A stretch of 57,580 nucleotides of DNA from Nitrospirota bacterium (GTDB lineage: Bacteria > Nitrospirota > Thermodesulfovibrionia > UBA6902), in contig JACQXG010000004.1 in the NCBI GenBank assembly GCA_016208905.1, positions 1 through 57,580 of the forward strand, in the 5' to 3' direction. How positions within the stretch are numbered: position 1 is the stretch's first letter; each line of letters opens with the position of its first letter. The position numbers were made by a program, and so were the translations under genes. The notes below the pieces were generated by a model. That model was not told the DNA's origin, made no database searches, and was given only the letters and a program-made list of their open reading frames with translations. Below, in pieces: positions 1-57,580 of this stretch.

Positions 1-225
1 CCATATGGAACTTACTGGCTGAATCCATCGCTTGCATGGGTCAACTCTGCTGCGCCGATAAGTGTTGGCCAGTATCAGCTGTCCGATTTACCTGTCACTT
101 CGATTTTGAACGCTGCATTGCCTGCGGGGCTCTATCAATTCGTGTTCATTCTTGATGAGAAACCAAACGGGCTGTTAGATGATATGAGCAATGGCAGCAG
201 GGGGATGGTTTATATTACTCCTTAA
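1..225 (+). CDS. 3' end of a CDS entering from the left edge; C-terminal beta-rich domain of a probable exported/surface protein
   Basis: Frame +1 is open from base 1 to TAA at 223-225: PYGTYWLNPSLAWVNSAAPISVGQYQLSDLPVTSILNAALPAGLYQFVFILDEKPNGLLDDMSNGSRGMVYITP. Absent from the ORF track because the start lies outside the window. Function is inferred. Confidence 0.55.
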   Translation, partial: PYGTYWLNPSLAWVNSAAPISVGQYQLSDLPVTSILNAALPAGLYQFVFILDEKPNGLLDDMSNGSRGMVYITP

Positions 226-286
226 TGGATTAAATAATGCAGATGGAGAATCGGCTGTTGAGCGGGCGGAATTTCTTTGATAAAAG

Positions 287-1333
287 TTAGACACGGGGCG
301 GATATTTATTGACAGATTCATGCATCCTCTTATACTCACGTACCTTGTCGAGCATTTTATTTTTTATGCCTTCTTCGAGAAAAGAGGCCTCGAACGAATT
401 TATCGCAAGCTTATATACATCATCCGCGGTCAAATTGAGCGCTTTAGTTATTGCTGAATAATTTTCATTGATATAACCGCCGAAGTATGCCGGATCATCG
501 GAATTTACAGTGACCAAAAGCCCGCGTTCCATCATTTTCCGTAAAGGATGCTCTTCCAAATGGTCTGTTACTTTCAGCCTGAGGTTTGACAGAGGGCAGA
601 CCGTCAAAGGAATTTTTCGACGTATCAGTTCCTCTGTCAGTTTATCGTCATCAAGACAGTGATTACCATGGTCTATCCGGGACACCTTGAGCAGTTCCAA
701 TGCTTCCCGGACATATTCCGCCGGCCCTTCTTCGCCTCCATGCGCTACCGTGAGAAATCCTGCTTCCCGCGCCAGTGCAAAGACTTCCTGAAATTTCGAA
801 GGGGGATTGCCGGTCTCCGCAGAATCCAGTCCCACCGCTATGATACGGTCTCTGTAAGGGAGCGCCTCTTCAAGCGTCTTCATTGCAGAGGCTTCATCAA
901 GGTCTCTGAGAAAGCACATTATCAATCCTGTTGATATGCCGGACCTTTCCCCTGCATCTTCAAGGGCCTTGTGAATACCATTGATTACAGTTGAAAACCT
1001 GATTCCCCGCCCTGTGTGAGTTTGCGGGTCAAAGAATATTTCGCTGTGAAGGACATTTTGTGAAACGGCTTTTTCAAGATATGCCATTGTCAGTTCATAG
1101 AAGTCCTCTTCTTCGGTCAATATTCCGGCCCCTTCATAATAGATGTCAAGGAAGTCCTGAAGATTACCGAAACTGTATGCCTCCCTGATCTCTTCAACAG
1201 ATTTATACGCGATGCGAATATTATTCCTCATGGCAATTTTAAACATTAATTCAGGTTCAAAAGTGCCCTCGATATGGAGATGCAGTTCAGCCTTGGGAAT
1301 ACCTTTTATGAAATCTTCAATAATCATTTCCAT
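287..1333 (-). CDS. add: Adenine/adenosine deaminase (amidohydrolase superfamily, adenine deaminase type 2-like)
   Basis: PKAELHLHIEGT, LQDFLDIYY, FFDPQTH, HGGEEG, CPLSN and NSDDPAYFGGY motifs. Confidence 0.9.
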   Translation of the reverse strand: MEMIIEDFIKGIPKAELHLHIEGTFEPELMFKIAMRNNIRIAYKSVEEIREAYSFGNLQDFLDIYYEGAGILTEEEDFYELTMAYLEKAVSQNVLHSEIFFDPQTHTGRGIRFSTVINGIHKALEDAGERSGISTGLIMCFLRDLDEASAMKTLEEALPYRDRIIAVGLDSAETGNPPSKFQEVFALAREAGFLTVAHGGEEGPAEYVREALELLKVSRIDHGNHCLDDDKLTEELIRRKIPLTVCPLSNLRLKVTDHLEEHPLRKMMERGLLVTVNSDDPAYFGGYINENYSAITKALNLTADDVYKLAINSFEASFLEEGIKNKMLDKVREYKRMHESVNKYPPRV

Positions 1334-1451
1334 TCATTGTAAGATGTCGTAATTCTGCAATCAGGCAGTATAAATTTATACCCTACCTATAGGATAAAAA
1401 TAATGATATACTAAGAAAAATTTTAAGACAACATTTTTGGAGGCGGTCCCT

Positions 1452-1688
1452 ATGGATGAATATGAAAGAGAGATGGAAATAATTGCGTTGCTGTCTAATC
1501 CTGATAATAATTACACCTACATCAAATGTGACAAAGATGTTATTGATCACTTATGTGATAAAACGAATGATCAAAAGCAAATAAAACTTATAGAAGTCGA
1601 GTATTTCAAAGACGCCAGATTAAATGAAGACAAGGCGAACTTCTGCGATAAATGCAACCAGGTGTTTGTCTATAAACCCGGGGAATAG
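1452..1688 (+). CDS. Small hypothetical protein (78 aa), possible Zn-ribbon
   Basis: GGAGG SD upstream of ATG 1452; HxC...CxxC pattern (DHLCD...FCDKC). Confidence 0.65.
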
Positions 1689-2199
1689 TACGGAAACGCG
1701 GAAGTTCGCAAGTAAAACTAATGTCGCCCGGTATATTACCCCTGAGGGTCGAACGCATTTAAGCGAGGAACTCACATATCTCTGGAAGGTGAAGCGTCCC
1801 AAGGTCACACAGGCAGTTGCCGAAGCCGCGGCCATGGGGGACCGTTCAGAGAACGCGGAGTATATTTACGGTAAGAAGCAGTTAAGGGAGATCGATTCCC
1901 GTATGCGGTTTCTCACAAAGAGGCTGGACGAATTGATCGTCGTGGACAGGCCGCCTGATGATACGTCGACAGTATTTTTCGGCGCCTGGGTCGGGCTTGA
2001 GGATTCTGATGGGAACCTGTTTCGGTATCGCATTGTCGGTCCGGACGAATTCGATCTCAAGAGGGGTTTTATCAGCATTGATTCTCCCATGGCAAAGGCG
2101 TTGTTGCGCAAGACCGAGGGTGATGAAATCGTGGTGATCAGACCCAACGGTACAGACGCCTTTGTGGTGACATCAGTCAGCTATGAAGTGCAAACGTAA
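1666..2199 (+). CDS. greB: Transcription elongation factor GreB
   Basis: [56 protein letters not shown]. Start uncertain: TTG 1666 after AGGTG, or ATG 1624. Confidence 0.92.
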
Positions 2200-2302
2200 G
2201 GACTTTGTTGTTCCAAAAAATACGGACGCACATCAAGGCATTCCTGCCAGATGTTTATTGCATTATTCGGATTAATCCAGAAACGCGGGAAAAATGAAAC
2301 TA

Positions 2303-3262
2303 TCAGTCTTTTCTTTTCCCCTCAATACAGATTGTCTCAGGGGTCTTCTTTACAACAATTTTTTTGAAGCCTGTTTCAGAAAGCCACTGTTTGATCTCTT
2401 TGGGACTGTAGCACCGTCCTTTTTCCGTGTTCACGAGCATGTTCACTGAGAATACAGCGCTGTGCTGCGGGGCTGTACGGGCTTCATTGATGGGAAATTC
2501 CTGTACAACTACCCTGCCTCCGGGATTGATGGCTGACATGCACTTTTGCAAAAGCGCGATATTTTCCTTAATTGAAAAGGCATGGAAGATCTGGCTTAAA
2601 AGGATAAGATCATACCCTGCTCCTATACTGTCCGTATGAAAATCTCCGGCAATAAATCTGATCCCCCTGGTCCCATCGCGGCGCGCAACCTTTCTGGCGA
2701 TCGAGATAGTCTCAGGCAGATCAAAGATCGTGGCCTTCACACCCTTCTTTACCATGGCCATTGCATTGGTGCCGGGCCCTCCCCCGAGGTCGAGCATCGT
2801 CTTAACATCATTAAGCCCGATTACTTTTATAAGGCTTTCTGTACGGAGGATCGTGAGGTTATGCATCCCCATGATAAATGCCTCATGGTCGCGCTTGCGC
2901 TTTGCAGGACTGCCGGTTCTGACTACTTCGTCAAGAAGAGAAAACCCCTCCCACATACCTGAGGCATGTCTGACGATATCACCCTGATAGAGGCTGGCGT
3001 CTTTTACAAGATAGCGTGTGCTGACCGGAGCATTACGATATTTCCCGTTCCTGCTTTTGATGATCAGCCCGATGCCTGTAAGCGCGTCAAGCAGTATCTC
3101 CATAGCACGTGCGTCCGTCTCTGTTTTTCCTGCAACCTCCGCAGCTGTTGAGGTTTCTTTCAGACTTTCAAATACTCCAAGGTTATTTGCCGTCAGTATG
3201 ATCCTTGAAGTCATAAATCCTGAATAGAGTCTTCTCAGTCCTATAAGATCTTCATCTGTCAT
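2303..3262 (-). CDS. SAM-dependent O-methyltransferase (Methyltransf_2 family with N-terminal dimerisation domain)
   Basis: LDLGGGPG SAM motif, FDLPET, GDF, YDLILLSQIFH, PGGRVVV; GGAGG SD before ATG 3262. Confidence 0.85.
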   Translation of the reverse strand: MTDEDLIGLRRLYSGFMTSRIILTANNLGVFESLKETSTAAEVAGKTETDARAMEILLDALTGIGLIIKSRNGKYRNAPVSTRYLVKDASLYQGDIVRHASGMWEGFSLLDEVVRTGSPAKRKRDHEAFIMGMHNLTILRTESLIKVIGLNDVKTMLDLGGGPGTNAMAMVKKGVKATIFDLPETISIARKVARRDGTRGIRFIAGDFHTDSIGAGYDLILLSQIFHAFSIKENIALLQKCMSAINPGGRVVVQEFPINEARTAPQHSAVFSVNMLVNTEKGRCYSPKEIKQWLSETGFKKIVVKKTPETICIEGKRKD

Positions 3263-3435
3263 TTCAGCCTCCCGGTTACGCACCTCGCGCGTAATTGATT
3301 TTAATTAATCTATGGATCTTAATCAACTGGAGAAGGTCTATCATTGTCACAATCTTCAGGCAGGCATTTAAAGAAATATTTTATCGATAGGATTTGATGC
3401 TGTTTGCAAATTTAAATATCACCCTGCCGGCCGGC

Positions 3436-4347
3436 TCATTTTCTGTGGCGGATGAAAGAGCCGTTCCTGTACTCATCAAACGCGATCCGTAATTCTTCCT
3501 GGGTATTCATGACAATAGGGCCATACCATGCCACTGGCTCGCCAATTGGCTGACCTGAGATCAGGAGGAACCGGACCGGATTGTCTTCTGTTATAACATT
3601 AATCTCATCCCCCTTATCAAAGAGCACGAGAGTTCCATTACTCACAAATGGATCGCGATCAAGGTCAAAGTAGTTTTCACCTACCATTTCATAGGTGAAA
3701 GGATTTTTCTCCTTACAAAAATATCCCTTTCCCTCGATAACATATGCGAATGCGTTGTGTTCATTCTTTGTGTGATGAGTGAATTCTGTTTCCGGCGGAA
3801 CAGAGACATCAAGATATTGAGGGTCAATGACAATATCCTTCACCGGTCCTTCTGTGCCGCCTATCCTGCCGCATATGATTTTTATTCTGACCCCGTTCTT
3901 CTGCTCCACTTCGGGAATCTGTGAGCTCTTTACATCCCTGTATCGGGGGGCCATCATCTTGTGAGTCGCAGGGAGGTTTGCCCAGAGTTGAAACCCGCCC
4001 ATCGAACCCTCTTTATCTCCTTTCGGCATCTCCTGGTGGATGATGCCGCTTCCCGCGGTCATCCACTGGACGTCACCTGATGTTATTACCCCCTTATTGC
4101 CCATGCTGTCACCGTGTTCCACTTTTCCGTTCAACATGTATGTAATGGTCTCGATCCCCCGATGAGGATGCCACGGAAACCCTTTGAGATAATGTTCCGG
4201 GTCATCTGAACGGAAGTCATCGAGCATCAGGAATGGATCGAACATCGGGACTTCACTGAAGCCGAAGGCCCTCCTTAGATGCACGCCTGCGCCTTCGATG
4301 GTGGGTTTGCTTTTTAAGACTTTCTTGATCTTTCTCGTTTTACTCAT
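3436..4347 (-). CDS. Pirin family protein
   Basis: EGAGV, DPFLMLDDF, GFPWHPHRGIETITY, QWMTAGSGIIHQEMP, QLWANLP, GPIVMNT; GGAGG SD. Confidence 0.93.
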   Translation of the reverse strand: MSKTRKIKKVLKSKPTIEGAGVHLRRAFGFSEVPMFDPFLMLDDFRSDDPEHYLKGFPWHPHRGIETITYMLNGKVEHGDSMGNKGVITSGDVQWMTAGSGIIHQEMPKGDKEGSMGGFQLWANLPATHKMMAPRYRDVKSSQIPEVEQKNGVRIKIICGRIGGTEGPVKDIVIDPQYLDVSVPPETEFTHHTKNEHNAFAYVIEGKGYFCKEKNPFTYEMVGENYFDLDRDPFVSNGTLVLFDKGDEINVITEDNPVRFLLISGQPIGEPVAWYGPIVMNTQEELRIAFDEYRNGSFIRHRK

Positions 4348-4512
4348 GGGTCAACCTCCTTCTACCGGATAATTACATTATATCGCATAATTTTTATAAG
4401 ACAATACAGAGAATGATAATCAGCGAGTGGGCCTGCGGAGAAGAAGGGAATCCTTTTGCGCGGGGTAGTATGAGGAACATCTTAACATGGAATAGTGTCT
4501 TGAATGTTCTTC

Positions 4513-4546
4513 TTGACAAATCATATAAACAAATGTTTATATGATT
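4513..4546 (+). promoter_or_regulatory. -35 box (TTGACA) followed by a perfect 13-2-13 inverted repeat; ArsR/SmtB-type operator
   Basis: TTGACA at 4513-4518; AATCATATAAACA-AA-TGTTTATATGATT at 4519-4546 directly upstream of the ArsR-family gene. Confidence 0.8.
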
Positions 4547-4576
4547 ATATAGAACAAATTGCAAGAATATCCAAAT

Positions 4577-4996
4577 ATGATGAAAACCATGATAGAAATA
4601 TTTAAGCTCTTATCCGACGAGCGGAGGATAAGGATATTGATGCTCCTTGATAAAAAAGAGCTGAGCGTTTGCCAGCTAATGGGCATAACCGGTGCTTCAC
4701 AGCCTCTTGTCTCAAGGAACCTGTCTCTTCTTTACAGGGGCGGCTTCCTCGAAGAAAGAAGGGAAGGCAAGCACAGATTTTACAGTATAAGAAAAGACCT
4801 TTCAAACGACAGAAAGGCCGCGCTTGATTTATTGAGCGGACATCTCAAATTAGATGCGAAATGTAAAGACGATCTTGTGACCCTGAAAGAATGTTCCGTG
4901 TTTCAGAAAAAAGCCGGAAGATGCGACATGAAAACTTTGCAGTCATTTATTAAATGGAAACAGGGGAGGAATAAGAATGTTAAAGCAATTAAATAA
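4577..4996 (+). CDS. ArsR/SmtB family transcriptional repressor
   Basis: FKLLSDERRIRIL...ELSVCQL...SQPLVSRNLSLL...ERREGK winged HTH. Start among ATG 4577/4580/4589 is uncertain. Confidence 0.9.
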   Translation: MMKTMIEIFKLLSDERRIRILMLLDKKELSVCQLMGITGASQPLVSRNLSLLYRGGFLEERREGKHRFYSIRKDLSNDRKAALDLLSGHLKLDAKCKDDLVTLKECSVFQKKAGRCDMKTLQSFIKWKQGRNKNVKAIK

Positions 4997-5642
4997 AAAG
5001 AGGACGAGGCTTCAGAAATATACATCGGGTATATTGCCGCTGGTGATAATCGGGGGATGGCTTTATCCGCCGCTCGGTTTTTCACTTCTGCTCTGTATGT
5101 TCGGGGCCGTAGGCATAGCCTTTTACAGAGGAAGGGCCTGGTGCGACTGGATGTGCCCGCGGGGCAGTTTCTATGATCTGTCTCTTGGAAAGCTCAGCCG
5201 GAAAATGCCGATACCGTCTTTTTTTAAGAGCAATAGCTTCAGAACGGTTATTCTGTCCCTGCTTATTACGGTGCTTGGAATTCAGATCTATTATGCCTGG
5301 GGCGATTCATACGGCATAGGCCGCGCATTTGTTTTAGTGTTAACGGTCACTACTACCATAGGTATTGTTTTGGGAGCGGTTTTTAAACCCAGGGCCTGGT
5401 GTCAAATCTGTCCCATGGGGACGCTGGGAAGCTGGCTGTCAGAGGGCAAAAAGCCTCTTTATGTCAGCGAGCATTGCAAAGACTGCAAACTATGCGCGAA
5501 GGTCTGCCCGATGCAGTTGAAACCATACGATAATAAATCAGGTATGATGACTGACGGAGACTGTATTAAATGTTCGTCCTGTGTGGCTGCTTGTCCTGTT
5601 AAAGCGCTTGGCTTTGAAGAAAAGATAAAAAAGGCTGCTTGA
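4977..5642 (+). CDS. Membrane 4Fe-4S binding protein (NapH/MauN/YccM-like polyferredoxin)
   Basis: About four TM segments, two WCxxxCP motifs (WCDWMCPRG, WCQICPMG) and two CxxCxxCxxxCP clusters; overlaps the ArsR gene stop. Confidence 0.85.
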   Translation: MLKQLNKKRTRLQKYTSGILPLVIIGGWLYPPLGFSLLLCMFGAVGIAFYRGRAWCDWMCPRGSFYDLSLGKLSRKMPIPSFFKSNSFRTVILSLLITVLGIQIYYAWGDSYGIGRAFVLVLTVTTTIGIVLGAVFKPRAWCQICPMGTLGSWLSEGKKPLYVSEHCKDCKLCAKVCPMQLKPYDNKSGMMTDGDCIKCSSCVAACPVKALGFEEKIKKAA

Positions 5643-5663
5643 GGAATTCATAACGCTGCAAAA

Positions 5664-5695
5664 TGAACTGCTTCAGCAGAGCTGCAAAGGAATTC
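5664..5695. repeat. Degenerate short palindromic intergenic element between convergent genes
   Basis: TGAACTGCTTCAGCAGAGCTGCAAAGGAATTC with an internal CAGC/GCTG hairpin; recalls IS200/IS605-type end hairpins. Single degenerate copy. Confidence 0.3.
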
Positions 5696-5701
5696 TGTTG
5701 A

Positions 5702-6430
5702 TTATTTGTTGATTTCAGCCAGCAGTTTGCCGGCAATCTGAGGGTCTATGCCTTTTAGTATCTCATATTCCTTTAGGGCTGATTCCCTGTCGTTTAACCG
5801 AAGACTGGAAATTGCAATATTGTAATGAGCGCCAGCAGAATCAGGGGTGCGGTCCAAAACTCTTTTAAACATCTCTATCGCTTCTTTATGTTTGCCCAAT
5901 TCCCCATACGCTATACCCAGATTCAGAAATGTATCTGCATCGAGAGGATTTATTTTAATAGCATGCTCATATGCTTCCGCCGCTTCTTTATGCATTTCCA
6001 GTTTTCCGTATGCGAGGCCCATATTATAATATGCGTCCGGTTCCTTCGGGTTAATACTAATTTCGTTTTTGTAGGCCTCTATCGCTTCTTTATACATTCC
6101 TAATTTCCCATACGCGACACCGAGGTTGTAACTGGAATAAATATCGCGGGGATTGATTTTGATTACATTTTTATACGCCTCTATGGCCTCTTCATACCTG
6201 CCTGATTCATCAAAGGCAACGCCTAGACGATAATAAGCTTCAGTGTTTTTGGGATGCTTTTTTATTTCCTCCTTCAGATGTGCAATATATTTATCGAAGT
6301 CCTTAAGGTGATTCTGAGGATCAGCAGGCAGTATGACAGGGGACAGCAGTATGAGTAATACTAAAAAGCATGGAACTGTTTTATGATTGATAACATCAGA
6401 TATTGCCAAAGGTCTTTTTTTAGCAGGCAC
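5702..6430 (-). CDS. Tetratricopeptide repeat protein with N-terminal hydrophobic segment
   Basis: 34-aa repeats of type AYYNLGxAYGKLGxxKEAIEAYKxxIxINP; hydrophobic stretch FLVLLILLSPVILP. Confidence 0.88.
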   Translation of the reverse strand: MPAKKRPLAISDVINHKTVPCFLVLLILLSPVILPADPQNHLKDFDKYIAHLKEEIKKHPKNTEAYYRLGVAFDESGRYEEAIEAYKNVIKINPRDIYSSYNLGVAYGKLGMYKEAIEAYKNEISINPKEPDAYYNMGLAYGKLEMHKEAAEAYEHAIKINPLDADTFLNLGIAYGELGKHKEAIEMFKRVLDRTPDSAGAHYNIAISSLRLNDRESALKEYEILKGIDPQIAGKLLAEINK

Positions 6431-6515
6431 AAGTCAACTATAACAGAAAACGGGACCAAAAAAATATGCATGATTAATTCTGATTTTTCAGGAGGGTGTT
6501 TCACAGGAAGAAGTT

Positions 6516-6551
6516 AAAAAAAGAGCGCCGGGGAATGTTCCACGGCGCTCT
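6516..6551 (-). terminator. Rho-independent terminator downstream of ppdK
   Basis: GAGCGCCG...CGGCGCTC stem with a 7-A run on + (U-tail on -), about 16 nt after the ppdK stop. Confidence 0.8.
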
Positions 6552-6567
6552 CTCATATATAACTCTG

Positions 6568-9306
6568 CTATTTCTTCTTCTTGCCCAGGCTTTCCTTAAT
6601 CGCCGCCTGCGCTGCAGCAAACCTTGCAATAGGCACCCTGAACGGCGAACAACTGACATAATTAAGTCCGATATTGTGGCAGAACTCAACTGACTTTGGC
6701 TCACCGCCGTGCTCGCCGCAGATTCCAAGCTTGAGGTCTTTCCTGACCTTTCTGCCTTTCTCGACTGCTATCTTCATGAATGCGCCGACGCCTTCCTGAT
6801 CAATGGTAACGAACGGGTCGTCATCCAAAATCTTGTTCTCAACATAGAACGGCAGGAATCTTCCGGCATCGTCCCTTGACAGTCCGTAAACGGTCTGCGT
6901 CAGGTCATTGGTGCCGAATGAATAGAAATCAGCTACTGCTGCAATCTCACTTGAAGTTACACATGCGCGGGGCAGTTCGATCATTGTGCCGACTGTGTAC
7001 GGGACTTTGGTGTTATATTTTTTCTGCACTTCTTTTGCAGTGGAGATGACTAATTTTTTCATTGCCACGAGTTCATTGACATGACCTACGAGAGGTATCA
7101 TGATTTCAGGTATGACCTTCACCTTCTTCTTTGAAAGCTCGCAGGCGGCTTCCATTATTGCCTGTGCCTGCATAGCGTAAATTTCAGGGAATGTTACGCC
7201 GAGACGGCAGCCCCGGTGACCGAGCATGGGATTGAATTCATGGAGCGATTTGTTTTTGTCATTTAACTTTTCGAACGGGACCCTCATGCTCCTGGAAAGG
7301 TCTCTTAAGTCTTTTTCTGTATGAGGGAGGAACTCATGAAGAGGCGGGTCAAGTAATCTGACTGTGACCGGCAGGCCTTTCATTGCCTTGAATATGCCGA
7401 GGAAGTCTTTTCTCTGGAAAGGGAGCAGTTTGGCAAGCGCCTTCTGTCTTCCTTCAAGAGTATCTGAGAGTATCATCTCTCTTACCGCTTTGATCCTGTC
7501 CGGCCCGAAGAACATGTGCTCTGTCCTGCAAAGACCGATACCCTCTGCTCCGAACTTTATCGCAGCAGCAGCATCTCCGGGAGAGTCAGCGTTTGTCCTT
7601 ACTTTGAGGGTCCTGGTCTGGTCGGCCCATGTCATTAGATCTTTGTACCACTTGTTGTGATCAGGATTGGCAGGAAGGAGATGGAGCTGTCCTTCATAAA
7701 CTCGTCCCTTTGTGCCGTTCAGGGTAATCCAGTCACCTTCTTTTAAAGTCTTTCCATTAACACTGATTGATTTGTTTTTTAAATTGATATTGAGCGCTGA
7801 ACATCCGACGATGCAGCATTTGCCCCAGCCGCGCGCTACAAGCGCGGCGTGACTGGTCATGCCGCCTTTTGCGGTGAGTATCGCCTCGGCGGCATGCATG
7901 CCGTGAACGTCTTCGGGAGAGGTTTCAGTCCTGACAAGAATGACTTTTTCACCTTTCTTGGCCCATGCCGCGGCATCATCGGCAGTGAGTACAACCCGTC
8001 CCCTTGCGCCGCCCGGTCCTGCGGGCAGGCCCTTTGCAAGCTCAACCGCTTTTTTCTCGGCAAGCGGATCGACGCTCGGATGGAGCAGCTCGTCTATCTG
8101 GTCGGGTTTTACACGGAGCAGGGCAGTTTCTTTGGTTATCAGCTTCTGTTTTGCCATTTCAACTGCCATGCGGATTGCGGCCTGGCCGTTGCGTTTGCCG
8201 ACTCTTGTCTGGAGCATCCAGAGTTTTCCTTCTTCAATGGTAAACTCAATGTCCTGCATGTCCGAATAATGGTTCTCAAGGTTTTTCTGATAGGTATAAA
8301 GCTCTTTGTATAATTTCGGCATCGCCTCTTCGAGTGAATGGAGATGTCTTGTGTCCGCGGTCTTTCCGGCTTTATTGACCGGGTTGGGGGTCCTGATTCC
8401 TGCGACAACGTCCTCACCCTGCGCATTGGGGAGCCATTCACCGAAGAACATGTCTTCTCCGGTCGCGGGATTACGGGTAAAGGCAACGCCCGTAGCCGAG
8501 GTGTTGCCGGTGTTGCCGAAGACCATGGCCTGTACATTAACGGCGGTCCCCCAGTGCTCCGGAATCTTCTCGATCCTTCTGTATGATACGGCGCGTTTCC
8601 CCATCCAGGACTGGAAGACGGCGCTGGTGCCGCCCCACATTTGCTCCATAGGGTCATCAGGAAAAGATTTATTTAATGTCTTTCTGATTATTACTTTAAA
8701 TTCGTCACAAAGTTTCTTGAGGTCATCTACTGTAAGATCAGTATCACTCTTGTAACCTTTAGTCTTTTTGACCTTTGCCATAGCGGTTTCAAGTTTATGG
8801 CGTATTGCATCGTGCTCTGTTTTGGGCTCTCTTCCGGCCGCCTTTTCCATAACGACATCCGAGTACATCATCATTAACCTGCGATACGCGTCATATACGA
8901 AACGCGGATTGTTGGTCTTCTTGATAAGACCCGGGATGGTCTTTGTGGTAAGTCCTATGTTTAATACTGTCTCCATCATTCCGGGCATTGAGCTTCTCGC
9001 GCCTGAACGTACGGACATGAGAAGGGGATCGTTGGGATCTCCGAATTTTTTTCCCATTATTTTTTCAACGCCTGCGAGTGCGGCGTCTACCTGACCTTTG
9101 AGTTCTTTGGGATATCTCCGGTTATTCTTATAATAAAGCGTGCAGACCTCAGTGGTGATTGTGAATCCGGGGGGAACAGGCAGTTTGAGTTTGGGATGCC
9201 CCGCCATTTCGGCAAGATTCGCTCCCTTGCCTCCAAGCAGATTTTTCATGCTCGCATTACCGTCAGCTTTTCCGGCTCCAAAGAAATAGACATACTTTTT
9301 GGCCAT
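6568..9306 (-). CDS. ppdK: Pyruvate, phosphate dikinase
   Basis: LLGGKGANLAEM, SVRSGA, GGMTSHAALVARG (phospho-His), GIGLCRTEHMF, GTMIELPRA, SFGTNDLTQ, GICGEHGG. Confidence 0.97.
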   Translation of the reverse strand: MAKKYVYFFGAGKADGNASMKNLLGGKGANLAEMAGHPKLKLPVPPGFTITTEVCTLYYKNNRRYPKELKGQVDAALAGVEKIMGKKFGDPNDPLLMSVRSGARSSMPGMMETVLNIGLTTKTIPGLIKKTNNPRFVYDAYRRLMMMYSDVVMEKAAGREPKTEHDAIRHKLETAMAKVKKTKGYKSDTDLTVDDLKKLCDEFKVIIRKTLNKSFPDDPMEQMWGGTSAVFQSWMGKRAVSYRRIEKIPEHWGTAVNVQAMVFGNTGNTSATGVAFTRNPATGEDMFFGEWLPNAQGEDVVAGIRTPNPVNKAGKTADTRHLHSLEEAMPKLYKELYTYQKNLENHYSDMQDIEFTIEEGKLWMLQTRVGKRNGQAAIRMAVEMAKQKLITKETALLRVKPDQIDELLHPSVDPLAEKKAVELAKGLPAGPGGARGRVVLTADDAAAWAKKGEKVILVRTETSPEDVHGMHAAEAILTAKGGMTSHAALVARGWGKCCIVGCSALNINLKNKSISVNGKTLKEGDWITLNGTKGRVYEGQLHLLPANPDHNKWYKDLMTWADQTRTLKVRTNADSPGDAAAAIKFGAEGIGLCRTEHMFFGPDRIKAVREMILSDTLEGRQKALAKLLPFQRKDFLGIFKAMKGLPVTVRLLDPPLHEFLPHTEKDLRDLSRSMRVPFEKLNDKNKSLHEFNPMLGHRGCRLGVTFPEIYAMQAQAIMEAACELSKKKVKVIPEIMIPLVGHVNELVAMKKLVISTAKEVQKKYNTKVPYTVGTMIELPRACVTSSEIAAVADFYSFGTNDLTQTVYGLSRDDAGRFLPFYVENKILDDDPFVTIDQEGVGAFMKIAVEKGRKVRKDLKLGICGEHGGEPKSVEFCHNIGLNYVSCSPFRVPIARFAAAQAAIKESLGKKKK

Positions 9307-9451
9307 TTTGATCCTCCAGTATTAGATTTAAAATTATAAATAATTCAGAAAGAGTGTTATTTTACAAAATATTATAAGCTAAATTCAAACATAAAATAAT
9401 TAAGATTAATATAAGTATCACTAATTAGTTCCTGTTGCGAAAATTAATTTT

Positions 9452-9542
9452 TGTCATTTCGGGCCCCGAAATACTGGATAAATTCCGCAAGAAATATTTT
9501 ACCGCTGCAATACCGAAGATTTCTCCAGTTGGTCGAAATGCC
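9452..9542. repeat. REP/MITE-like palindromic element, degenerate copy of the family at 36874-36954
   Basis: TGTCATTTCG...AGAAATAT...AAGATTTCTCCAGTTGGTCGAAATG shares termini and inner arm with the 36874 copy. Confidence 0.65.
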
Positions 9543-9686
9543 TTTTTTTCTGTTAATCCTCAGGGTAGTGCGATTCGAATTGGCCGAACTACATTTATAT
9601 GCCCTTCTGATGGATTTTAATTAAATATTTTTAGCAGTTATGCCGATAGAAATAGAAAATATGTTTTAAAATTGAGGGGTAGTGAA

Positions 9687-10556
9687 ATGCGATTATTTTT
9701 TTCTTTTCTGATTGTTTTTATGATTTCCGGATTTTCATATGCAGCAGAGCTGACTATTGGACTTATTCCGGAACAAAACGTATTTAAGCAAATGAAAAAA
9801 TATAAACCGTTAGGTGATTATATAGAGAAAAAAACAGAACTAAAAATAAAGTTCATTGTCCTTCCCAGATACGGCAATATTATTGAGAGTTTTGAAAAAA
9901 AGCATATGGATGGCGCATTCTGGGGAAGTTTTACAGGTGCAATGGCTATAAAGAAGCTGGGTATTCGGCCTATTGCCAGACCTGTAAATCCTGATGGAAA
10001 TTCAACATATACCGGTTATATATTTGTACATAAATACAGTGTAATAGACAGTGTTGACCGAATGAGGCATTCAATTATTGCTTTTGTAGATAAAGCCACA
10101 ACAGCCGGATATGTTTACCCAGTAGCGTATTTAAGGGAGCATGGAGTAGCCGACATCAAATCTTTTTTCAAAGAATTTTATTTCACCGGCAGCCATGACG
10201 CCGCTATATATGCAGTCCTGAATAAGGAAGCGGAAATCGGTTGTGCCAAAAATACGATATTTGACAAGCTTGCGCTTGAGGACCCCCGCGTGAAAGAAGA
10301 TCTGAAAATAATAGCAACTTCACCGGCTGTGCCTTCTAACGGACTCGCCATGAAAAACAACATTGCTGCCGATATCAAGAAGAGATTACAAAAGGTCCTT
10401 CTTGAAATGGATGGCGACCCTGAGGGGAAGGAAGTCCTTAAAGAATTCGGGGCGATTAAGTTTGTAGAAACAACGGAAAATGATTATGCCCCTGTGTTCG
10501 ATCTTGCAAGAAAAGCCGGGATAGACCTGAAGAATTATAACTACAAGAATGAATAG
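9687..10556 (+). CDS. PhnD/PtxB-like phosphate/phosphite/phosphonate substrate-binding protein (orphan)
   Basis: Signal peptide ending SYA; IGLIPEQ, YTGYIFV, IAFVDKATTAGYVYP, FTGSHDAAIYAV. No permease or ATPase gene adjacent. Confidence 0.85.
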   Translation: MRLFFSFLIVFMISGFSYAAELTIGLIPEQNVFKQMKKYKPLGDYIEKKTELKIKFIVLPRYGNIIESFEKKHMDGAFWGSFTGAMAIKKLGIRPIARPVNPDGNSTYTGYIFVHKYSVIDSVDRMRHSIIAFVDKATTAGYVYPVAYLREHGVADIKSFFKEFYFTGSHDAAIYAVLNKEAEIGCAKNTIFDKLALEDPRVKEDLKIIATSPAVPSNGLAMKNNIAADIKKRLQKVLLEMDGDPEGKEVLKEFGAIKFVETTENDYAPVFDLARKAGIDLKNYNYKNE

Positions 10557-10569
10557 GGATGCAGTTTAA

Positions 10570-13470
10570 ATGAAGCGGAAAATCATTTCATCTTTATTGG
10601 CGATCTTCATATTTTTCAGTATTGGCGCCGCTATCTCTGTGCTTTATATAACCAACACCACAACAAAGCTTGAAAGTATTATTGAACTTCAGGATGTAGA
10701 ACAGCTCAGGAGGTCTCTGGTCATCAATATTCAAACGGTCCAATCCAACCTTTATGCGGTCAATACTCCTTATTCCAGGGAGCTTGATTCCATTGTAGAT
10801 AGTGTATCAAGACTTGAAGAATCGGCAAATGAGTGCACTTCCTGCCATCATTCCCCGCGATTGACCGACCGGATAACAGGTATTCAGTCACTTATAAAAG
10901 ATTATGAAGACAGTTTGAGTTATTACATAACATCAAGCGCCGGTTCGGAAAGAATTGAGAAGCTCAGAAGCGATGCCGTGAATATCGGAAACAGACTTCT
11001 TGGAATGACTGAGGAGATGTCTCATAAAGCAAGCATCTTCCTCGACTCGGAAAGAGAAAGCACCATGCAGGAGATAAATAGTGTAAAGACGATACTTCTT
11101 GGGACTATTTTATTAACTTCTTTTCTGGGTATTATGGTTGCGATAATATTAACGAGGTCTGTCACACGCCCTGTAAATGAGCTTTTAAACGCAACAAGGA
11201 TGATTTCATCAGGGAAACTCGGATCTACAATTACTTACCGGGACAGAACAGAATTTGGAGAACTTGCACAGCATTTCAATACTATGAGTATTGCTATTAA
11301 AGATGGATATGAAAAAATCAGTGAAGAAGTTGCAGAGCGCACGGTGGCGGAAGAGGCGCTTGTTAAGTCTGAAAAATTTCTCAGTACAATATTTGACAGT
11401 ATACGTGATCCTTTCTGCATTTTTGACGATGAATACAGAATAATAAAGATTAATGAGGCGTATGCAGATATAAAGAATAAAGGGGCAGATGAGCTTATCG
11501 GAAAAAAATGTTATGAAGTGATACATGGCAGAAGGACGTATTGTGAAGACTGTATAGTAGCAACAACTTTTAAATCCAAGGACCCATGTGCGAAAGATAA
11601 GCGTGTAATATATAAAGACGGCTCGCCCTTGTGGTCGGAGATTTATACTTATCCTATCTTTAATGAAAAAGGGGACGTATCTTATATTATCGAATATACG
11701 AGGGACATCACCGACCGCAAGAAAACGGAAGAAAAACTGAAAAAAAGCGAGGAGCGTTATGCATTGGCTGCGCGCGGCGCAAATGACGGCCTGTGGGACT
11801 GGGACCTGAAGTCCAACATCGTATTTTATTCTCCCCGATGGAAGTCGCTTCTTGGTTTTGAGGAGGATGAAATTAAAAACAGTCCTGATGAATGGATCGA
11901 GCGGGTCCATCCGGATGAGCGTATTCATGTGGAGATGGAAATAAAGGCGCATATTGACGGCCATGCCCCCAGTTTCAAGAGCGAGCATCGCATGCTGAAC
12001 AAGGATGGGGAATACCGCTGGATGCTCAGCCGAGGGCTTTCTGTTTGTGATGAGGCAGAGAAAGCCCACCGGATGGTTGGTTCGATGACAGACATAACAG
12101 AACGTAAAATGGCTGAGGAGCAGCTTATGTTTGATGCGTTGCATGATTCTCTGACTGGTCTTCCTAACAGGGCGCTTTTTATGGACCGCCTCGGGCACGC
12201 AGTTGACAGGGAAAAGAGGAACAGTCAATACATGTTTGCCGTACTTTTCCTGGACATGGACCGTTTCAAGGTTTTCAATGATAGTATGGGACATACGATA
12301 GGCGATGAACTGCTTATTGCCGTAAGCAAAAGACTTGAAGATAGTCTTCGCCCGGGTGATACAGTCGCACGGTTCGGGGGAGACGAGTTCGCAGTCTTGC
12401 TTGAAGATGTAGCAAGCAGGAGAGAGGCAATATTTATTGCCGAGAGGATACAGGAAAAATTTGCATTGCCGTTCAATCTGAACGGCCAGGAGGTGTTTAC
12501 TTCAGTAAGTATAGGTATTGCTTATAGCACAACCGGATATGAACAGCCGGAAAACCTCCTGCGCAATGCCGACATTGCAATGTACCATGCCAAATCAAAT
12601 AGCGGCAATGCCAAATACAAGGTGTTTGATACAGGGATGTATGCTACTGCAGTTGCCCGTTTGAAACTGGAGAACAACCTGCGGCAGGCAGTTAAGCAGA
12701 ATGAGTTTTGCCTTCACTATCAGCCGATAATATCCATGCAGGATGGGCGAATTGTCTGCATGGAAGCTCTTATAAGGTGGCAGCATCCGACCCGGGGATT
12801 TATACCTCCACTTGAGTTTATTCCGACCGCTGAAGAGACGGGGTTGATAATTGAGATTGGAGAATGGGTGCTTCGTGAAGCGTGCGGTCAGTTGAGTACA
12901 TGGCAGAAGCAGTTCCCTTCGGTATCGCCTTTGTCCGTCAGTGTCAATATATCCAGCAGGCAAATATTACCCAAACTGATTAATCAGATAAAACAGGTAC
13001 TCCGGGATACCGGTCTTAAACCGGAATGTTTAACGCTGGAGATTACCGAAAGCATGATCATGGAAAATGCAAAACTGGTCTCTCCTATGTTAATGCAATT
13101 GAGAGATATGAAGGTCAAAATTCACATTGACGATTTCGGTACCGGGTACTCATCACTGAGTTATTTACATCAATTCCCGGTTGATGTTCTAAAAATTGAT
13201 CGCTCTTTTGTAAAAAGGCTTGGTAAGAATGAAGATAACCTGGAAATTATCAAGGCAATAACAACCCTGGCTCACAGTTTAAACATGGAAGTAATTGCGG
13301 AAGGGGTGGAAACAGAGTATCAACTTGCTCATCTTAGAGCTCTGAAATGCGAATATATGCAGGGATATTTATTTTCGAAACCTCTAAATATTACAGATAT
13401 GGAGGCCTTATTAGGAAAAGGCCGGATAGATATAATTACTTTCTTCACCCGCACCCAGTATATAGGTTAA
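10570..13470 (+). CDS. Membrane diguanylate cyclase/phosphodiesterase: periplasmic CxxCH domain-HAMP-PAS-PAS-GGDEF-EAL
   Basis: Two TM helices flank a domain containing CTSCH; HAMP; two PAS/PAC; HDSLTGLPNR, RPGD I-site, GGDEF; EALIRW, DDFGTGYSS, KIDRSF, EGVE. Confidence 0.93.
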   Translation: MKRKIISSLLAIFIFFSIGAAISVLYITNTTTKLESIIELQDVEQLRRSLVINIQTVQSNLYAVNTPYSRELDSIVDSVSRLEESANECTSCHHSPRLTDRITGIQSLIKDYEDSLSYYITSSAGSERIEKLRSDAVNIGNRLLGMTEEMSHKASIFLDSERESTMQEINSVKTILLGTILLTSFLGIMVAIILTRSVTRPVNELLNATRMISSGKLGSTITYRDRTEFGELAQHFNTMSIAIKDGYEKISEEVAERTVAEEALVKSEKFLSTIFDSIRDPFCIFDDEYRIIKINEAYADIKNKGADELIGKKCYEVIHGRRTYCEDCIVATTFKSKDPCAKDKRVIYKDGSPLWSEIYTYPIFNEKGDVSYIIEYTRDITDRKKTEEKLKKSEERYALAARGANDGLWDWDLKSNIVFYSPRWKSLLGFEEDEIKNSPDEWIERVHPDERIHVEMEIKAHIDGHAPSFKSEHRMLNKDGEYRWMLSRGLSVCDEAEKAHRMVGSMTDITERKMAEEQLMFDALHDSLTGLPNRALFMDRLGHAVDREKRNSQYMFAVLFLDMDRFKVFNDSMGHTIGDELLIAVSKRLEDSLRPGDTVARFGGDEFAVLLEDVASRREAIFIAERIQEKFALPFNLNGQEVFTSVSIGIAYSTTGYEQPENLLRNADIAMYHAKSNSGNAKYKVFDTGMYATAVARLKLENNLRQAVKQNEFCLHYQPIISMQDGRIVCMEALIRWQHPTRGFIPPLEFIPTAEETGLIIEIGEWVLREACGQLSTWQKQFPSVSPLSVSVNISSRQILPKLINQIKQVLRDTGLKPECLTLEITESMIMENAKLVSPMLMQLRDMKVKIHIDDFGTGYSSLSYLHQFPVDVLKIDRSFVKRLGKNEDNLEIIKAITTLAHSLNMEVIAEGVETEYQLAHLRALKCEYMQGYLFSKPLNITDMEALLGKGRIDIITFFTRTQYIG

Positions 13471-13481
13471 CCGGGACTGAT

Positions 13482-15518
13482 TCATTCAACTATCTTGGAA
13501 AAATCTCCCAGCAAATCAAAGGATTTTTTAACGGACAGGAGTAAGGCAAGCCTGTTATCTTTTATTTGCGGATTTTTATCCATGACGAGGACACTGTTAA
13601 AGAATGAATTTATGGGCCCTTCAAGCTTATATAAAACCATGAAATCCCCTGCTGACAGTTTACTTTTGATTTTTTGTGCAGCGCTGAACAATTCCTTCTC
13701 TGAGGGCTCTGACAATAAGCTTTCATTTACTTCGCCCGGCTGAACGTCAGCAAGGATATTATAGACTCTCTTTGCTGCCATAAGCAGGGCAGGGAACCCC
13801 GGTCCTTTTTTCATTGCGGATAAAGATTGAATTTTTTGATTAATATCAGTGAAATTTAACTCAGTCACTGAAAGTACAGAATTGATAATATCATAACTGT
13901 GCCCCTGAGACAGTAATATACCTTCAAGTCTCTGAGTAAAAAACTGCAGAATCCTGTCAGTCAGCTTTGCACGGTTTTCTTCTGAGGTCTCCAGGGTTTT
14001 AAGGGAAGATGTTATAAGTGAATTGATAGTCAAAGTGTAAGCATTACTTTGTAGGATGTTTATTATTCCCGCAGCCTGCCTCCTCAAAGCAAAAGGGTCT
14101 TCAGATCCCGACGGAATCATGTCGAGATAAAAGAAGGATGCAATGTTGTCCATTTTATCGGCAATAGAGACTATTGTGCCGATTTCGCCGGAAGGCAGCG
14201 AGTCCCCTGCAAACCTGGGCAGGTAATGTTCAAATATTGCAGACGCAATATCACTGTCTTCTCCCGAAATTTGCGCGTAGGTCATTCCCATATAGCCCTG
14301 CAGCTCAGGGAACTCTCCAACTACTCCTGTTACTATATCTGCTTTACACAGCATGGAAGCCCTCTGAATCTTTTCTTTTAAATCCGGATTAATCAGTCCA
14401 GAGATAAACGAAGAAATAGAGGATATTCTTTTCGTTTTTTCATATAAGCTCCCGAGCTTTTCCTGAAAGGTCACTTTTTTTAATTCTGCTACATAATCCC
14501 AAAAGGCTTTTTTCCGGTCTTCAACATAATAAAACCTTGCATCCTCCAGTCTGGCCCTGAGGACACGCTCTGCGCCTTTTATTACCGTATTATTAACGGC
14601 ACTGCTCATGTTGCTGATTACGATAAAGGACGACTTCATGTTGCCTTCCCTGTCTTCCATGGAAAAATATTTCTGATGAGTTTTCATTACCGTTATCAGG
14701 AGCTCTTTAGGAAGAGACAGATACTTGTCTTCAAAGCTCCCTTGAACAGCGGTAGGGCACTCAACAAGATTTGTGACGATGTCCAGAAGTTCTGGGTCTT
14801 CATGGACTTTGCAATTAGCAGATGCTTCTATTTTAAGTATGCCTTCCGAGATTTTATTTCTTCTTTCATAATAGTCGGCAAAGACATGATTCTGCTTAAG
14901 GGAAGTCAAATATGAAAAAGGATTATTGATTTCAATAGCGGACGGAGACAGGAATCTGTGGCCGTATGAAATGTTGCCGCTTTTTATGGAATCCAGCGCA
15001 AAGGGGATGACTTCATTGCCCAGCATAGCGAGTATCCACTGAATAGGCCTGAAATACTTCAAAGTGCCGTCACCCCATCTCATCGACCTGGGAAGCTGAA
15101 GTGATGAGATCAGTTTCGGCAAGGTCTCTGAAAGAACATCCGCTGTCGGTTTGCCTTTTTCCTCAATCGTAGCTGAGACATACTCGCCGCGGTCTGTTTT
15201 TTTTATCATAAGATCCGTTACATTAATATTCAGTGACCTTGCAAAACCTGAAGCGGCTTTGGTCGGATTGCCGTCAGCGTCATAAGCAGCTTTCTTCGGA
15301 GGTCCGAGATACTCTATCGCCCTGTCATCCTGCTGTTCGGCAACACTGTCAACAAGCAGTGTCACTCTTCTTGGTGTCGAGTATTCAGATATGGCGCCGG
15401 ACTTGATAGAAGACTTTTCCAGCAACTGAATGACATCTTCTTTCAGTAATGCGAGACCTCTGGAAATAAACCTGGCCGGTATTTCTTCAGATCCTATTTC
15501 AATTAGTAAGGGTTTCAT
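13482..15518 (-). CDS. glyS: Glycine--tRNA ligase beta subunit
   Basis: LLIEIGSEEIP, TPRR, MRWG, HQKYF, RVLRARLEDARF, EFPELQGYMG, GSEDPFALRR, NRLALL. Confidence 0.96.
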   Translation of the reverse strand: MKPLLIEIGSEEIPARFISRGLALLKEDVIQLLEKSSIKSGAISEYSTPRRVTLLVDSVAEQQDDRAIEYLGPPKKAAYDADGNPTKAASGFARSLNINVTDLMIKKTDRGEYVSATIEEKGKPTADVLSETLPKLISSLQLPRSMRWGDGTLKYFRPIQWILAMLGNEVIPFALDSIKSGNISYGHRFLSPSAIEINNPFSYLTSLKQNHVFADYYERRNKISEGILKIEASANCKVHEDPELLDIVTNLVECPTAVQGSFEDKYLSLPKELLITVMKTHQKYFSMEDREGNMKSSFIVISNMSSAVNNTVIKGAERVLRARLEDARFYYVEDRKKAFWDYVAELKKVTFQEKLGSLYEKTKRISSISSFISGLINPDLKEKIQRASMLCKADIVTGVVGEFPELQGYMGMTYAQISGEDSDIASAIFEHYLPRFAGDSLPSGEIGTIVSIADKMDNIASFFYLDMIPSGSEDPFALRRQAAGIINILQSNAYTLTINSLITSSLKTLETSEENRAKLTDRILQFFTQRLEGILLSQGHSYDIINSVLSVTELNFTDINQKIQSLSAMKKGPGFPALLMAAKRVYNILADVQPGEVNESLLSEPSEKELFSAAQKIKSKLSAGDFMVLYKLEGPINSFFNSVLVMDKNPQIKDNRLALLLSVKKSFDLLGDFSKIVE

Positions 15519-15527
15519 ATAAAAAAA

Positions 15528-15599
15528 GTTCCAACCGTGTCAACTGTTCCAGCAGTTTCATCCGTTCAAACGGCTCAAGCTGTTGAAACGGTTCAAGCT
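15528..15599. repeat. Degenerate 9-bp tandem repeat, 8 units, filling the glyQ-glyS spacer
   Basis: GTTCCAACC GTGTCAACT GTTCCAGCA GTTTCATCC GTTCAAACG GCTCAAGCT GTTGAAACG GTTCAAGCT. Confidence 0.75.
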
Positions 15600-16470
15600 A
15601 TTTATTCTTAAGCAACGGGAATCCCATTTCCTCTCTCAGCTTGAGATAGCCGTTCGCACATTTTCTGGCAAGGTTTCTTACTCTTGCTATGTAAGCTGTC
15701 CTCTCTGTAACACTGATGGCCCCGCGGGCGTCAAGTAAGTTAAAGCTGTGAGAACATTTAAGGCAGTAATCATATGCGGGCAGAACAAGACTTTGTTTAA
15801 TCAGGCTTAATGCCTCTGCCTCATATTTATCGAACAGGCTGAAAAGCAGGTCCGTATTGGCTGCATCAAAATTGTATTTGGAAAACTGAACTTCCGTTTC
15901 ATGGTGGATATCACCATACGTTATCTCTTTATTCCACTTAAGGTCATAGACATTGTCGACTTCCTGAAGATACATGGCAATCCGCTCAAGACCGTACGTT
16001 AATTCAACTGATACCGGCTTTAACTCGATGCCGCCTACCTGCTGGAAATAGGTGAACTGGGTCACTTCCATACCGTCAAGCCATATTTCCCAGCCAAGTC
16101 CCCAAGCCCCAAGAGTGGGAGATTCCCAATCGTCTTCAACAAACCTTATATCATGTTTGAGCAGGTCGATGTTTATAGCTTTCAAACTCTGAAGATAAAG
16201 GTCCTGTGTATCGGGAGGAGAGGGTTTCAGTATGACCTGATATTGGTAATAGTGCTGAAGCCTGTTGGGGTTTTCTCCGTATCTGCCGTCCGTAGGTCTT
16301 CTTGATGGTTCAACGTATGCCGTCTTCCAGGGTTCTGGTCCGAGTACCCTGAAAAATGTTGCCGGATTGAAGGTCCCCGCGCCTACCTCAATGTCATAAG
16401 GCTGATGTATTACACATCCTTTTTCAATCCAGAAATTATGGAGTTTTAAGATTAAATCCTGTAAGTACAA
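15598..16470 (-). CDS. glyQ: Glycine--tRNA ligase alpha subunit
   Basis: [58 protein letters not shown]; TTG start. Confidence 0.97.
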
Positions 16471-16688
16471 TTTTTTATTCTTTCCCTGAGGATTTTTGAA
16501 AGCTTCTTTATTTATGAGAATAAATCTTATAAAGAAGCGTGTAGGTTTGTCAAATTGGAAAAAGCAAACAGCACAAAAAATAGTGTAAATAGGATAAGAT
16601 GTTATTCTACGGGTGGTATATGAGTAATAAAAAATATTTCTATAATTTAAAGACTGAAAGCTGACAGCTTAATAATGACAGCTACTTT

Positions 16689-16730
16689 TATGATGAAGAT
16701 CATAGAATAATATCGTTTATAAGTTATAAT
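16689..16730 (+). promoter_or_regulatory. CRP/FNR-family-like box TATGAT-N4-ATCATA with downstream -10 TATAAT
   Basis: TATGATGAAGATCATA at 16689-16704; TATAAT at 16725-16730; spacing fits a class II site centred near -41. Confidence 0.6.
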
Positions 16731-16757
16731 AAAAATAAAAATAACTAAGGAGGCAAT

Positions 16758-16985
16758 ATGTTGAAAGAAAAAGTTGAGGAAGTATTGGGAAGAGTAAGAC
16801 CTTTACTTCAGAGGGATGGTGGAGATGTTGTGCTTGTTGATGTTCAGGATGATGGTGTAGTAAAAGTAAAACTAACAGGCGCTTGTTCGGGATGCCCCAT
16901 GTCCACCATGACTCTGAAAAATGCAATTGAAGAAACAATTAAAAAAGAAATCCCCGAGATAAAATCCGTTGAACAAGTCAGCTAG
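16758..16985 (+). CDS. NifU C-terminal/Nfu-type Fe-S carrier protein
   Basis: VRPLLQRDGGDVVLV...LTGACSGCPMSTMTLKNAIE; AAGGAGG SD. Confidence 0.92.
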   Translation: MLKEKVEEVLGRVRPLLQRDGGDVVLVDVQDDGVVKVKLTGACSGCPMSTMTLKNAIEETIKKEIPEIKSVEQVS

Positions 16986-17062
16986 TTATACTGATAAGTG
17001 ATCAATTAATAATTTATATTATTGAGCTGATTAATAGGTTTTTATAGAGTGCGAGGTAAAAA

Positions 17063-17464
17063 ATGGAACGAATAGTTGTCTTGTATCTAAGAATGAGTGT
17101 TATCTATTTTGTTTTGGGTGTAGTGGTTGGTTTTGGAATGCTTTTATGGCCGGATGAATCAGGTTATTATATGTCTAGTCATGTTCATTTGAATCTTCTT
17201 GGTTTTATGTCTATGATGATTTACGGAGTTGGATACCATATATTGCCAAAATTTAGCGGTAGACTTATATACAGCCCTCGAATAATGAAGGTTCAATTCT
17301 GGTTGGCAAATGCGGGTCTGATAGGTATGGTGATCAGCTGGCCATTTACTGCTGGAGGAGACGCTTCTATGTTTGAATCTGTACTTATATTTTCGGCGCT
17401 ACTATCATTAATTTCAATAATATTGTTTGCAATTAATATTCTGAAAACGATCAAGTCTGTGTAA
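17063..17464 (+). CDS. Small 4-TM membrane protein resembling the HxH helix region of heme-copper oxidase/NorB subunit I
   Basis: SHVHLNLLGFMSMMIYGVGYHILP and QFWLANAGLIG motifs; four hydrophobic segments. Confidence 0.7.
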   Translation: MERIVVLYLRMSVIYFVLGVVVGFGMLLWPDESGYYMSSHVHLNLLGFMSMMIYGVGYHILPKFSGRLIYSPRIMKVQFWLANAGLIGMVISWPFTAGGDASMFESVLIFSALLSLISIILFAINILKTIKSV

Positions 17465-17483
17465 TTTCATTCCCTTTCCCCCT

Positions 17484-17526
17484 TATGATTCAAATCATAG
17501 GATGTATCTGTTTTTTCTTCTAATAT
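17484..17526 (+). promoter_or_regulatory. Second CRP/FNR-family-like box TATGAT-N4-ATCATA with -10-like TAATAT
   Basis: TATGATTCAAATCATA at 17484-17499; TAATAT at 17521-17526 puts the centre near -41.5. Confidence 0.6.
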
Positions 17527-17621
17527 AAAAATAAGTCCGTGATTCAGAGATATAGAAAAATGGCGGATTAAAATGTAATCGTGGCAAAAAATTGGTTTAA
17601 TCAAAAAGGAGGAGAGTAACT

Positions 17622-17840
17622 ATGACAATCGAAATAACAAAGGACTCTATTATTGGAAATGTTATTAAGGAGATTCCAGGAGCAAAACAGGTAATAGAAA
17701 AATATTTTGGCAATGGTTGCTTTACATGCCCGGGAATAAATATAGAGTCGATTGCTTTTGGAGCAACTATGCATAATTTGGATCCCGAGAAGTTAGTAAG
17801 CGAAATTAGAAAACTTATGGAGAACAACAATGGAACATAA
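17622..17840 (+). CDS. DUF1858-like (hybrid cluster protein-associated) small Cys protein
   Basis: ITKDSIIGNVIKEIP...YFGNGCFTCPG...ESIAFGATMHNLD; AGGAGG SD. Confidence 0.85.
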   Translation: MTIEITKDSIIGNVIKEIPGAKQVIEKYFGNGCFTCPGINIESIAFGATMHNLDPEKLVSEIRKLMENNNGT

Positions 17841-18235
17841 GTGCATGAATTGCGGGATTCAGAGTGAAGATGTTTTATTACTTTCATGCGAATATAAAGG
17901 AGAGCAATTATTCATTTGTATGAAATGCCTTCCTGTTTTTATCTACAGTTCTCATTAAGTAGTGGGTTTGATTTAAAGAAGCTATAAGCAATTATATGAA
18001 CTCCTTTTAAACATCTCTCCTTGGTAGTAACCTCGTGGCATTGCACAATTTATTTTGTTGCTTTATATTATTCACATTTTCCTTTAAAAATGAAATTTTA
18101 GATGGCATATAATGTTTGTGTAAAATTTCTTGACAAGTGTTTTTGTATATGTTATTTTTAGACTAAGCTTTTCTAATTAACAAGTTACATTAATTATCAA
18201 TTTACTTTGGATTGTCAAAAAAAGGGAGGATGTTT

Positions 18236-19702
18236 ATGTCACGCTTAGATATCAGGTGTAAAGTCGATTTGCCTGTCTATATTATTGCAAACAATAATGG
18301 TGGAAAGGGTGTAACAGAAACAAAGACGAAGTTTACCTCCCTGAGCCTTAGTGGTGGATTTATTAATTTTAAGCAGTCTCATAATGAAAATAAAATTTTT
18401 GGTTTAAGATATGACTTGCCAAAGCATGGAGAATTTGAGATTTTAGGTGAAGTGGCACGTTCTGAAAGTGACGGCTTTGCTGCAAGATTTTATAACTTAA
18501 ACAGAGATGCCAAATTGAAACTCTGGGATTATATCAAAGAAAATATGGCTGATGATATTTCTTGCCCATATTGCGGCAAAGAAAATACCCAAAAACTTAG
18601 AAAGTGCGACAAGTGTGGCTGGAGTCTTAATTTCTATTCTCAGGATTATATAGTAGAACATGAAAAGGAATCTTTTATTAAACGACTTGATTTAAAGAGT
18701 AGTTTATTTTCTATTGAAGATTTGTACAAGATTTTGAACTATGTAGATGTTCAGATTTTGAAAATCGGCAAAAACCTTGATATTAATGAAGAGTTCGTAG
18801 GTTCGAGCCAGGGAATACTGAATGTTTTTTCAATGATAAGACGAGTTGCACCTACTGATGTTCCGGTCCTTATCACTGGTGAAAGCGGGACCGGTAAAGA
18901 ATTAACTGCAATGGCTATTCATGAGAGAAGTCAAAGGAGAAGAAAGCCTTTTATAACTATAAATTGTGCTGCTATTCCGGATAATCTCCTTGAGGCAGAG
19001 CTTTTTGGTTATGAGAAAGGTGCGTTTACGGGCGCGTATGCGAGTAAAGTTGGGAAATTTGAATATGCTGATGGAGGGACCATATTTCTTGATGAAATTG
19101 GAGAGCTTTCCCCGAATTTACAATCAAAATTACTGAGGTTTCTTGAGGACAAAATTGTTGAGAAGATTGGATCTAATGGCAGCAAAAAGGTTGATGTAAG
19201 ACTAATTGCAGCTACGAATAAAGACCTCAAATCAGCTATTGCAAAGGGATCTTTCAGAAAAGATCTTTTTTACAGATTGGATGTATTCAATATAAATTTG
19301 CCTCCTGTAAGGGAAAGGGATGAAGATAAAGTGATTCTTGCCAGATATTTCCTGAACAAATATTCTAAAGAAATGAACTTAAATAAAACGTTTACTTCTG
19401 AAGCAGTAAATGCAATCAAAACATATGAATGGCCCGGCAATGTCAGGGAAATTATAAATAGGGTTAGACGGGCTGTTGTAATGTCTAAAGATGCAGCTAT
19501 AGGGCCTGTTGATCTGGATTTAAATATTCCTGTTATGCAGATGGATACAATGACTTCACTGAGAGAAGTCAGATATTCCATTGAAAAGCAAAAATTAATT
19601 GAGGCGCTGAGACATTGCAATAACAATATTTCAAAAGTTGCGAGGGTTCTGGGAATTAGCAGACCTTCGGTTTACAGCCTGAGGAAAAAATATAGTCTTT
19701 AA
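18236..19702 (+). CDS. Sigma-54-dependent activator with N-terminal PilZ-like domain and zinc ribbon (PilZ-ZnR-AAA+-Fis HTH)
   Basis: RLDIR (RxxxR) and SLSLSGG; CPYCG...CDKCG; GESGTGKE, GAFTGA, FLDEIGE, WPGNVRE, NISKVARVLGISRPSVY. GGGAGG SD favours ATG 18236. Confidence 0.9.
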   Translation: MSRLDIRCKVDLPVYIIANNNGGKGVTETKTKFTSLSLSGGFINFKQSHNENKIFGLRYDLPKHGEFEILGEVARSESDGFAARFYNLNRDAKLKLWDYIKENMADDISCPYCGKENTQKLRKCDKCGWSLNFYSQDYIVEHEKESFIKRLDLKSSLFSIEDLYKILNYVDVQILKIGKNLDINEEFVGSSQGILNVFSMIRRVAPTDVPVLITGESGTGKELTAMAIHERSQRRRKPFITINCAAIPDNLLEAELFGYEKGAFTGAYASKVGKFEYADGGTIFLDEIGELSPNLQSKLLRFLEDKIVEKIGSNGSKKVDVRLIAATNKDLKSAIAKGSFRKDLFYRLDVFNINLPPVRERDEDKVILARYFLNKYSKEMNLNKTFTSEAVNAIKTYEWPGNVREIINRVRRAVVMSKDAAIGPVDLDLNIPVMQMDTMTSLREVRYSIEKQKLIEALRHCNNNISKVARVLGISRPSVYSLRKKYSL

Positions 19703-19759
19703 ATATTTCGAGTCGATCCCACCTAATAGAACGGAATAAGTGTAAACAAAATCTATTAA

Positions 19760-19778
19760 GTGTAATTTAAGATTACAC
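19760..19778. promoter_or_regulatory. Palindromic candidate enhancer (UAS) for a sigma54 activator
   Basis: GTGTAAT-TTAAG-ATTACAC (TGT-N11-ACA), 63 nt upstream of the -24/-12 element at 19842. Confidence 0.5.
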
Positions 19779-19841
19779 CAAGACTGCTATATTCATTAAC
19801 ACTGTTTTTGTAACCCCCTGTACAAAAAGATAATTTACTAT

Positions 19842-19857
19842 AGGCATAATATTTGCT
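19842..19857 (+). promoter_or_regulatory. Sigma-54 (-24/-12) promoter
   Basis: AGGCAT-AATAT-TTGCT, correct GG-N10-GC spacing, upstream of small ORF 19882. Confidence 0.75.
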
Positions 19858-19881
19858 ATGATATATGTCAAGGAGGTGAAT

Positions 19882-20064
19882 ATGTTTTTCAATAAATGGT
19901 TTTCTCTCTTTACAATTCTTGATGAGTCTCCTTTCTTTGCTGAAATTACCATGAAAGATAGGGAGAAGCTCATTAATGAATTGTTTGAGACGTACCCACA
20001 ACTACAACGGCATGAACCAGGCGATATGGAGGTGGGTTATGAAGCAAGCTGGTTGCTGAAGTAA
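19882..20064 (+). CDS. Small acidic hypothetical protein (60 aa)
   Basis: Strong SD AAGGAGGTGA before ATG 19882; sigma54 promoter upstream; GTAAACC...GGTTTGC hairpin at the stop. Confidence 0.7.
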   Translation: MFFNKWFSLFTILDESPFFAEITMKDREKLINELFETYPQLQRHEPGDMEVGYEASWLLK

Positions 20065-20520
20065 ACCTATTAATATTGGTTTGCCCCTACTAGATTAAGC
20101 TGTTATCATCTGCCAGGATGGAATTATCTGGTACAATAAGCTGATCCTTTAAAGACATTTCTTAAGTGTAAAATAGCTAGTAATATTTATACATCTGCAT
20201 AATTAAAATTTATTGACTTAAAAGAGTAAATAGAATAAACTCATTCCATTTATTAGACATTAAAGAAATTCTAAAGTTGATGCCAGTTAGTAAAGATAAG
20301 TAATTATGAAGACAGGATTATTTCTAATAATATTGTGGGATGAAGCAGATTTCAGCAATGGTACAAGAAGTAACATCAAAACACGTCTTTAATTTTAATA
20401 TCCGTTTATAAAATTCCTTATTTAATTTCTCTGATAACTAAACTGATGAAATATGTTTGCGTGTAGATATCGTCTTGTCAACATTGACATTTCAACAGTT
20501 TTTATTTTAATAATAATATT

Positions 20521-21807
20521 ATGAGAAAGGCTGTTATACTGCCTTTATTGTTTGTTTTATTAGTAAGCACTGCTGAGGCAGCGAAGCAAATATCTGTTAA
20601 GAAACTTCGCTACTCATCATATGAAAGTTACACAAGAATTGTAGTTGACTTAAACGGCCGCATCGAGTTTACTCAAAACCGCATTTCCAGTCCTGACCGC
20701 CTTTTTTTTGACTTAAAAGAATGTATCTTATCCGGGGATGCTAAGCCCTCTATTCATATAGAGAATGGCATCATCAAAACAGTTCGCATGGCGCAGTTTA
20801 ATAAAAATACAGTTAGGGTTGTTCTGGATATTGATAAGCTGGAAAAATATTCCGCATTTTTGTTGGATGAACCTAACAGGCTTGTTATTGATGTTTATAC
20901 AGTAGTTAAAAAAGAGGAGAGAAGTGATAACGAAAGCAGCCGGAAGGCATTACCGGATAGCAGTCTGAATAAAATAAAGACTATCGTTATTGACCCGGGT
21001 CATGGAGGTAAGGACCCTGGAGCAATCGGCCCGGGGGGTCTTCGTGAGAAAGATATTACTTTATATGTTGGGGAAAAACTCGGGGAGATAATTAAAGCGA
21101 AAAACGGTGTGGATGTTATTTATACAAGGGATGCGGATGTATTTGTTCCTTTAAATGACAGGACAGAAATCGCAAATTCCAAAAAGGCCGATCTTTTTAT
21201 TTCTATACACGTTAATGCAAGTGAAAAGAGAAAAGCAAGGGGTATCGAGACATACTTTCTTAACTGGACAAATAATAAAGAGGCTTTGAGAGTTGCAGCA
21301 AGAGAAAATAAAATCTCGATCAGTAAAATGCAGGAAATCCAGGACGGGCTGCAGTCTATTCTTCAGGATCTTGCAAGAAACAATAAGCGGGAAGAGTCAA
21401 TGAGACTTGCCCACAGCGTGCAAAATGCGATGGTTACCACACTCAAAAATGACTATACTAAAATAGAGGATCTGGGTGTAAAATACGCGCTGTTTTATGT
21501 TCTTGTCGGAGCCGAAATGCCATCAATACTTGTTGAGATTTCTTTTATCAGTAATCATGAAGAAGAAAAAAGGCTTGCTGTAAATGATTATAGAAATAAA
21601 ATAGCGGAGGCCATAGCCATAGGTATTAATACCTACATTTCACAGTCAAGCCTTATTGTGAAAGACGATAGAGAAACGATACCCGCAGGTGAAGGAATGG
21701 TTACCCCGATAGAAAAAGTTCAGTCCGTCAATGAACGTAGTTCTCTGACAATGTATACTGACTCAAAAGATGGCAGCTTTCTTTCCAGCGGGATGAAGAA
21801 AGATTAG
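20521..21807 (+). CDS. amiC: N-acetylmuramoyl-L-alanine amidase with AMIN domain (AmiC-like)
   Basis: Signal peptide; AMIN (TRIVVDL, PDRLFFDL, VRVVLD, PNRLVIDV); IDPGHGGKDPGA, EK, FISIHVNA, SILVEISFISN. Confidence 0.9.
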   Translation: MRKAVILPLLFVLLVSTAEAAKQISVKKLRYSSYESYTRIVVDLNGRIEFTQNRISSPDRLFFDLKECILSGDAKPSIHIENGIIKTVRMAQFNKNTVRVVLDIDKLEKYSAFLLDEPNRLVIDVYTVVKKEERSDNESSRKALPDSSLNKIKTIVIDPGHGGKDPGAIGPGGLREKDITLYVGEKLGEIIKAKNGVDVIYTRDADVFVPLNDRTEIANSKKADLFISIHVNASEKRKARGIETYFLNWTNNKEALRVAARENKISISKMQEIQDGLQSILQDLARNNKREESMRLAHSVQNAMVTTLKNDYTKIEDLGVKYALFYVLVGAEMPSILVEISFISNHEEEKRLAVNDYRNKIAEAIAIGINTYISQSSLIVKDDRETIPAGEGMVTPIEKVQSVNERSSLTMYTDSKDGSFLSSGMKKD

Positions 21808-22415
21808 TGAAAAGTTTTAGTCCGCAGGCCAAGATAATACTTTATATACTCCTCATCATGGCAGTTTTTATTTCAACCTCTGACAAGATCAATCTTCTTC
21901 TTTTTTGTTGTGTGGCGGTTTTTGCTTTAAAGGTGCCTTTGTCGACACTTAAACGCGGTGCAGTTCCTATAGTCCTTTTTCTTACATTTACTTTTATAAG
22001 CAACGTCTTTTTCCAGGAAGGTAAGGTAATCTATAAAATCTTTGGTCTGCCGGTCACTGAAGACGGTTTTGTAAAGGGAGGCCGGCTGACTTTGAGGCTT
22101 ATTATATTAATCATTGGAGCAAAGGTATTGACTGCAACGACAAAGGCAGAGGATATGATAGCAGGGATGGGCAGACTCCTTGGTCCTTTGGGAAGATCAG
22201 GATTTGTAAAGGAGCTTATATTGACAATGTCACTTACTCTTCGTCTTCTGCCGATTGTTTATGATGAGGCCCTGGAATTGTACAAAGATGTGAAAAATTC
22301 TGAAGGAACAAACCTGGCAGGCAAAGTGAGACTCGCTGTTTCATTACTGACCCCCCTCTTGGAGCGGAGTTTGCAAAAGGCGAAAGACATGTCTGAGATG
22401 GGAGGAAAAATTTGA
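21807..22415 (+). CDS. Energy-coupling factor transmembrane component T-like (CbiQ/EcfT family), degenerate and solitary
   Basis: PQAKII...LRLIIL...LTATT...SLTLRLLPIVYDEA...PLLERSLQKA pattern; GTG start overlaps the amiC TAG; Ala-Arg-Gly motifs not visible. Confidence 0.72.
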   Translation: MKSFSPQAKIILYILLIMAVFISTSDKINLLLFCCVAVFALKVPLSTLKRGAVPIVLFLTFTFISNVFFQEGKVIYKIFGLPVTEDGFVKGGRLTLRLIILIIGAKVLTATTKAEDMIAGMGRLLGPLGRSGFVKELILTMSLTLRLLPIVYDEALELYKDVKNSEGTNLAGKVRLAVSLLTPLLERSLQKAKDMSEMGGKI

Positions 22416-23989
22416 GCATTGATTATTTACTCAAGGGAGGAATTATTATCGATGGATCGTCTCCGGAAGTTCATCCGAAGCAGATGGATATTGCTATCGA
22501 AGATGACTGCATAAAGGATATAGGTGACCTTTCACATGTTATTGCCGACAGGACTATCGATGTTAAAGGACTCATTGTTTGCCCGGGTTTTATAGATGCT
22601 CATGCCCATTCCGAATTTGCCCTGCTTGCGGATGGTAGAGCAGAAGGGAAGATATCCCAGGGAGTCACTACCGAGATAAACGGCAATTGTGGTTTGTCTG
22701 CGGCACCTCTTTACGGGGCTGCACTTGAACAGAGGGAGCGTGAATTTGATGCGATAAATATAAAAGAAAGATGGCGAACTTTTTCTGAATATTTCAGCCT
22801 GCTGGAAAAGAAGAAGTTCGGCACTAATTTTATGACCCTTGCCGGACACGGCAATATCAGAGCATCTGTGGTTGGGTATATGGACAAATCCATTTCGAAA
22901 AATGATATGGAAAAGATGGTGGCCCTGCTGCGAACTTCCATGGATGAAGGGGCAAAAGGTCTTTCTACCGGACTTATCTATCCGCCGGGCATATATTCCA
23001 GCGCTTCTGAAATTATTGGACTCGCACATGAAGCAGCAAGGTACAAGGGCATTTATACAACACACATGAGAAGTGAAGGGGATAAACTGCTTGAGTCAGT
23101 GGACGAGGTCATCAGCATAGCAGGTAATGCAGGTATACGTGCACATATATCTCATATCAAAACCAGCGGGGAAAAGAACTGGAATAAACTTGATAATGTT
23201 TTCACAATTATTCAAGAGGCACGTGACAAGGGTATCGTAATCACCTGTGACAGATACCCCTACATAGCATCAAGCACAGATCTCGATACTGTTTTGCCTT
23301 CATGGGCATTTGAAGGCGGTCATAAGAAAGAAATTACACGGTTGGAAAATCAGCGTGCTGAACTCACGGAAGATATTCTTAAAGACTACCCCCATTCATC
23401 TGATTGGGAGAAAGTTGTAATATCTTCTGTAAATTCGGACAAGAACAGATGGATGGAAGGCAAGAGTATTTACGAAATGTCCAGGTCTCAAGGCAAGACG
23501 GAACTGCAAAGTGTATTTGATGTCTTGGTGGATGAAGGTTTAAATGTAGGGGCCATTTTTTTTACCATGAATGAAGATAATCTTAAATCCATTCTGAAGC
23601 GTCAATATTGCGCGATTGGCACGGACAGCGCAGTCAGGAGTTTCAGCGGCGTCACGGCAAAAGGCATGCCTCATCCAAGGGGGTTCGGATCCTTTCCGAG
23701 GATACTGGGGCGTTATGTGAGAGAGCTCGGGGTCCTGACGCTCAGTGAAGCTGTTTACAAGATGACGGGATTGTCTGCGGAGATTTTTCAAATCGGGAGG
23801 CGCGGAGTTCTTGAAAAAGGTTTTTTCGCTGACATCACGATATTTGATCCCTCTAAAGTAATTGATACAGCTGATTACACGAACCCCTTCCGAAGACCGG
23901 AGGGGATTAATCATGTCTTTATTAACGGAGTCCCGGTCCTTTTGGATGGTGAGCTGACAGGGGCTTTGCCGGGAAGGGTTCTTAGATAA
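22412..23989 (+). CDS. N-acyl-D-amino-acid deacylase (D-aminoacylase) family amidohydrolase
   Basis: PGFIDAHAHS, QGVTTEINGNCG, GLSTGLIYPPG, HMRSE, HISHIK, YPYIASST, GTDS, HPRGFGSFPR; TTG start with GGAGG SD. Confidence 0.92.
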   Translation: MSIDYLLKGGIIIDGSSPEVHPKQMDIAIEDDCIKDIGDLSHVIADRTIDVKGLIVCPGFIDAHAHSEFALLADGRAEGKISQGVTTEINGNCGLSAAPLYGAALEQREREFDAINIKERWRTFSEYFSLLEKKKFGTNFMTLAGHGNIRASVVGYMDKSISKNDMEKMVALLRTSMDEGAKGLSTGLIYPPGIYSSASEIIGLAHEAARYKGIYTTHMRSEGDKLLESVDEVISIAGNAGIRAHISHIKTSGEKNWNKLDNVFTIIQEARDKGIVITCDRYPYIASSTDLDTVLPSWAFEGGHKKEITRLENQRAELTEDILKDYPHSSDWEKVVISSVNSDKNRWMEGKSIYEMSRSQGKTELQSVFDVLVDEGLNVGAIFFTMNEDNLKSILKRQYCAIGTDSAVRSFSGVTAKGMPHPRGFGSFPRILGRYVRELGVLTLSEAVYKMTGLSAEIFQIGRRGVLEKGFFADITIFDPSKVIDTADYTNPFRRPEGINHVFINGVPVLLDGELTGALPGRVLR

Positions 23990-24115
23990 AATAATAATTA
24001 CGAATCGCGGATTAAATATAGCTCTCTTGCGGTAACGCGGACTCTTTAATAACTTCAATAATTCCCCAATTTTTTATAAATGCTGTAGAATACCTGTTAA
24101 ATTATTTCATAGACT

Positions 24116-25177
24116 ATGAAAACAGAATGGCTATATAAAACAATTTCACTGGCAATTATTGTTGTCCTGTTTTATCTGTTATACAAGGTGCTCAGTCCGT
24201 TTCTGATTATAATAGCATGGGCCATGGTCCTGAGCATTACGTTTTATCCGCTTAATAAATTCTTGCTCAGGTTTATAAAAAGACCCTGGCTGGCTTCCCT
24301 GATCACCCTGACAATTATTCTGATTATAATGTTGGGCCCGTTTTCTTTTATTATAGGGTCCCTTGCGAATGAGATTACCGATGTTTACAGCGCTATTGAG
24401 GAAAAGGGATTTGAGACAGTGACTCAGATCCAGGACCACCCGATGCTGAAAACCTTATTTGAAGAGATCAGTTCGTACAAGATATTTGAAGGTTTTGACT
24501 TCAGGCAGGGGGCAATTGATTCCTTAAAGTCAGTTGGGAGCCTGATTGCGGCACATACAACTGATTTTTTTACAAACGCAGTATTATTAATTGTTAACTT
24601 CTTCATGATTTGTTTGACAACATATTATTTTCTGGTAGACGGGAATGTGCTTGTTAACTTCATAAAGAAGCTGCTGCCTTTTTCGGAGATACAGAAGGAC
24701 AGGCTTGAACATCGAGTAAGGGAACTGGTTGTAGCGGCAATTTATGGCGGTATGGCTGTTGCGTTAGCGCAGGGAGTGCTTGGAGGTATTGCTTTTTTTG
24801 CCTTCGGACTTCCTTCGCCTGTACTATGGGGAACCGCGATGGCAATATTTTCCTTTATTCCGGTTATTGGGTGTGCTGCCATATGGGTGCCGGCCGGTAT
24901 ATATCTGCTGTTAACGGCCGGTTATGCAAAAGGCATAGGCTTTCTTGTATACAGTATTGTTTTAATCGGCAGCATTGATAATGTCATCAGGCCCCTTGTT
25001 ATTGGCGGCAGGACCAAACTGCATACCCTTTTAATTTTCTTCAGCGTTTTAGGAGGGATTAATTATTTGGGATTTCTTGGATTTGTTCTCGGCCCCCTTA
25101 TAGCCGCGCTGTGTTTGTCCTTATTGGAAATTTATACATTTGAAGAACCAGACCAGGAAGACCCGGCTGTGTCCTGA
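24116..25177 (+). CDS. AI-2E family transporter (UPF0118)
   Basis: Multiple TMs; YYFLVDG, SFIPVIG, IDNVIRP, GFLGFVLGPL. Confidence 0.9.
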   Translation: MKTEWLYKTISLAIIVVLFYLLYKVLSPFLIIIAWAMVLSITFYPLNKFLLRFIKRPWLASLITLTIILIIMLGPFSFIIGSLANEITDVYSAIEEKGFETVTQIQDHPMLKTLFEEISSYKIFEGFDFRQGAIDSLKSVGSLIAAHTTDFFTNAVLLIVNFFMICLTTYYFLVDGNVLVNFIKKLLPFSEIQKDRLEHRVRELVVAAIYGGMAVALAQGVLGGIAFFAFGLPSPVLWGTAMAIFSFIPVIGCAAIWVPAGIYLLLTAGYAKGIGFLVYSIVLIGSIDNVIRPLVIGGRTKLHTLLIFFSVLGGINYLGFLGFVLGPLIAALCLSLLEIYTFEEPDQEDPAVS

Positions 25178-25251
25178 AAAATAGCAGGGTCAACTATGTT
25201 GCTGTATTTTACGCAACCAAACATGTTGTGTCTGACAACACCTGCTTAATG

Positions 25252-25413
25252 CTATTTTCCCTCAGATCCGGCTTCTCCCGCATTTTTATTAGCCTTAATC
25301 GATACATCTTTTACAAAATCAGCACATTTAATATCCTTGCCACTGATGGAAAATTTCTTCTGGCAGGTGGCCCTCCATGCGCATATTGCACATATCGTGT
25401 TACTTGACGCCAT
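25252..25413 (-). CDS. Small four-cysteine protein (53 aa), missing from the ORF track
   Basis: GGGGG SD-like stretch then MASSNTICAICAWRATCQKKFSISGKDIKCADFVKDVSIKANKNAGEAGSEGK-stop; 40 nt downstream of the DUF116 gene on the same strand. Confidence 0.75.
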   Translation of the reverse strand: MASSNTICAICAWRATCQKKFSISGKDIKCADFVKDVSIKANKNAGEAGSEGK

Positions 25414-25453
25414 ATTAATCCCCCCTTATGTTTTTAAACATTTCGATTGCAGT

Positions 25454-25969
25454 CTACATTATTTCTTCAATCATGTCCCAGTCTACGCTGTTCTTGATGC
25501 AGTCATATACATGAAGACGAATGCCCTGAGTTTTTACCCTGGTCCCGTTGATTCTTATTCCAAGGTCTGTGATCTTTTCAGAATGTATGCCTTTTTCTAT
25601 TTCATAGTCACAGGCAATCCCGATTACCCCTTTTATATTTTTTCTCTGAACTAGTCTTCTCGTAAAGCCGACACTGGGAGTAATATAAAACTGATAACCT
25701 TTTTTTTCTGCGGATTCAAATATTTTACCGCATCCGCAGAGTTTGCATTTACTGCATAATACCCCGTCAGACTTGGAAAACTTGGCAGGGCATTTATCGT
25801 CTATAAGGCAATGAGGAAGAATTACTGCAATGTCTTCTTTCCTGAGCTTCTGAAAGTCATCCCTGTAATAATCATTGATGGTTGCCATGATGTTAGGTCT
25901 TTTAAGTCCCAGAATGCTCCGGAGTTTATACACGTAAATATTTCCCAGAAATTTTAGTTTGTTTAACAT
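25454..25969 (-). CDS. DUF116 family Cys-rich protein
   Basis: ILPHCL...CPA...CSKCKLCGCG...VIGIACDYEI...DCIKNSVD. Confidence 0.85.
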   Translation of the reverse strand: MLNKLKFLGNIYVYKLRSILGLKRPNIMATINDYYRDDFQKLRKEDIAVILPHCLIDDKCPAKFSKSDGVLCSKCKLCGCGKIFESAEKKGYQFYITPSVGFTRRLVQRKNIKGVIGIACDYEIEKGIHSEKITDLGIRINGTRVKTQGIRLHVYDCIKNSVDWDMIEEIM

Positions 25970-26209
25970 GCTTCTATATAGAATTTCAAATAAACAGAAT
26001 TAATTCTAATAATAAGTCTAATCCCTAAATTAACTATTTGCAATAAGGATACTATAATATTTGAGGGTAACTAAGAGTTTTTATTTGACATTACAGGTCT
26101 TGTCAATATCAATATTTGGAAAAAGGGATAGGATGGATTTTGAAAAAAAGAAAAGGTTAAGGGATTGACCCGTAACCCTGACGAAGTCAATGCAGAATTG
26201 ATATATGCA

Positions 26210-26521
26210 CTATCTTGCTGCCGCGTGGTATGCCTGCCTGACTTTCATCAGTTTAAAGTTTTCCGCCCCTTCTTCATGTTTAACCTTCCTGAATACTTCA
26301 CATGACATACAGGACACCTGTTTCAGGGCAAAGTCGCCCTGGATCTTACCGCCGCAGAAGGTACCTGCAATTGCCCAGCATAGACGGCCGCCATTCTTAC
26401 CGCTGTTTATTCCATTACAGGATGTATCAGAAGCTGCCGGACAAACTCCCATTTCTCCTGTCTTCACTCCCCCCGGTTCTCTGCCGCATTTTTTTACTTC
26501 CCAACAATTTTCTTTTTTCAT
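26210..26521 (-). CDS. Two-CW domain Cys-rich protein
   Basis: NCWEVKKCGREPGG...CPAA...GRLCWAIAGTFCGG...CMSCEVF; GGGAGG SD. Confidence 0.85.
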   Translation of the reverse strand: MKKENCWEVKKCGREPGGVKTGEMGVCPAASDTSCNGINSGKNGGRLCWAIAGTFCGGKIQGDFALKQVSCMSCEVFRKVKHEEGAENFKLMKVRQAYHAAAR

Positions 26522-26551
26522 TTTAACCTCCCTTCATCTAATATTTTTTAA

Positions 26552-26567
26552 TGCAAAAACAATGCCT
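26552..26567 (-). promoter_or_regulatory. Sigma-54 (-24/-12) promoter for the two-CW gene
   Basis: Minus strand AGGCAT-TGTTT-TTGCA; abutted by palindrome TGTAAAA-TCA-TTTTACA at 26567-26583. Confidence 0.75.
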
Positions 26568-26840
26568 GTAAAATCATTTTACAATGTGTTAATAAATTGG
26601 CATTTAGTAATGAAGGAATATTAATTGAGTTTTTCTCCGCTGTTTTCATGCGTGATTTAACTCATGAGGGTTATTTGACTAACCTATTATAATTCCATGT
26701 AAATTGTGATTTGACGAACAAATTATTTGAGTTATTGAATGGAGGACTAAAGAACTCATCAACTGGGATTATGTTGTTTATTTTATATAGGATAATTTAT
26801 TATTCTGGACGAGATATTTATTAGAAGAAAGGAGTTGAAG

Positions 26841-27356
26841 ATGGAACTTTCGAATATCTTACCTCTTGAGAAATGGCTTGGATTGGAGAAGGATATTTTC
26901 GAAATGTCCGGTCTGGCCTCAAATGTCTTCAATGTTGACGGGATAAGAATAACCGATTTTAAGGTGTGGGTTAATCGTCTTTGTCCGGCAATTAAGGCTG
27001 ATGACAGTGGACAGAGCTTCATCTGCGCTGTTGCCCATATGAACATTGCAGGTATGGCTAAAGAGAATAAGGGGGCGTTTATCGGAGAGTGCGACGCCGG
27101 ACTGTTAAAGCTGGTTGTTCCGATATTTGTGAATGGGGAGTTTCTGGGCGCGGTAGGGGCCTGCGGACTTCTGCTTGATGACAGCGAAGTGGATTCATTT
27201 ATGATAAACAGGACTATCGGGATGGATTATGAGAAAATTGAGGGCCTGTCTCATGATATAAAAAGAATAACCAGCGAAGAAGCTGAAGCGCTTGGAAAAT
27301 ATATTGCCGGCCGTATCGGGAAGATCGTGAGCGATTTTGAGAAGCATGGTGTGTAA
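26841..27356 (+). CDS. Stand-alone PocR ligand-binding domain protein
   Basis: NRLCPAIK...FICAVAH...ECDAGLLKLVVPIFVNGEFLGAVGACG three-Cys PocR pattern; AGGAG SD before ATG 26841. Confidence 0.8.
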   Translation: MELSNILPLEKWLGLEKDIFEMSGLASNVFNVDGIRITDFKVWVNRLCPAIKADDSGQSFICAVAHMNIAGMAKENKGAFIGECDAGLLKLVVPIFVNGEFLGAVGACGLLLDDSEVDSFMINRTIGMDYEKIEGLSHDIKRITSEEAEALGKYIAGRIGKIVSDFEKHGV

Positions 27357-27554
27357 TTTAATTTATATTTTATTTCACAGAAACAGTCCGTCTGATATTA
27401 GAAGACAGGGAAGGGTGAAAATTATAGATCATTGAGCAGTGGTATTAACTGAAAATATATTGACTCCGTGCGTATAAATAGTATTAAATTGGATTGTATG
27501 AAAATATAGAAATATTATATGCAGGTTATTAATGCACAGGAAAGTGAGGGTGAC

Positions 27555-28088
27555 ATGAAAAAAATTATATCTGTTGTGCTTATTTCAGTGCTTCTGCTTT
27601 TTATTTGCGATTATGCCGATGCCAAGGTCAAGATATACCTTGATGACTCAAGGACAGAGTATATCAAGGTAGATACTCTGGACTGCAATGTTTATGAAGG
27701 GAAGGCCGGTATTACCATTGGTTTTAAGGCAGGGAACATGTTATTCAGTATCGGCCCCGAAGTGACCCTGGGTCAGAAAAACAGCATTAAATGGGACAGG
27801 ATGGTGCAGGAAATAATCGCGAGATATAAGGAACTTTGCACGAGATTTAATTCCGGGTCCATTACCATGAAAGGTTATAAAGAGAGATTAAAGGAAATAG
27901 ACGGCATTGCAATGGAGGCTGCGGAGTTCCAGGAAAAAATTCTCGGCAGGGTCAGAGACCAGTCAAAGGAGGCGTTTAATGAACTTGCTAAAGATACGAG
28001 GGGAGAAGACGCGTTGATTAATGACAGAATAGACAAAGACATTGATGATATAAGCAAAAAAGTAGACAGTCTCAAAGAGCCGAAATAA
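27555..28088 (+). CDS. Hypothetical exported protein
   Basis: MKKIISVVLISVLLLFICDYADA signal peptide; beta-rich then helical charged region; GAGG SD. Confidence 0.65.
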   Translation: MKKIISVVLISVLLLFICDYADAKVKIYLDDSRTEYIKVDTLDCNVYEGKAGITIGFKAGNMLFSIGPEVTLGQKNSIKWDRMVQEIIARYKELCTRFNSGSITMKGYKERLKEIDGIAMEAAEFQEKILGRVRDQSKEAFNELAKDTRGEDALINDRIDKDIDDISKKVDSLKEPK

Positions 28089-28096
28089 ATTTGCCA

Positions 28097-28804
28097 TTAC
28101 AATCCGAGATAGGCCTTTTTTACTGCTTCATTTGAGAGAAGCCTGTCAGAAGAATCTTCAAGAACGATCTTTCCGTTCTCCATTACATATCCCCTGTGAG
28201 CGACCTGTAAGGCCAGGTTTGCGTTCTGCTCTACAAGAAAGATGGTTGTCTTTTGTTCAGAGTTAATCTTCCTGATTATCCCGAATATCTGTTTGACGAT
28301 TTTTGGCGCTAATCCCAGTGATGGTTCATCAAGCAGGAGCAGACGTGGTCTGGCCATGAGCGCTCTGGATATAGCAAGCATCTGCTGTTCTCCGCCGCTT
28401 AATGTCCCGCCTGCCTGATGCCGCCTCTCTGTGAGAATAGGAAACAGCCCGAATACATATTCAATGTCCTCCGATATACTGTCTTTGTCTGTCCGCAAAA
28501 AGGCGCCCATATGCAGGTTTTCCATTACAGTCAATTTCTGGAATATATGGCGTCCTTCCGGCACCTGTGATATGCCGAGTGAAACTATTTTGTCCGGACT
28601 CATATTGTGAATGGGCCGCCCCCTGAAAAATATTTCCCCTGACCCGGGGGATGTGATTCCTGAAATTGACATAAGCGTAGTAGTTTTACCCGCCCCGTTA
28701 GATCCGATAAGGGTTATTATTTCTCCCTCAGAAACTTCGATGTCCACGCCTTTTAAGGCCTGAATATTTCCATAGAACGTTTTTACATTAACGAGCTTAA
28801 GCAA
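28097..28804 (-). CDS. livF: Branched-chain amino acid ABC transporter ATP-binding protein
   Basis: GSNGAGKTT, VPEGR, LSGGEQQML, LLDEPSLGLAP, VEQN. Start TTG 28804 after GGAGAGG, or 28819. Confidence 0.93.
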   Translation of the reverse strand: MLKLVNVKTFYGNIQALKGVDIEVSEGEIITLIGSNGAGKTTTLMSISGITSPGSGEIFFRGRPIHNMSPDKIVSLGISQVPEGRHIFQKLTVMENLHMGAFLRTDKDSISEDIEYVFGLFPILTERRHQAGGTLSGGEQQMLAISRALMARPRLLLLDEPSLGLAPKIVKQIFGIIRKINSEQKTTIFLVEQNANLALQVAHRGYVMENGKIVLEDSSDRLLSNEAVKKAYLGL

Positions 28805-29585
28805 CGAATTCCTCTCCAAGGTATGCTTTTATGACCACCGGATTGTTTCTTATTTCCTCCGGAGTGCCCTCTGCGATTTTCTTCCCGTAATCCATGACTG
28901 CTATACGGTCCGATATGCTCATCACAAGCCTCATATCGTGCTCTATGAGCAGGATGGCAATCTTTTCTTCTTCGCGGATTTTAGAGATCAGGTCATCCAG
29001 TACCCCGGTCTCCTGCGGATTCATACCGGCTGCGGGTTCATCAAGCAAAAGGATAAAGGGCTCAGTTGCCAGGGCACGGGCTATCTCAAGAAGTCTCTGC
29101 GCGCCGTAAGGCAGGTTCCCGGCAAATTCATTTACGTATTGAGCTATGCCTGTCTTTTCCAGAATATGATAGCTGTACTCCACTGTCGCTTGCTCTTCCC
29201 TTACCGTTGCCCTACCTCTGAATACAGCGCCTGCAATGCGCGCGCGGGTGCGGCAATGACGGCCGATCATGACATTTTCAAGGACCGTCATATTGGGGAA
29301 AAGGCGTATGTTCTGAAAGGTCCGGGTGATGCCTTTTCTTGTAACGATATTAGGTTTTAATCCGTTTATTGTCCCGGGTTTTTTACCCGGAGGTGAAATG
29401 GACATGCTGCCTTCCGAAGGAGCATAGATACCGGTTATACAGTTGAACAAGGTGGTCTTGCCCGCGCCGTTAGGACCGATCAGTGCAAGAATTTCCCTTT
29501 CTTTGACCTCCAGGTCAAGATGATCAACCGCCCGCAGGCCGCCGAAATCCACGGTCAGTTTTTTTATCTCCATGACCGCTTTCAT
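28797..29585 (-). CDS. livG: Branched-chain amino acid ABC transporter ATP-binding protein
   Basis: FGGLRAV, GPNGAGKTT, RTFQNIRLF, LPYGAQR, LDEPAAGMN, IEHDM, AYLG. Confidence 0.93.
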   Translation of the reverse strand: MKAVMEIKKLTVDFGGLRAVDHLDLEVKEREILALIGPNGAGKTTLFNCITGIYAPSEGSMSISPPGKKPGTINGLKPNIVTRKGITRTFQNIRLFPNMTVLENVMIGRHCRTRARIAGAVFRGRATVREEQATVEYSYHILEKTGIAQYVNEFAGNLPYGAQRLLEIARALATEPFILLLDEPAAGMNPQETGVLDDLISKIREEEKIAILLIEHDMRLVMSISDRIAVMDYGKKIAEGTPEEIRNNPVVIKAYLGEEFVA

Positions 29586-30811
29586 TTATTTTTCTCTCCG
29601 GGGACATTGATACCTTCAAATTTATAAGTTCGTCTGACATTGCTGATTATGCCCTGCGGACGGAATACCATCATGATGACAAGAATGGCGCCGAACATGA
29701 GCATCCTGTAGTCTGAAAAGGCCCTTAGATATTCCGGGAGGAGAATTAGAACAAAGGCGCCGATAATGACCCCGGCGATTGAACCCATGCCTCCCAGCAC
29801 GACAATGGAAAGTATGATGGCTGATTCCAGAAATGTGAAGCTCGCGGGATTAATAAAGGTTGTCTTGGCTGCAAAAAATACACCCATCATCCCGGCCCAT
29901 GTTGCGCCGAGCGCGAAGGCGGAAAGCTTCGTCTTTGTTTTATCTATCCCCATGGCCTGACATGCTATTTCATCTTCCCTCAGGGCGATCCAGGCCCGGC
30001 CTATCCTGGAATTCTGCAGCCTGTTAACCACAAAAACCGTAAACAGCGCAAGGGTGATCATGAGAAAATAAATATAAACAGTTGCGCTCTGCAAAGAAAG
30101 CTGCATGCCGAAAAAGGACGGCCTGTCGATGTTTGCAATACCGCTCGGACCGAAAGAAAGATCGTTCCAGTTTTCGAGCACGAGCCTGATGATTTCCCCG
30201 AATCCGAGGGTCACTATGGCAAGGTAATCTCCCCGTAAACGCAGCACCGGAAAACCAAGGAGTATCCCGAATAGCGCCCCCATAAAGGCCCCTGCAGGGA
30301 GCACGGCCCAGAAGCCAAGTCCGAAATGATGATTCAGAAGGCCGTACGTGTATGCGCCAACCGCGTAAAAGGCGACATACCCCAGATCGAGCAGCCCTGC
30401 AAGACCTACAACGATATTAAGGCCGAGACCGAGCACCACATACATGAGGGCTGTTGTCATAATGTTTACCTGATAAGCGGAGAAGATAAACGGGAATATA
30501 ACAACGAAGACTGAAAGAACAGCAAGTAAGGGAATAAAGAGCCTCCGGTCTTCACTTACCCGCTGAATTGAAGGTATCTTGTAACGGCCTCCGGCGTAGA
30601 TCCTTTTCAGTCCGGCCTCCTTTTGCCTGAGCATATACCTCCACACAAAAGAAAGAACGAAACTCCCCACGCCGACAATGACCATATTGCGCCATCTCCA
30701 TTCAACCAGTTTTTCAACCGGATTGACGCGGATTACCATGATGGGGAAAGTGAGGAACATGAACCAGAGAGAGACGAGCAGGGATTTTTTTATTTCAGAT
30801 TTCTTCTGCAT
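29582..30811 (-). CDS. livM: Branched-chain amino acid ABC transporter permease
   Basis: GLNIVVGLAGLLDLGYVAFYAVGAY, LRLRGDYLAIVTLGFGEI, SRIGRAWIALREDE, VVLGGMGS. Confidence 0.93.
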   Translation of the reverse strand: MQKKSEIKKSLLVSLWFMFLTFPIMVIRVNPVEKLVEWRWRNMVIVGVGSFVLSFVWRYMLRQKEAGLKRIYAGGRYKIPSIQRVSEDRRLFIPLLAVLSVFVVIFPFIFSAYQVNIMTTALMYVVLGLGLNIVVGLAGLLDLGYVAFYAVGAYTYGLLNHHFGLGFWAVLPAGAFMGALFGILLGFPVLRLRGDYLAIVTLGFGEIIRLVLENWNDLSFGPSGIANIDRPSFFGMQLSLQSATVYIYFLMITLALFTVFVVNRLQNSRIGRAWIALREDEIACQAMGIDKTKTKLSAFALGATWAGMMGVFFAAKTTFINPASFTFLESAIILSIVVLGGMGSIAGVIIGAFVLILLPEYLRAFSDYRMLMFGAILVIMMVFRPQGIISNVRRTYKFEGINVPGEKNK

Positions 30812-30843
30812 TTTTCTTCAACTCATAACTCATAACTCTTTTT

Positions 30844-31746
30844 TTATACCTTCTGTGATCCTGATTTACCGAGTAGCCCTGCGGGTCTGAATATAAGTAT
30901 CAGCACGAGCAGGGCAAACGCAAATACATCTTCATAGTCACTCGAGACATAACCGGTTGCAAAGCTTTCTGTCCATCCCAGAATAAAGCCGCCTAAAACA
31001 GCGCCGGGGATGCTGCCGATTCCTCCGAGTACCGCTGCTGTGAATGCCTTGATTCCTACGATAAAACCAATATAAAAATTAATCTGGCCTATGTGAGACG
31101 CAATTAGAACACCGCCTACTGCCGCAAGGGCCGAGCCGATAATAAATGTAATGGAAATTATCCTGTTTATATCTACACCCACGAGCATGGCCATTTTTCT
31201 GTCCTGGGCTGTCGCGCGCATTGCCTTTCCGATTTTCGTAAATTTAATTACACAGGTCAATATAACCATGACCACTGCAGTTGTCAAAAATATCATAAGC
31301 TCTGCTGAACTGGAAATATGTTCATATTTTTTCATAAACCCGAATTCAGGGATAAGTCCGGGGAAAGGCAGAAAATCGGATGTCTGGGCCAGCAGCACAT
31401 AGTTCTGAAGGAAGATCGACATGCCGATGGCGCTTATTAAAGGAGAAAGGCGGGGCGCGTGACGGAGGGGCTTATATGCAATTTTTTCTATAGTAAAACC
31501 ATATGCCGATGAATATATAACAGCAGCCAGCGATGCAAGAACGAATATGGCAATCTCATTAAAGCCATGCAATGTCAGGACACTTGCAATGATCAGGGCT
31601 GTAAAAGCGCCGATCATATAAATCTCGCCATGGGCGAAATTTATCAGCTCGATAATGCCGTATACCATTGTGTAGCCAAGGGCTATAAGGGCATAAATGC
31701 TTCCTCTGGTCAGGCCGCCCATAAAGAGTTGAACGAAATATTCCAT
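30844..31746 (-). CDS. livH: Branched-chain amino acid ABC transporter permease
   Basis: GSIYALIALGYTMVYGIIELINFAHGE, GKAMRATAQD, KAFTAAVLGGIGSIPGA, RPAGLLG. Confidence 0.95.
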   Translation of the reverse strand: MEYFVQLFMGGLTRGSIYALIALGYTMVYGIIELINFAHGEIYMIGAFTALIIASVLTLHGFNEIAIFVLASLAAVIYSSAYGFTIEKIAYKPLRHAPRLSPLISAIGMSIFLQNYVLLAQTSDFLPFPGLIPEFGFMKKYEHISSSAELMIFLTTAVVMVILTCVIKFTKIGKAMRATAQDRKMAMLVGVDINRIISITFIIGSALAAVGGVLIASHIGQINFYIGFIVGIKAFTAAVLGGIGSIPGAVLGGFILGWTESFATGYVSSDYEDVFAFALLVLILIFRPAGLLGKSGSQKV

Positions 31747-31816
31747 AACAACTTAATATAATACGTGATTCATTAATTTATTTATAGTGAACTTACAGCT
31801 GCCAGGACAGGGGAGT

Positions 31817-31849
31817 TCCCCCTTTGGAAAAGGGGGATTAAAGGGGGTT
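31817..31849. repeat. REP-like palindrome between livJ and livH
   Basis: TCCCCCTTT-GGA-AAAGGGGGA followed by TTAAAGGGGGTT. Confidence 0.55.
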
Positions 31850-31858
31850 TTATTTAAA

Positions 31859-32989
31859 CTATTTCACCTCAACATACTCGCCGTTCTTGACCTGATACAT
31901 GGAGAACCCTACACCTATTGCATCTCCGCGCTCGTCAAATTTGATTTTCCCAAGAGGCGTATCCACGTATTCGGTCCTCAATGCATTTGAGACAGCTTTG
32001 TATTCCGTGGAGCCGCCTTTTTCTATTGCATTGAGCAGGGCCTGTGCTGCTGCGTAGGCATTGAGGAAAAATGCGCCGGGGTCTGATCCATATGTTTTCT
32101 TATGAGCATCATTAGCCGCTATCGCAAGAGGATTTTTTGAAACGTCCATCGGGCCGGTCGCATAAACTCCCTCCGCGTATTCACCGGCAACCTTTATAAA
32201 CGTAACATCCTTTACTCCGTCATCGGAAATAAAAAAAGTCCCCATCTTCTTTTTGCGCATAAGCATAACAAGTTTTGACGCCTCAGGATGATAGCCGCCG
32301 TATATAACGGCCCCGGCCCCGGAGTTTTTTATTTTCTGGACAACGGCGGAATAATCAACTGCACCGGGCGTAATGCCCTCATACAGGACTACTTCTGCTT
32401 TGCCCGACTTTTCGAGAAATCCCCTGGCAAACTCTGCCAGACCTTTGCCGTAATCGCCTTTATCATGCAGGACAGCTATCCTTTTCAGTTTCAGTATATC
32501 CAGCGCAAAATCAACCTCCAGTTTTGCCTGCGCGTCATCTGAAGCGATGGTGCGGAAAAAGTTAGGATAATCTCCGCTCTGCGTTAAAGGAGGGTTTGTT
32601 GCTGAGGGTGACATGGTTATGGTCCTGGACTCTTTATAAATACCGAGAGCTGCCTTTGTGGCCCCGCTGCAGATATGACCGAGAACAACATGAACATCCT
32701 GGGACAGGAGTTTAGAAGCTGTATTCGTGGCGACTTCAGGTTTGCAGACATCATCCTCGACCAGCAGCTCAACCTTCCTGCCGAGTATACCGCCTCTTGC
32801 ATTAATATCTTTAACAACAAGTTCGGCTGCCTTTACTGTAGGAAGGCCGTAAGACGCAAGGTCACCGCTATGGGCCCCTGCTACGCCTACCTTGATTGAT
32901 CCGGATTCATGTTTAGTGCAGGATATGGTTATCATCATCGACAATAGCACAGCCGCTGTCAGAAATAATCTCCCTGAAATATACTTCAT
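31859..32989 (-). CDS. Branched-chain amino acid ABC transporter substrate-binding lipoprotein (LivJ/LivK-like)
   Basis: Lipobox-like TISC; INARGGILG, DDVCKP, GHICSGAT, SPSATNP, FFRTIASDDAQ, DYGKGLA, FDERGD; AGGAGG SD. Confidence 0.92.
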   Translation of the reverse strand: MKYISGRLFLTAAVLLSMMITISCTKHESGSIKVGVAGAHSGDLASYGLPTVKAAELVVKDINARGGILGRKVELLVEDDVCKPEVATNTASKLLSQDVHVVLGHICSGATKAALGIYKESRTITMSPSATNPPLTQSGDYPNFFRTIASDDAQAKLEVDFALDILKLKRIAVLHDKGDYGKGLAEFARGFLEKSGKAEVVLYEGITPGAVDYSAVVQKIKNSGAGAVIYGGYHPEASKLVMLMRKKKMGTFFISDDGVKDVTFIKVAGEYAEGVYATGPMDVSKNPLAIAANDAHKKTYGSDPGAFFLNAYAAAQALLNAIEKGGSTEYKAVSNALRTEYVDTPLGKIKFDERGDAIGVGFSMYQVKNGEYVEVK

Positions 32990-33120
32990 ACAGATACACC
33001 TCCTTTAAAATGTAATATCATCAATGCGGGAATCAGGGCATTATATTAATTGTGGAAAAATAATGTCAATATAAAAACTGATATGTTAAAATACTACCTG
33101 TTAAAAAAAGAGAGGATTCC

Positions 33121-34062
33121 ATGAAAAGAATACTGGTCACAGGCGGAGCAGGTTTTCTCGGTTCGCACCTCTGCGAGAGATTGCTTAATGACGGGAATGA
33201 GGTCCTGTGTGTCGATAATTTCTACACGGGACGCAGATCAAATATAGTTAATTTCATCCAGAAGCCCTTCTTTGAAGTACTGAGGCATGATGTATGTTTT
33301 CCCCTTTATGTGGAGGTCGATGAGATTTATAATCTGGCCTGTCCTGCCTCTCCGATCCATTACCAGTTCGACCCGGTGCAGACGACGAAGACCTCTGTTC
33401 ACGGGGCCATCAATATGCTGGGGCTTGCCAAGAGGGTGAAGGCCAGAATAATGCAGGCATCGACTTCTGAGGTATATGGTGATCCGAAGATCCACCCCCA
33501 GCCGGAGTCATACTGGGGCAATGTGAATCCTGTTGGTTACCGGTCCTGTTATGATGAAGGGAAGCGATGTGCCGAGACCCTTTTCTTTGACTACAAGCGC
33601 CAGCACAATCTCAGGATTAAAGTTGCCAGGATTTTTAATACCTACGGCCCGAGGATGCACCCGGATGACGGCCGTGTTGTCAGCAACTTCATTATGCAGG
33701 CTTTAAAGGGGAAGCCTATTACTGTCTATGGAAAAGGCCGGCAGACGAGAAGTTTTTGTTATGTTGACGATATGATTGACGGCTTTATCAGGCTTATGGC
33801 CACACCTGATGACTTTACAGGACCGGTGAATCTCGGCAACCCCACGGAATTTACTATTCTGGAGCTGGCCGACAAAGTCATAGAGCTTACCGGATCGAAA
33901 TCAAAAATTGTATTTAAAGACTTACCGTATGATGACCCTACCCAGCGTCAACCCCGGATTGCCCTTGCCAAAAAGACCCTCAAGTGGAAGCCCAAAGTCA
34001 ATCTTCAAGACGGGCTTAAAGAGACTATTGAATATTTCAGGAAGTTGAAGAACGACCCCTGA
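33121..34062 (+). CDS. UDP-glucuronic acid decarboxylase (UDP-xylose synthase) family SDR
   Basis: [59 protein letters not shown]. Confidence 0.95.
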
Positions 34063-34089
34063 GTAAGGGCGGGGTAACCCCGCCCCTAC
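34063..34089. repeat. REP-like GC-rich hairpin (GTAG/CTAC-ended type)
   Basis: GTAAGGGCGGGG-TAA-CCCCGCCCCTAC immediately after the SDR stop codon. Confidence 0.6.
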
Positions 34090-34171
34090 AACCGACATCA
34101 ACACTGTACTACAAAAAAAGCCCCTTGAACATGAGAGTGATTCAGTATAAACTTGTATTGAAGAACTTCTA

Positions 34172-36862
34172 ATGAAAAATATTTCCCTTCATATAGACGG
34201 TAAATACGTTCAGACCCCGGGAGGAAGCACCATCCTGGCTGCGGCAAAACAGAACGGCATCCATATCCCCACGCTTTGTTATCATCCGAGGACCAGACAG
34301 GCCGGCAAATGCAGGCTTTGTGTTGTAGAAGTTAAAGGTCTGCCCGGACTTCAGGTCTCCTGTTCCATTCAGGCGCAGGACGGCATGGTTGTACTCACAC
34401 ATACCGAACGGATCATCGAGACAAGAAAGATGATTGTGGAGCTGTACCTTTCCAACGGTAAGCACAACTGCATGTCGTGCGAGGCCTGCGGCTCATGTGA
34501 ACTTCAGGCCGTTGCTTATCATCTTGGTATAGAGAAATCTGATTTCCCTGCAGTGGATAAGGACATGCCGGTTGACATGTCCTGCCCCATGATCATCAGG
34601 GACATGAATAAGTGCATTCAATGTTACCGCTGCATCATTGCGTGCAATGATATCGCGGTCAACGAAGTGCTTGATATGGGGTATCGCGGCAGTAAAATGA
34701 CAGTCGTTTGCGATACAGATAAGCCAATGGGGAAATCATCATGCGTGGTGTGCGGCGAGTGCGTGCAATTATGTCCAACAGGGGCCTTGACAGAGAAAAA
34801 GGCCATTGGGAAGGCAAGGCATTGGGAGACGGAAAAGGTCAGGACCACATGCCCGTACTGCGGGGTCGGGTGTCAGCTCCAGCTTCACGTCAAGGACAAT
34901 GAAATAGTAAAGGTCACTGGAGCTGAGGACGTGGAACCGAACTACGGCTCTCTCTGTATAAAAGGCAGGTTCGGATACGATTTTGTCCATTCACCTCTGC
35001 GCCTTAAGTCACCCCTCTTGCGAAAGGACGGGAGACTCGAAGAAGTAAGCTGGGAAGAGGCGCTGAATTTTACTGCAAAAAGATTTTCGGAAATAAAGCA
35101 GGCGCACGGCCCGGATTCAATAGTGGGCATCGGGTGCGCAAGGTCTACGAATGAGAGCGCTTATGTGATGATGAAATTCATGCGCGCGGTAATCGGCACG
35201 AACAATATCGACCATTGCGCCCGGACGTGACACGCGCCTACGGTGGCCGGGCTGGCCTCCACACTCGGAGCAGGGGCGATGACGAATTCCATACGTGAGA
35301 TTGAAAACGCGCCCGTCATCTTTGTGATTGGCTCTAACACCACGGAAGCTCATCCCGTAATCGCGAACATCATGAAAAGGGCTGTGAAGAAGGGAAGCAG
35401 GCTGATTGTAGCAGACCCCAGAAAGATCAGCCTGACCCGCTGGGCGGCCAGGCATTTTCAGCACAAAGTCGGCTCTGACATTGCGCTTCTCAATGCGGTC
35501 ATGCATGAGATCATAAAAAACGACCGGCATGATAAGAAGTTTATTAATAACTATACCGAAGGGTTTGAAAAACTCATGGAGACTGTAAGTGAATACACCC
35601 CCGCATACGCTTCGGGAATATGCGGACTGCCGGCGGATGAGATAAGGGAGCTTGCAAAGATCCTCGGCGAGGCTGAAAAGGTCGCGCTATTTTATACCCT
35701 CGGCATTACGGAACATGTTACGGGCACTGATAATGTGAGGACGTGCGCAAATCTTCAAATGCTGCTCGGTAACATAGGGAAGGAAAGCTCAGGCGTCAAC
35801 CCTCTCAGGGGACAGAACAATGTCCAGGGCGCCTGTGACATGGGTGCGCTGCCTGACGTTTACACAGACTATCAGAAGGCGGCTTATCCTGCAGTGAGAA
35901 AAAAATTTGCGAAGGCGTGGGGCGTGAATTCATTGCCGGAACAGGAAGGGACAAAAATCCCTGCCATGTTCGACGGCATCATTCATGGCAATGTAAAGGC
36001 GCTATATCTGGCAGGTGAGAATATCGTTATGTCAGAGCCGAACCAGGCGCATACAGTTAAGGCACTCGAAAAACTCGAATTGCTCATAGTGCAGGACATT
36101 TTTATAAATGAGACTGCGGAACACGCAGACGTTGTTTTTCCTGCATCGTGTTTTGCAGAAAAGGACGGCACATTTACCAATACCGAGAGGCGCGTGCAGC
36201 GAGTAAGAAAGGCAGTGAAACCTCCGGGCCTGGCAATGGACGACTGGTGGATTACATGCGAACTGTCAAGAAGGATGGGCTTTGAGATGGGCTATACGTC
36301 TGCGGAACAGATATGGGAAGAGATACGCTCGTTAACACCCTCGATGTCCGGGATCACGTATAAGAGGATTGAACATCAAGGTATCCAGTGGCCCTGTACT
36401 GACGAGGAGCACAACGGGACGTGCTATCTTTATTGCAATAATGTATTCCCCTGCGGCAAGGCCACATTCCAGCCTGCGCACTGGAAGCCGCCTGCAGAGT
36501 GTCCTGATAATGAATATCCAATCGTGCTCACAACAGGGAGACGCCTCTATCAGTATCACACCGGGACACAGACAAGACTGTCTGCCGGATTTGATGAAAT
36601 TTGTCCTGAAGAGCTGATTGAAGTAAATCCCAAAGATGCAGAAAAACTGGACATCAAAGATGGTGATTATATTTTTGCCGTGTCCCGCAGGGGCAGGGTT
36701 AAGGCAAAGGCATGGGTAACTGACCGGGTATTAACCGGGGTCTGTTTCATGACCTTCCACTTCAGGGAGGCGTGTGCAAATGTCATCACCAATGATGTCT
36801 TTGACCCTGTTACCGGCACCGCTGAATACAAGGCATGCGCGGTCCGCCTGGAGAAGATATGA
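34172..36862 (+). CDS. fdhF: Selenocysteine-containing cytoplasmic formate dehydrogenase alpha subunit (FdhF/FdsA type, 896 aa, Sec at residue 353)
   Basis: ORFs 34172-35230 and 35243-36862 are in one frame, joined by DHCART-TGA-HAPTVAGL; N-terminal 2Fe-2S, HxCxxCxxxxxC, two 4Fe-4S, CPYCGVGC; PLRGQNNVQGACD; no Tat signal. Confidence 0.95.
35231..35262 (+). promoter_or_regulatory. Bacterial SECIS-like stem-loop following the Sec codon
   Basis: GG-T-GGCCG-GGC-TGGCC-T-CC hairpin with a G-rich apical loop, starting 11 nt after TGA, in the same register as the fdhF SECIS. Confidence 0.75.
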
Positions 36863-36873
36863 AACTTGATTTT

Positions 36874-36954
36874 TGTCATTTCGAGGACCAGTTGGGACGA
36901 GAAATCTTATTGTCTTGCATGCTATCAAGATTTCTCCCTTCGGTCGAAATGACA
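36874..36954. repeat. REP/MITE-like nested palindromic element inside the fdh operon
   Basis: Perfect 11-bp terminal IR TGTCATTTCGA/TCGAAATGACA, inner IR GAGAAATCTT/AAGATTTCTC; related copy at 9452. Confidence 0.8.
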
Positions 36955-36980
36955 CAGGAGCGAAAAGGGCTGGAGAAGAT

Positions 36981-37466
36981 ATGATTGATAAAGACATAAA
37001 AGAGATCATCGAAGGCTTTGTGAAAAAGTTCCCGTGCAGGGATTCGGCTGTCCTGCCGTCTCTTTCACTGATTCAAAAAAAGAACGGTTATGTCTCTGAG
37101 AAAGACATGGAGGACCTGTCAAGGATCTTGGGATTTTCAGAGGCCCGTATTTTCAGTGCAGCCAGTTTTTACTCGATGCTGAATTTAAAACCGAAAGGCA
37201 AATACCACATCCAGATCTGTTCAAATGTATCGTGTTCATTGACAGGAGAAGGACCACTTCTGGACTACATTTCAGGGAAGCTTGGAATTAAAGAGGGAGA
37301 TACGACTCCGGACGGGTTATTCAGCATTGAGCCGGTAGAATGTCTTGGGTCCTGCGGGTACGCGCCGGCTATGATCATTAATAGTGATCATTATGAGAAT
37401 TTGAGCTTTGAAAGAGTTGATGAGATGATCAATGTTATATATGAGCAAAATATTACTGAGAAATAA
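36981..37466 (+). CDS. NuoE-like 2Fe-2S subunit (FdsG-like) of the NAD-linked formate dehydrogenase
   Basis: VLPSLSLIQ, ASFYSML, GKYHIQICSNVSC, TTPDGLFSIEPVECLGSCGYAP; GGAG SD before ATG 36981. Confidence 0.92.
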   Translation: MIDKDIKEIIEGFVKKFPCRDSAVLPSLSLIQKKNGYVSEKDMEDLSRILGFSEARIFSAASFYSMLNLKPKGKYHIQICSNVSCSLTGEGPLLDYISGKLGIKEGDTTPDGLFSIEPVECLGSCGYAPAMIINSDHYENLSFERVDEMINVIYEQNITEK

Positions 37467-38682
37467 AGACATCCCGAACTCACAATCGCTGGAAGTATAC
37501 ACAGGCAGAGGAGGCTATAATGCACTGAGAAAGGCGCTCTCTTTACCTCAGGATGATGTTATTTCAATGGTCTATGAGTCAGGGCTTAGAGGAAGAGGGG
37601 GGGCAGGTTTTCCTGCGGGCGCCAAGTGGAGGATGCTGACAAAATACAGGGTCAAGACAGTATATCTGATCTGTAATGCTGATGAAGGAGAGCCGGGCAC
37701 ATTCAAAGACAGATTTATCATGGAATTTGACCCGCATCTATTGTTGGAAGGAATGCTCATTACTGCCTATGCAACTGGCGCGCACCATGGTTTTATCTAT
37801 ATCCGGGGGGAATATGACTGGATAGCAAAGATCCTTGTGAAGGCAATTGATGAGGCACAGGCACATGGATTTATCGGCAACAATATTCTGGGCTCAAGCT
37901 TTTCTTTTTTTGTTGACGTGTTCAGGGGAGCTGGCTCTTATGTCTGCGGTGAAGAGACCGCACTTATTGAGTCGCTTGAAGGGAAGGCTGGAAGGCCGAG
38001 ACTGAAGCCGCCTTTCCCTGCGGCATCAGGACTGTATGGTGATCCGACATTGATCCATAATGTCACAACCCTTTCGTATATACCTTTTATAATTGGAAAC
38101 GGTCCTGACGCGTTCAAGTCCGCCGGGAAAGCGGGAAGCGGTGGGACCCATATCTTTGGGATCAGCGGGCATGTCAACAAACCCGGCATATATGAATACC
38201 CAATGGGTACGACATTGAGAGAATTGATCTATGAGGCTGCAGGCGGAATCAGGGGAGGAAAGCATTTGAAGGCCGTGGTTCCCGGAGGCATGTCGGCCCC
38301 AATTCTCAAAGCAGATGAAATCGATGTCAGCATGGATTATCAGGCGCTCAATGCTATTGGCACAATGCTTGGCTCCGGAGGTATTGTTGTCCTTGATGAG
38401 GATACTTCCATTCCGATGATAGCTCAAAAGACCGCAAAATTTTATGCCCATGAATCATGCGGCCAGTGCGCTCCCTGCAGGGAAGGTACCAATATGATCA
38501 AATATTTGATAGATAAAATAATTGCAGGTGAGGGGACCGCAAAAGATATTGAACAGATACTCAGGTTGTGCCGATACATAAGAGGCTCAACGATTTGTGC
38601 ATTTGGAATTGCCGCAACCCTCCCGATAGCAGCAATGATTAAAAAATTCAGGAATGAATTTGAAGCGCTACTCCGTGATTGA
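37441..38682 (+). CDS. NuoF-like FMN/NADH-binding subunit (FdsB-like)
   Basis: SGLRGRGGAGFPAG, CNADEGEPGTFKDR, GAGSYVCGEETAL, HESCGQCAPCREG, TICAFG. Confidence 0.93.
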   Translation: MSKILLRNKDIPNSQSLEVYTGRGGYNALRKALSLPQDDVISMVYESGLRGRGGAGFPAGAKWRMLTKYRVKTVYLICNADEGEPGTFKDRFIMEFDPHLLLEGMLITAYATGAHHGFIYIRGEYDWIAKILVKAIDEAQAHGFIGNNILGSSFSFFVDVFRGAGSYVCGEETALIESLEGKAGRPRLKPPFPAASGLYGDPTLIHNVTTLSYIPFIIGNGPDAFKSAGKAGSGGTHIFGISGHVNKPGIYEYPMGTTLRELIYEAAGGIRGGKHLKAVVPGGMSAPILKADEIDVSMDYQALNAIGTMLGSGGIVVLDEDTSIPMIAQKTAKFYAHESCGQCAPCREGTNMIKYLIDKIIAGEGTAKDIEQILRLCRYIRGSTICAFGIAATLPIAAMIKKFRNEFEALLRD

Positions 38683-38709
38683 TCAGTTCAGCGATTCACA
38701 CTCTCGTCA

Positions 38710-38985
38710 TTACTTCATAAAAAACCACGGCAGTCCGCTGGAGCCGTCGGGATGTCCGATTGAAGGATATAATTTATTTTCTTTAATTTTAAACCACGGG
38801 CTTCCGCTCATACCCGAAGGATGGCTGTGTGAAGGGTATACTTTGTTCCCTTTTATAATAAACAATGGTGTGCTTTTTGTTACTTCCGGATTTCCATAAC
38901 TGGAATAAATTATTCTATTCTCAATACGGAACCAGGGTGCCTTATTTCCTGTATTGGGATGTCCATATGCCGTATAAAGTTTCAT
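38710..38985 (-). CDS. Small repeat protein (91 aa), four ~23-24 aa Y..GHP......PWF units
   Basis: AGAGG SD before ATG 38985; clear internal amino-acid repeats; sigma54 promoter upstream. Confidence 0.72.
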   Translation of the reverse strand: MKLYTAYGHPNTGNKAPWFRIENRIIYSSYGNPEVTKSTPLFIIKGNKVYPSHSHPSGMSGSPWFKIKENKLYPSIGHPDGSSGLPWFFMK

Positions 38986-39209
38986 ATTCACTGTACCTCT
39001 CAGCATATTAAGCGCCATTGGTCTTAATATGTTTGGCTAAATAATTTATTTTTTTTACATGCTGACTGAAATTACAAGAAGCTTTATATATTACAAATGC
39101 ACTGTATGCAAAGGAGACTAGAATTAACAGAATAACTGCAACACAAACCTTAGATATAATTGAAATCATATGTAAACCTCAGATTGTATTTATTCTATAT
39201 GCGCATCAA

Positions 39210-39243
39210 AGCAAATATGGTGCCATCTACTAACTATTTGTTT
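39210..39243 (-). promoter_or_regulatory. Sigma-54 promoter with adjacent IHF-like site
   Basis: Minus strand TGGCAC-CATAT-TTGCT at 39225-39210 (consensus match); TAACTATTTGTTT at 39231-39243 is one mismatch from YAANNNNTTGATW. Confidence 0.78.
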
Positions 39244-39345
39244 TTTTGACATTTCTATATCTCATCATCACGTGCCTTGCACAATTTAACTGACACATAT
39301 GTGTGACATGAGACATTTGGGCAAAGGGGAGTAGTAAAATAAGTG

Positions 39346-39993
39346 TTATTGAATCAAAGGAGGATTAATCATGCCTGGATCTTCTCTATTATCCTCTATG
39401 ATGACCTTTCGGCCGTTAACTGAAATTTTTCCTTCTGAATAAAGCCTGATCGCGTAGGGAAAGATTTTGTGTTCCTGTTTGAGGATTCTTTCTGATAAGG
39501 TTTCTTCTGTATCATCGTGATACGCGGGCACTGCCGCCTGAATTATTATGGGACCGGTATCCATGCCTTCATCGACGAAATGAACAGTGCAGCCTGATAT
39601 CTTTACTCCGTACTCGGCAGCCTGTTTCTGCCCGTGAAGGCCGGGGAAGGCAGGCAGAAGGGCCGGGTGGATGTTCATTATTCTGTTCCGGTACTTATCT
39701 ATAAGCGCTTTCCCGACAACTCTCATAAAACCGGCCAATATAACGAGCTCAACATTTCTTTTCTTAAGCTCCTCAGCAATATGTGAGTAATATAAATCCC
39801 TGTCAGAGAAATCACGCGGTTTTATTACAAGCGCTTCTATATTATGCTTATTGGCCCTTTCAATTGCATATGACTCCGGATTGTCTGTTATTAAAAGAGC
39901 AATTTTTGCATTTAAGACCCCTGATTCAATGCTGTCGATGATTGACTGGAAATTTGAACCTCTGCCGGAGGCCAGGACACCGAGAGTAAGCAT
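39346..39993 (-). CDS. purN: Phosphoribosylglycinamide formyltransferase
   Basis: VLASGRGSNFQ, LAGFMRV, NIHPALLPAFPGLH, GCTVHFVDEGMDTGPII, EH. Confidence 0.97.
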   Translation of the reverse strand: MLTLGVLASGRGSNFQSIIDSIESGVLNAKIALLITDNPESYAIERANKHNIEALVIKPRDFSDRDLYYSHIAEELKKRNVELVILAGFMRVVGKALIDKYRNRIMNIHPALLPAFPGLHGQKQAAEYGVKISGCTVHFVDEGMDTGPIIIQAAVPAYHDDTEETLSERILKQEHKIFPYAIRLYSEGKISVNGRKVIIEDNREDPGMINPPLIQ

Positions 39994-40258
39994 GGGTAAT
40001 TATAAACAAAACAAATAAAATACGTCTACCATACAGGGCTCGCATCCTCGGCAGACTTCTCAAATACCCTTTCGTCTTTCTCATACTTCCCTCTTTTTGA
40101 ATTTTTTAGTGACAAACGCCACAGGGAAGTTTATAATTTCTTATCAGGGGACGGGCTGAGAGTTTCTTATCTGCCAATATTTATTCGACAATTTATTAAC
40201 TGTTTGTTTAATCTATATACTTCACCCGTGAATTAAATAAAAAGGAGTCATTTACTGA

Positions 40259-41176
40259 ATGAAATATACAAAAAAAACATCTCCAACGACTATTAATAAC
40301 AACTTATATCATACAATTGGCTCACTTCTTATTGTTATGAACAAAGTCCGGCACATGCTGTTAGGTTATAAGACCCCGCGAACATTTCCTGTAACTCATA
40401 TTAAACAAACTGTAGACTACGATTTAAAAATAGTCGATCGTTGGATTAATTATGTCCGCAATTATTCAGGGGACACAACACCTGTGAAAGATAAGGTCGT
40501 TTTGGAACTTGGTGTAGGGCCGGATTTGGGAACAGGATTAATTTTATTGGCAATGGGAGCAAAAAAATATTTCGCATTAGATGTCCATAACTTAGCGAGT
40601 TTTGCCCCAAAGGAATTTTATAAAAGCCTTTTTCAGAGATTGAGAAAAGATTACGATTATAATGTTGATTTTGCTGAAGAACAATTAGAAAAATTTCAGA
40701 AAGGAGAGGACAGCGGTCTATGTTATGTGGTTGATAAGAATTTTAATATCTCGGATATTCCGGAAGAAGTTGATATTATAATTACGCAAGTAGCATTTGA
40801 GCATTTCGACGATGTAGAAAACGCAATTAAAGAAATGAGCATTAAAATAAAAAAAGGCGGAATTTTATTTTCCCATATAGACATGAATACTCATACGAGG
40901 TGGATTAAGGATAAAGACCCTCTGAATATATATCGATATAATGACCTATTCTGGAATATGTTTAAGTTTAAAGGATCTCCAAACAGGGTACGCATTCCAC
41001 AATATGTAAACTATCTCGAAGGAAATAACTGGTCCAATATTGTAATCGAACCGAGAACGGTATTAGAAGAAGAATATGTGGAAAAAGTACTCCCTACTCT
41101 TAGTAAAAAGTTTCGTGATCTGAATGTTTCAGAGATGAAAAAACTAAGTTTTATACTGATGTCAAAAAAAGATTAA
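40259..41176 (+). CDS. Class I SAM-dependent methyltransferase, AT-rich
   Basis: VLELGVGPDLG, DIIITQVAFEHF, KKGGILFSHID, PNRVR; AAGGAG SD. Confidence 0.78.
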   Translation: MKYTKKTSPTTINNNLYHTIGSLLIVMNKVRHMLLGYKTPRTFPVTHIKQTVDYDLKIVDRWINYVRNYSGDTTPVKDKVVLELGVGPDLGTGLILLAMGAKKYFALDVHNLASFAPKEFYKSLFQRLRKDYDYNVDFAEEQLEKFQKGEDSGLCYVVDKNFNISDIPEEVDIIITQVAFEHFDDVENAIKEMSIKIKKGGILFSHIDMNTHTRWIKDKDPLNIYRYNDLFWNMFKFKGSPNRVRIPQYVNYLEGNNWSNIVIEPRTVLEEEYVEKVLPTLSKKFRDLNVSEMKKLSFILMSKKD

Positions 41177-41381
41177 AAAGTGCGAAGTCATATTCGTACC
41201 GGGCGACTATATCTTGTTAAAAGTGACTTATTGGATTGCACATAACCGGATTGGAGATGAACAAAGCGCATATGTTTTTGATTTATAAAAAAATTGCATC
41301 ATGATTTTTTATCATGTATTATATTAATTGTTTGCCAACCAAATTGTTTTGTGATATATAAATTATAGAGAGGAAGCGTTT

Positions 41382-41771
41382 ATGGATACACAGTTTTTCT
41401 GGGGAATTATCGCAGGCGCATTAATTGTATTAGTGGCATATTTAATCCCCGTCATTACGCAGATAAAAAGGACTGCAAAAGCTGCTGAGGATTTCCTCTG
41501 GACTACCCAGGAATCGCTGGACCCTCTTTTGAAAAGGCTTCAGAAAACAGTGGAGAAGACAAATCAGATTGCAGATAAACTGGATGAATCAATCAGTAAT
41601 GTCCAGCATCTGACAAAGTCGGTGGGAGAGACAGGGGCGATTATCGATGACATAAACCAGTTGATAAGACAGATTGCTGCATCCATATCGGTTATGACAT
41701 CGAATTTTGGAGTTGGGATAAAAACTGCCCTGAGCGTCTTGACGCAGGGGCTTATTAAAAAAGGAGGCTAA
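41382..41771 (+). CDS. DUF948 (YoxC-like) membrane-anchored coiled-coil protein
   Basis: N-terminal TM, LIPVITQIKRTAK, long heptad helix; directly upstream of a YtxH gene. Confidence 0.8.
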   Translation: MDTQFFWGIIAGALIVLVAYLIPVITQIKRTAKAAEDFLWTTQESLDPLLKRLQKTVEKTNQIADKLDESISNVQHLTKSVGETGAIIDDINQLIRQIAASISVMTSNFGVGIKTALSVLTQGLIKKGG

Positions 41772-41773
41772 AA

Positions 41774-42091
41774 ATGAGTGAAGAAAGAGGATGTTCAGTA
41801 ACAGGCCATGTTGTTCTTGCTTTTGTTTTAGGCGGCATTGTGGGCGCCGGTATCGCATTGCTTACTGCTCCGCGGTCGGGGAGAGAGACGAGAGAGAAGA
41901 TAAAGGAATTTGCTGATGAAACCTCAAAGAAGGTTTCAGAATATGCCGGGGAGGTAAAAGATAAATTTTCATCTGCTGTAGAGCATGGCAAAGAATTTGT
42001 AACAGAGAAAAAGTCATTGATTTCCAGTGCCATTGACGCCGGTAAGGAAGCATACGGCAAAGAGAAGGAAAAACACTCTAAACCTTCTTAG
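41774..42091 (+). CDS. YtxH domain protein
   Basis: AFVLGGIVGAGIALLTAPRSGRETREKI; AAGGAGG SD. Confidence 0.9.
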   Translation: MSEERGCSVTGHVVLAFVLGGIVGAGIALLTAPRSGRETREKIKEFADETSKKVSEYAGEVKDKFSSAVEHGKEFVTEKKSLISSAIDAGKEAYGKEKEKHSKPS

Positions 42092-42124
42092 CCTGAATAA
42101 TGCAGAGATTATCCGTTTCCTTGA

Positions 42125-43102
42125 CTAAGGCTTCCAGAGGTACAGAAATTCCACTCCGGAAAAGGGAGTGGAACTGTCTGAATGATTATTGAGAAGCCCC
42201 ATTAATGAGGGGCTGTTTGCCGGGTATGCTGAATAAATAGTAACCGGGTACTCTCCGGAACGATAATACGTAATGATTTGAGCATGTTCTATGCCGAGAG
42301 ATTTCTTCATTCTCTCTATAGCATCGTCCAAATAGCCGATATGGTCAATCAGCTTTGAATCCAGTGCCTGATCTGCAGTATATATGCGTCCATCGGAAAG
42401 GACCTCTATTTCTTTTCTGGACAATAAATCTTTTCTATTTTCAAATACCGCATCTATAAAACGGGACTGTAAACTATCGATAATTGATTGAAGGATTTTT
42501 TTCTCTTCAGGGGTATTTGCCCTGAAGGGCGAAAAGAGGTCTTTTTTGTCCCCGGACTTAACGGTCTCATCTTCCACGCCGATTTTTGTCAGAAGTCCCT
42601 CGATATTAAACTTCATGGCGATTACGCCGATGCTGCCGGTGATGGCGCTGGGATGTGAGCTGATCTCGTCAGCGGCAGCTGCTATATAATATCCGCCGGA
42701 AGTGCCGGTCCCCATTATGCAGGCATGCACCGGAACACGCGTCTTTTTCTTGAAATTCATTAACTCGTGATAGATAATGTCTGATGCCGTAACAGTCCCG
42801 CCCGGAGAATTTATTTTTACAATAACACCCCAAATATTTTTGTCTTTTTCAGCTTTCTGGAGGGCCTCTTTTACATGCGCAACAAGCGAAGGCTCTTTCA
42901 CCAGGCTTAAAGCTCCTCCCCTCTCATTTTCGGATATAAATCCCGAAACATCAAGCAGGAGTATCTTCGGGCGTCCTTCACCTTCTATTATATATTCCTG
43001 TAATGGTGAGGGTGGCGGCACAAGTGACATATTTACAAATGCGCACCCTCCCAGAAAAAAGAAAAGAATCGAAATTGACCATTTCATATATCTGTTAAGC
43101 AT
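42125..43102 (-). CDS. sppA: Signal peptide peptidase SppA (S49), lipoprotein-type short form
   Basis: LGGC lipobox; INSPGGTVTASD, TSGGYYIA, TGSIGV, KSGDKKD, DGRIYTADQA. Confidence 0.92.
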   Translation of the reverse strand: MLNRYMKWSISILFFFLGGCAFVNMSLVPPPSPLQEYIIEGEGRPKILLLDVSGFISENERGGALSLVKEPSLVAHVKEALQKAEKDKNIWGVIVKINSPGGTVTASDIIYHELMNFKKKTRVPVHACIMGTGTSGGYYIAAAADEISSHPSAITGSIGVIAMKFNIEGLLTKIGVEDETVKSGDKKDLFSPFRANTPEEKKILQSIIDSLQSRFIDAVFENRKDLLSRKEIEVLSDGRIYTADQALDSKLIDHIGYLDDAIERMKKSLGIEHAQIITYYRSGEYPVTIYSAYPANSPSLMGLLNNHSDSSTPFSGVEFLYLWKP

Positions 43103-43112
43103 ACCTGATATC

Positions 43113-44288
43113 CTACCTCATAACCTGGTTCATCTCAAATATCGGCAGGAGGACTGCCACTACAATAAATCCGACCACCAGGCCCATTACTAAAATCAAT
43201 ACCGGTTCAAGAAGGCTTATCACTCTCTGAAGCTTTCTATCAAACTCTGATTCATAAGATGCAGCTGTTTTCTGTAACACCTCCGGCAGTTTTCCAGTTT
43301 GCTCTCCGGTAGATATTATCTGTAAAAGAGTGGGAGGAAATCCTTTAAGACTTGTTGAAAGTTTTGCACCCTGAGATACCAGGTTCTGGGCAGACATGAT
43401 TTTGTTTTCCAGGACAACGTTGCCTGTGACCTTGGAGGTCAACTGCATGGCCTTTAATATCGGCAGCCCTCCGGAGAGGAGAAAACCCATTGTCATTGAA
43501 AACCGCAGCATGTAGAGTCCCATTAAAATACCGGAAGGGTCTTTCAGCAGTATTGAATCAATTAAGACCTTTTTTGTCCGTTTAATTTTATTGAATGAAA
43601 TCACAGCGCCTGCAGCCAGGGCCAGCAGCAGCCACCAGAAATTCTTTAACGCCGTACTGATCCAGATGAGCACCAGGGTAATAAAGGGCAGGGTGGCTGC
43701 GGTTTCCTCGAATATTTTTGTTATCTTGGGAATAACGAAGGTAAACAGAAAAGCCACAATGGCTATGCTGACGCAGGCCATGAACGCCGGATATATGAGG
43801 GCTGTTTTGATTTTATTTTTAATATTGATTTCGCTTTCAAGAAAATCAGCGAGTTTAATAAGGACGTCCGGAAGTCTGCCGCTGCTTTCTCCGGCCGCGA
43901 TCATGCCTGTATAAAAATCCGGGAATATTGAAGGATGGGCCTGCATTGCGCGCGCGAATGATGAACCTCCGGCAAGCCTGTCCTTAAGGTCTGTCAATAT
44001 ATTTCTCCACTCACCCTTTTGCTCTGAAGATAACGCGCTCAGGGTATCTATCAAAGTGACCCCGGAGGAAAGCAGGATTGAAAGTCTTCTTGTTATGCCG
44101 GCGAGCGCTGACGGAGAGAATTTATTGAATAAGGATTTTTTCCCTGAAAGGCCCTCTTCTGTGATATCTTTCGGAAAGATGCCTTTTGATTTTATTTTTA
44201 AGGCGGCATCTTTCTGTCCGTCGGCTTCGATTACTCCTTCGGCTGCAGACCCTTTCCTGTCATATCCATGATATTTGAAAACAGGCAT
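43113..44288 (-). CDS. gspF: Type II secretion inner membrane platform protein
   Basis: MPVFKYHG, TRRLSILLSSG, AGESSGRL, ALIYP, GEQTGKL, LLEPVLIL...AVLLPI. Confidence 0.92.
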   Translation of the reverse strand: MPVFKYHGYDRKGSAAEGVIEADGQKDAALKIKSKGIFPKDITEEGLSGKKSLFNKFSPSALAGITRRLSILLSSGVTLIDTLSALSSEQKGEWRNILTDLKDRLAGGSSFARAMQAHPSIFPDFYTGMIAAGESSGRLPDVLIKLADFLESEINIKNKIKTALIYPAFMACVSIAIVAFLFTFVIPKITKIFEETAATLPFITLVLIWISTALKNFWWLLLALAAGAVISFNKIKRTKKVLIDSILLKDPSGILMGLYMLRFSMTMGFLLSGGLPILKAMQLTSKVTGNVVLENKIMSAQNLVSQGAKLSTSLKGFPPTLLQIISTGEQTGKLPEVLQKTAASYESEFDRKLQRVISLLEPVLILVMGLVVGFIVVAVLLPIFEMNQVMR

Positions 44289-44291
44289 ATC

Positions 44292-45809
44292 TCATCCTTC
44301 CACGTCCCGTAACGTGACCCTTATGACTTCTTCTATTGTAGTAATGCCCTTTAGAATTTTATCGATTGCATTTTTTTGAAGGGACTTAAAACCGGCCCTG
44401 ACGGCTATGGCTTTTATTGCCTGTGCATCTTTTCTTTCAGCAATCGCTGTCCTTACCTCCGGAGTAATCTCCAGCAGTTCGTAGATTCCCGTCCTGCCGA
44501 GGTATCCCTTACCCATGCATTTATCACAACCTTTCCCTTGATAAAGCCTGGACGGCGGAGGGTCAAGATCGAGATAAGACAATTCCTGCTTTGTCGGTGT
44601 ATATGGTTCCCTGCAGTGCGGACAGATCACTCTTACAAGCCTCTGTGCAAGGATGCATACAAGTGATGATGCCACGAGGAACGGCTCTATTCCCATGTCA
44701 ATAAGTCTTGTTGTGGCGCTTGGAGCGTCATTCGTATGAAGTGTGCTGAGAACCAGATGTCCGGTAAGCGATGCATGCACGGCAATCTCCGCAGTCTCAA
44801 GGTCTCTTATTTCACCGACCATCATGATGTCCGGGTCCTGTCGTAAGATTGATCTCAGTCCTGCCGCAAACGTAAGACCTATTTTGGGATTTATATGCAT
44901 TTGTCCTATGCCGGCGAGCTGATACTCGACAGGGTCTTCAACTGTGATGATATTTCTGTCTTCGGTGTTAAGCCTGATAAGAGACGCGTAAAGAGTAGTG
45001 GTCTTGCCGGACCCAGTGGGGCCGGTAACAAGTATGATGCCGTTATGTCTTGAAAGCGCGTTTTTCAGCGAAAGCAATAGTGAATCCGCCAGTCCGAGCA
45101 TTTCAAGGCTCAGGACGCCGGACTGCCTGTCGAGCAGTCTCAGGACCGCCCTTTCCCCGATCATTGTAGGTATTATGGACACTCTTATGTCGAAGTTCTT
45201 CCCGCCGACAAGCAGCTGTATTCTGCCGTCCTGAGGGAGTCTTTTCTCAGCAATATCAAGACCCGCGATTATCTTTATCCTTGATATCAGGGCATCGTGA
45301 ATAATTTTGGGAGGGCTCAGGACCTTGCTCAAAATTCCGTCTACCCTGAACCTTACGTCAATGCCTTTTTCGTATGGTTCTATATGTATATCGCTTGCTT
45401 TTTCTTTTACCGCCTCCATAAGGAGGGCATTCAGCAGACGGATAATCGGGGCCTCTTCTGTAAGCTCGAGCAAATCCGTCGGTGATTCAAATTCCGTGGC
45501 TATCATGGAAAGGTCTTCACCTTTAATGTCACCCATTACATCGTTTACACTGCTTGTCTGGCTGTATATGCGGTTGATCGCATCTATAATGAGTTTTGCG
45601 TCAGCCTGGACAGGGTGGGGTTTAAGATTAAGGGCCCTTGCCAGGTCTCTGAGCGCAAAGACCCCGCGGTTGTCTGCAACGGCGCCTATAAGTTCATTGT
45701 CCTGTCTTCTCAGCGGCAGAAAGACATTGCCTTTAGCATAGGTGAGAGATATTTTCTCAAGCAGTGAAAATTCTATGTCATCATCTTTAATATCGTTTAC
45801 GGTTTCCAT
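44292..45809 (-). CDS. gspE: Type II secretion ATPase
   Basis: ASDIHIEP, DIAEKRLPQDGR, TGPTGSGKTTTLY, TVEDPVE, LRQDPD, TGHLVLSTLHTN, CPHC/CDKC. Confidence 0.95.
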   Translation of the reverse strand: METVNDIKDDDIEFSLLEKISLTYAKGNVFLPLRRQDNELIGAVADNRGVFALRDLARALNLKPHPVQADAKLIIDAINRIYSQTSSVNDVMGDIKGEDLSMIATEFESPTDLLELTEEAPIIRLLNALLMEAVKEKASDIHIEPYEKGIDVRFRVDGILSKVLSPPKIIHDALISRIKIIAGLDIAEKRLPQDGRIQLLVGGKNFDIRVSIIPTMIGERAVLRLLDRQSGVLSLEMLGLADSLLLSLKNALSRHNGIILVTGPTGSGKTTTLYASLIRLNTEDRNIITVEDPVEYQLAGIGQMHINPKIGLTFAAGLRSILRQDPDIMMVGEIRDLETAEIAVHASLTGHLVLSTLHTNDAPSATTRLIDMGIEPFLVASSLVCILAQRLVRVICPHCREPYTPTKQELSYLDLDPPPSRLYQGKGCDKCMGKGYLGRTGIYELLEITPEVRTAIAERKDAQAIKAIAVRAGFKSLQKNAIDKILKGITTIEEVIRVTLRDVEG

Positions 45810-45992
45810 ACATGCGGCTCAATACGACTTATTCTGATTTATTGACTCCAAAAATGCATTTAACATAATGCAGATGTTGGAAAATTATTTATTTTTCGAT
45901 TCCTTAAACGCATTTTTAATCAAGGTTAGGATGCATATTTTTATTCAAAGCCTTATGCATAATTTGATAATAAGTCTATCGAGTTAAACAAA

Positions 45993-48584
45993 TTATTTTT
46001 CAATGTCTGCTTTATTTGGGTTAACTAAAAAGGGTCTCAGATTAAACTTTTTTCTTAACTTATTTAATAACAGGGCGTCATTCTTTTTGCTCATTGTACC
46101 AGGAATACGCACCTTATTGAAGCTGTTATCTTCAACGATGTAAATATCCGGATAGTGAGGTCTCAATAGCTCCAGCGTCTCCATGGCATATTTAATATTT
46201 ATCCATGCCCCGACCTGGATGTAATACTGGCTGCTCTTTTTATTAACTGCTTCTGACGCATTTGTTTTGTCCGTCAATTGATTTTGCTGCGGCTCATTGA
46301 CTTTCTCTGCAAGCGCGTCGCCTTCTGCCCTGGCATCTGCAACAGGGACAGCCTGATTATTGTCAATTACTTTAAGAGAGGAAGGGGTTTGTTCCAGCAG
46401 TATGCTGCCGGGGTCTTCACTTTTGTTATCAGGAGGTATTTTTTTTTTATCAATGCCCGGGGGAGGCAATGAGCTGTCCTCATTATTCAAGTCTGCGGAA
46501 TTACCGATATCAACGGCAGGAGCAGCCTGTTCAGCATCAGTGACCTTAAGCGTTTCGGTATTTTCTTCATGTAATAAACTGTCGGGTTTATTTAACTCTA
46601 TGTCAGGCGCCGGCTGTTTTTTATCAGTATCTTCAGCAGGTACATCCAGTTTGACTTTGTAATTCGGCTCAGCGTAAAGAACTTCCGGGACCGAAGAAAA
46701 CTCATTAATGGCATCTTCAACCTCCTGGCCGGATTTAAGTTTTATGTGGTAGACATTTATATCATCAAAATGTCTGATAACGCTGGCTTTTTTTTGTGAT
46801 ATTATGAGTAAAGCCATATCTTCCGGAACATCTTCTTTGAATTTTACGAGCAGCTCGCCCTGCCTGTAAAACTTTTCTCTTGTTACAAAATCCTTATGTT
46901 TCTCCTGCGTCATTTTTGCGATCTGAGGCGCTTCTTTAATTATATGCGGTGAGAGAAATACCAGGAGATTTGTCTTATTTTTTGATACACTTTTGAATTT
47001 AAAAAGCCATCCAAGAACGGGAATGTCTCCCAGAATGGGCACCTTGAACACGTCTTCCTGTTCCTGTTCCTGCATAAGTCCGCCGATGACAACGGTAAGC
47101 CCGTCCTTTACTACAACGGATGTTTTTGTTGAACGCTTGGTGGTGCTGGGACCGATAGTTGTGAGAATTACATCAGAGGCTTTTTCGACTGACGAGATTT
47201 CCTGAAAGATATCGAGTTTAATGTAATCTCCCTCTGATATCTGGGGAGTTATCTTTAATTTTATGCCGACGTCCGTCCTCTGAATAGAATTAAGCACTGT
47301 GCTGGTTGTGGTCACGTCACGCTCTCTCTGTGATATAAAGGGCACATTTTCGCCGACGAGGATCTCAGCTTCCTGATTATCGGAAGTAAGTATTTGGGGG
47401 GTGGAAAGGACGTTTATCGCGCGCCTGAATTCGCTCAGGCTGAAAAGCGCCGCAAAACCCGGAGATGTTAGGGTTTGTGAACTGACTGTTCCATCTGTGC
47501 CGACTGATGTTACAGGGATGTCGAGAAAGCTCCCCATCCCGCCAACTGAAAAACCGGAAAGACCGTTAATGATATTCAGAACGGTGTCTGTTCCAATATT
47601 TCCAACTCCGCCTACTGCCACAGGTTCACCTTTGTGAGTTGCCATGGCCCTCCACTTTGACCCGAGATCTCTCAGCATATCTATTCTTGCTTCAACGATC
47701 ATTGCCTCAACAAATACCTGTTTTCTCTTCTTATCAAGTGTCTTGATTACCTGAACAATGTTCTCATAATCAGATGGAGGCGCAATAATTACAAGTGAAT
47801 TGGTTGCCTTGTCCGGTGTGACATTTAATACCGGAACTGCTGAAGCATCTCCGCCTTTTTGGGCCATGCGGCCATTTTTTACGGCTGTCTGTAAATTTTT
47901 TATTATTCCCTGCAAAACCTCCGACAAATCTGTTGCATCGGCATGTTCCAGGAAATAGACATGAATACTGGCCTCTTCTTCCCTTATCGAAGGTTTATCA
48001 ATCAGACTGAGGATGGACATGATTTTATTGATAGTTACGGCAGAATCAACTGCGAGCAGCATATTGTGAGGACCAAAAGAAGACAGGTGCCCGTCTTTTG
48101 AAATGACGGGACGGATAAACTGTAACGCCTCTTCTGCTTTGATATTGTCAACAGGGATAAGCTTTGTAATATAACCTTCATTGACAGGAAGTATTGCGTT
48201 AGTAGAGATTATTCCTTCCTGCTTTGCAAGGGAAGAGGGGATGATTTTATAAGTATTTGGCCCTGAAGGAATTATAGTGAAGCCTTTAAGACTGAGTACT
48301 GATGTGAAGAGATTAAAAGACTCCTCTACAGTCAGCTTTGTCGGGGCTATTATAGTGATAGTTCCCTTTATTCTTTCATCAAACAGGAAATTGTCGCCCG
48401 TAATTTCGCTGATAAACTTGATTAATGTAGAGATTTCAACATCCACAAAATTGAAGGCAATTCTGGGTTCGGCCTGTCCCTCTGATTGCCCCTGATTATT
48501 ATTGCCTGCTATTGACAGAGAAGAGAATACGGTCATCACAAAGATGATAGAATACAACACAATAGACAGTTTAATAATTTTCAT
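45993..48584 (-). CDS. gspD: Type II secretion secretin GspD with C-terminal propeptide-like and SPOR extensions
   Basis: FNFVDVEI (N0), LEHADA...DKATNSLVI (N3), QVFVEAMIVE, NVLSTPQILTSDNQEA, DVGIKLKITPQI, KVPILGDIPVLGWLF; about 300 extra C-terminal residues. Confidence 0.92.
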   Translation of the reverse strand: MKIIKLSIVLYSIIFVMTVFSSLSIAGNNNQGQSEGQAEPRIAFNFVDVEISTLIKFISEITGDNFLFDERIKGTITIIAPTKLTVEESFNLFTSVLSLKGFTIIPSGPNTYKIIPSSLAKQEGIISTNAILPVNEGYITKLIPVDNIKAEEALQFIRPVISKDGHLSSFGPHNMLLAVDSAVTINKIMSILSLIDKPSIREEEASIHVYFLEHADATDLSEVLQGIIKNLQTAVKNGRMAQKGGDASAVPVLNVTPDKATNSLVIIAPPSDYENIVQVIKTLDKKRKQVFVEAMIVEARIDMLRDLGSKWRAMATHKGEPVAVGGVGNIGTDTVLNIINGLSGFSVGGMGSFLDIPVTSVGTDGTVSSQTLTSPGFAALFSLSEFRRAINVLSTPQILTSDNQEAEILVGENVPFISQRERDVTTTSTVLNSIQRTDVGIKLKITPQISEGDYIKLDIFQEISSVEKASDVILTTIGPSTTKRSTKTSVVVKDGLTVVIGGLMQEQEQEDVFKVPILGDIPVLGWLFKFKSVSKNKTNLLVFLSPHIIKEAPQIAKMTQEKHKDFVTREKFYRQGELLVKFKEDVPEDMALLIISQKKASVIRHFDDINVYHIKLKSGQEVEDAINEFSSVPEVLYAEPNYKVKLDVPAEDTDKKQPAPDIELNKPDSLLHEENTETLKVTDAEQAAPAVDIGNSADLNNEDSSLPPPGIDKKKIPPDNKSEDPGSILLEQTPSSLKVIDNNQAVPVADARAEGDALAEKVNEPQQNQLTDKTNASEAVNKKSSQYYIQVGAWINIKYAMETLELLRPHYPDIYIVEDNSFNKVRIPGTMSKKNDALLLNKLRKKFNLRPFLVNPNKADIEK

Positions 48585-48627
48585 GAATATTTCCTTGCCT
48601 GATGCTTACAGCAAATGATATAAGGGC

Positions 48628-48662
48628 TTATCAATTATCAATTATAGAGTGTCAATTGTCAA
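48628..48662. repeat. Degenerate 7-bp tandem repeat (5 units) between gspC and gspD
   Basis: TTATCAA TTATCAA TTATAGA GTGTCAA TTGTCAA. Confidence 0.55.
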
Positions 48663-48680
48663 ATATTAAACATTAAATCA

Positions 48681-49583
48681 CTATCTTATTTCATAAGTCA
48701 TGGACGAGTTCTTCCCGTCTCTGATTATATCAAGATTTACCCTGTTCATACCCCTAAGTGCGGACATTGCCTGAATTGCAACTTCAGGGTTTGATATTTC
48801 AAGTCCGTTTATCCTTAACAGGGTATCTCCGTTTACTAGTCCCAGACTGTGATAAAGTCCGTCTGGAACGACTTCGCTGATTTTAAATCCTTCCTGCCTG
48901 CCGTTTACGAAATTAGGCAAAAGCCGCGCGTCCGTCAATATCTGTTCCGGATTCTCAAGTGATTTCTGGACCCTTCTGCGGTCAAGGATATATTGTTTAT
49001 CACTGACCTTTCTGGCAAATGACGCTTCGGATGCAGCAGCTTGACTGTCCTGATGCTGCTCTGCCCCGGCGCTGGTTTTTTCAAGTGGCATTGTAAGTGT
49101 ATAAGTAATGGAATCCTGCCTTATTTCAACAGATGAACTGCTAATTTTATTTAATATGCCATAATTATAAACTGCTTCCTTATACGCAAAAATTTCCTGT
49201 CCTATGGTCTTGGATTTGTCCTGAATAATTGCGTAACTGAGTTTGTCCGGGCCCACAACTGTGCCTACGAGAAGCAAGTCCGATAGAGAGCCGTATGGTT
49301 TTTCCGAATCCTGCTTCACTGCAACAGGATGAAGTTTCATGGGGCGGCCGAAGGGGTTCTTTTCCAGGATAACAGAATACTGCATGATGTCTTCTTTCAT
49401 TTTATTGGTTAATGAGTTATTTGCAGAGACATCATGAGGAACTTCTGTTTTTGAGAAAGAAGTACCGATGATATTCCGGATCAGGAGGAGGATTGAGAAT
49501 AGAATAAGCACAGCAAGAATGTAGTTAAAAAAACGGAAAGTTTTTAATGAATTTTCGAGCATTTTATCTAGTAGATTAAACAA
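48681..49583 (-). CDS. gspC: Type II secretion protein GspC with PDZ domain
   Basis: N-terminal TM, NPFG, LLLVGTVVG..YAII (HR domain), ARLLP...GFKI...GLVNGDTLLRING (PDZ); start uncertain. Confidence 0.88.
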   Translation of the reverse strand: MFNLLDKMLENSLKTFRFFNYILAVLILFSILLLIRNIIGTSFSKTEVPHDVSANNSLTNKMKEDIMQYSVILEKNPFGRPMKLHPVAVKQDSEKPYGSLSDLLLVGTVVGPDKLSYAIIQDKSKTIGQEIFAYKEAVYNYGILNKISSSSVEIRQDSITYTLTMPLEKTSAGAEQHQDSQAAASEASFARKVSDKQYILDRRRVQKSLENPEQILTDARLLPNFVNGRQEGFKISEVVPDGLYHSLGLVNGDTLLRINGLEISNPEVAIQAMSALRGMNRVNLDIIRDGKNSSMTYEIR

Positions 49584-49671
49584 TTACCTGGTTACTGTCA
49601 ATAATTTGAAACCAGGGACCATACGCTCAATCTCTGCATTATTTGGGTTGATCGAGCTGCAAATAGCTAAT

Positions 49672-50460
49672 TTATATTTTTGCTTCTTTCAAAGCTTCTC
49701 CACAGGGACATTCTCTTTCATCAGGAATCAGCTTAAATGTTTCTTCCAGCAGACGTTTAAGCTTTTCCGTAGTATCTTTCATTGCTTCCATAACTTCTGC
49801 TACAGTGAGTTTTCTTTTACTTATTCCTGCGGCATAGTTTGCCACTACAGACAGTCCCGAATAACATATTTCCAGTTCTCTCGCGAGTGACGCTTCGGGC
49901 ATTCCCGTCATTCCAACAACATCGGCGCCAAGTATGCTGAAACTCTTTATTTCCGACGCGGTCTCGAGTCTTGGCCCTTCAACTGCCGCGTAAGTCCCCC
50001 CGTTTTTTAAAGAGACTTTAACATTCCTGCCGGCTTTCTGTAATATCTTTCGGAGTTCAGGACAGTAAGGTTCAGTAAAATCAATGTGTACAACACCATC
50101 TTCTCCATCATAGAACGTGGATTTTCTGTTCCTGGTCAAATCCAGAATCTGGTCCAATATAACTATATCTCCTGGTCTCAATCCTTTTTTAATACCGCCG
50201 ACTGCACTTATAGACAGAATTCTTTCAGCGCCAAGTTTTTTGAATCCCCAGATATTTGCTCTGTAATTAATTTTATGAGGAGGAATATCATGGCGCTTCC
50301 CATGACGGGGAAGAAAAATGATTTCAGTATTGCCGATTTCACCCAAAAGATAATGATCGGAGGGTTTACCGAAGGGGGTAGTAACTGTTTTTCTCTTTTT
50401 TAAAACGAGCCCCTTCATATCATACAAGCCGCTTCCGCCTATTACGCCTATTTTTGACAT
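49672..50460 (-). CDS. mtnP: MTAP/PNP-family phosphorylase, probably 6-oxopurine (methylthioinosine-type) specific
   Basis: IGVIGGSGLY, TPFGKPS, RHG..H.IPPH.INYRANI, EGPRLETASE, VGMTGMPEA; ANYAAG instead of TDYD. Confidence 0.88.
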   Translation of the reverse strand: MSKIGVIGGSGLYDMKGLVLKKRKTVTTPFGKPSDHYLLGEIGNTEIIFLPRHGKRHDIPPHKINYRANIWGFKKLGAERILSISAVGGIKKGLRPGDIVILDQILDLTRNRKSTFYDGEDGVVHIDFTEPYCPELRKILQKAGRNVKVSLKNGGTYAAVEGPRLETASEIKSFSILGADVVGMTGMPEASLARELEICYSGLSVVANYAAGISKRKLTVAEVMEAMKDTTEKLKRLLEETFKLIPDERECPCGEALKEAKI

Positions 50461-50573
50461 GATGTCCTCCTTTTGTGTTTAATAGAACAGAATCTTGTAT
50501 AGCATTATACTATTTGTACAGATTAAGTAATTAAGTAATATTAATAGAAAGGATCCAAGGGGTCAAGGGGCTA

Positions 50574-51965
50574 ATGAAAAGAATCTCTGATGATCTGATA
50601 ACGCAAATTCTCAGGAAGTCTCTGTCAAATGGCGGTGATTACGCAGATGTTTTTATTGAACAGGAAAGACCTCTGTCAATACAGCTTGAGGATGACAAGA
50701 TAGAAAAGCTGTCATCAGGGGTTGATTGCGGAATCGGGGTAAGGGTAATTTTCGGCGATAAATCTGCTTATGCGTACAGCAATGATTTTTCAGAGGGTTC
50801 TTTATTTGGTATTGCTGAGACTGTAAGCAGGGCGGTTAAGGGGAAAACATCCGGTGAACTGACATTTGATTTAAGAAAACTCAGGCCGTCAGTTGATTTT
50901 AAAATAAAACACAATCCTGCAGATATTGCTATAAAGGAAAAAATTTCGCTGATAGAAAATTCAAACAGGGCTGCAAGAGGTGTCAGTCCGAAAATTAAAC
51001 AGGTATCAATTGTATACAGGGATTCCATCCAGAATATATGCATTGCATCTTCGGACGGGACCATTGCAGAAGACGAACGCATTTATACACTGGCCCTTAT
51101 ACAGGTGATTGCCGCAGAAGGAGATGTATTACAGACCGGATACGAACCTGTTGGAGGATTTGTGGGCTTTGAACTGTTTGAAGCCTCGCCTTTTGAAGAA
51201 ATAGCGCTTAAGGCAGCGCAGAAGGCAGTAACGCTGTTAAGCGCCAGAAAAGCTCCGGGAGGGAAAATTCCGGTAATAATCTCAGCTGAAGCCGGCGGCA
51301 CAATGATTCATGAAGCCATAGGACATGGTTTAGAGGCTGATCTGGTCCAGCAGGGACTGTCAGTATACACAGATAAAATAGGAGAGCAGATAGCATCACC
51401 ACTGGTTACAATTATTGATGACGCGACGCTTCCTAATAAGAGGGGATCATTCAGATTTGATGACGAAGGCATAATGGCGCAGAGGACTGTTCTGGTGGAG
51501 CGAGGCGTTTTGAAAGGATATTTGTACGATAGATTAAGTGCAATGAAAGCAAATGTTTCATCAACAGGAAATGGGAGGCGGCAGTCATATAAGGACAGGC
51601 CGATTCCAAGGATGAGCAATACTTTTATTGCCCCTGGAGAAGAAGACCCCGAAAAGATAATACGATCAGTTGATAAAGGATTTCTTGTCAGGAAAATGGG
51701 GGGAGGACAGGTCAATACTGTAACAGGAGAATTTGTTTTTGAGGTATCTGAGGGATTTCTGATTGAAAAAGGACTAATCGGAGAACCTGTAAGAGGCGCT
51801 ACGCTTATCGGGAATGGACCTGATGTTCTGAAGTCCATAGATATGGTAGGAAATGATATTGGTTTTGCTATAGGTACATGTGGAAAAGATGCACAGGGGG
51901 TCCCTGTTTCAGATGCAATGCCTACTGTCAGAATTCCCGAAATGGTTGTCGGAGGAGAGGTATGA
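50574..51965 (+). CDS. tldD: TldD family metalloprotease
   Basis: HEAIGHGLEAD, DDEG, TGNGRRQSY...PRMSNT, GGGQV, CGKDAQGVPV. Confidence 0.93.
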   Translation: MKRISDDLITQILRKSLSNGGDYADVFIEQERPLSIQLEDDKIEKLSSGVDCGIGVRVIFGDKSAYAYSNDFSEGSLFGIAETVSRAVKGKTSGELTFDLRKLRPSVDFKIKHNPADIAIKEKISLIENSNRAARGVSPKIKQVSIVYRDSIQNICIASSDGTIAEDERIYTLALIQVIAAEGDVLQTGYEPVGGFVGFELFEASPFEEIALKAAQKAVTLLSARKAPGGKIPVIISAEAGGTMIHEAIGHGLEADLVQQGLSVYTDKIGEQIASPLVTIIDDATLPNKRGSFRFDDEGIMAQRTVLVERGVLKGYLYDRLSAMKANVSSTGNGRRQSYKDRPIPRMSNTFIAPGEEDPEKIIRSVDKGFLVRKMGGGQVNTVTGEFVFEVSEGFLIEKGLIGEPVRGATLIGNGPDVLKSIDMVGNDIGFAIGTCGKDAQGVPVSDAMPTVRIPEMVVGGEV

Positions 51966-52061
51966 ATAATGTGGGCTAAGTTGTGCAGAATAGAGACACT
52001 GTAGATGTAATTATGATACATCTGTAAATTTTATCCCCTTGATTTTAAATAATATTCAGGT

Positions 52062-52077
52062 TGGTATTTAATTTGCT
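52062..52077 (+). promoter_or_regulatory. Sigma-54 (-24/-12) promoter upstream of lpxC
   Basis: TGGTAT-TTAAT-TTGCT; palindrome GATGTA-N7-TACATC at 52004-52022 upstream. Confidence 0.65.
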
Positions 52078-52091
52078 TATAATTAGAAATT

Positions 52092-52985
52092 ATGCGACTC
52101 CAGAATACACTAAGAAATGAAATATTTATCAGCGGTCTTGGTCTTCATACCGGATTAAACATTAATATGAGACTCAGGCCCGCACCGTGCAATACGGGTG
52201 TGGTTTTCATAAGGACGGACAAGGGAAATGTAAGAATAAAAGCCAGCGTAAGTTCTGTTTCCGATACGACATTCGCTACAACTCTTGCATCTGAAGGCGT
52301 TAAGATCGGGACAGTTGAACACCTTCTGGCTTCTTTTGCAGGTCTTGGTATTGATAATGTGCTTGTTGAAATCGACGGACCTGAAGTACCGATAATGGAT
52401 GGCAGTTCATTACATTTTGTATCCAGGATAATGGAAGCCGGCATTTCAAAACAGGAAAAAGTTGTGTCTTATTTAAAAATATTGGCTCCGATTGTAGTTA
52501 TGGAAGGACATAGCCAGATTGCAGTCACACCATATGACGGGACCAGAATTACATATCGTCTTTTTTATACGCATCCTGCATTTGGAGAACAGAAAATGGG
52601 CATTGATATATCTGCAATGAAATTTGTAAATGAACTTGCGCCTGCCCGGACCTTTGGCTTTTTGAGGGATGTTGAGATGCTGAAATCCAGGGGGTTGGCT
52701 CAAGGAGGTTCTCTGGATAATGCAATCGTATTGGGTGAAAAGGAAGTCATTAATGGCGGTAAACTCAGATTTGAGGATGAATTTGTCAGACATAAAATCC
52801 TCGATGCTGTCGGCGATATTTCATTGATCGGTTTACCAATATATGGACATTTTATTGCAAACAAGTCGGGACATACTTTGAACGTTAAGCTGCTCAAGAA
52901 AATACTTTTATATAGAGAAGCATGGGAAATTGTTACTCCATCCGTAGTTAAATCTACAACTTCAGAATTTGCTGCGCAAGTTTAG
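52092..52985 (+). CDS. lpxC: UDP-3-O-acyl-N-acetylglucosamine deacetylase
   Basis: GLGLHTG, TVEHLL, EVPIMDGS, APARTFGF, GGSLDNAIV, EFVRHKILDAVGD, SGH. Confidence 0.97.
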   Translation: MRLQNTLRNEIFISGLGLHTGLNINMRLRPAPCNTGVVFIRTDKGNVRIKASVSSVSDTTFATTLASEGVKIGTVEHLLASFAGLGIDNVLVEIDGPEVPIMDGSSLHFVSRIMEAGISKQEKVVSYLKILAPIVVMEGHSQIAVTPYDGTRITYRLFYTHPAFGEQKMGIDISAMKFVNELAPARTFGFLRDVEMLKSRGLAQGGSLDNAIVLGEKEVINGGKLRFEDEFVRHKILDAVGDISLIGLPIYGHFIANKSGHTLNVKLLKKILLYREAWEIVTPSVVKSTTSEFAAQV

Positions 52986-53127
52986 AAAATAAAACTCACG
53001 CAGTAAACAGTAAATATCCCGAAGTTATAGAAACAATCCCGTCGTTAAATCCGGTATCTCTCAGGGCATTCACATCCTGGCTGAATAAGTTAGTGAAAGT
53101 CTGCGGCAAAAAGTTATTATAGTATTC

Positions 53128-54081
53128 ATGCGGGCCCTTGTATTTAATAAAAAATTAGAATATGTAACTGACTATCCCGTGCCCGAACCAAAAGAGAATG
53201 AGGCTTTAATCAGGATCACTCATGCCGGAATCTGCAATACTGATATTGAGATTACCAGGGGATATATGGATTTTAAGGGCGTACTCGGCCATGAATTTAC
53301 AGGAATAGTTGAGAAGTGCAGCAACAATAAACTGATAGGGAAAAGGGTTGCAGGAGAGATAAATCTCGGATGCGGGAAATGTTTATACTGCCGTAATCAA
53401 ATGCAGAACCACTGTCCCGGCCGATCCGTTCTCGGTATATTGAATAAGGACGGAGTTTTTGCAGATTATATTACACTGCCTGTCGGTAATCTGCATGAGA
53501 TACCAAAATCCATTTCAGAAGAAGAAGCAGTTTTTATAGAGCCTCTGGCTGCTGCATATGAAATAATTAAGCAGATCAATATTTCATCTTCGGATAAAGT
53601 CTGTGTATTGGGAGACGGGAAACTGGGCCTTCTTGTCTCGCAGGCGCTTGCGACAACCGGAAGTAAGCTCACTGCAGTAGGCAAGCACCGTGAAAAGCTT
53701 TCCATCCTTGATAAGACAGGCATTAAAACTATATTGAAAGCGAAATTCAGGGAGAGAGATTTTGATATGGTTGTTGACTGTACAGGTTCTCCTTCGGGAA
53801 TCAAAACAGCCCTTAAGATCGTGAGGCCTGGAGGGAAAATTGTTCTTAAGACAACAATAGCTGAAAAAAGTCAGATTGATCTGAATCAGTTTGTTATAAA
53901 TGAGATCAGCCTGATAGGCTCCCGATGCGGCCCGTTTCCGGACGCAATAAAGGCAATCAAGTCAGGAAAGATAGATCTTTATCCGCTTATCAGCGATGTA
54001 TTCTCGATTGAGGATGGGAAAAAGGCGTTTAAGCAGGCGGCAAAAAAAAATGCTCTCAAAGTCATTCTGAAGATAAATTAA
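53128..54081 (+). CDS. Zinc-dependent medium-chain dehydrogenase/reductase
   Basis: GICNTD, GHEF, CGKCLYC...HC, EPLAAA, GDGKLG, GSRCGPF. Confidence 0.92.
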   Translation: MRALVFNKKLEYVTDYPVPEPKENEALIRITHAGICNTDIEITRGYMDFKGVLGHEFTGIVEKCSNNKLIGKRVAGEINLGCGKCLYCRNQMQNHCPGRSVLGILNKDGVFADYITLPVGNLHEIPKSISEEEAVFIEPLAAAYEIIKQINISSSDKVCVLGDGKLGLLVSQALATTGSKLTAVGKHREKLSILDKTGIKTILKAKFRERDFDMVVDCTGSPSGIKTALKIVRPGGKIVLKTTIAEKSQIDLNQFVINEISLIGSRCGPFPDAIKAIKSGKIDLYPLISDVFSIEDGKKAFKQAAKKNALKVILKIN

Positions 54082-55177
54082 TGTCCCATGTATCTGATTT
54101 TTCAAGTGACTTTAAGAAAGCATCCACAACCCGAGAATCAAATTGCGTACCCTTATATTTATCGAACTCGCTCAAAGCATATTTAATGCCCGGAGCAGGT
54201 CTGTAAGGCCTGTCGGACGTCATTGAATCAAAGGAATCTGCCACATGCAGAATTCTTGCGCCAAGCGGGATTCTCTGGCCCTTTAATTTTTGAGGATAAC
54301 CGTTGCCGTCAAGTTTTTCATGATGGTATTTAATAAAAGGTATTATGTCCCGCAGTTGTTTTATTTCTTTAAGAATATCCGCGCCCTGCTCAGGATGCTT
54401 CTTAACAATGTCAAACTCTTCTTTTGTAAGTGTCCCCGGTTTATCAAGAAGATAGTCGTAAGTTCCTATTTTCCCTATGTCATGAAGCAGTCCTGCGAGT
54501 TTAATATCTTTTATTTCATCTTCGTCAATTAACATTTCCTTTGCTATTTGTTCCGCATATGTCGATACTCTTTCGGAATGCCCCTTTGTCCATGGACTTT
54601 TTGCATCAAGGGCATTGACCATGACGAGTATAAGTTTTAAAAAGAGCTCCTCAAGTTCTTTGTATGACTCACTGATATCTTCAAGCATATTGAGAAAGGC
54701 GTCCCGTCCTTTCTGCGCCCCCGTTTCCCTTGCTTTTAGCTCGTTTATCGAACCGGCGTATATATCAATAAGTTCATTGCTGTTTTTTTCATTTTCTTTT
54801 TGGTCCGTGATATCTAAGACCGAATGGATGGTGCCTATTAAATTATTGTCTTTAAATACAGGCGCTGTATTCATTATGAGATACTTGCCAAGATGAGGCT
54901 CGTAGATTTCTCTTTGCTCATTTCTGCAATTCTTTAGTGTAGCTGTCATTGGGCAATTCTTAATGGGGCTGTTAATATTATGAAACAAATGGTAGCATTT
55001 AGCATTCTGTAACCTGACAGTATTCCCCAGTAAATTTCTCGCGGCATTATTAAACATTACAACATTAAAATCTGTATCTATAATAATTACGGAATAGGGC
55101 AGGGTATCAATAAGCACCTGCCAGTTCTTTGCGTATTCTTCAAGTTTAACGGTATGTTCTATTTTTTTATTAAGCAA
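54062..55177 (-). CDS. PAS-HD-GYP cyclic di-GMP phosphodiesterase
   Basis: PAS; ALDAKSPWTKGHSERV, LLHDIGKI, HHEKLDGNGYP, VADSFDSMTSDRPYR; 3' end overlaps the MDR gene. Confidence 0.9.
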   Translation of the reverse strand: MLNKKIEHTVKLEEYAKNWQVLIDTLPYSVIIIDTDFNVVMFNNAARNLLGNTVRLQNAKCYHLFHNINSPIKNCPMTATLKNCRNEQREIYEPHLGKYLIMNTAPVFKDNNLIGTIHSVLDITDQKENEKNSNELIDIYAGSINELKARETGAQKGRDAFLNMLEDISESYKELEELFLKLILVMVNALDAKSPWTKGHSERVSTYAEQIAKEMLIDEDEIKDIKLAGLLHDIGKIGTYDYLLDKPGTLTKEEFDIVKKHPEQGADILKEIKQLRDIIPFIKYHHEKLDGNGYPQKLKGQRIPLGARILHVADSFDSMTSDRPYRPAPGIKYALSEFDKYKGTQFDSRVVDAFLKSLEKSDTWDINLSSE

Positions 55178-55511
55178 TGTCGATTTCTTTATTATCAGAC
55201 AGATGTTTATTCAGTCTCTTTATTTCCTTCTTCAGTTCTTTCATTCTTAATTCCCGGCCGATGGCCATAGCATAAAATCTTTCCAGATCATCTACTTTCC
55301 TTCTAAGCTCCTCCTCTGATACTTTTATCCTGTGCCGGGCATTTTTTAGCTCAGTAACATCAGTTGCTATTATAACGGATTTTATAAGATTTTCTTTATC
55401 ATCCTGGATCGTAAGGTGGCTTATATACAGGTAACGTCCTGCCTCTGTTTCCAGTTCGCTTTTAGATAACACTTCCCGTAATTCATCCTCGCAATATGTA
55501 AATGAGAGGAC
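55170..55511 (-). pseudogene. N-terminally truncated PAS/PAC plus coiled-coil protein (possibly a short functional gene from GTG 55472)
   Basis: Encodes only the PAC half (IIATDVTELK) and tail LERFYAMAIGRELRMKELKKEI; frame closed by TAA at 55512-55514; overlaps the HD-GYP start. Confidence 0.5.
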
Positions 55512-55645
55512 TTAGCGGGCTGCCTGATATTTCCTTCATTGCAGATATATTTACAAAACCTTTACACACATTAACAGCACATTTACAAAATAACCTGCTA
55601 ACTTTAAATCAGATAGTAAGCATTTAAAGACGGAGGACAGATTTT

Positions 55646-55780
55646 ATGGTCGCATTGGGATTGAGGATAAAAGTATCCCCTGAGAAATCAGAACAGATAA
55701 AAAAGATGCCCGGTAGTTGCGATAGCCTGAGGGTCAGTAATATTACTGCCGATCACGACAGGACCGTGAAGGACAAATAG
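55646..55780 (+). CDS. Possible 44-aa ORF or NapD-like remnant upstream of the nitrite reductase
   Basis: GGAGG SD then MVALGLRIKVSPEKSEQIKKMPGSCDSLRVSNITADHDRTVKDK; weak resemblance by eye to NapD N-termini. Confidence 0.3.
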   Translation: MVALGLRIKVSPEKSEQIKKMPGSCDSLRVSNITADHDRTVKDK

Positions 55781-55962
55781 ATTTTATGAGTATTGACAAC
55801 GCAATATTATAGTGATATGAAGAATGCAAGAGGCGGAAATGGTAAAAACAAAAATATTAAGTGACATCATTAATTAAAACAAAAAAGGAGGTGAGAGACA
55901 TTTTATTAAAACAAGGATGTTAGCTTTTATGCAGGATATTAAAAGGAGGGAGGGTATCTGAA

Positions 55963-57580
55963 ATGACGAAAAAATATTATGTCTTATTTGCAGCGCTGAT
56001 TGCGCTAGTTGTAACAATCGGAATTTATTATTCGAGCGTACATGCACAATACGAAGGCGCAGCCGCCAAGAAAGCAGCGCCGACTGTTCAAAAAGAAAAA
56101 GATGTGAAGGTCCAAGCCTGTTATGACTGCCATGACAATATCGAGGAGTTTCACAAGTCGGGCAAGCATGCAAAGGTCAATTGCGCAAACTGTCATAAGG
56201 AGCTGGACAAGCATTTGAAGGCTGCCGAAAATCAGACTCCGGAAACAAGACCGGTGACAGACACATCATGGGAGGCCTGCGGGGCGTGTCATAAAGAGCA
56301 GTACAACAGCTTTTTAGAGACGGCCTATCACCGGCCTGCGAGAGATGAAAAATCTCAACTTACGAACAGGTCTCCAAACCCGTTCTGGGAAAAGCTGATG
56401 GCAGGACACGGGTTTACAAAAGAGCATAATCTCACAAGAAGCCACAATAAGATGCTCATTGACCATCTTATTGTAGACAGGTCCTACGGCGGACGGTTCC
56501 AGGGGAAGAACGGCTGGGAGTATATGTTCGAAACCGGGAAGGCGTGGGACATTCTGCAGGACAATTATCCTGATGTTGCGGAACACAAGGCCTTTATCCC
56601 GCAGAGCGCGGCCGCGGCAAACCCTGTTTGCCTGCAATGCAAATCCCAGGACCAGATCCTTAAATGGTCCTATATGGGCGACCCTGTCCCGGGCACTACG
56701 TGGTCCAGGACATCAAAAGTCTTCGAGTTTGTAAAAGACCTCAAGCACGGACTCAACTGTATTTACTGCCATGACCCTCACGCTGCAAAACCGAGGATCG
56801 TGCGCGACGGATTGATTCAGGCCCTCACAAGGCCGGCGGCTGATACACTTTGGCACAAAGATCCTAACAGGACCGGCATAAAGGTGTACGATCTGGGCTT
56901 GAGAGGTTTTACGAGGAAGATAGCGCTGCTCGATAAATACGATACAAGGTTGCAATGCGGGCAGTGCCATGTGGAATACAACTGCAATCCTGGGTATGAC
57001 CCGAAGAACCCGGATACATCAAAGTATTCGATAACAATGACGGACCAGAGGACAAACCACTTCCCGTATAAAGACGTTTTCGGGCTGTATGATCACTATG
57101 TCAATCAAGTCGGCTTCCTCGACTTCAAGCATGCCCTGACCGGAGGTTTGTTATGGAAGGCACAGCATCCTGAGTCAGAGGTGTATTATAATTCAAAACA
57201 TGCCAAGGCCGGAGCAGGTTGCAATGACTGTCATACGCCGAAAGTGAAAGACAAAAAGACAGGCAAGGTCTACACGTCTCACTTTGCAGTTACCCCAAGG
57301 GTACAGCTTAAGGAAACTTGTCTCAAGTGTCATCCAAAATGGACAGAAGAACAAGCGAAATACTCTATTGACTCTGTAAAGGCGCACATAAGAGGCAAGA
57401 TGAGAAAGGCCGAGTACTGGCTGACTGTCATAATCGACAAGATAGTTGCGGCAAAGAAAGCAGGAGTAGATGCCGAGATCATTAAACAGGCTCAGGACCA
57501 GCGTCTTAAGGCGCATATCCTGTGGGAATTCTGGACCGCTGAAAACTCAGACGGTTTCCACAATCCACAGATGGCAAGAG
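55963..57580 (+). CDS. Octaheme cytochrome c nitrite reductase (TvNiR/ONR type, NrfA superfamily), 3' end outside window
   Basis: AGGAGG SD, signal peptide; heme motifs CYDCH, CANCH, CGACH, CLQCK, CIYCH, CGQCH, CNDCH, CLKCH; CHVEYNC, KAQHPE, AENSDGFHNP; no stop before window end. Confidence 0.93.
   Translation, partial: MTKKYYVLFAALIALVVTIGIYYSSVHAQYEGAAAKKAAPTVQKEKDVKVQACYDCHDNIEEFHKSGKHAKVNCANCHKELDKHLKAAENQTPETRPVTDTSWEACGACHKEQYNSFLETAYHRPARDEKSQLTNRSPNPFWEKLMAGHGFTKEHNLTRSHNKMLIDHLIVDRSYGGRFQGKNGWEYMFETGKAWDILQDNYPDVAEHKAFIPQSAAAANPVCLQCKSQDQILKWSYMGDPVPGTTWSRTSKVFEFVKDLKHGLNCIYCHDPHAAKPRIVRDGLIQALTRPAADTLWHKDPNRTGIKVYDLGLRGFTRKIALLDKYDTRLQCGQCHVEYNCNPGYDPKNPDTSKYSITMTDQRTNHFPYKDVFGLYDHYVNQVGFLDFKHALTGGLLWKAQHPESEVYYNSKHAKAGAGCNDCHTPKVKDKKTGKVYTSHFAVTPRVQLKETCLKCHPKWTEEQAKYSIDSVKAHIRGKMRKAEYWLTVIIDKIVAAKKAGVDAEIIKQAQDQRLKAHILWEFWTAENSDGFHNPQMAR

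Follow-up and report, generated by a model that had tools for sequence, protein, structure and literature searches.

The stretch of DNA analysed here, referred to as the window, comprises 57,580 nucleotides from a Nitrospirota bacterium and contains part of a type II secretion system (T2SS). Genes for GspC, GspE and GspF adjoin gspD, and the gene of an S49/SppA-type peptidase lies at the far side of gspF (Table 1). The window has none of the remaining genes of such a cluster, gspG-N, and searches of its 86%-complete genome did not find them either.

Table 1. Genes of the T2SS locus in the window and domains of its secretin GspD (positions are those of the window; residues are those of GspD).
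Feature	Position	Strand	Basis
gspC-like gene (T2SSC + PDZ)	48681..49583	-	PF11356, E 1.1e-7; PDZ, E 5.9e-4
gspD, T2SS secretin, 863 aa (P0001)	45993..48584	-	single ORF; TIGR02517; Pfam N0, Secretin_N, Secretin
N0 domain, residues 44-114	48243..48455	-	PF21305, E 4e-23
Secretin core, residues 389-550	46935..47420	-	PF00263, E 2.5e-49; aligns to 6i1x, 5wq7, 5zdh
alpha11-counterpart helix, residues 553-569	46878..46928	-	AF2 models; phmmer alignments to solved GspDs
Subtilase-prodomain-like domain, C-terminal type, residues 571-642	46659..46874	-	PF22148; AF2; structural matches
Disordered low-complexity linker, residues 644-785	46230..46655	-	AF2 pLDDT 25-35, secondary structure none
SPOR-like domain (probable), residues 788-854	46023..46223	-	PF05036, E 0.0032, 18.2 bits; AF2 fold
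gspE ATPase	44292..45809	-	PF00437, E 3.1e-143
gspF platform protein	43113..44288	-	PF00482, E 3.5e-61
S49/SppA-type peptidase, lipobox-like N-terminus	42125..43102	-	PF01343, E 6.7e-43

GspD scores 473.5 bits against the NCBIfam model TIGR02517 (type_II_gspD), above the curated equivalog cut-off of 351.35, and its Pfam domains, with PF21305 followed by PF03958 in two stretches and then by PF00263, are in the order that fits a T2SS secretin. An earlier note on this DNA, made from the letters alone, had proposed that the secretin is fused to a subtilisin-propeptide-like domain. The fusion is confirmed: PF22148 (Fervidolysin_NPro-like) is matched at residues 571-641, window positions 46662-46874, with an E-value of 1.2e-13 and 51.7 bits against a cut-off of 21, which is where the domain had been placed. 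Pfam finds no S8 catalytic domain after it in GspD, again as proposed. The domain does share one uninterrupted frame with the core, but it does not follow the core directly, as had been thought, since a helix intervenes.

The domain is modelled by AF2 with a beta-alpha-beta-beta-alpha-beta core at a pLDDT of 90-97, a fold of the I9/prodomain type, and the structures that it matches best are S8 propeptides, which is the outcome that the earlier note had anticipated for a structure search. In Foldseek against the PDB these are 1r6v, which comes top (E 4e-3), 3whi, 1scj_B and 3cnq_P, all at E-values of about 4e-3 to 7e-3; as the search gave no match at E <= 1e-3, the assignment rests on the ranking together with the VIA-align Z-scores and Pfam. 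VIA-align is headed by 3bgo_P (Z 9.5, rmsd 2.0 Å over 70 residues), 3whi_B (Z 9.5) and 9fid_D (Z 9.1). Ferredoxin-like folds of a generic kind come next at Z 7-8.5, a gap of only 1-2 Z units. A profile of 32 such domains matches the fervidolysin prodomain (1r6v_A) at E 1.5e-4 and subtilisin prosegments at E 0.06-0.25. Residues E639, P640 and N641 are invariant and form the EPN motif that is common to S8 prodomains. The GspD domain is genuinely homologous to the prodomains of S8 enzymes, with the same fold, and it is not a prodomain itself, because a secretin core precedes it and Peptidase_S8 is absent from the protein. Family PF22148 is what it has in common with the N-terminal propeptides of S8 enzymes, including those of fervidolysin (1R6V) and the prosegments of subtilisin BPN'/E, and with free I9 inhibitors such as POIA1. 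With the S8 propeptides it further shares the fold (Z 8.3-9.5, rmsd 1.8-2.4 Å over 63-70 residues), the conserved GELLVKFK and AEPNY motifs and, by prediction in the case of GspD, a tail that lies in the substrate cleft of an S8 enzyme. Unlike them, it is free of a protease, lies towards the C-terminus of an outer-membrane channel, and falls in a separate clade, which the C-terminal copies of some S8s share.

In known secretins the C-terminal end of the S-domain binds the pilotin, an outer-membrane lipoprotein (PMC6532946). The prodomain-like domain had been described as standing in place of the S-domain, which holds for the pilotin-binding end, alpha12, and not for alpha11, whose homologue remains. 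The helix after the core is present in both AF2 models, is crossed by the phmmer alignments to ExeD (6i1x) and GspD (5wq7), and is kept in orthologues that do not have the prodomain-like domain. Alignments to the solved GspDs stop at around residue 574, beyond which there is the prodomain-like fold and no C-terminal helix alpha12. The protein thus has an alpha11-homologous helix at the same place as the T2SS secretins that are served by PulS/OutS or AspS/EpsS pilotins, but differs from them in that alpha12 is replaced by a folded domain of 70 residues and in that the candidate partner would be a lipoprotein protease rather than a pilotin. A search confined to PulS/OutS pilotins (PF09691) found none in any of five genomes, with E. 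coli as a positive control, which for this family agrees with the earlier expectation that pilotin genes would be missing. The solved GspD structures, as presented in PMC6532946, have the S-domain on the outside of the barrel and so off the path of the cargo; the geometry inferred from them does not support the earlier picture of a ring of prodomains around the channel that captures cargo.

In the window's protein the domain is followed by a linker, which is missing from short-form relatives, and by a SPOR-like tail. The tail's PF05036 score is under the Pfam cut-off of 21, whereas the fold elements modelled by AF2 (beta-alpha-beta-beta-alpha-beta, pLDDT 84-90), the matches that 15 of 37 relatives give at E <= 0.01, the best at 2.2e-8, and a score of 34 bits for the protein P0050 speak for the SPOR tail that the earlier note had named, and its identity as such is probable. 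Class-wide, 22 of 28 secretins end no more than 12 residues past the prodomain-like domain, roughly as far as a processed propeptide tail would reach, and more than 100 residues follow it in 19 of 38 close relatives, including the window. Given that SPOR is matched in only those 15 relatives and that most secretins of the class stop after the domain, the tail is a lineage-specific addition. With linker and SPOR-like domain added in the window's lineage, the prodomain-like domain would have become internal and no longer be at a free C-terminus. SPOR domains are peptidoglycan-binding modules, and the tail probably fastens the channel to that polymer. In this it would resemble the wall anchors of other secretins, such as the accessory proteins GspB/OutB and ExeAB and the AMIN domains of PilQ (PMC9239104). 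Unlike GspB/OutB and ExeAB, the putative wall-binding module, with its SPOR score below the Pfam cut-off, is here found within the secretin's own C-terminus. A secretin labelled as belonging to the Spirochaetales has a SPOR-like tail and no prodomain.

The fusion is conserved in related genomes. The prodomain-like domain is borne by the secretin in 38 of the 38 protein clusters found, PF22148 is matched in all 37 aligned relatives, and fused secretins are present at 28 of 29 loci from a sample of the phylum. The closest relative of the window's domain is 92% identical. Thirty secretin-borne copies form a single clade with a support of 100/96, and their nearest kin are second, C-terminal copies on S8 proteases themselves; a second tree included two of the four C-terminal S8 copies and left out those of P0062 and P0081. 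The fusion has a single origin and persists throughout the class Thermodesulfovibrionia as well as in a few MAGs labelled Desulfobacterota. Recent and repeated acquisition of the domain from adjoining S8 genes was rejected on the ground that the secretin copies are monophyletic. Two GspD relatives do not have the domain (G022 at 55% identity and G126 at 30%), and both of their genomes are without an S8 match. Apparent full-length matches in three records labelled Myxococcota (L112, L113, L124) and in L083 were discarded, the prodomain being absent from them and L083 containing a stop. Literature searches on secretins with propeptides or subtilisins, the T2SS of Nitrospirota, PF22148, the S-domain, pilotins and SPOR, and the CFI-box returned nothing on this fusion, and full-text searches found nothing on PF22148 either.

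The T2SS clusters of the relatives are complete, running from gspC to gspN. A gspC-like gene lies upstream of gspD in 20 of 20 fetched loci, and gspG-N follow in 13 of them. Because the relatives carry an ordinary T2SS, what we describe is an altered secretin within a known type of system: of the undescribed T2SS variant suggested earlier, the undescribed and conserved secretin stands, and the new system does not. The downstream sppA had also been counted as part of the variant. Its cluster is a singleton when the window is compared with the 20 fetched loci, 21 in all, and it was therefore rejected as a partner or component.

Several observations link the fused secretin to S8 subtilases in the relatives, as suspected from the start. 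S8 genes are found within or flanking the T2SS cluster at 6 of 20 loci. They are present in 30 of 34 fused genomes versus 5 of 20 genomes of the class without the domain, counts that overstate the association, as the genomes are related and the groups are defined by the feature itself. Among further fused genomes, 9 of 13 have an S8 gene and four do not, with at least one of these genomes duplicating a member of the first 34. A lipobox is carried by six of the eight cluster-encoded S8s; many lipoprotein subtilases end in a CFI-box-CTERM sorting domain. All eight cluster-encoded S8s have a fervidolysin-type prodomain sequence at their own N-terminus, and Pfam confirmed PF22148 in the three of them that were scanned and in six S8s of a representative library, so that the prodomain-less S8 proteases which the earlier note looked for in the same genomes were not seen. 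The window's own genome, an assembly of 107 contigs that is 86% complete, has no match to Peptidase_S8, no CFI-box protein was found in it, and the only match to PF22148 is that of gspD. Four fused genomes that are 99-100% complete are likewise without an S8 gene (G294, G040, G229 and G247), and in the three whose domain sequences were read (G294, G040 and G229) the motif is intact.

For G199, the secretin domain was modelled in complex with the catalytic part of the S8 whose gene neighbours the T2SS of that genome. The predicted complex scores 0.91, against 0.18 for the best of three controls, where the mark used for such predictions is reached by 58 of 80 solved complexes and by 2 of 110 mismatched pairs. 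The runs share at least 81% of their contacts, with a pLDDT for the partner of at least 84. The predicted interface takes in partner residues 80-91, up to the C-terminus, and places the tail of the secretin in the active-site cleft of the S8, where it also includes S8 positions 53, 109 and 285, the invariant D, H and S of the DTG, HGT and GTS motifs. The binding mode is the canonical one of propeptides. A complex prediction of the kind that the earlier note had called for is thus favourable in mode and score, but it resembles solved propeptide-subtilisin complexes, may derive from them, and shows likeness and not binding.

The reading that we tentatively favour, and to which we would give slightly less than an even chance, is that the C-terminal module of GspD is a propeptide mimic that docks S8 proteases on the periplasmic outer face of the secretin. 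The S8 would first remove its own N-terminal prodomain, after which the secretin domain, with its beta-sheet face and with the short tail past EPNY, would fill the prodomain-binding surface and substrate cleft of the enzyme. Up to 15 proteases per channel could in this way be held inactive at the outer membrane, possibly for safe-keeping before export. Docking is supported by the homology and fold of the domain, its position after the alpha11-like helix, its conservation and its single origin. It is also supported by the S8 genes in or beside T2SS clusters, their co-occurrence with the fusion, the S8-less genomes of the domain-less relatives G022 and G126, the short tails of the 22 class-wide secretins, the C-terminal S8 copies as nearest kin, and the predicted complex. 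Against it stand the absence of S8 from the window's genome and from four near-complete fused genomes, and the fact that the cluster S8s keep their own prodomain, so that no unmet need for a trans-acting one is visible. In addition, the long extensions in half of the 38 close relatives mean that a free propeptide-like C-terminus is not universal, and the S-domain position outside the barrel (PMC6532946) would be off the cargo path. A narrower form, in which this C-terminal type of prodomain is a receptor specialised for lipoprotein subtilases and the inactive, docked cargo itself serves as pilotin, we consider unlikely; we know of no T2SS with such an arrangement.

The same intact domains in genomes without an S8 gene would be explained if the prodomain fold had been co-opted once as a brace in place of alpha12 and pilotin, independent of any protease, an account that is possible though on balance doubtful. 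Such a brace would stabilise or target the secretin via a neighbouring subunit, the outer membrane, BAM or the cell wall, and later SPOR-type additions would extend the same envelope-anchoring role. It is consistent with the lack of PulS/OutS pilotins in the five genomes searched, with the age of the secretin clade and its separation from the N-terminal prodomains that adjacent S8 genes encode, with SPOR-like tails having been gained at the same C-terminus in several lineages (among them the prodomain-less Spirochaetales-labelled secretin), and with the location at the S-domain end, which in other secretins serves pilotin binding and assembly (PMC6532946). However, it does not explain the invariance of a motif common to S8 prodomains, the closest kin on S8 C-termini or the S8 genes within T2SS clusters, and the G022 orthologue works without the domain, which is therefore non-essential for this type of secretin. 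The proposal of the earlier note, that a ring of prodomains acts as a chaperone or folding catalyst in trans for secreted prodomain-less subtilases, has a precedent in ORF2, the external chaperone of the Aeromonas sobria serine protease ASP. Like the GspD domain by prediction, ORF2 is propeptide-like, with a C-terminal region that binds around the catalytic site of an S8, in that case a propeptide-deficient one (PMC5638518); 3wqb_B appears at Foldseek rank 50, and the predicted binding mode would be compatible. But ORF2 acts as a separate protein on a protease without a propeptide (PMC5638518), whereas the GspD module is fused to a secretin and every S8 inspected, eight from clusters and six from the representative library, has its own prodomain, which makes this very improbable. 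For the window's genome alone, the domain could be an evolutionary leftover without a current partner, at a locus reduced to gspCDEF. The missing gspG-N, the failure to find GspK and GspL orthologues in this genome with the queries used, and the joint absence of S8 and CFI-box proteins are in keeping with this. The genes may, though, lie in unassembled parts of the 107-contig assembly, as G232, from the organism's family, has its gspK-L block on a separate contig, and the domain sequence is fully intact and close to that of its nearest relative; we judge a leftover to be distinctly unlikely.

A secretin with a homologue of protease propeptides at its S-domain is an undescribed and conserved variant of the T2SS secretin. 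The finding brings together three poorly understood topics, namely the T2SS of Nitrospirota, lipoprotein subtilases and the CFI-box-CTERM sorting signal, and the last of these, as yet uncharacterised, would be tied to type II secretion if the docked cargo does act as pilotin. If the module is only structural, it would still provide a new answer to how secretins without a pilotin are stabilised. If it binds subtilases, then it would be the first inhibitor or receptor specific to a cargo to be built into a secretion channel, and a new use of the propeptide fold.

The T2SS secretin gene of the window, gspD, is a single open frame (table below), and positions 46650-46875, in which the earlier note had seen a subtilisin-propeptide-like domain continuing the secretin frame, correspond to residues 570-645 of the protein, so that this observation proved accurate. 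With a profile of 32 such prodomain-like domains (alignment A1), the match to 1r6v_A, the prodomain of fervidolysin, has E 1.5e-4, and those to subtilisin prosegments have E 0.06-0.25. In an AF2 model from the same alignment, a helix of low confidence precedes a domain of beta-alpha-beta-beta-alpha-beta topology (pLDDT 90-97), for which Foldseek ranks fervidolysin, pro-subtilisin E and subtilisin prosegments at the top, with E values of roughly 4e-3 to 9e-3, each short of 1e-3; the free prosegments superpose with a TM to target of 0.76-0.78 and an rmsd of 1.8-2.6 A. Among 48,161 chains compared with VIA-align, the best are 3bgo_P and 3whi_B (Z 9.5 each) and the PC1/3 prodomain 9fid_D (Z 9.1), while the I9 inhibitor POIA1 reaches Z 8.3 and unrelated ferredoxin-like folds (ACT, RRM) rank next at Z 7-8.5. 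The modelled fold alone would be ambiguous as evidence for an S8-prodomain identity, S8 being the subtilisin-type proteases, but because Pfam and profile matches add to it the homology to S8 prodomains is secure.

Features of the window's secretin locus and S8 families of related T2SS loci
Feature	Position	Strand	Remarks
gspD, T2SS secretin	45993-48584	-	863 aa; single ORF; TIGR02517, 473.5 bits against a cut-off of 351 (NCBIfam)
GspD, N0	residues 44-114		Pfam
GspD, Secretin_N	two stretches		Pfam
GspD, secretin core	residues 389-550		Pfam, E 2.5e-49
GspD, Fervidolysin_NPro-like PF22148	residues 571-641		Pfam, E 1.2e-13, 51.7 bits against a cut-off of 21
GspD, SPOR match	residues 784-854		Pfam, sub-threshold, 18.2 bits against a cut-off of 21
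S49/SppA-type peptidase	42125-43102	-	directly after gspF; lipobox-like N-terminus (LGGC)
S8 family f15	L036-L039		T2SS loci
S8 family f11	L040-L041		T2SS loci
Genomes of L036-L041			G199, G235, G292, G286, G184, G166

The full-length GspD model, built on a 37-row alignment and with a mean pLDDT of only 55.5, shows a helix (residues 553-569), the prodomain-like domain (573-642, pLDDT 83-90), a disordered segment (644-785, pLDDT 25-35) and another beta-alpha-beta-beta-alpha-beta unit (788-854, pLDDT 84-90) that fits SPOR. One published account (PMC6532946) divides the secretin S-domain into alpha11, in contact with the adjacent subunit, and alpha12, the site of pilotin binding. When residues 380-575 are compared by phmmer with the solved secretins 6i1x, 5wq7, 5zdh and 5wq8, the alignments span the helix and end at about 565-574. 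Since they end after the alpha11-like helix, the prodomain-like module stands in place of alpha12 only, and the S-domain is otherwise not replaced.

The window locus (42125-49583, all minus strand) runs gspC-like (T2SSC and PDZ), gspD, gspE, gspF and an S49/SppA-type peptidase gene by Pfam, and its T2SS genes end after gspF, with gspC, D, E and F only. Thirteen of 20 relatives' loci have a gspG-N block 3' of gspF that the window's locus lacks, and the queries used found no GspK or GspL orthologues in the window's genome, which is 86% complete; as another member of the same family (G232) carries gspK and gspL on a separate contig, missing assembly is a live explanation. Of the 21 loci compared (20 fetched and the window), none but the window's has the S49/SppA-type gene, which is therefore outside the conserved system, so that the earlier note's inclusion of the downstream sppA in its variant is not supported. 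A second, paralogous T2SS-like cluster, with a secretin 27% identical and gspE, F, G, I and K, lies on another contig of the same genome (G000, C60, about 4088-11974). Elsewhere in the window (34172-36862, plus strand), two neighbouring molybdopterin-oxidoreductase ORFs share one frame and are parted by the TGA codon at 35228-35230; if this codon encodes selenocysteine, the junction reads NIDHCARTUHAPTVAGL, which looks like the site of selenocysteine in the alpha subunit of formate dehydrogenases.

Residues 551-660, used as the query of a word-indexed search, brought up 38 clusters, every one of them Secretin plus PF22148 and, where named, assigned to Nitrospirota or Thermodesulfovibrionia. 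Within a phylum sample the domain was matched in 72 of 301 genomes, and it follows the secretin core and helix in frame in 28 of the 29 best loci besides the window, the exception being a protease locus (L034, genome G169). There, a stand-alone 144-aa ORF with a leader and prodomain-like domain (L034:1300-1731, plus strand) lies directly upstream of an S8 protease with its own prodomain (L034:1779-3227, plus strand, in a 2336-aa frame), and frames of 130-170 aa bearing the domain recur in further Nitrospirota genomes of the sample. A one-genome-per-species scan added fused forms labelled Syntrophales (L065, L066, L070) and Desulfobacteraceae (L069), two of them with a SPOR-like tail. With a combined profile of secretin end and domain, only 21 proteins among 1.84 billion representatives reach E <= 1e-30; the architecture is rare and clade-restricted.

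The protein ends within 12 residues of the domain in 22 of 28 fused secretins; among 38 closer relatives, the part that follows the conserved EPNY motif is 15 residues long or less in 12, 16-100 in seven and more than 100 in 19, and SPOR is matched in 15 of 37 relatives. By these counts the short form is the usual one class-wide, and linker and SPOR were added within the window's neighbourhood of the tree. A Spirochaetales-labelled secretin (L107:3-2678, plus strand) has a long linker and SPOR-like C-terminal domain without the prodomain-like domain, so such a tail has been gained more than once at secretin C-termini.

In a maximum-likelihood tree all 30 secretin-borne copies split from nine protease-side copies (support 100/96), and this grouping on one side of a branch indicates one ancient fusion event. 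One GspD, in G211 (L010:649-3288, minus strand), has the prodomain-like domain twice in tandem, and both copies fall in the secretin clade. Four S8 proteases (P0062, P0081, P0130, P0153) are among the best non-secretin profile matches, and carry, besides a normal N-terminal prodomain, a CFI-box-CTERM domain and beyond it, at the very C-terminus, a further PF22148 copy that stops 7-11 residues past EPN; the CFI-box motif is readable in all four, and NCBIfam confirms the domain in P0062 and P0130, the two scanned. The tree took in only two of these four C-terminal copies; as both nest inside the secretin clade (support 97/98), the secretin domain belongs to a C-terminal PF22148 subtype shared with some subtilases. 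A further protein of the representative library, P0176 (942 aa), is nearly all PF22148-like repeats, with 10 profile-matched stretches and PF22148 alone found by Pfam.

When the ORFs of the 20 fetched loci were clustered into families, gspC-gspD were present in all, and 13 continue with gspE, gspF and then gspG, minor pseudopilins, gspK, gspL and two unnamed genes, an ordinary T2SS. In six of the 20, S8 genes are located between gspF and gspG, immediately upstream of gspC or downstream of the whole T2SS set. Of eight cluster-encoded S8s, six have a lipobox and two (L040, L041) end in CFI-box-CTERM; an N-terminal prodomain is readable in all eight, and the three scanned with Pfam have their own PF22148 prodomain, Peptidase_S8 and fn3. 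One 882-aa frame (L040:13178-15826, plus strand) joins S8, fn3, CFI-box-CTERM and a complete GspG pseudopilin with no internal stop; a genuine read-through or fusion would explain it, or else a fault in the assembly. The earlier note had expected prodomain-less S8 clients; every S8 inspected bears its own prodomain, which makes it very improbable that the secretin domain is a chaperone in trans for such proteases.

Peptidase_S8 is found in 30 of 34 fused genomes, in 9 of 13 further ones (at least one duplicating a genome of the 34) and in 5 of 20 class genomes listed as without the domain. All of these 20 have secretins, and only two hold a relative of the window's GspD (G022, 55% identity; G126, 30%); neither relative has the domain, the protein ending after its alpha11-like helix, and neither genome has S8. 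For CFI-box-CTERM the count is 16 of 35 fused genomes and 1 of the 20 class genomes that have no fused secretin, and at least 17 of 34 such matches share an open frame with an S8 match. Because the genomes are related and the groups are defined by the feature itself, the association is suggestive only.

For the domain (last 91 residues) of the G199 secretin paired with the catalytic domain of the S8 whose gene lies upstream of its gspC, a complex was predicted with a score of 0.91 in three runs, against 0.18 for the best of three controls; 58 of 80 solved complexes attain this mark, as do 2 of 110 mismatched pairs, counts that are rough because the alignments were our own. The runs share at least 81% of their contacts, with a partner pLDDT of at least 84. 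The predicted interface comprises, on the secretin side, the domain strands and residues 80-91 (EPNY and the tail to the C-terminus) and, on the S8 side, positions 53, 109 and 285 among others, the invariant D, H and S of DTG, HGT and GTS, so that the predicted binding is in the canonical propeptide mode. Since propeptide-S8 complexes are already solved, the result shows likeness to, and compatibility with, propeptide binding rather than binding of that copy.

Against a protease role we count the window's own genome (2.19 Mb, 107 contigs, 86% complete), in which S8 and CFI-box have no match and the GspD copy is the single PF22148 match, the end of its T2SS locus after gspF, and the S49 gene found in no other locus compared. 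The same holds for the prodomain that every S8 inspected already has and for four fused genomes, 99-100% complete, without S8; all three domain sequences read from those four have an intact motif. An assembly or anchoring module independent of proteases is accordingly an alternative to be kept in mind, if a rather unlikely one. That the domain is a relic in this particular genome seems improbable. In three MAGs without S8, with the labels Syntrophales or Desulfobacteraceae, the EPNY motif has degenerated to EPV, which points towards a protease link, though in a small number of genomes. The domain may be a docking site for subtilases that mimics their propeptide, a tentative reading to which we give somewhat less than an even chance. 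The interpretation given in the earlier note thus has partial support: its new secretion system is not borne out, and what stands is a conserved T2SS secretin variant with a prodomain-like domain, apparently undescribed in the literature searched.
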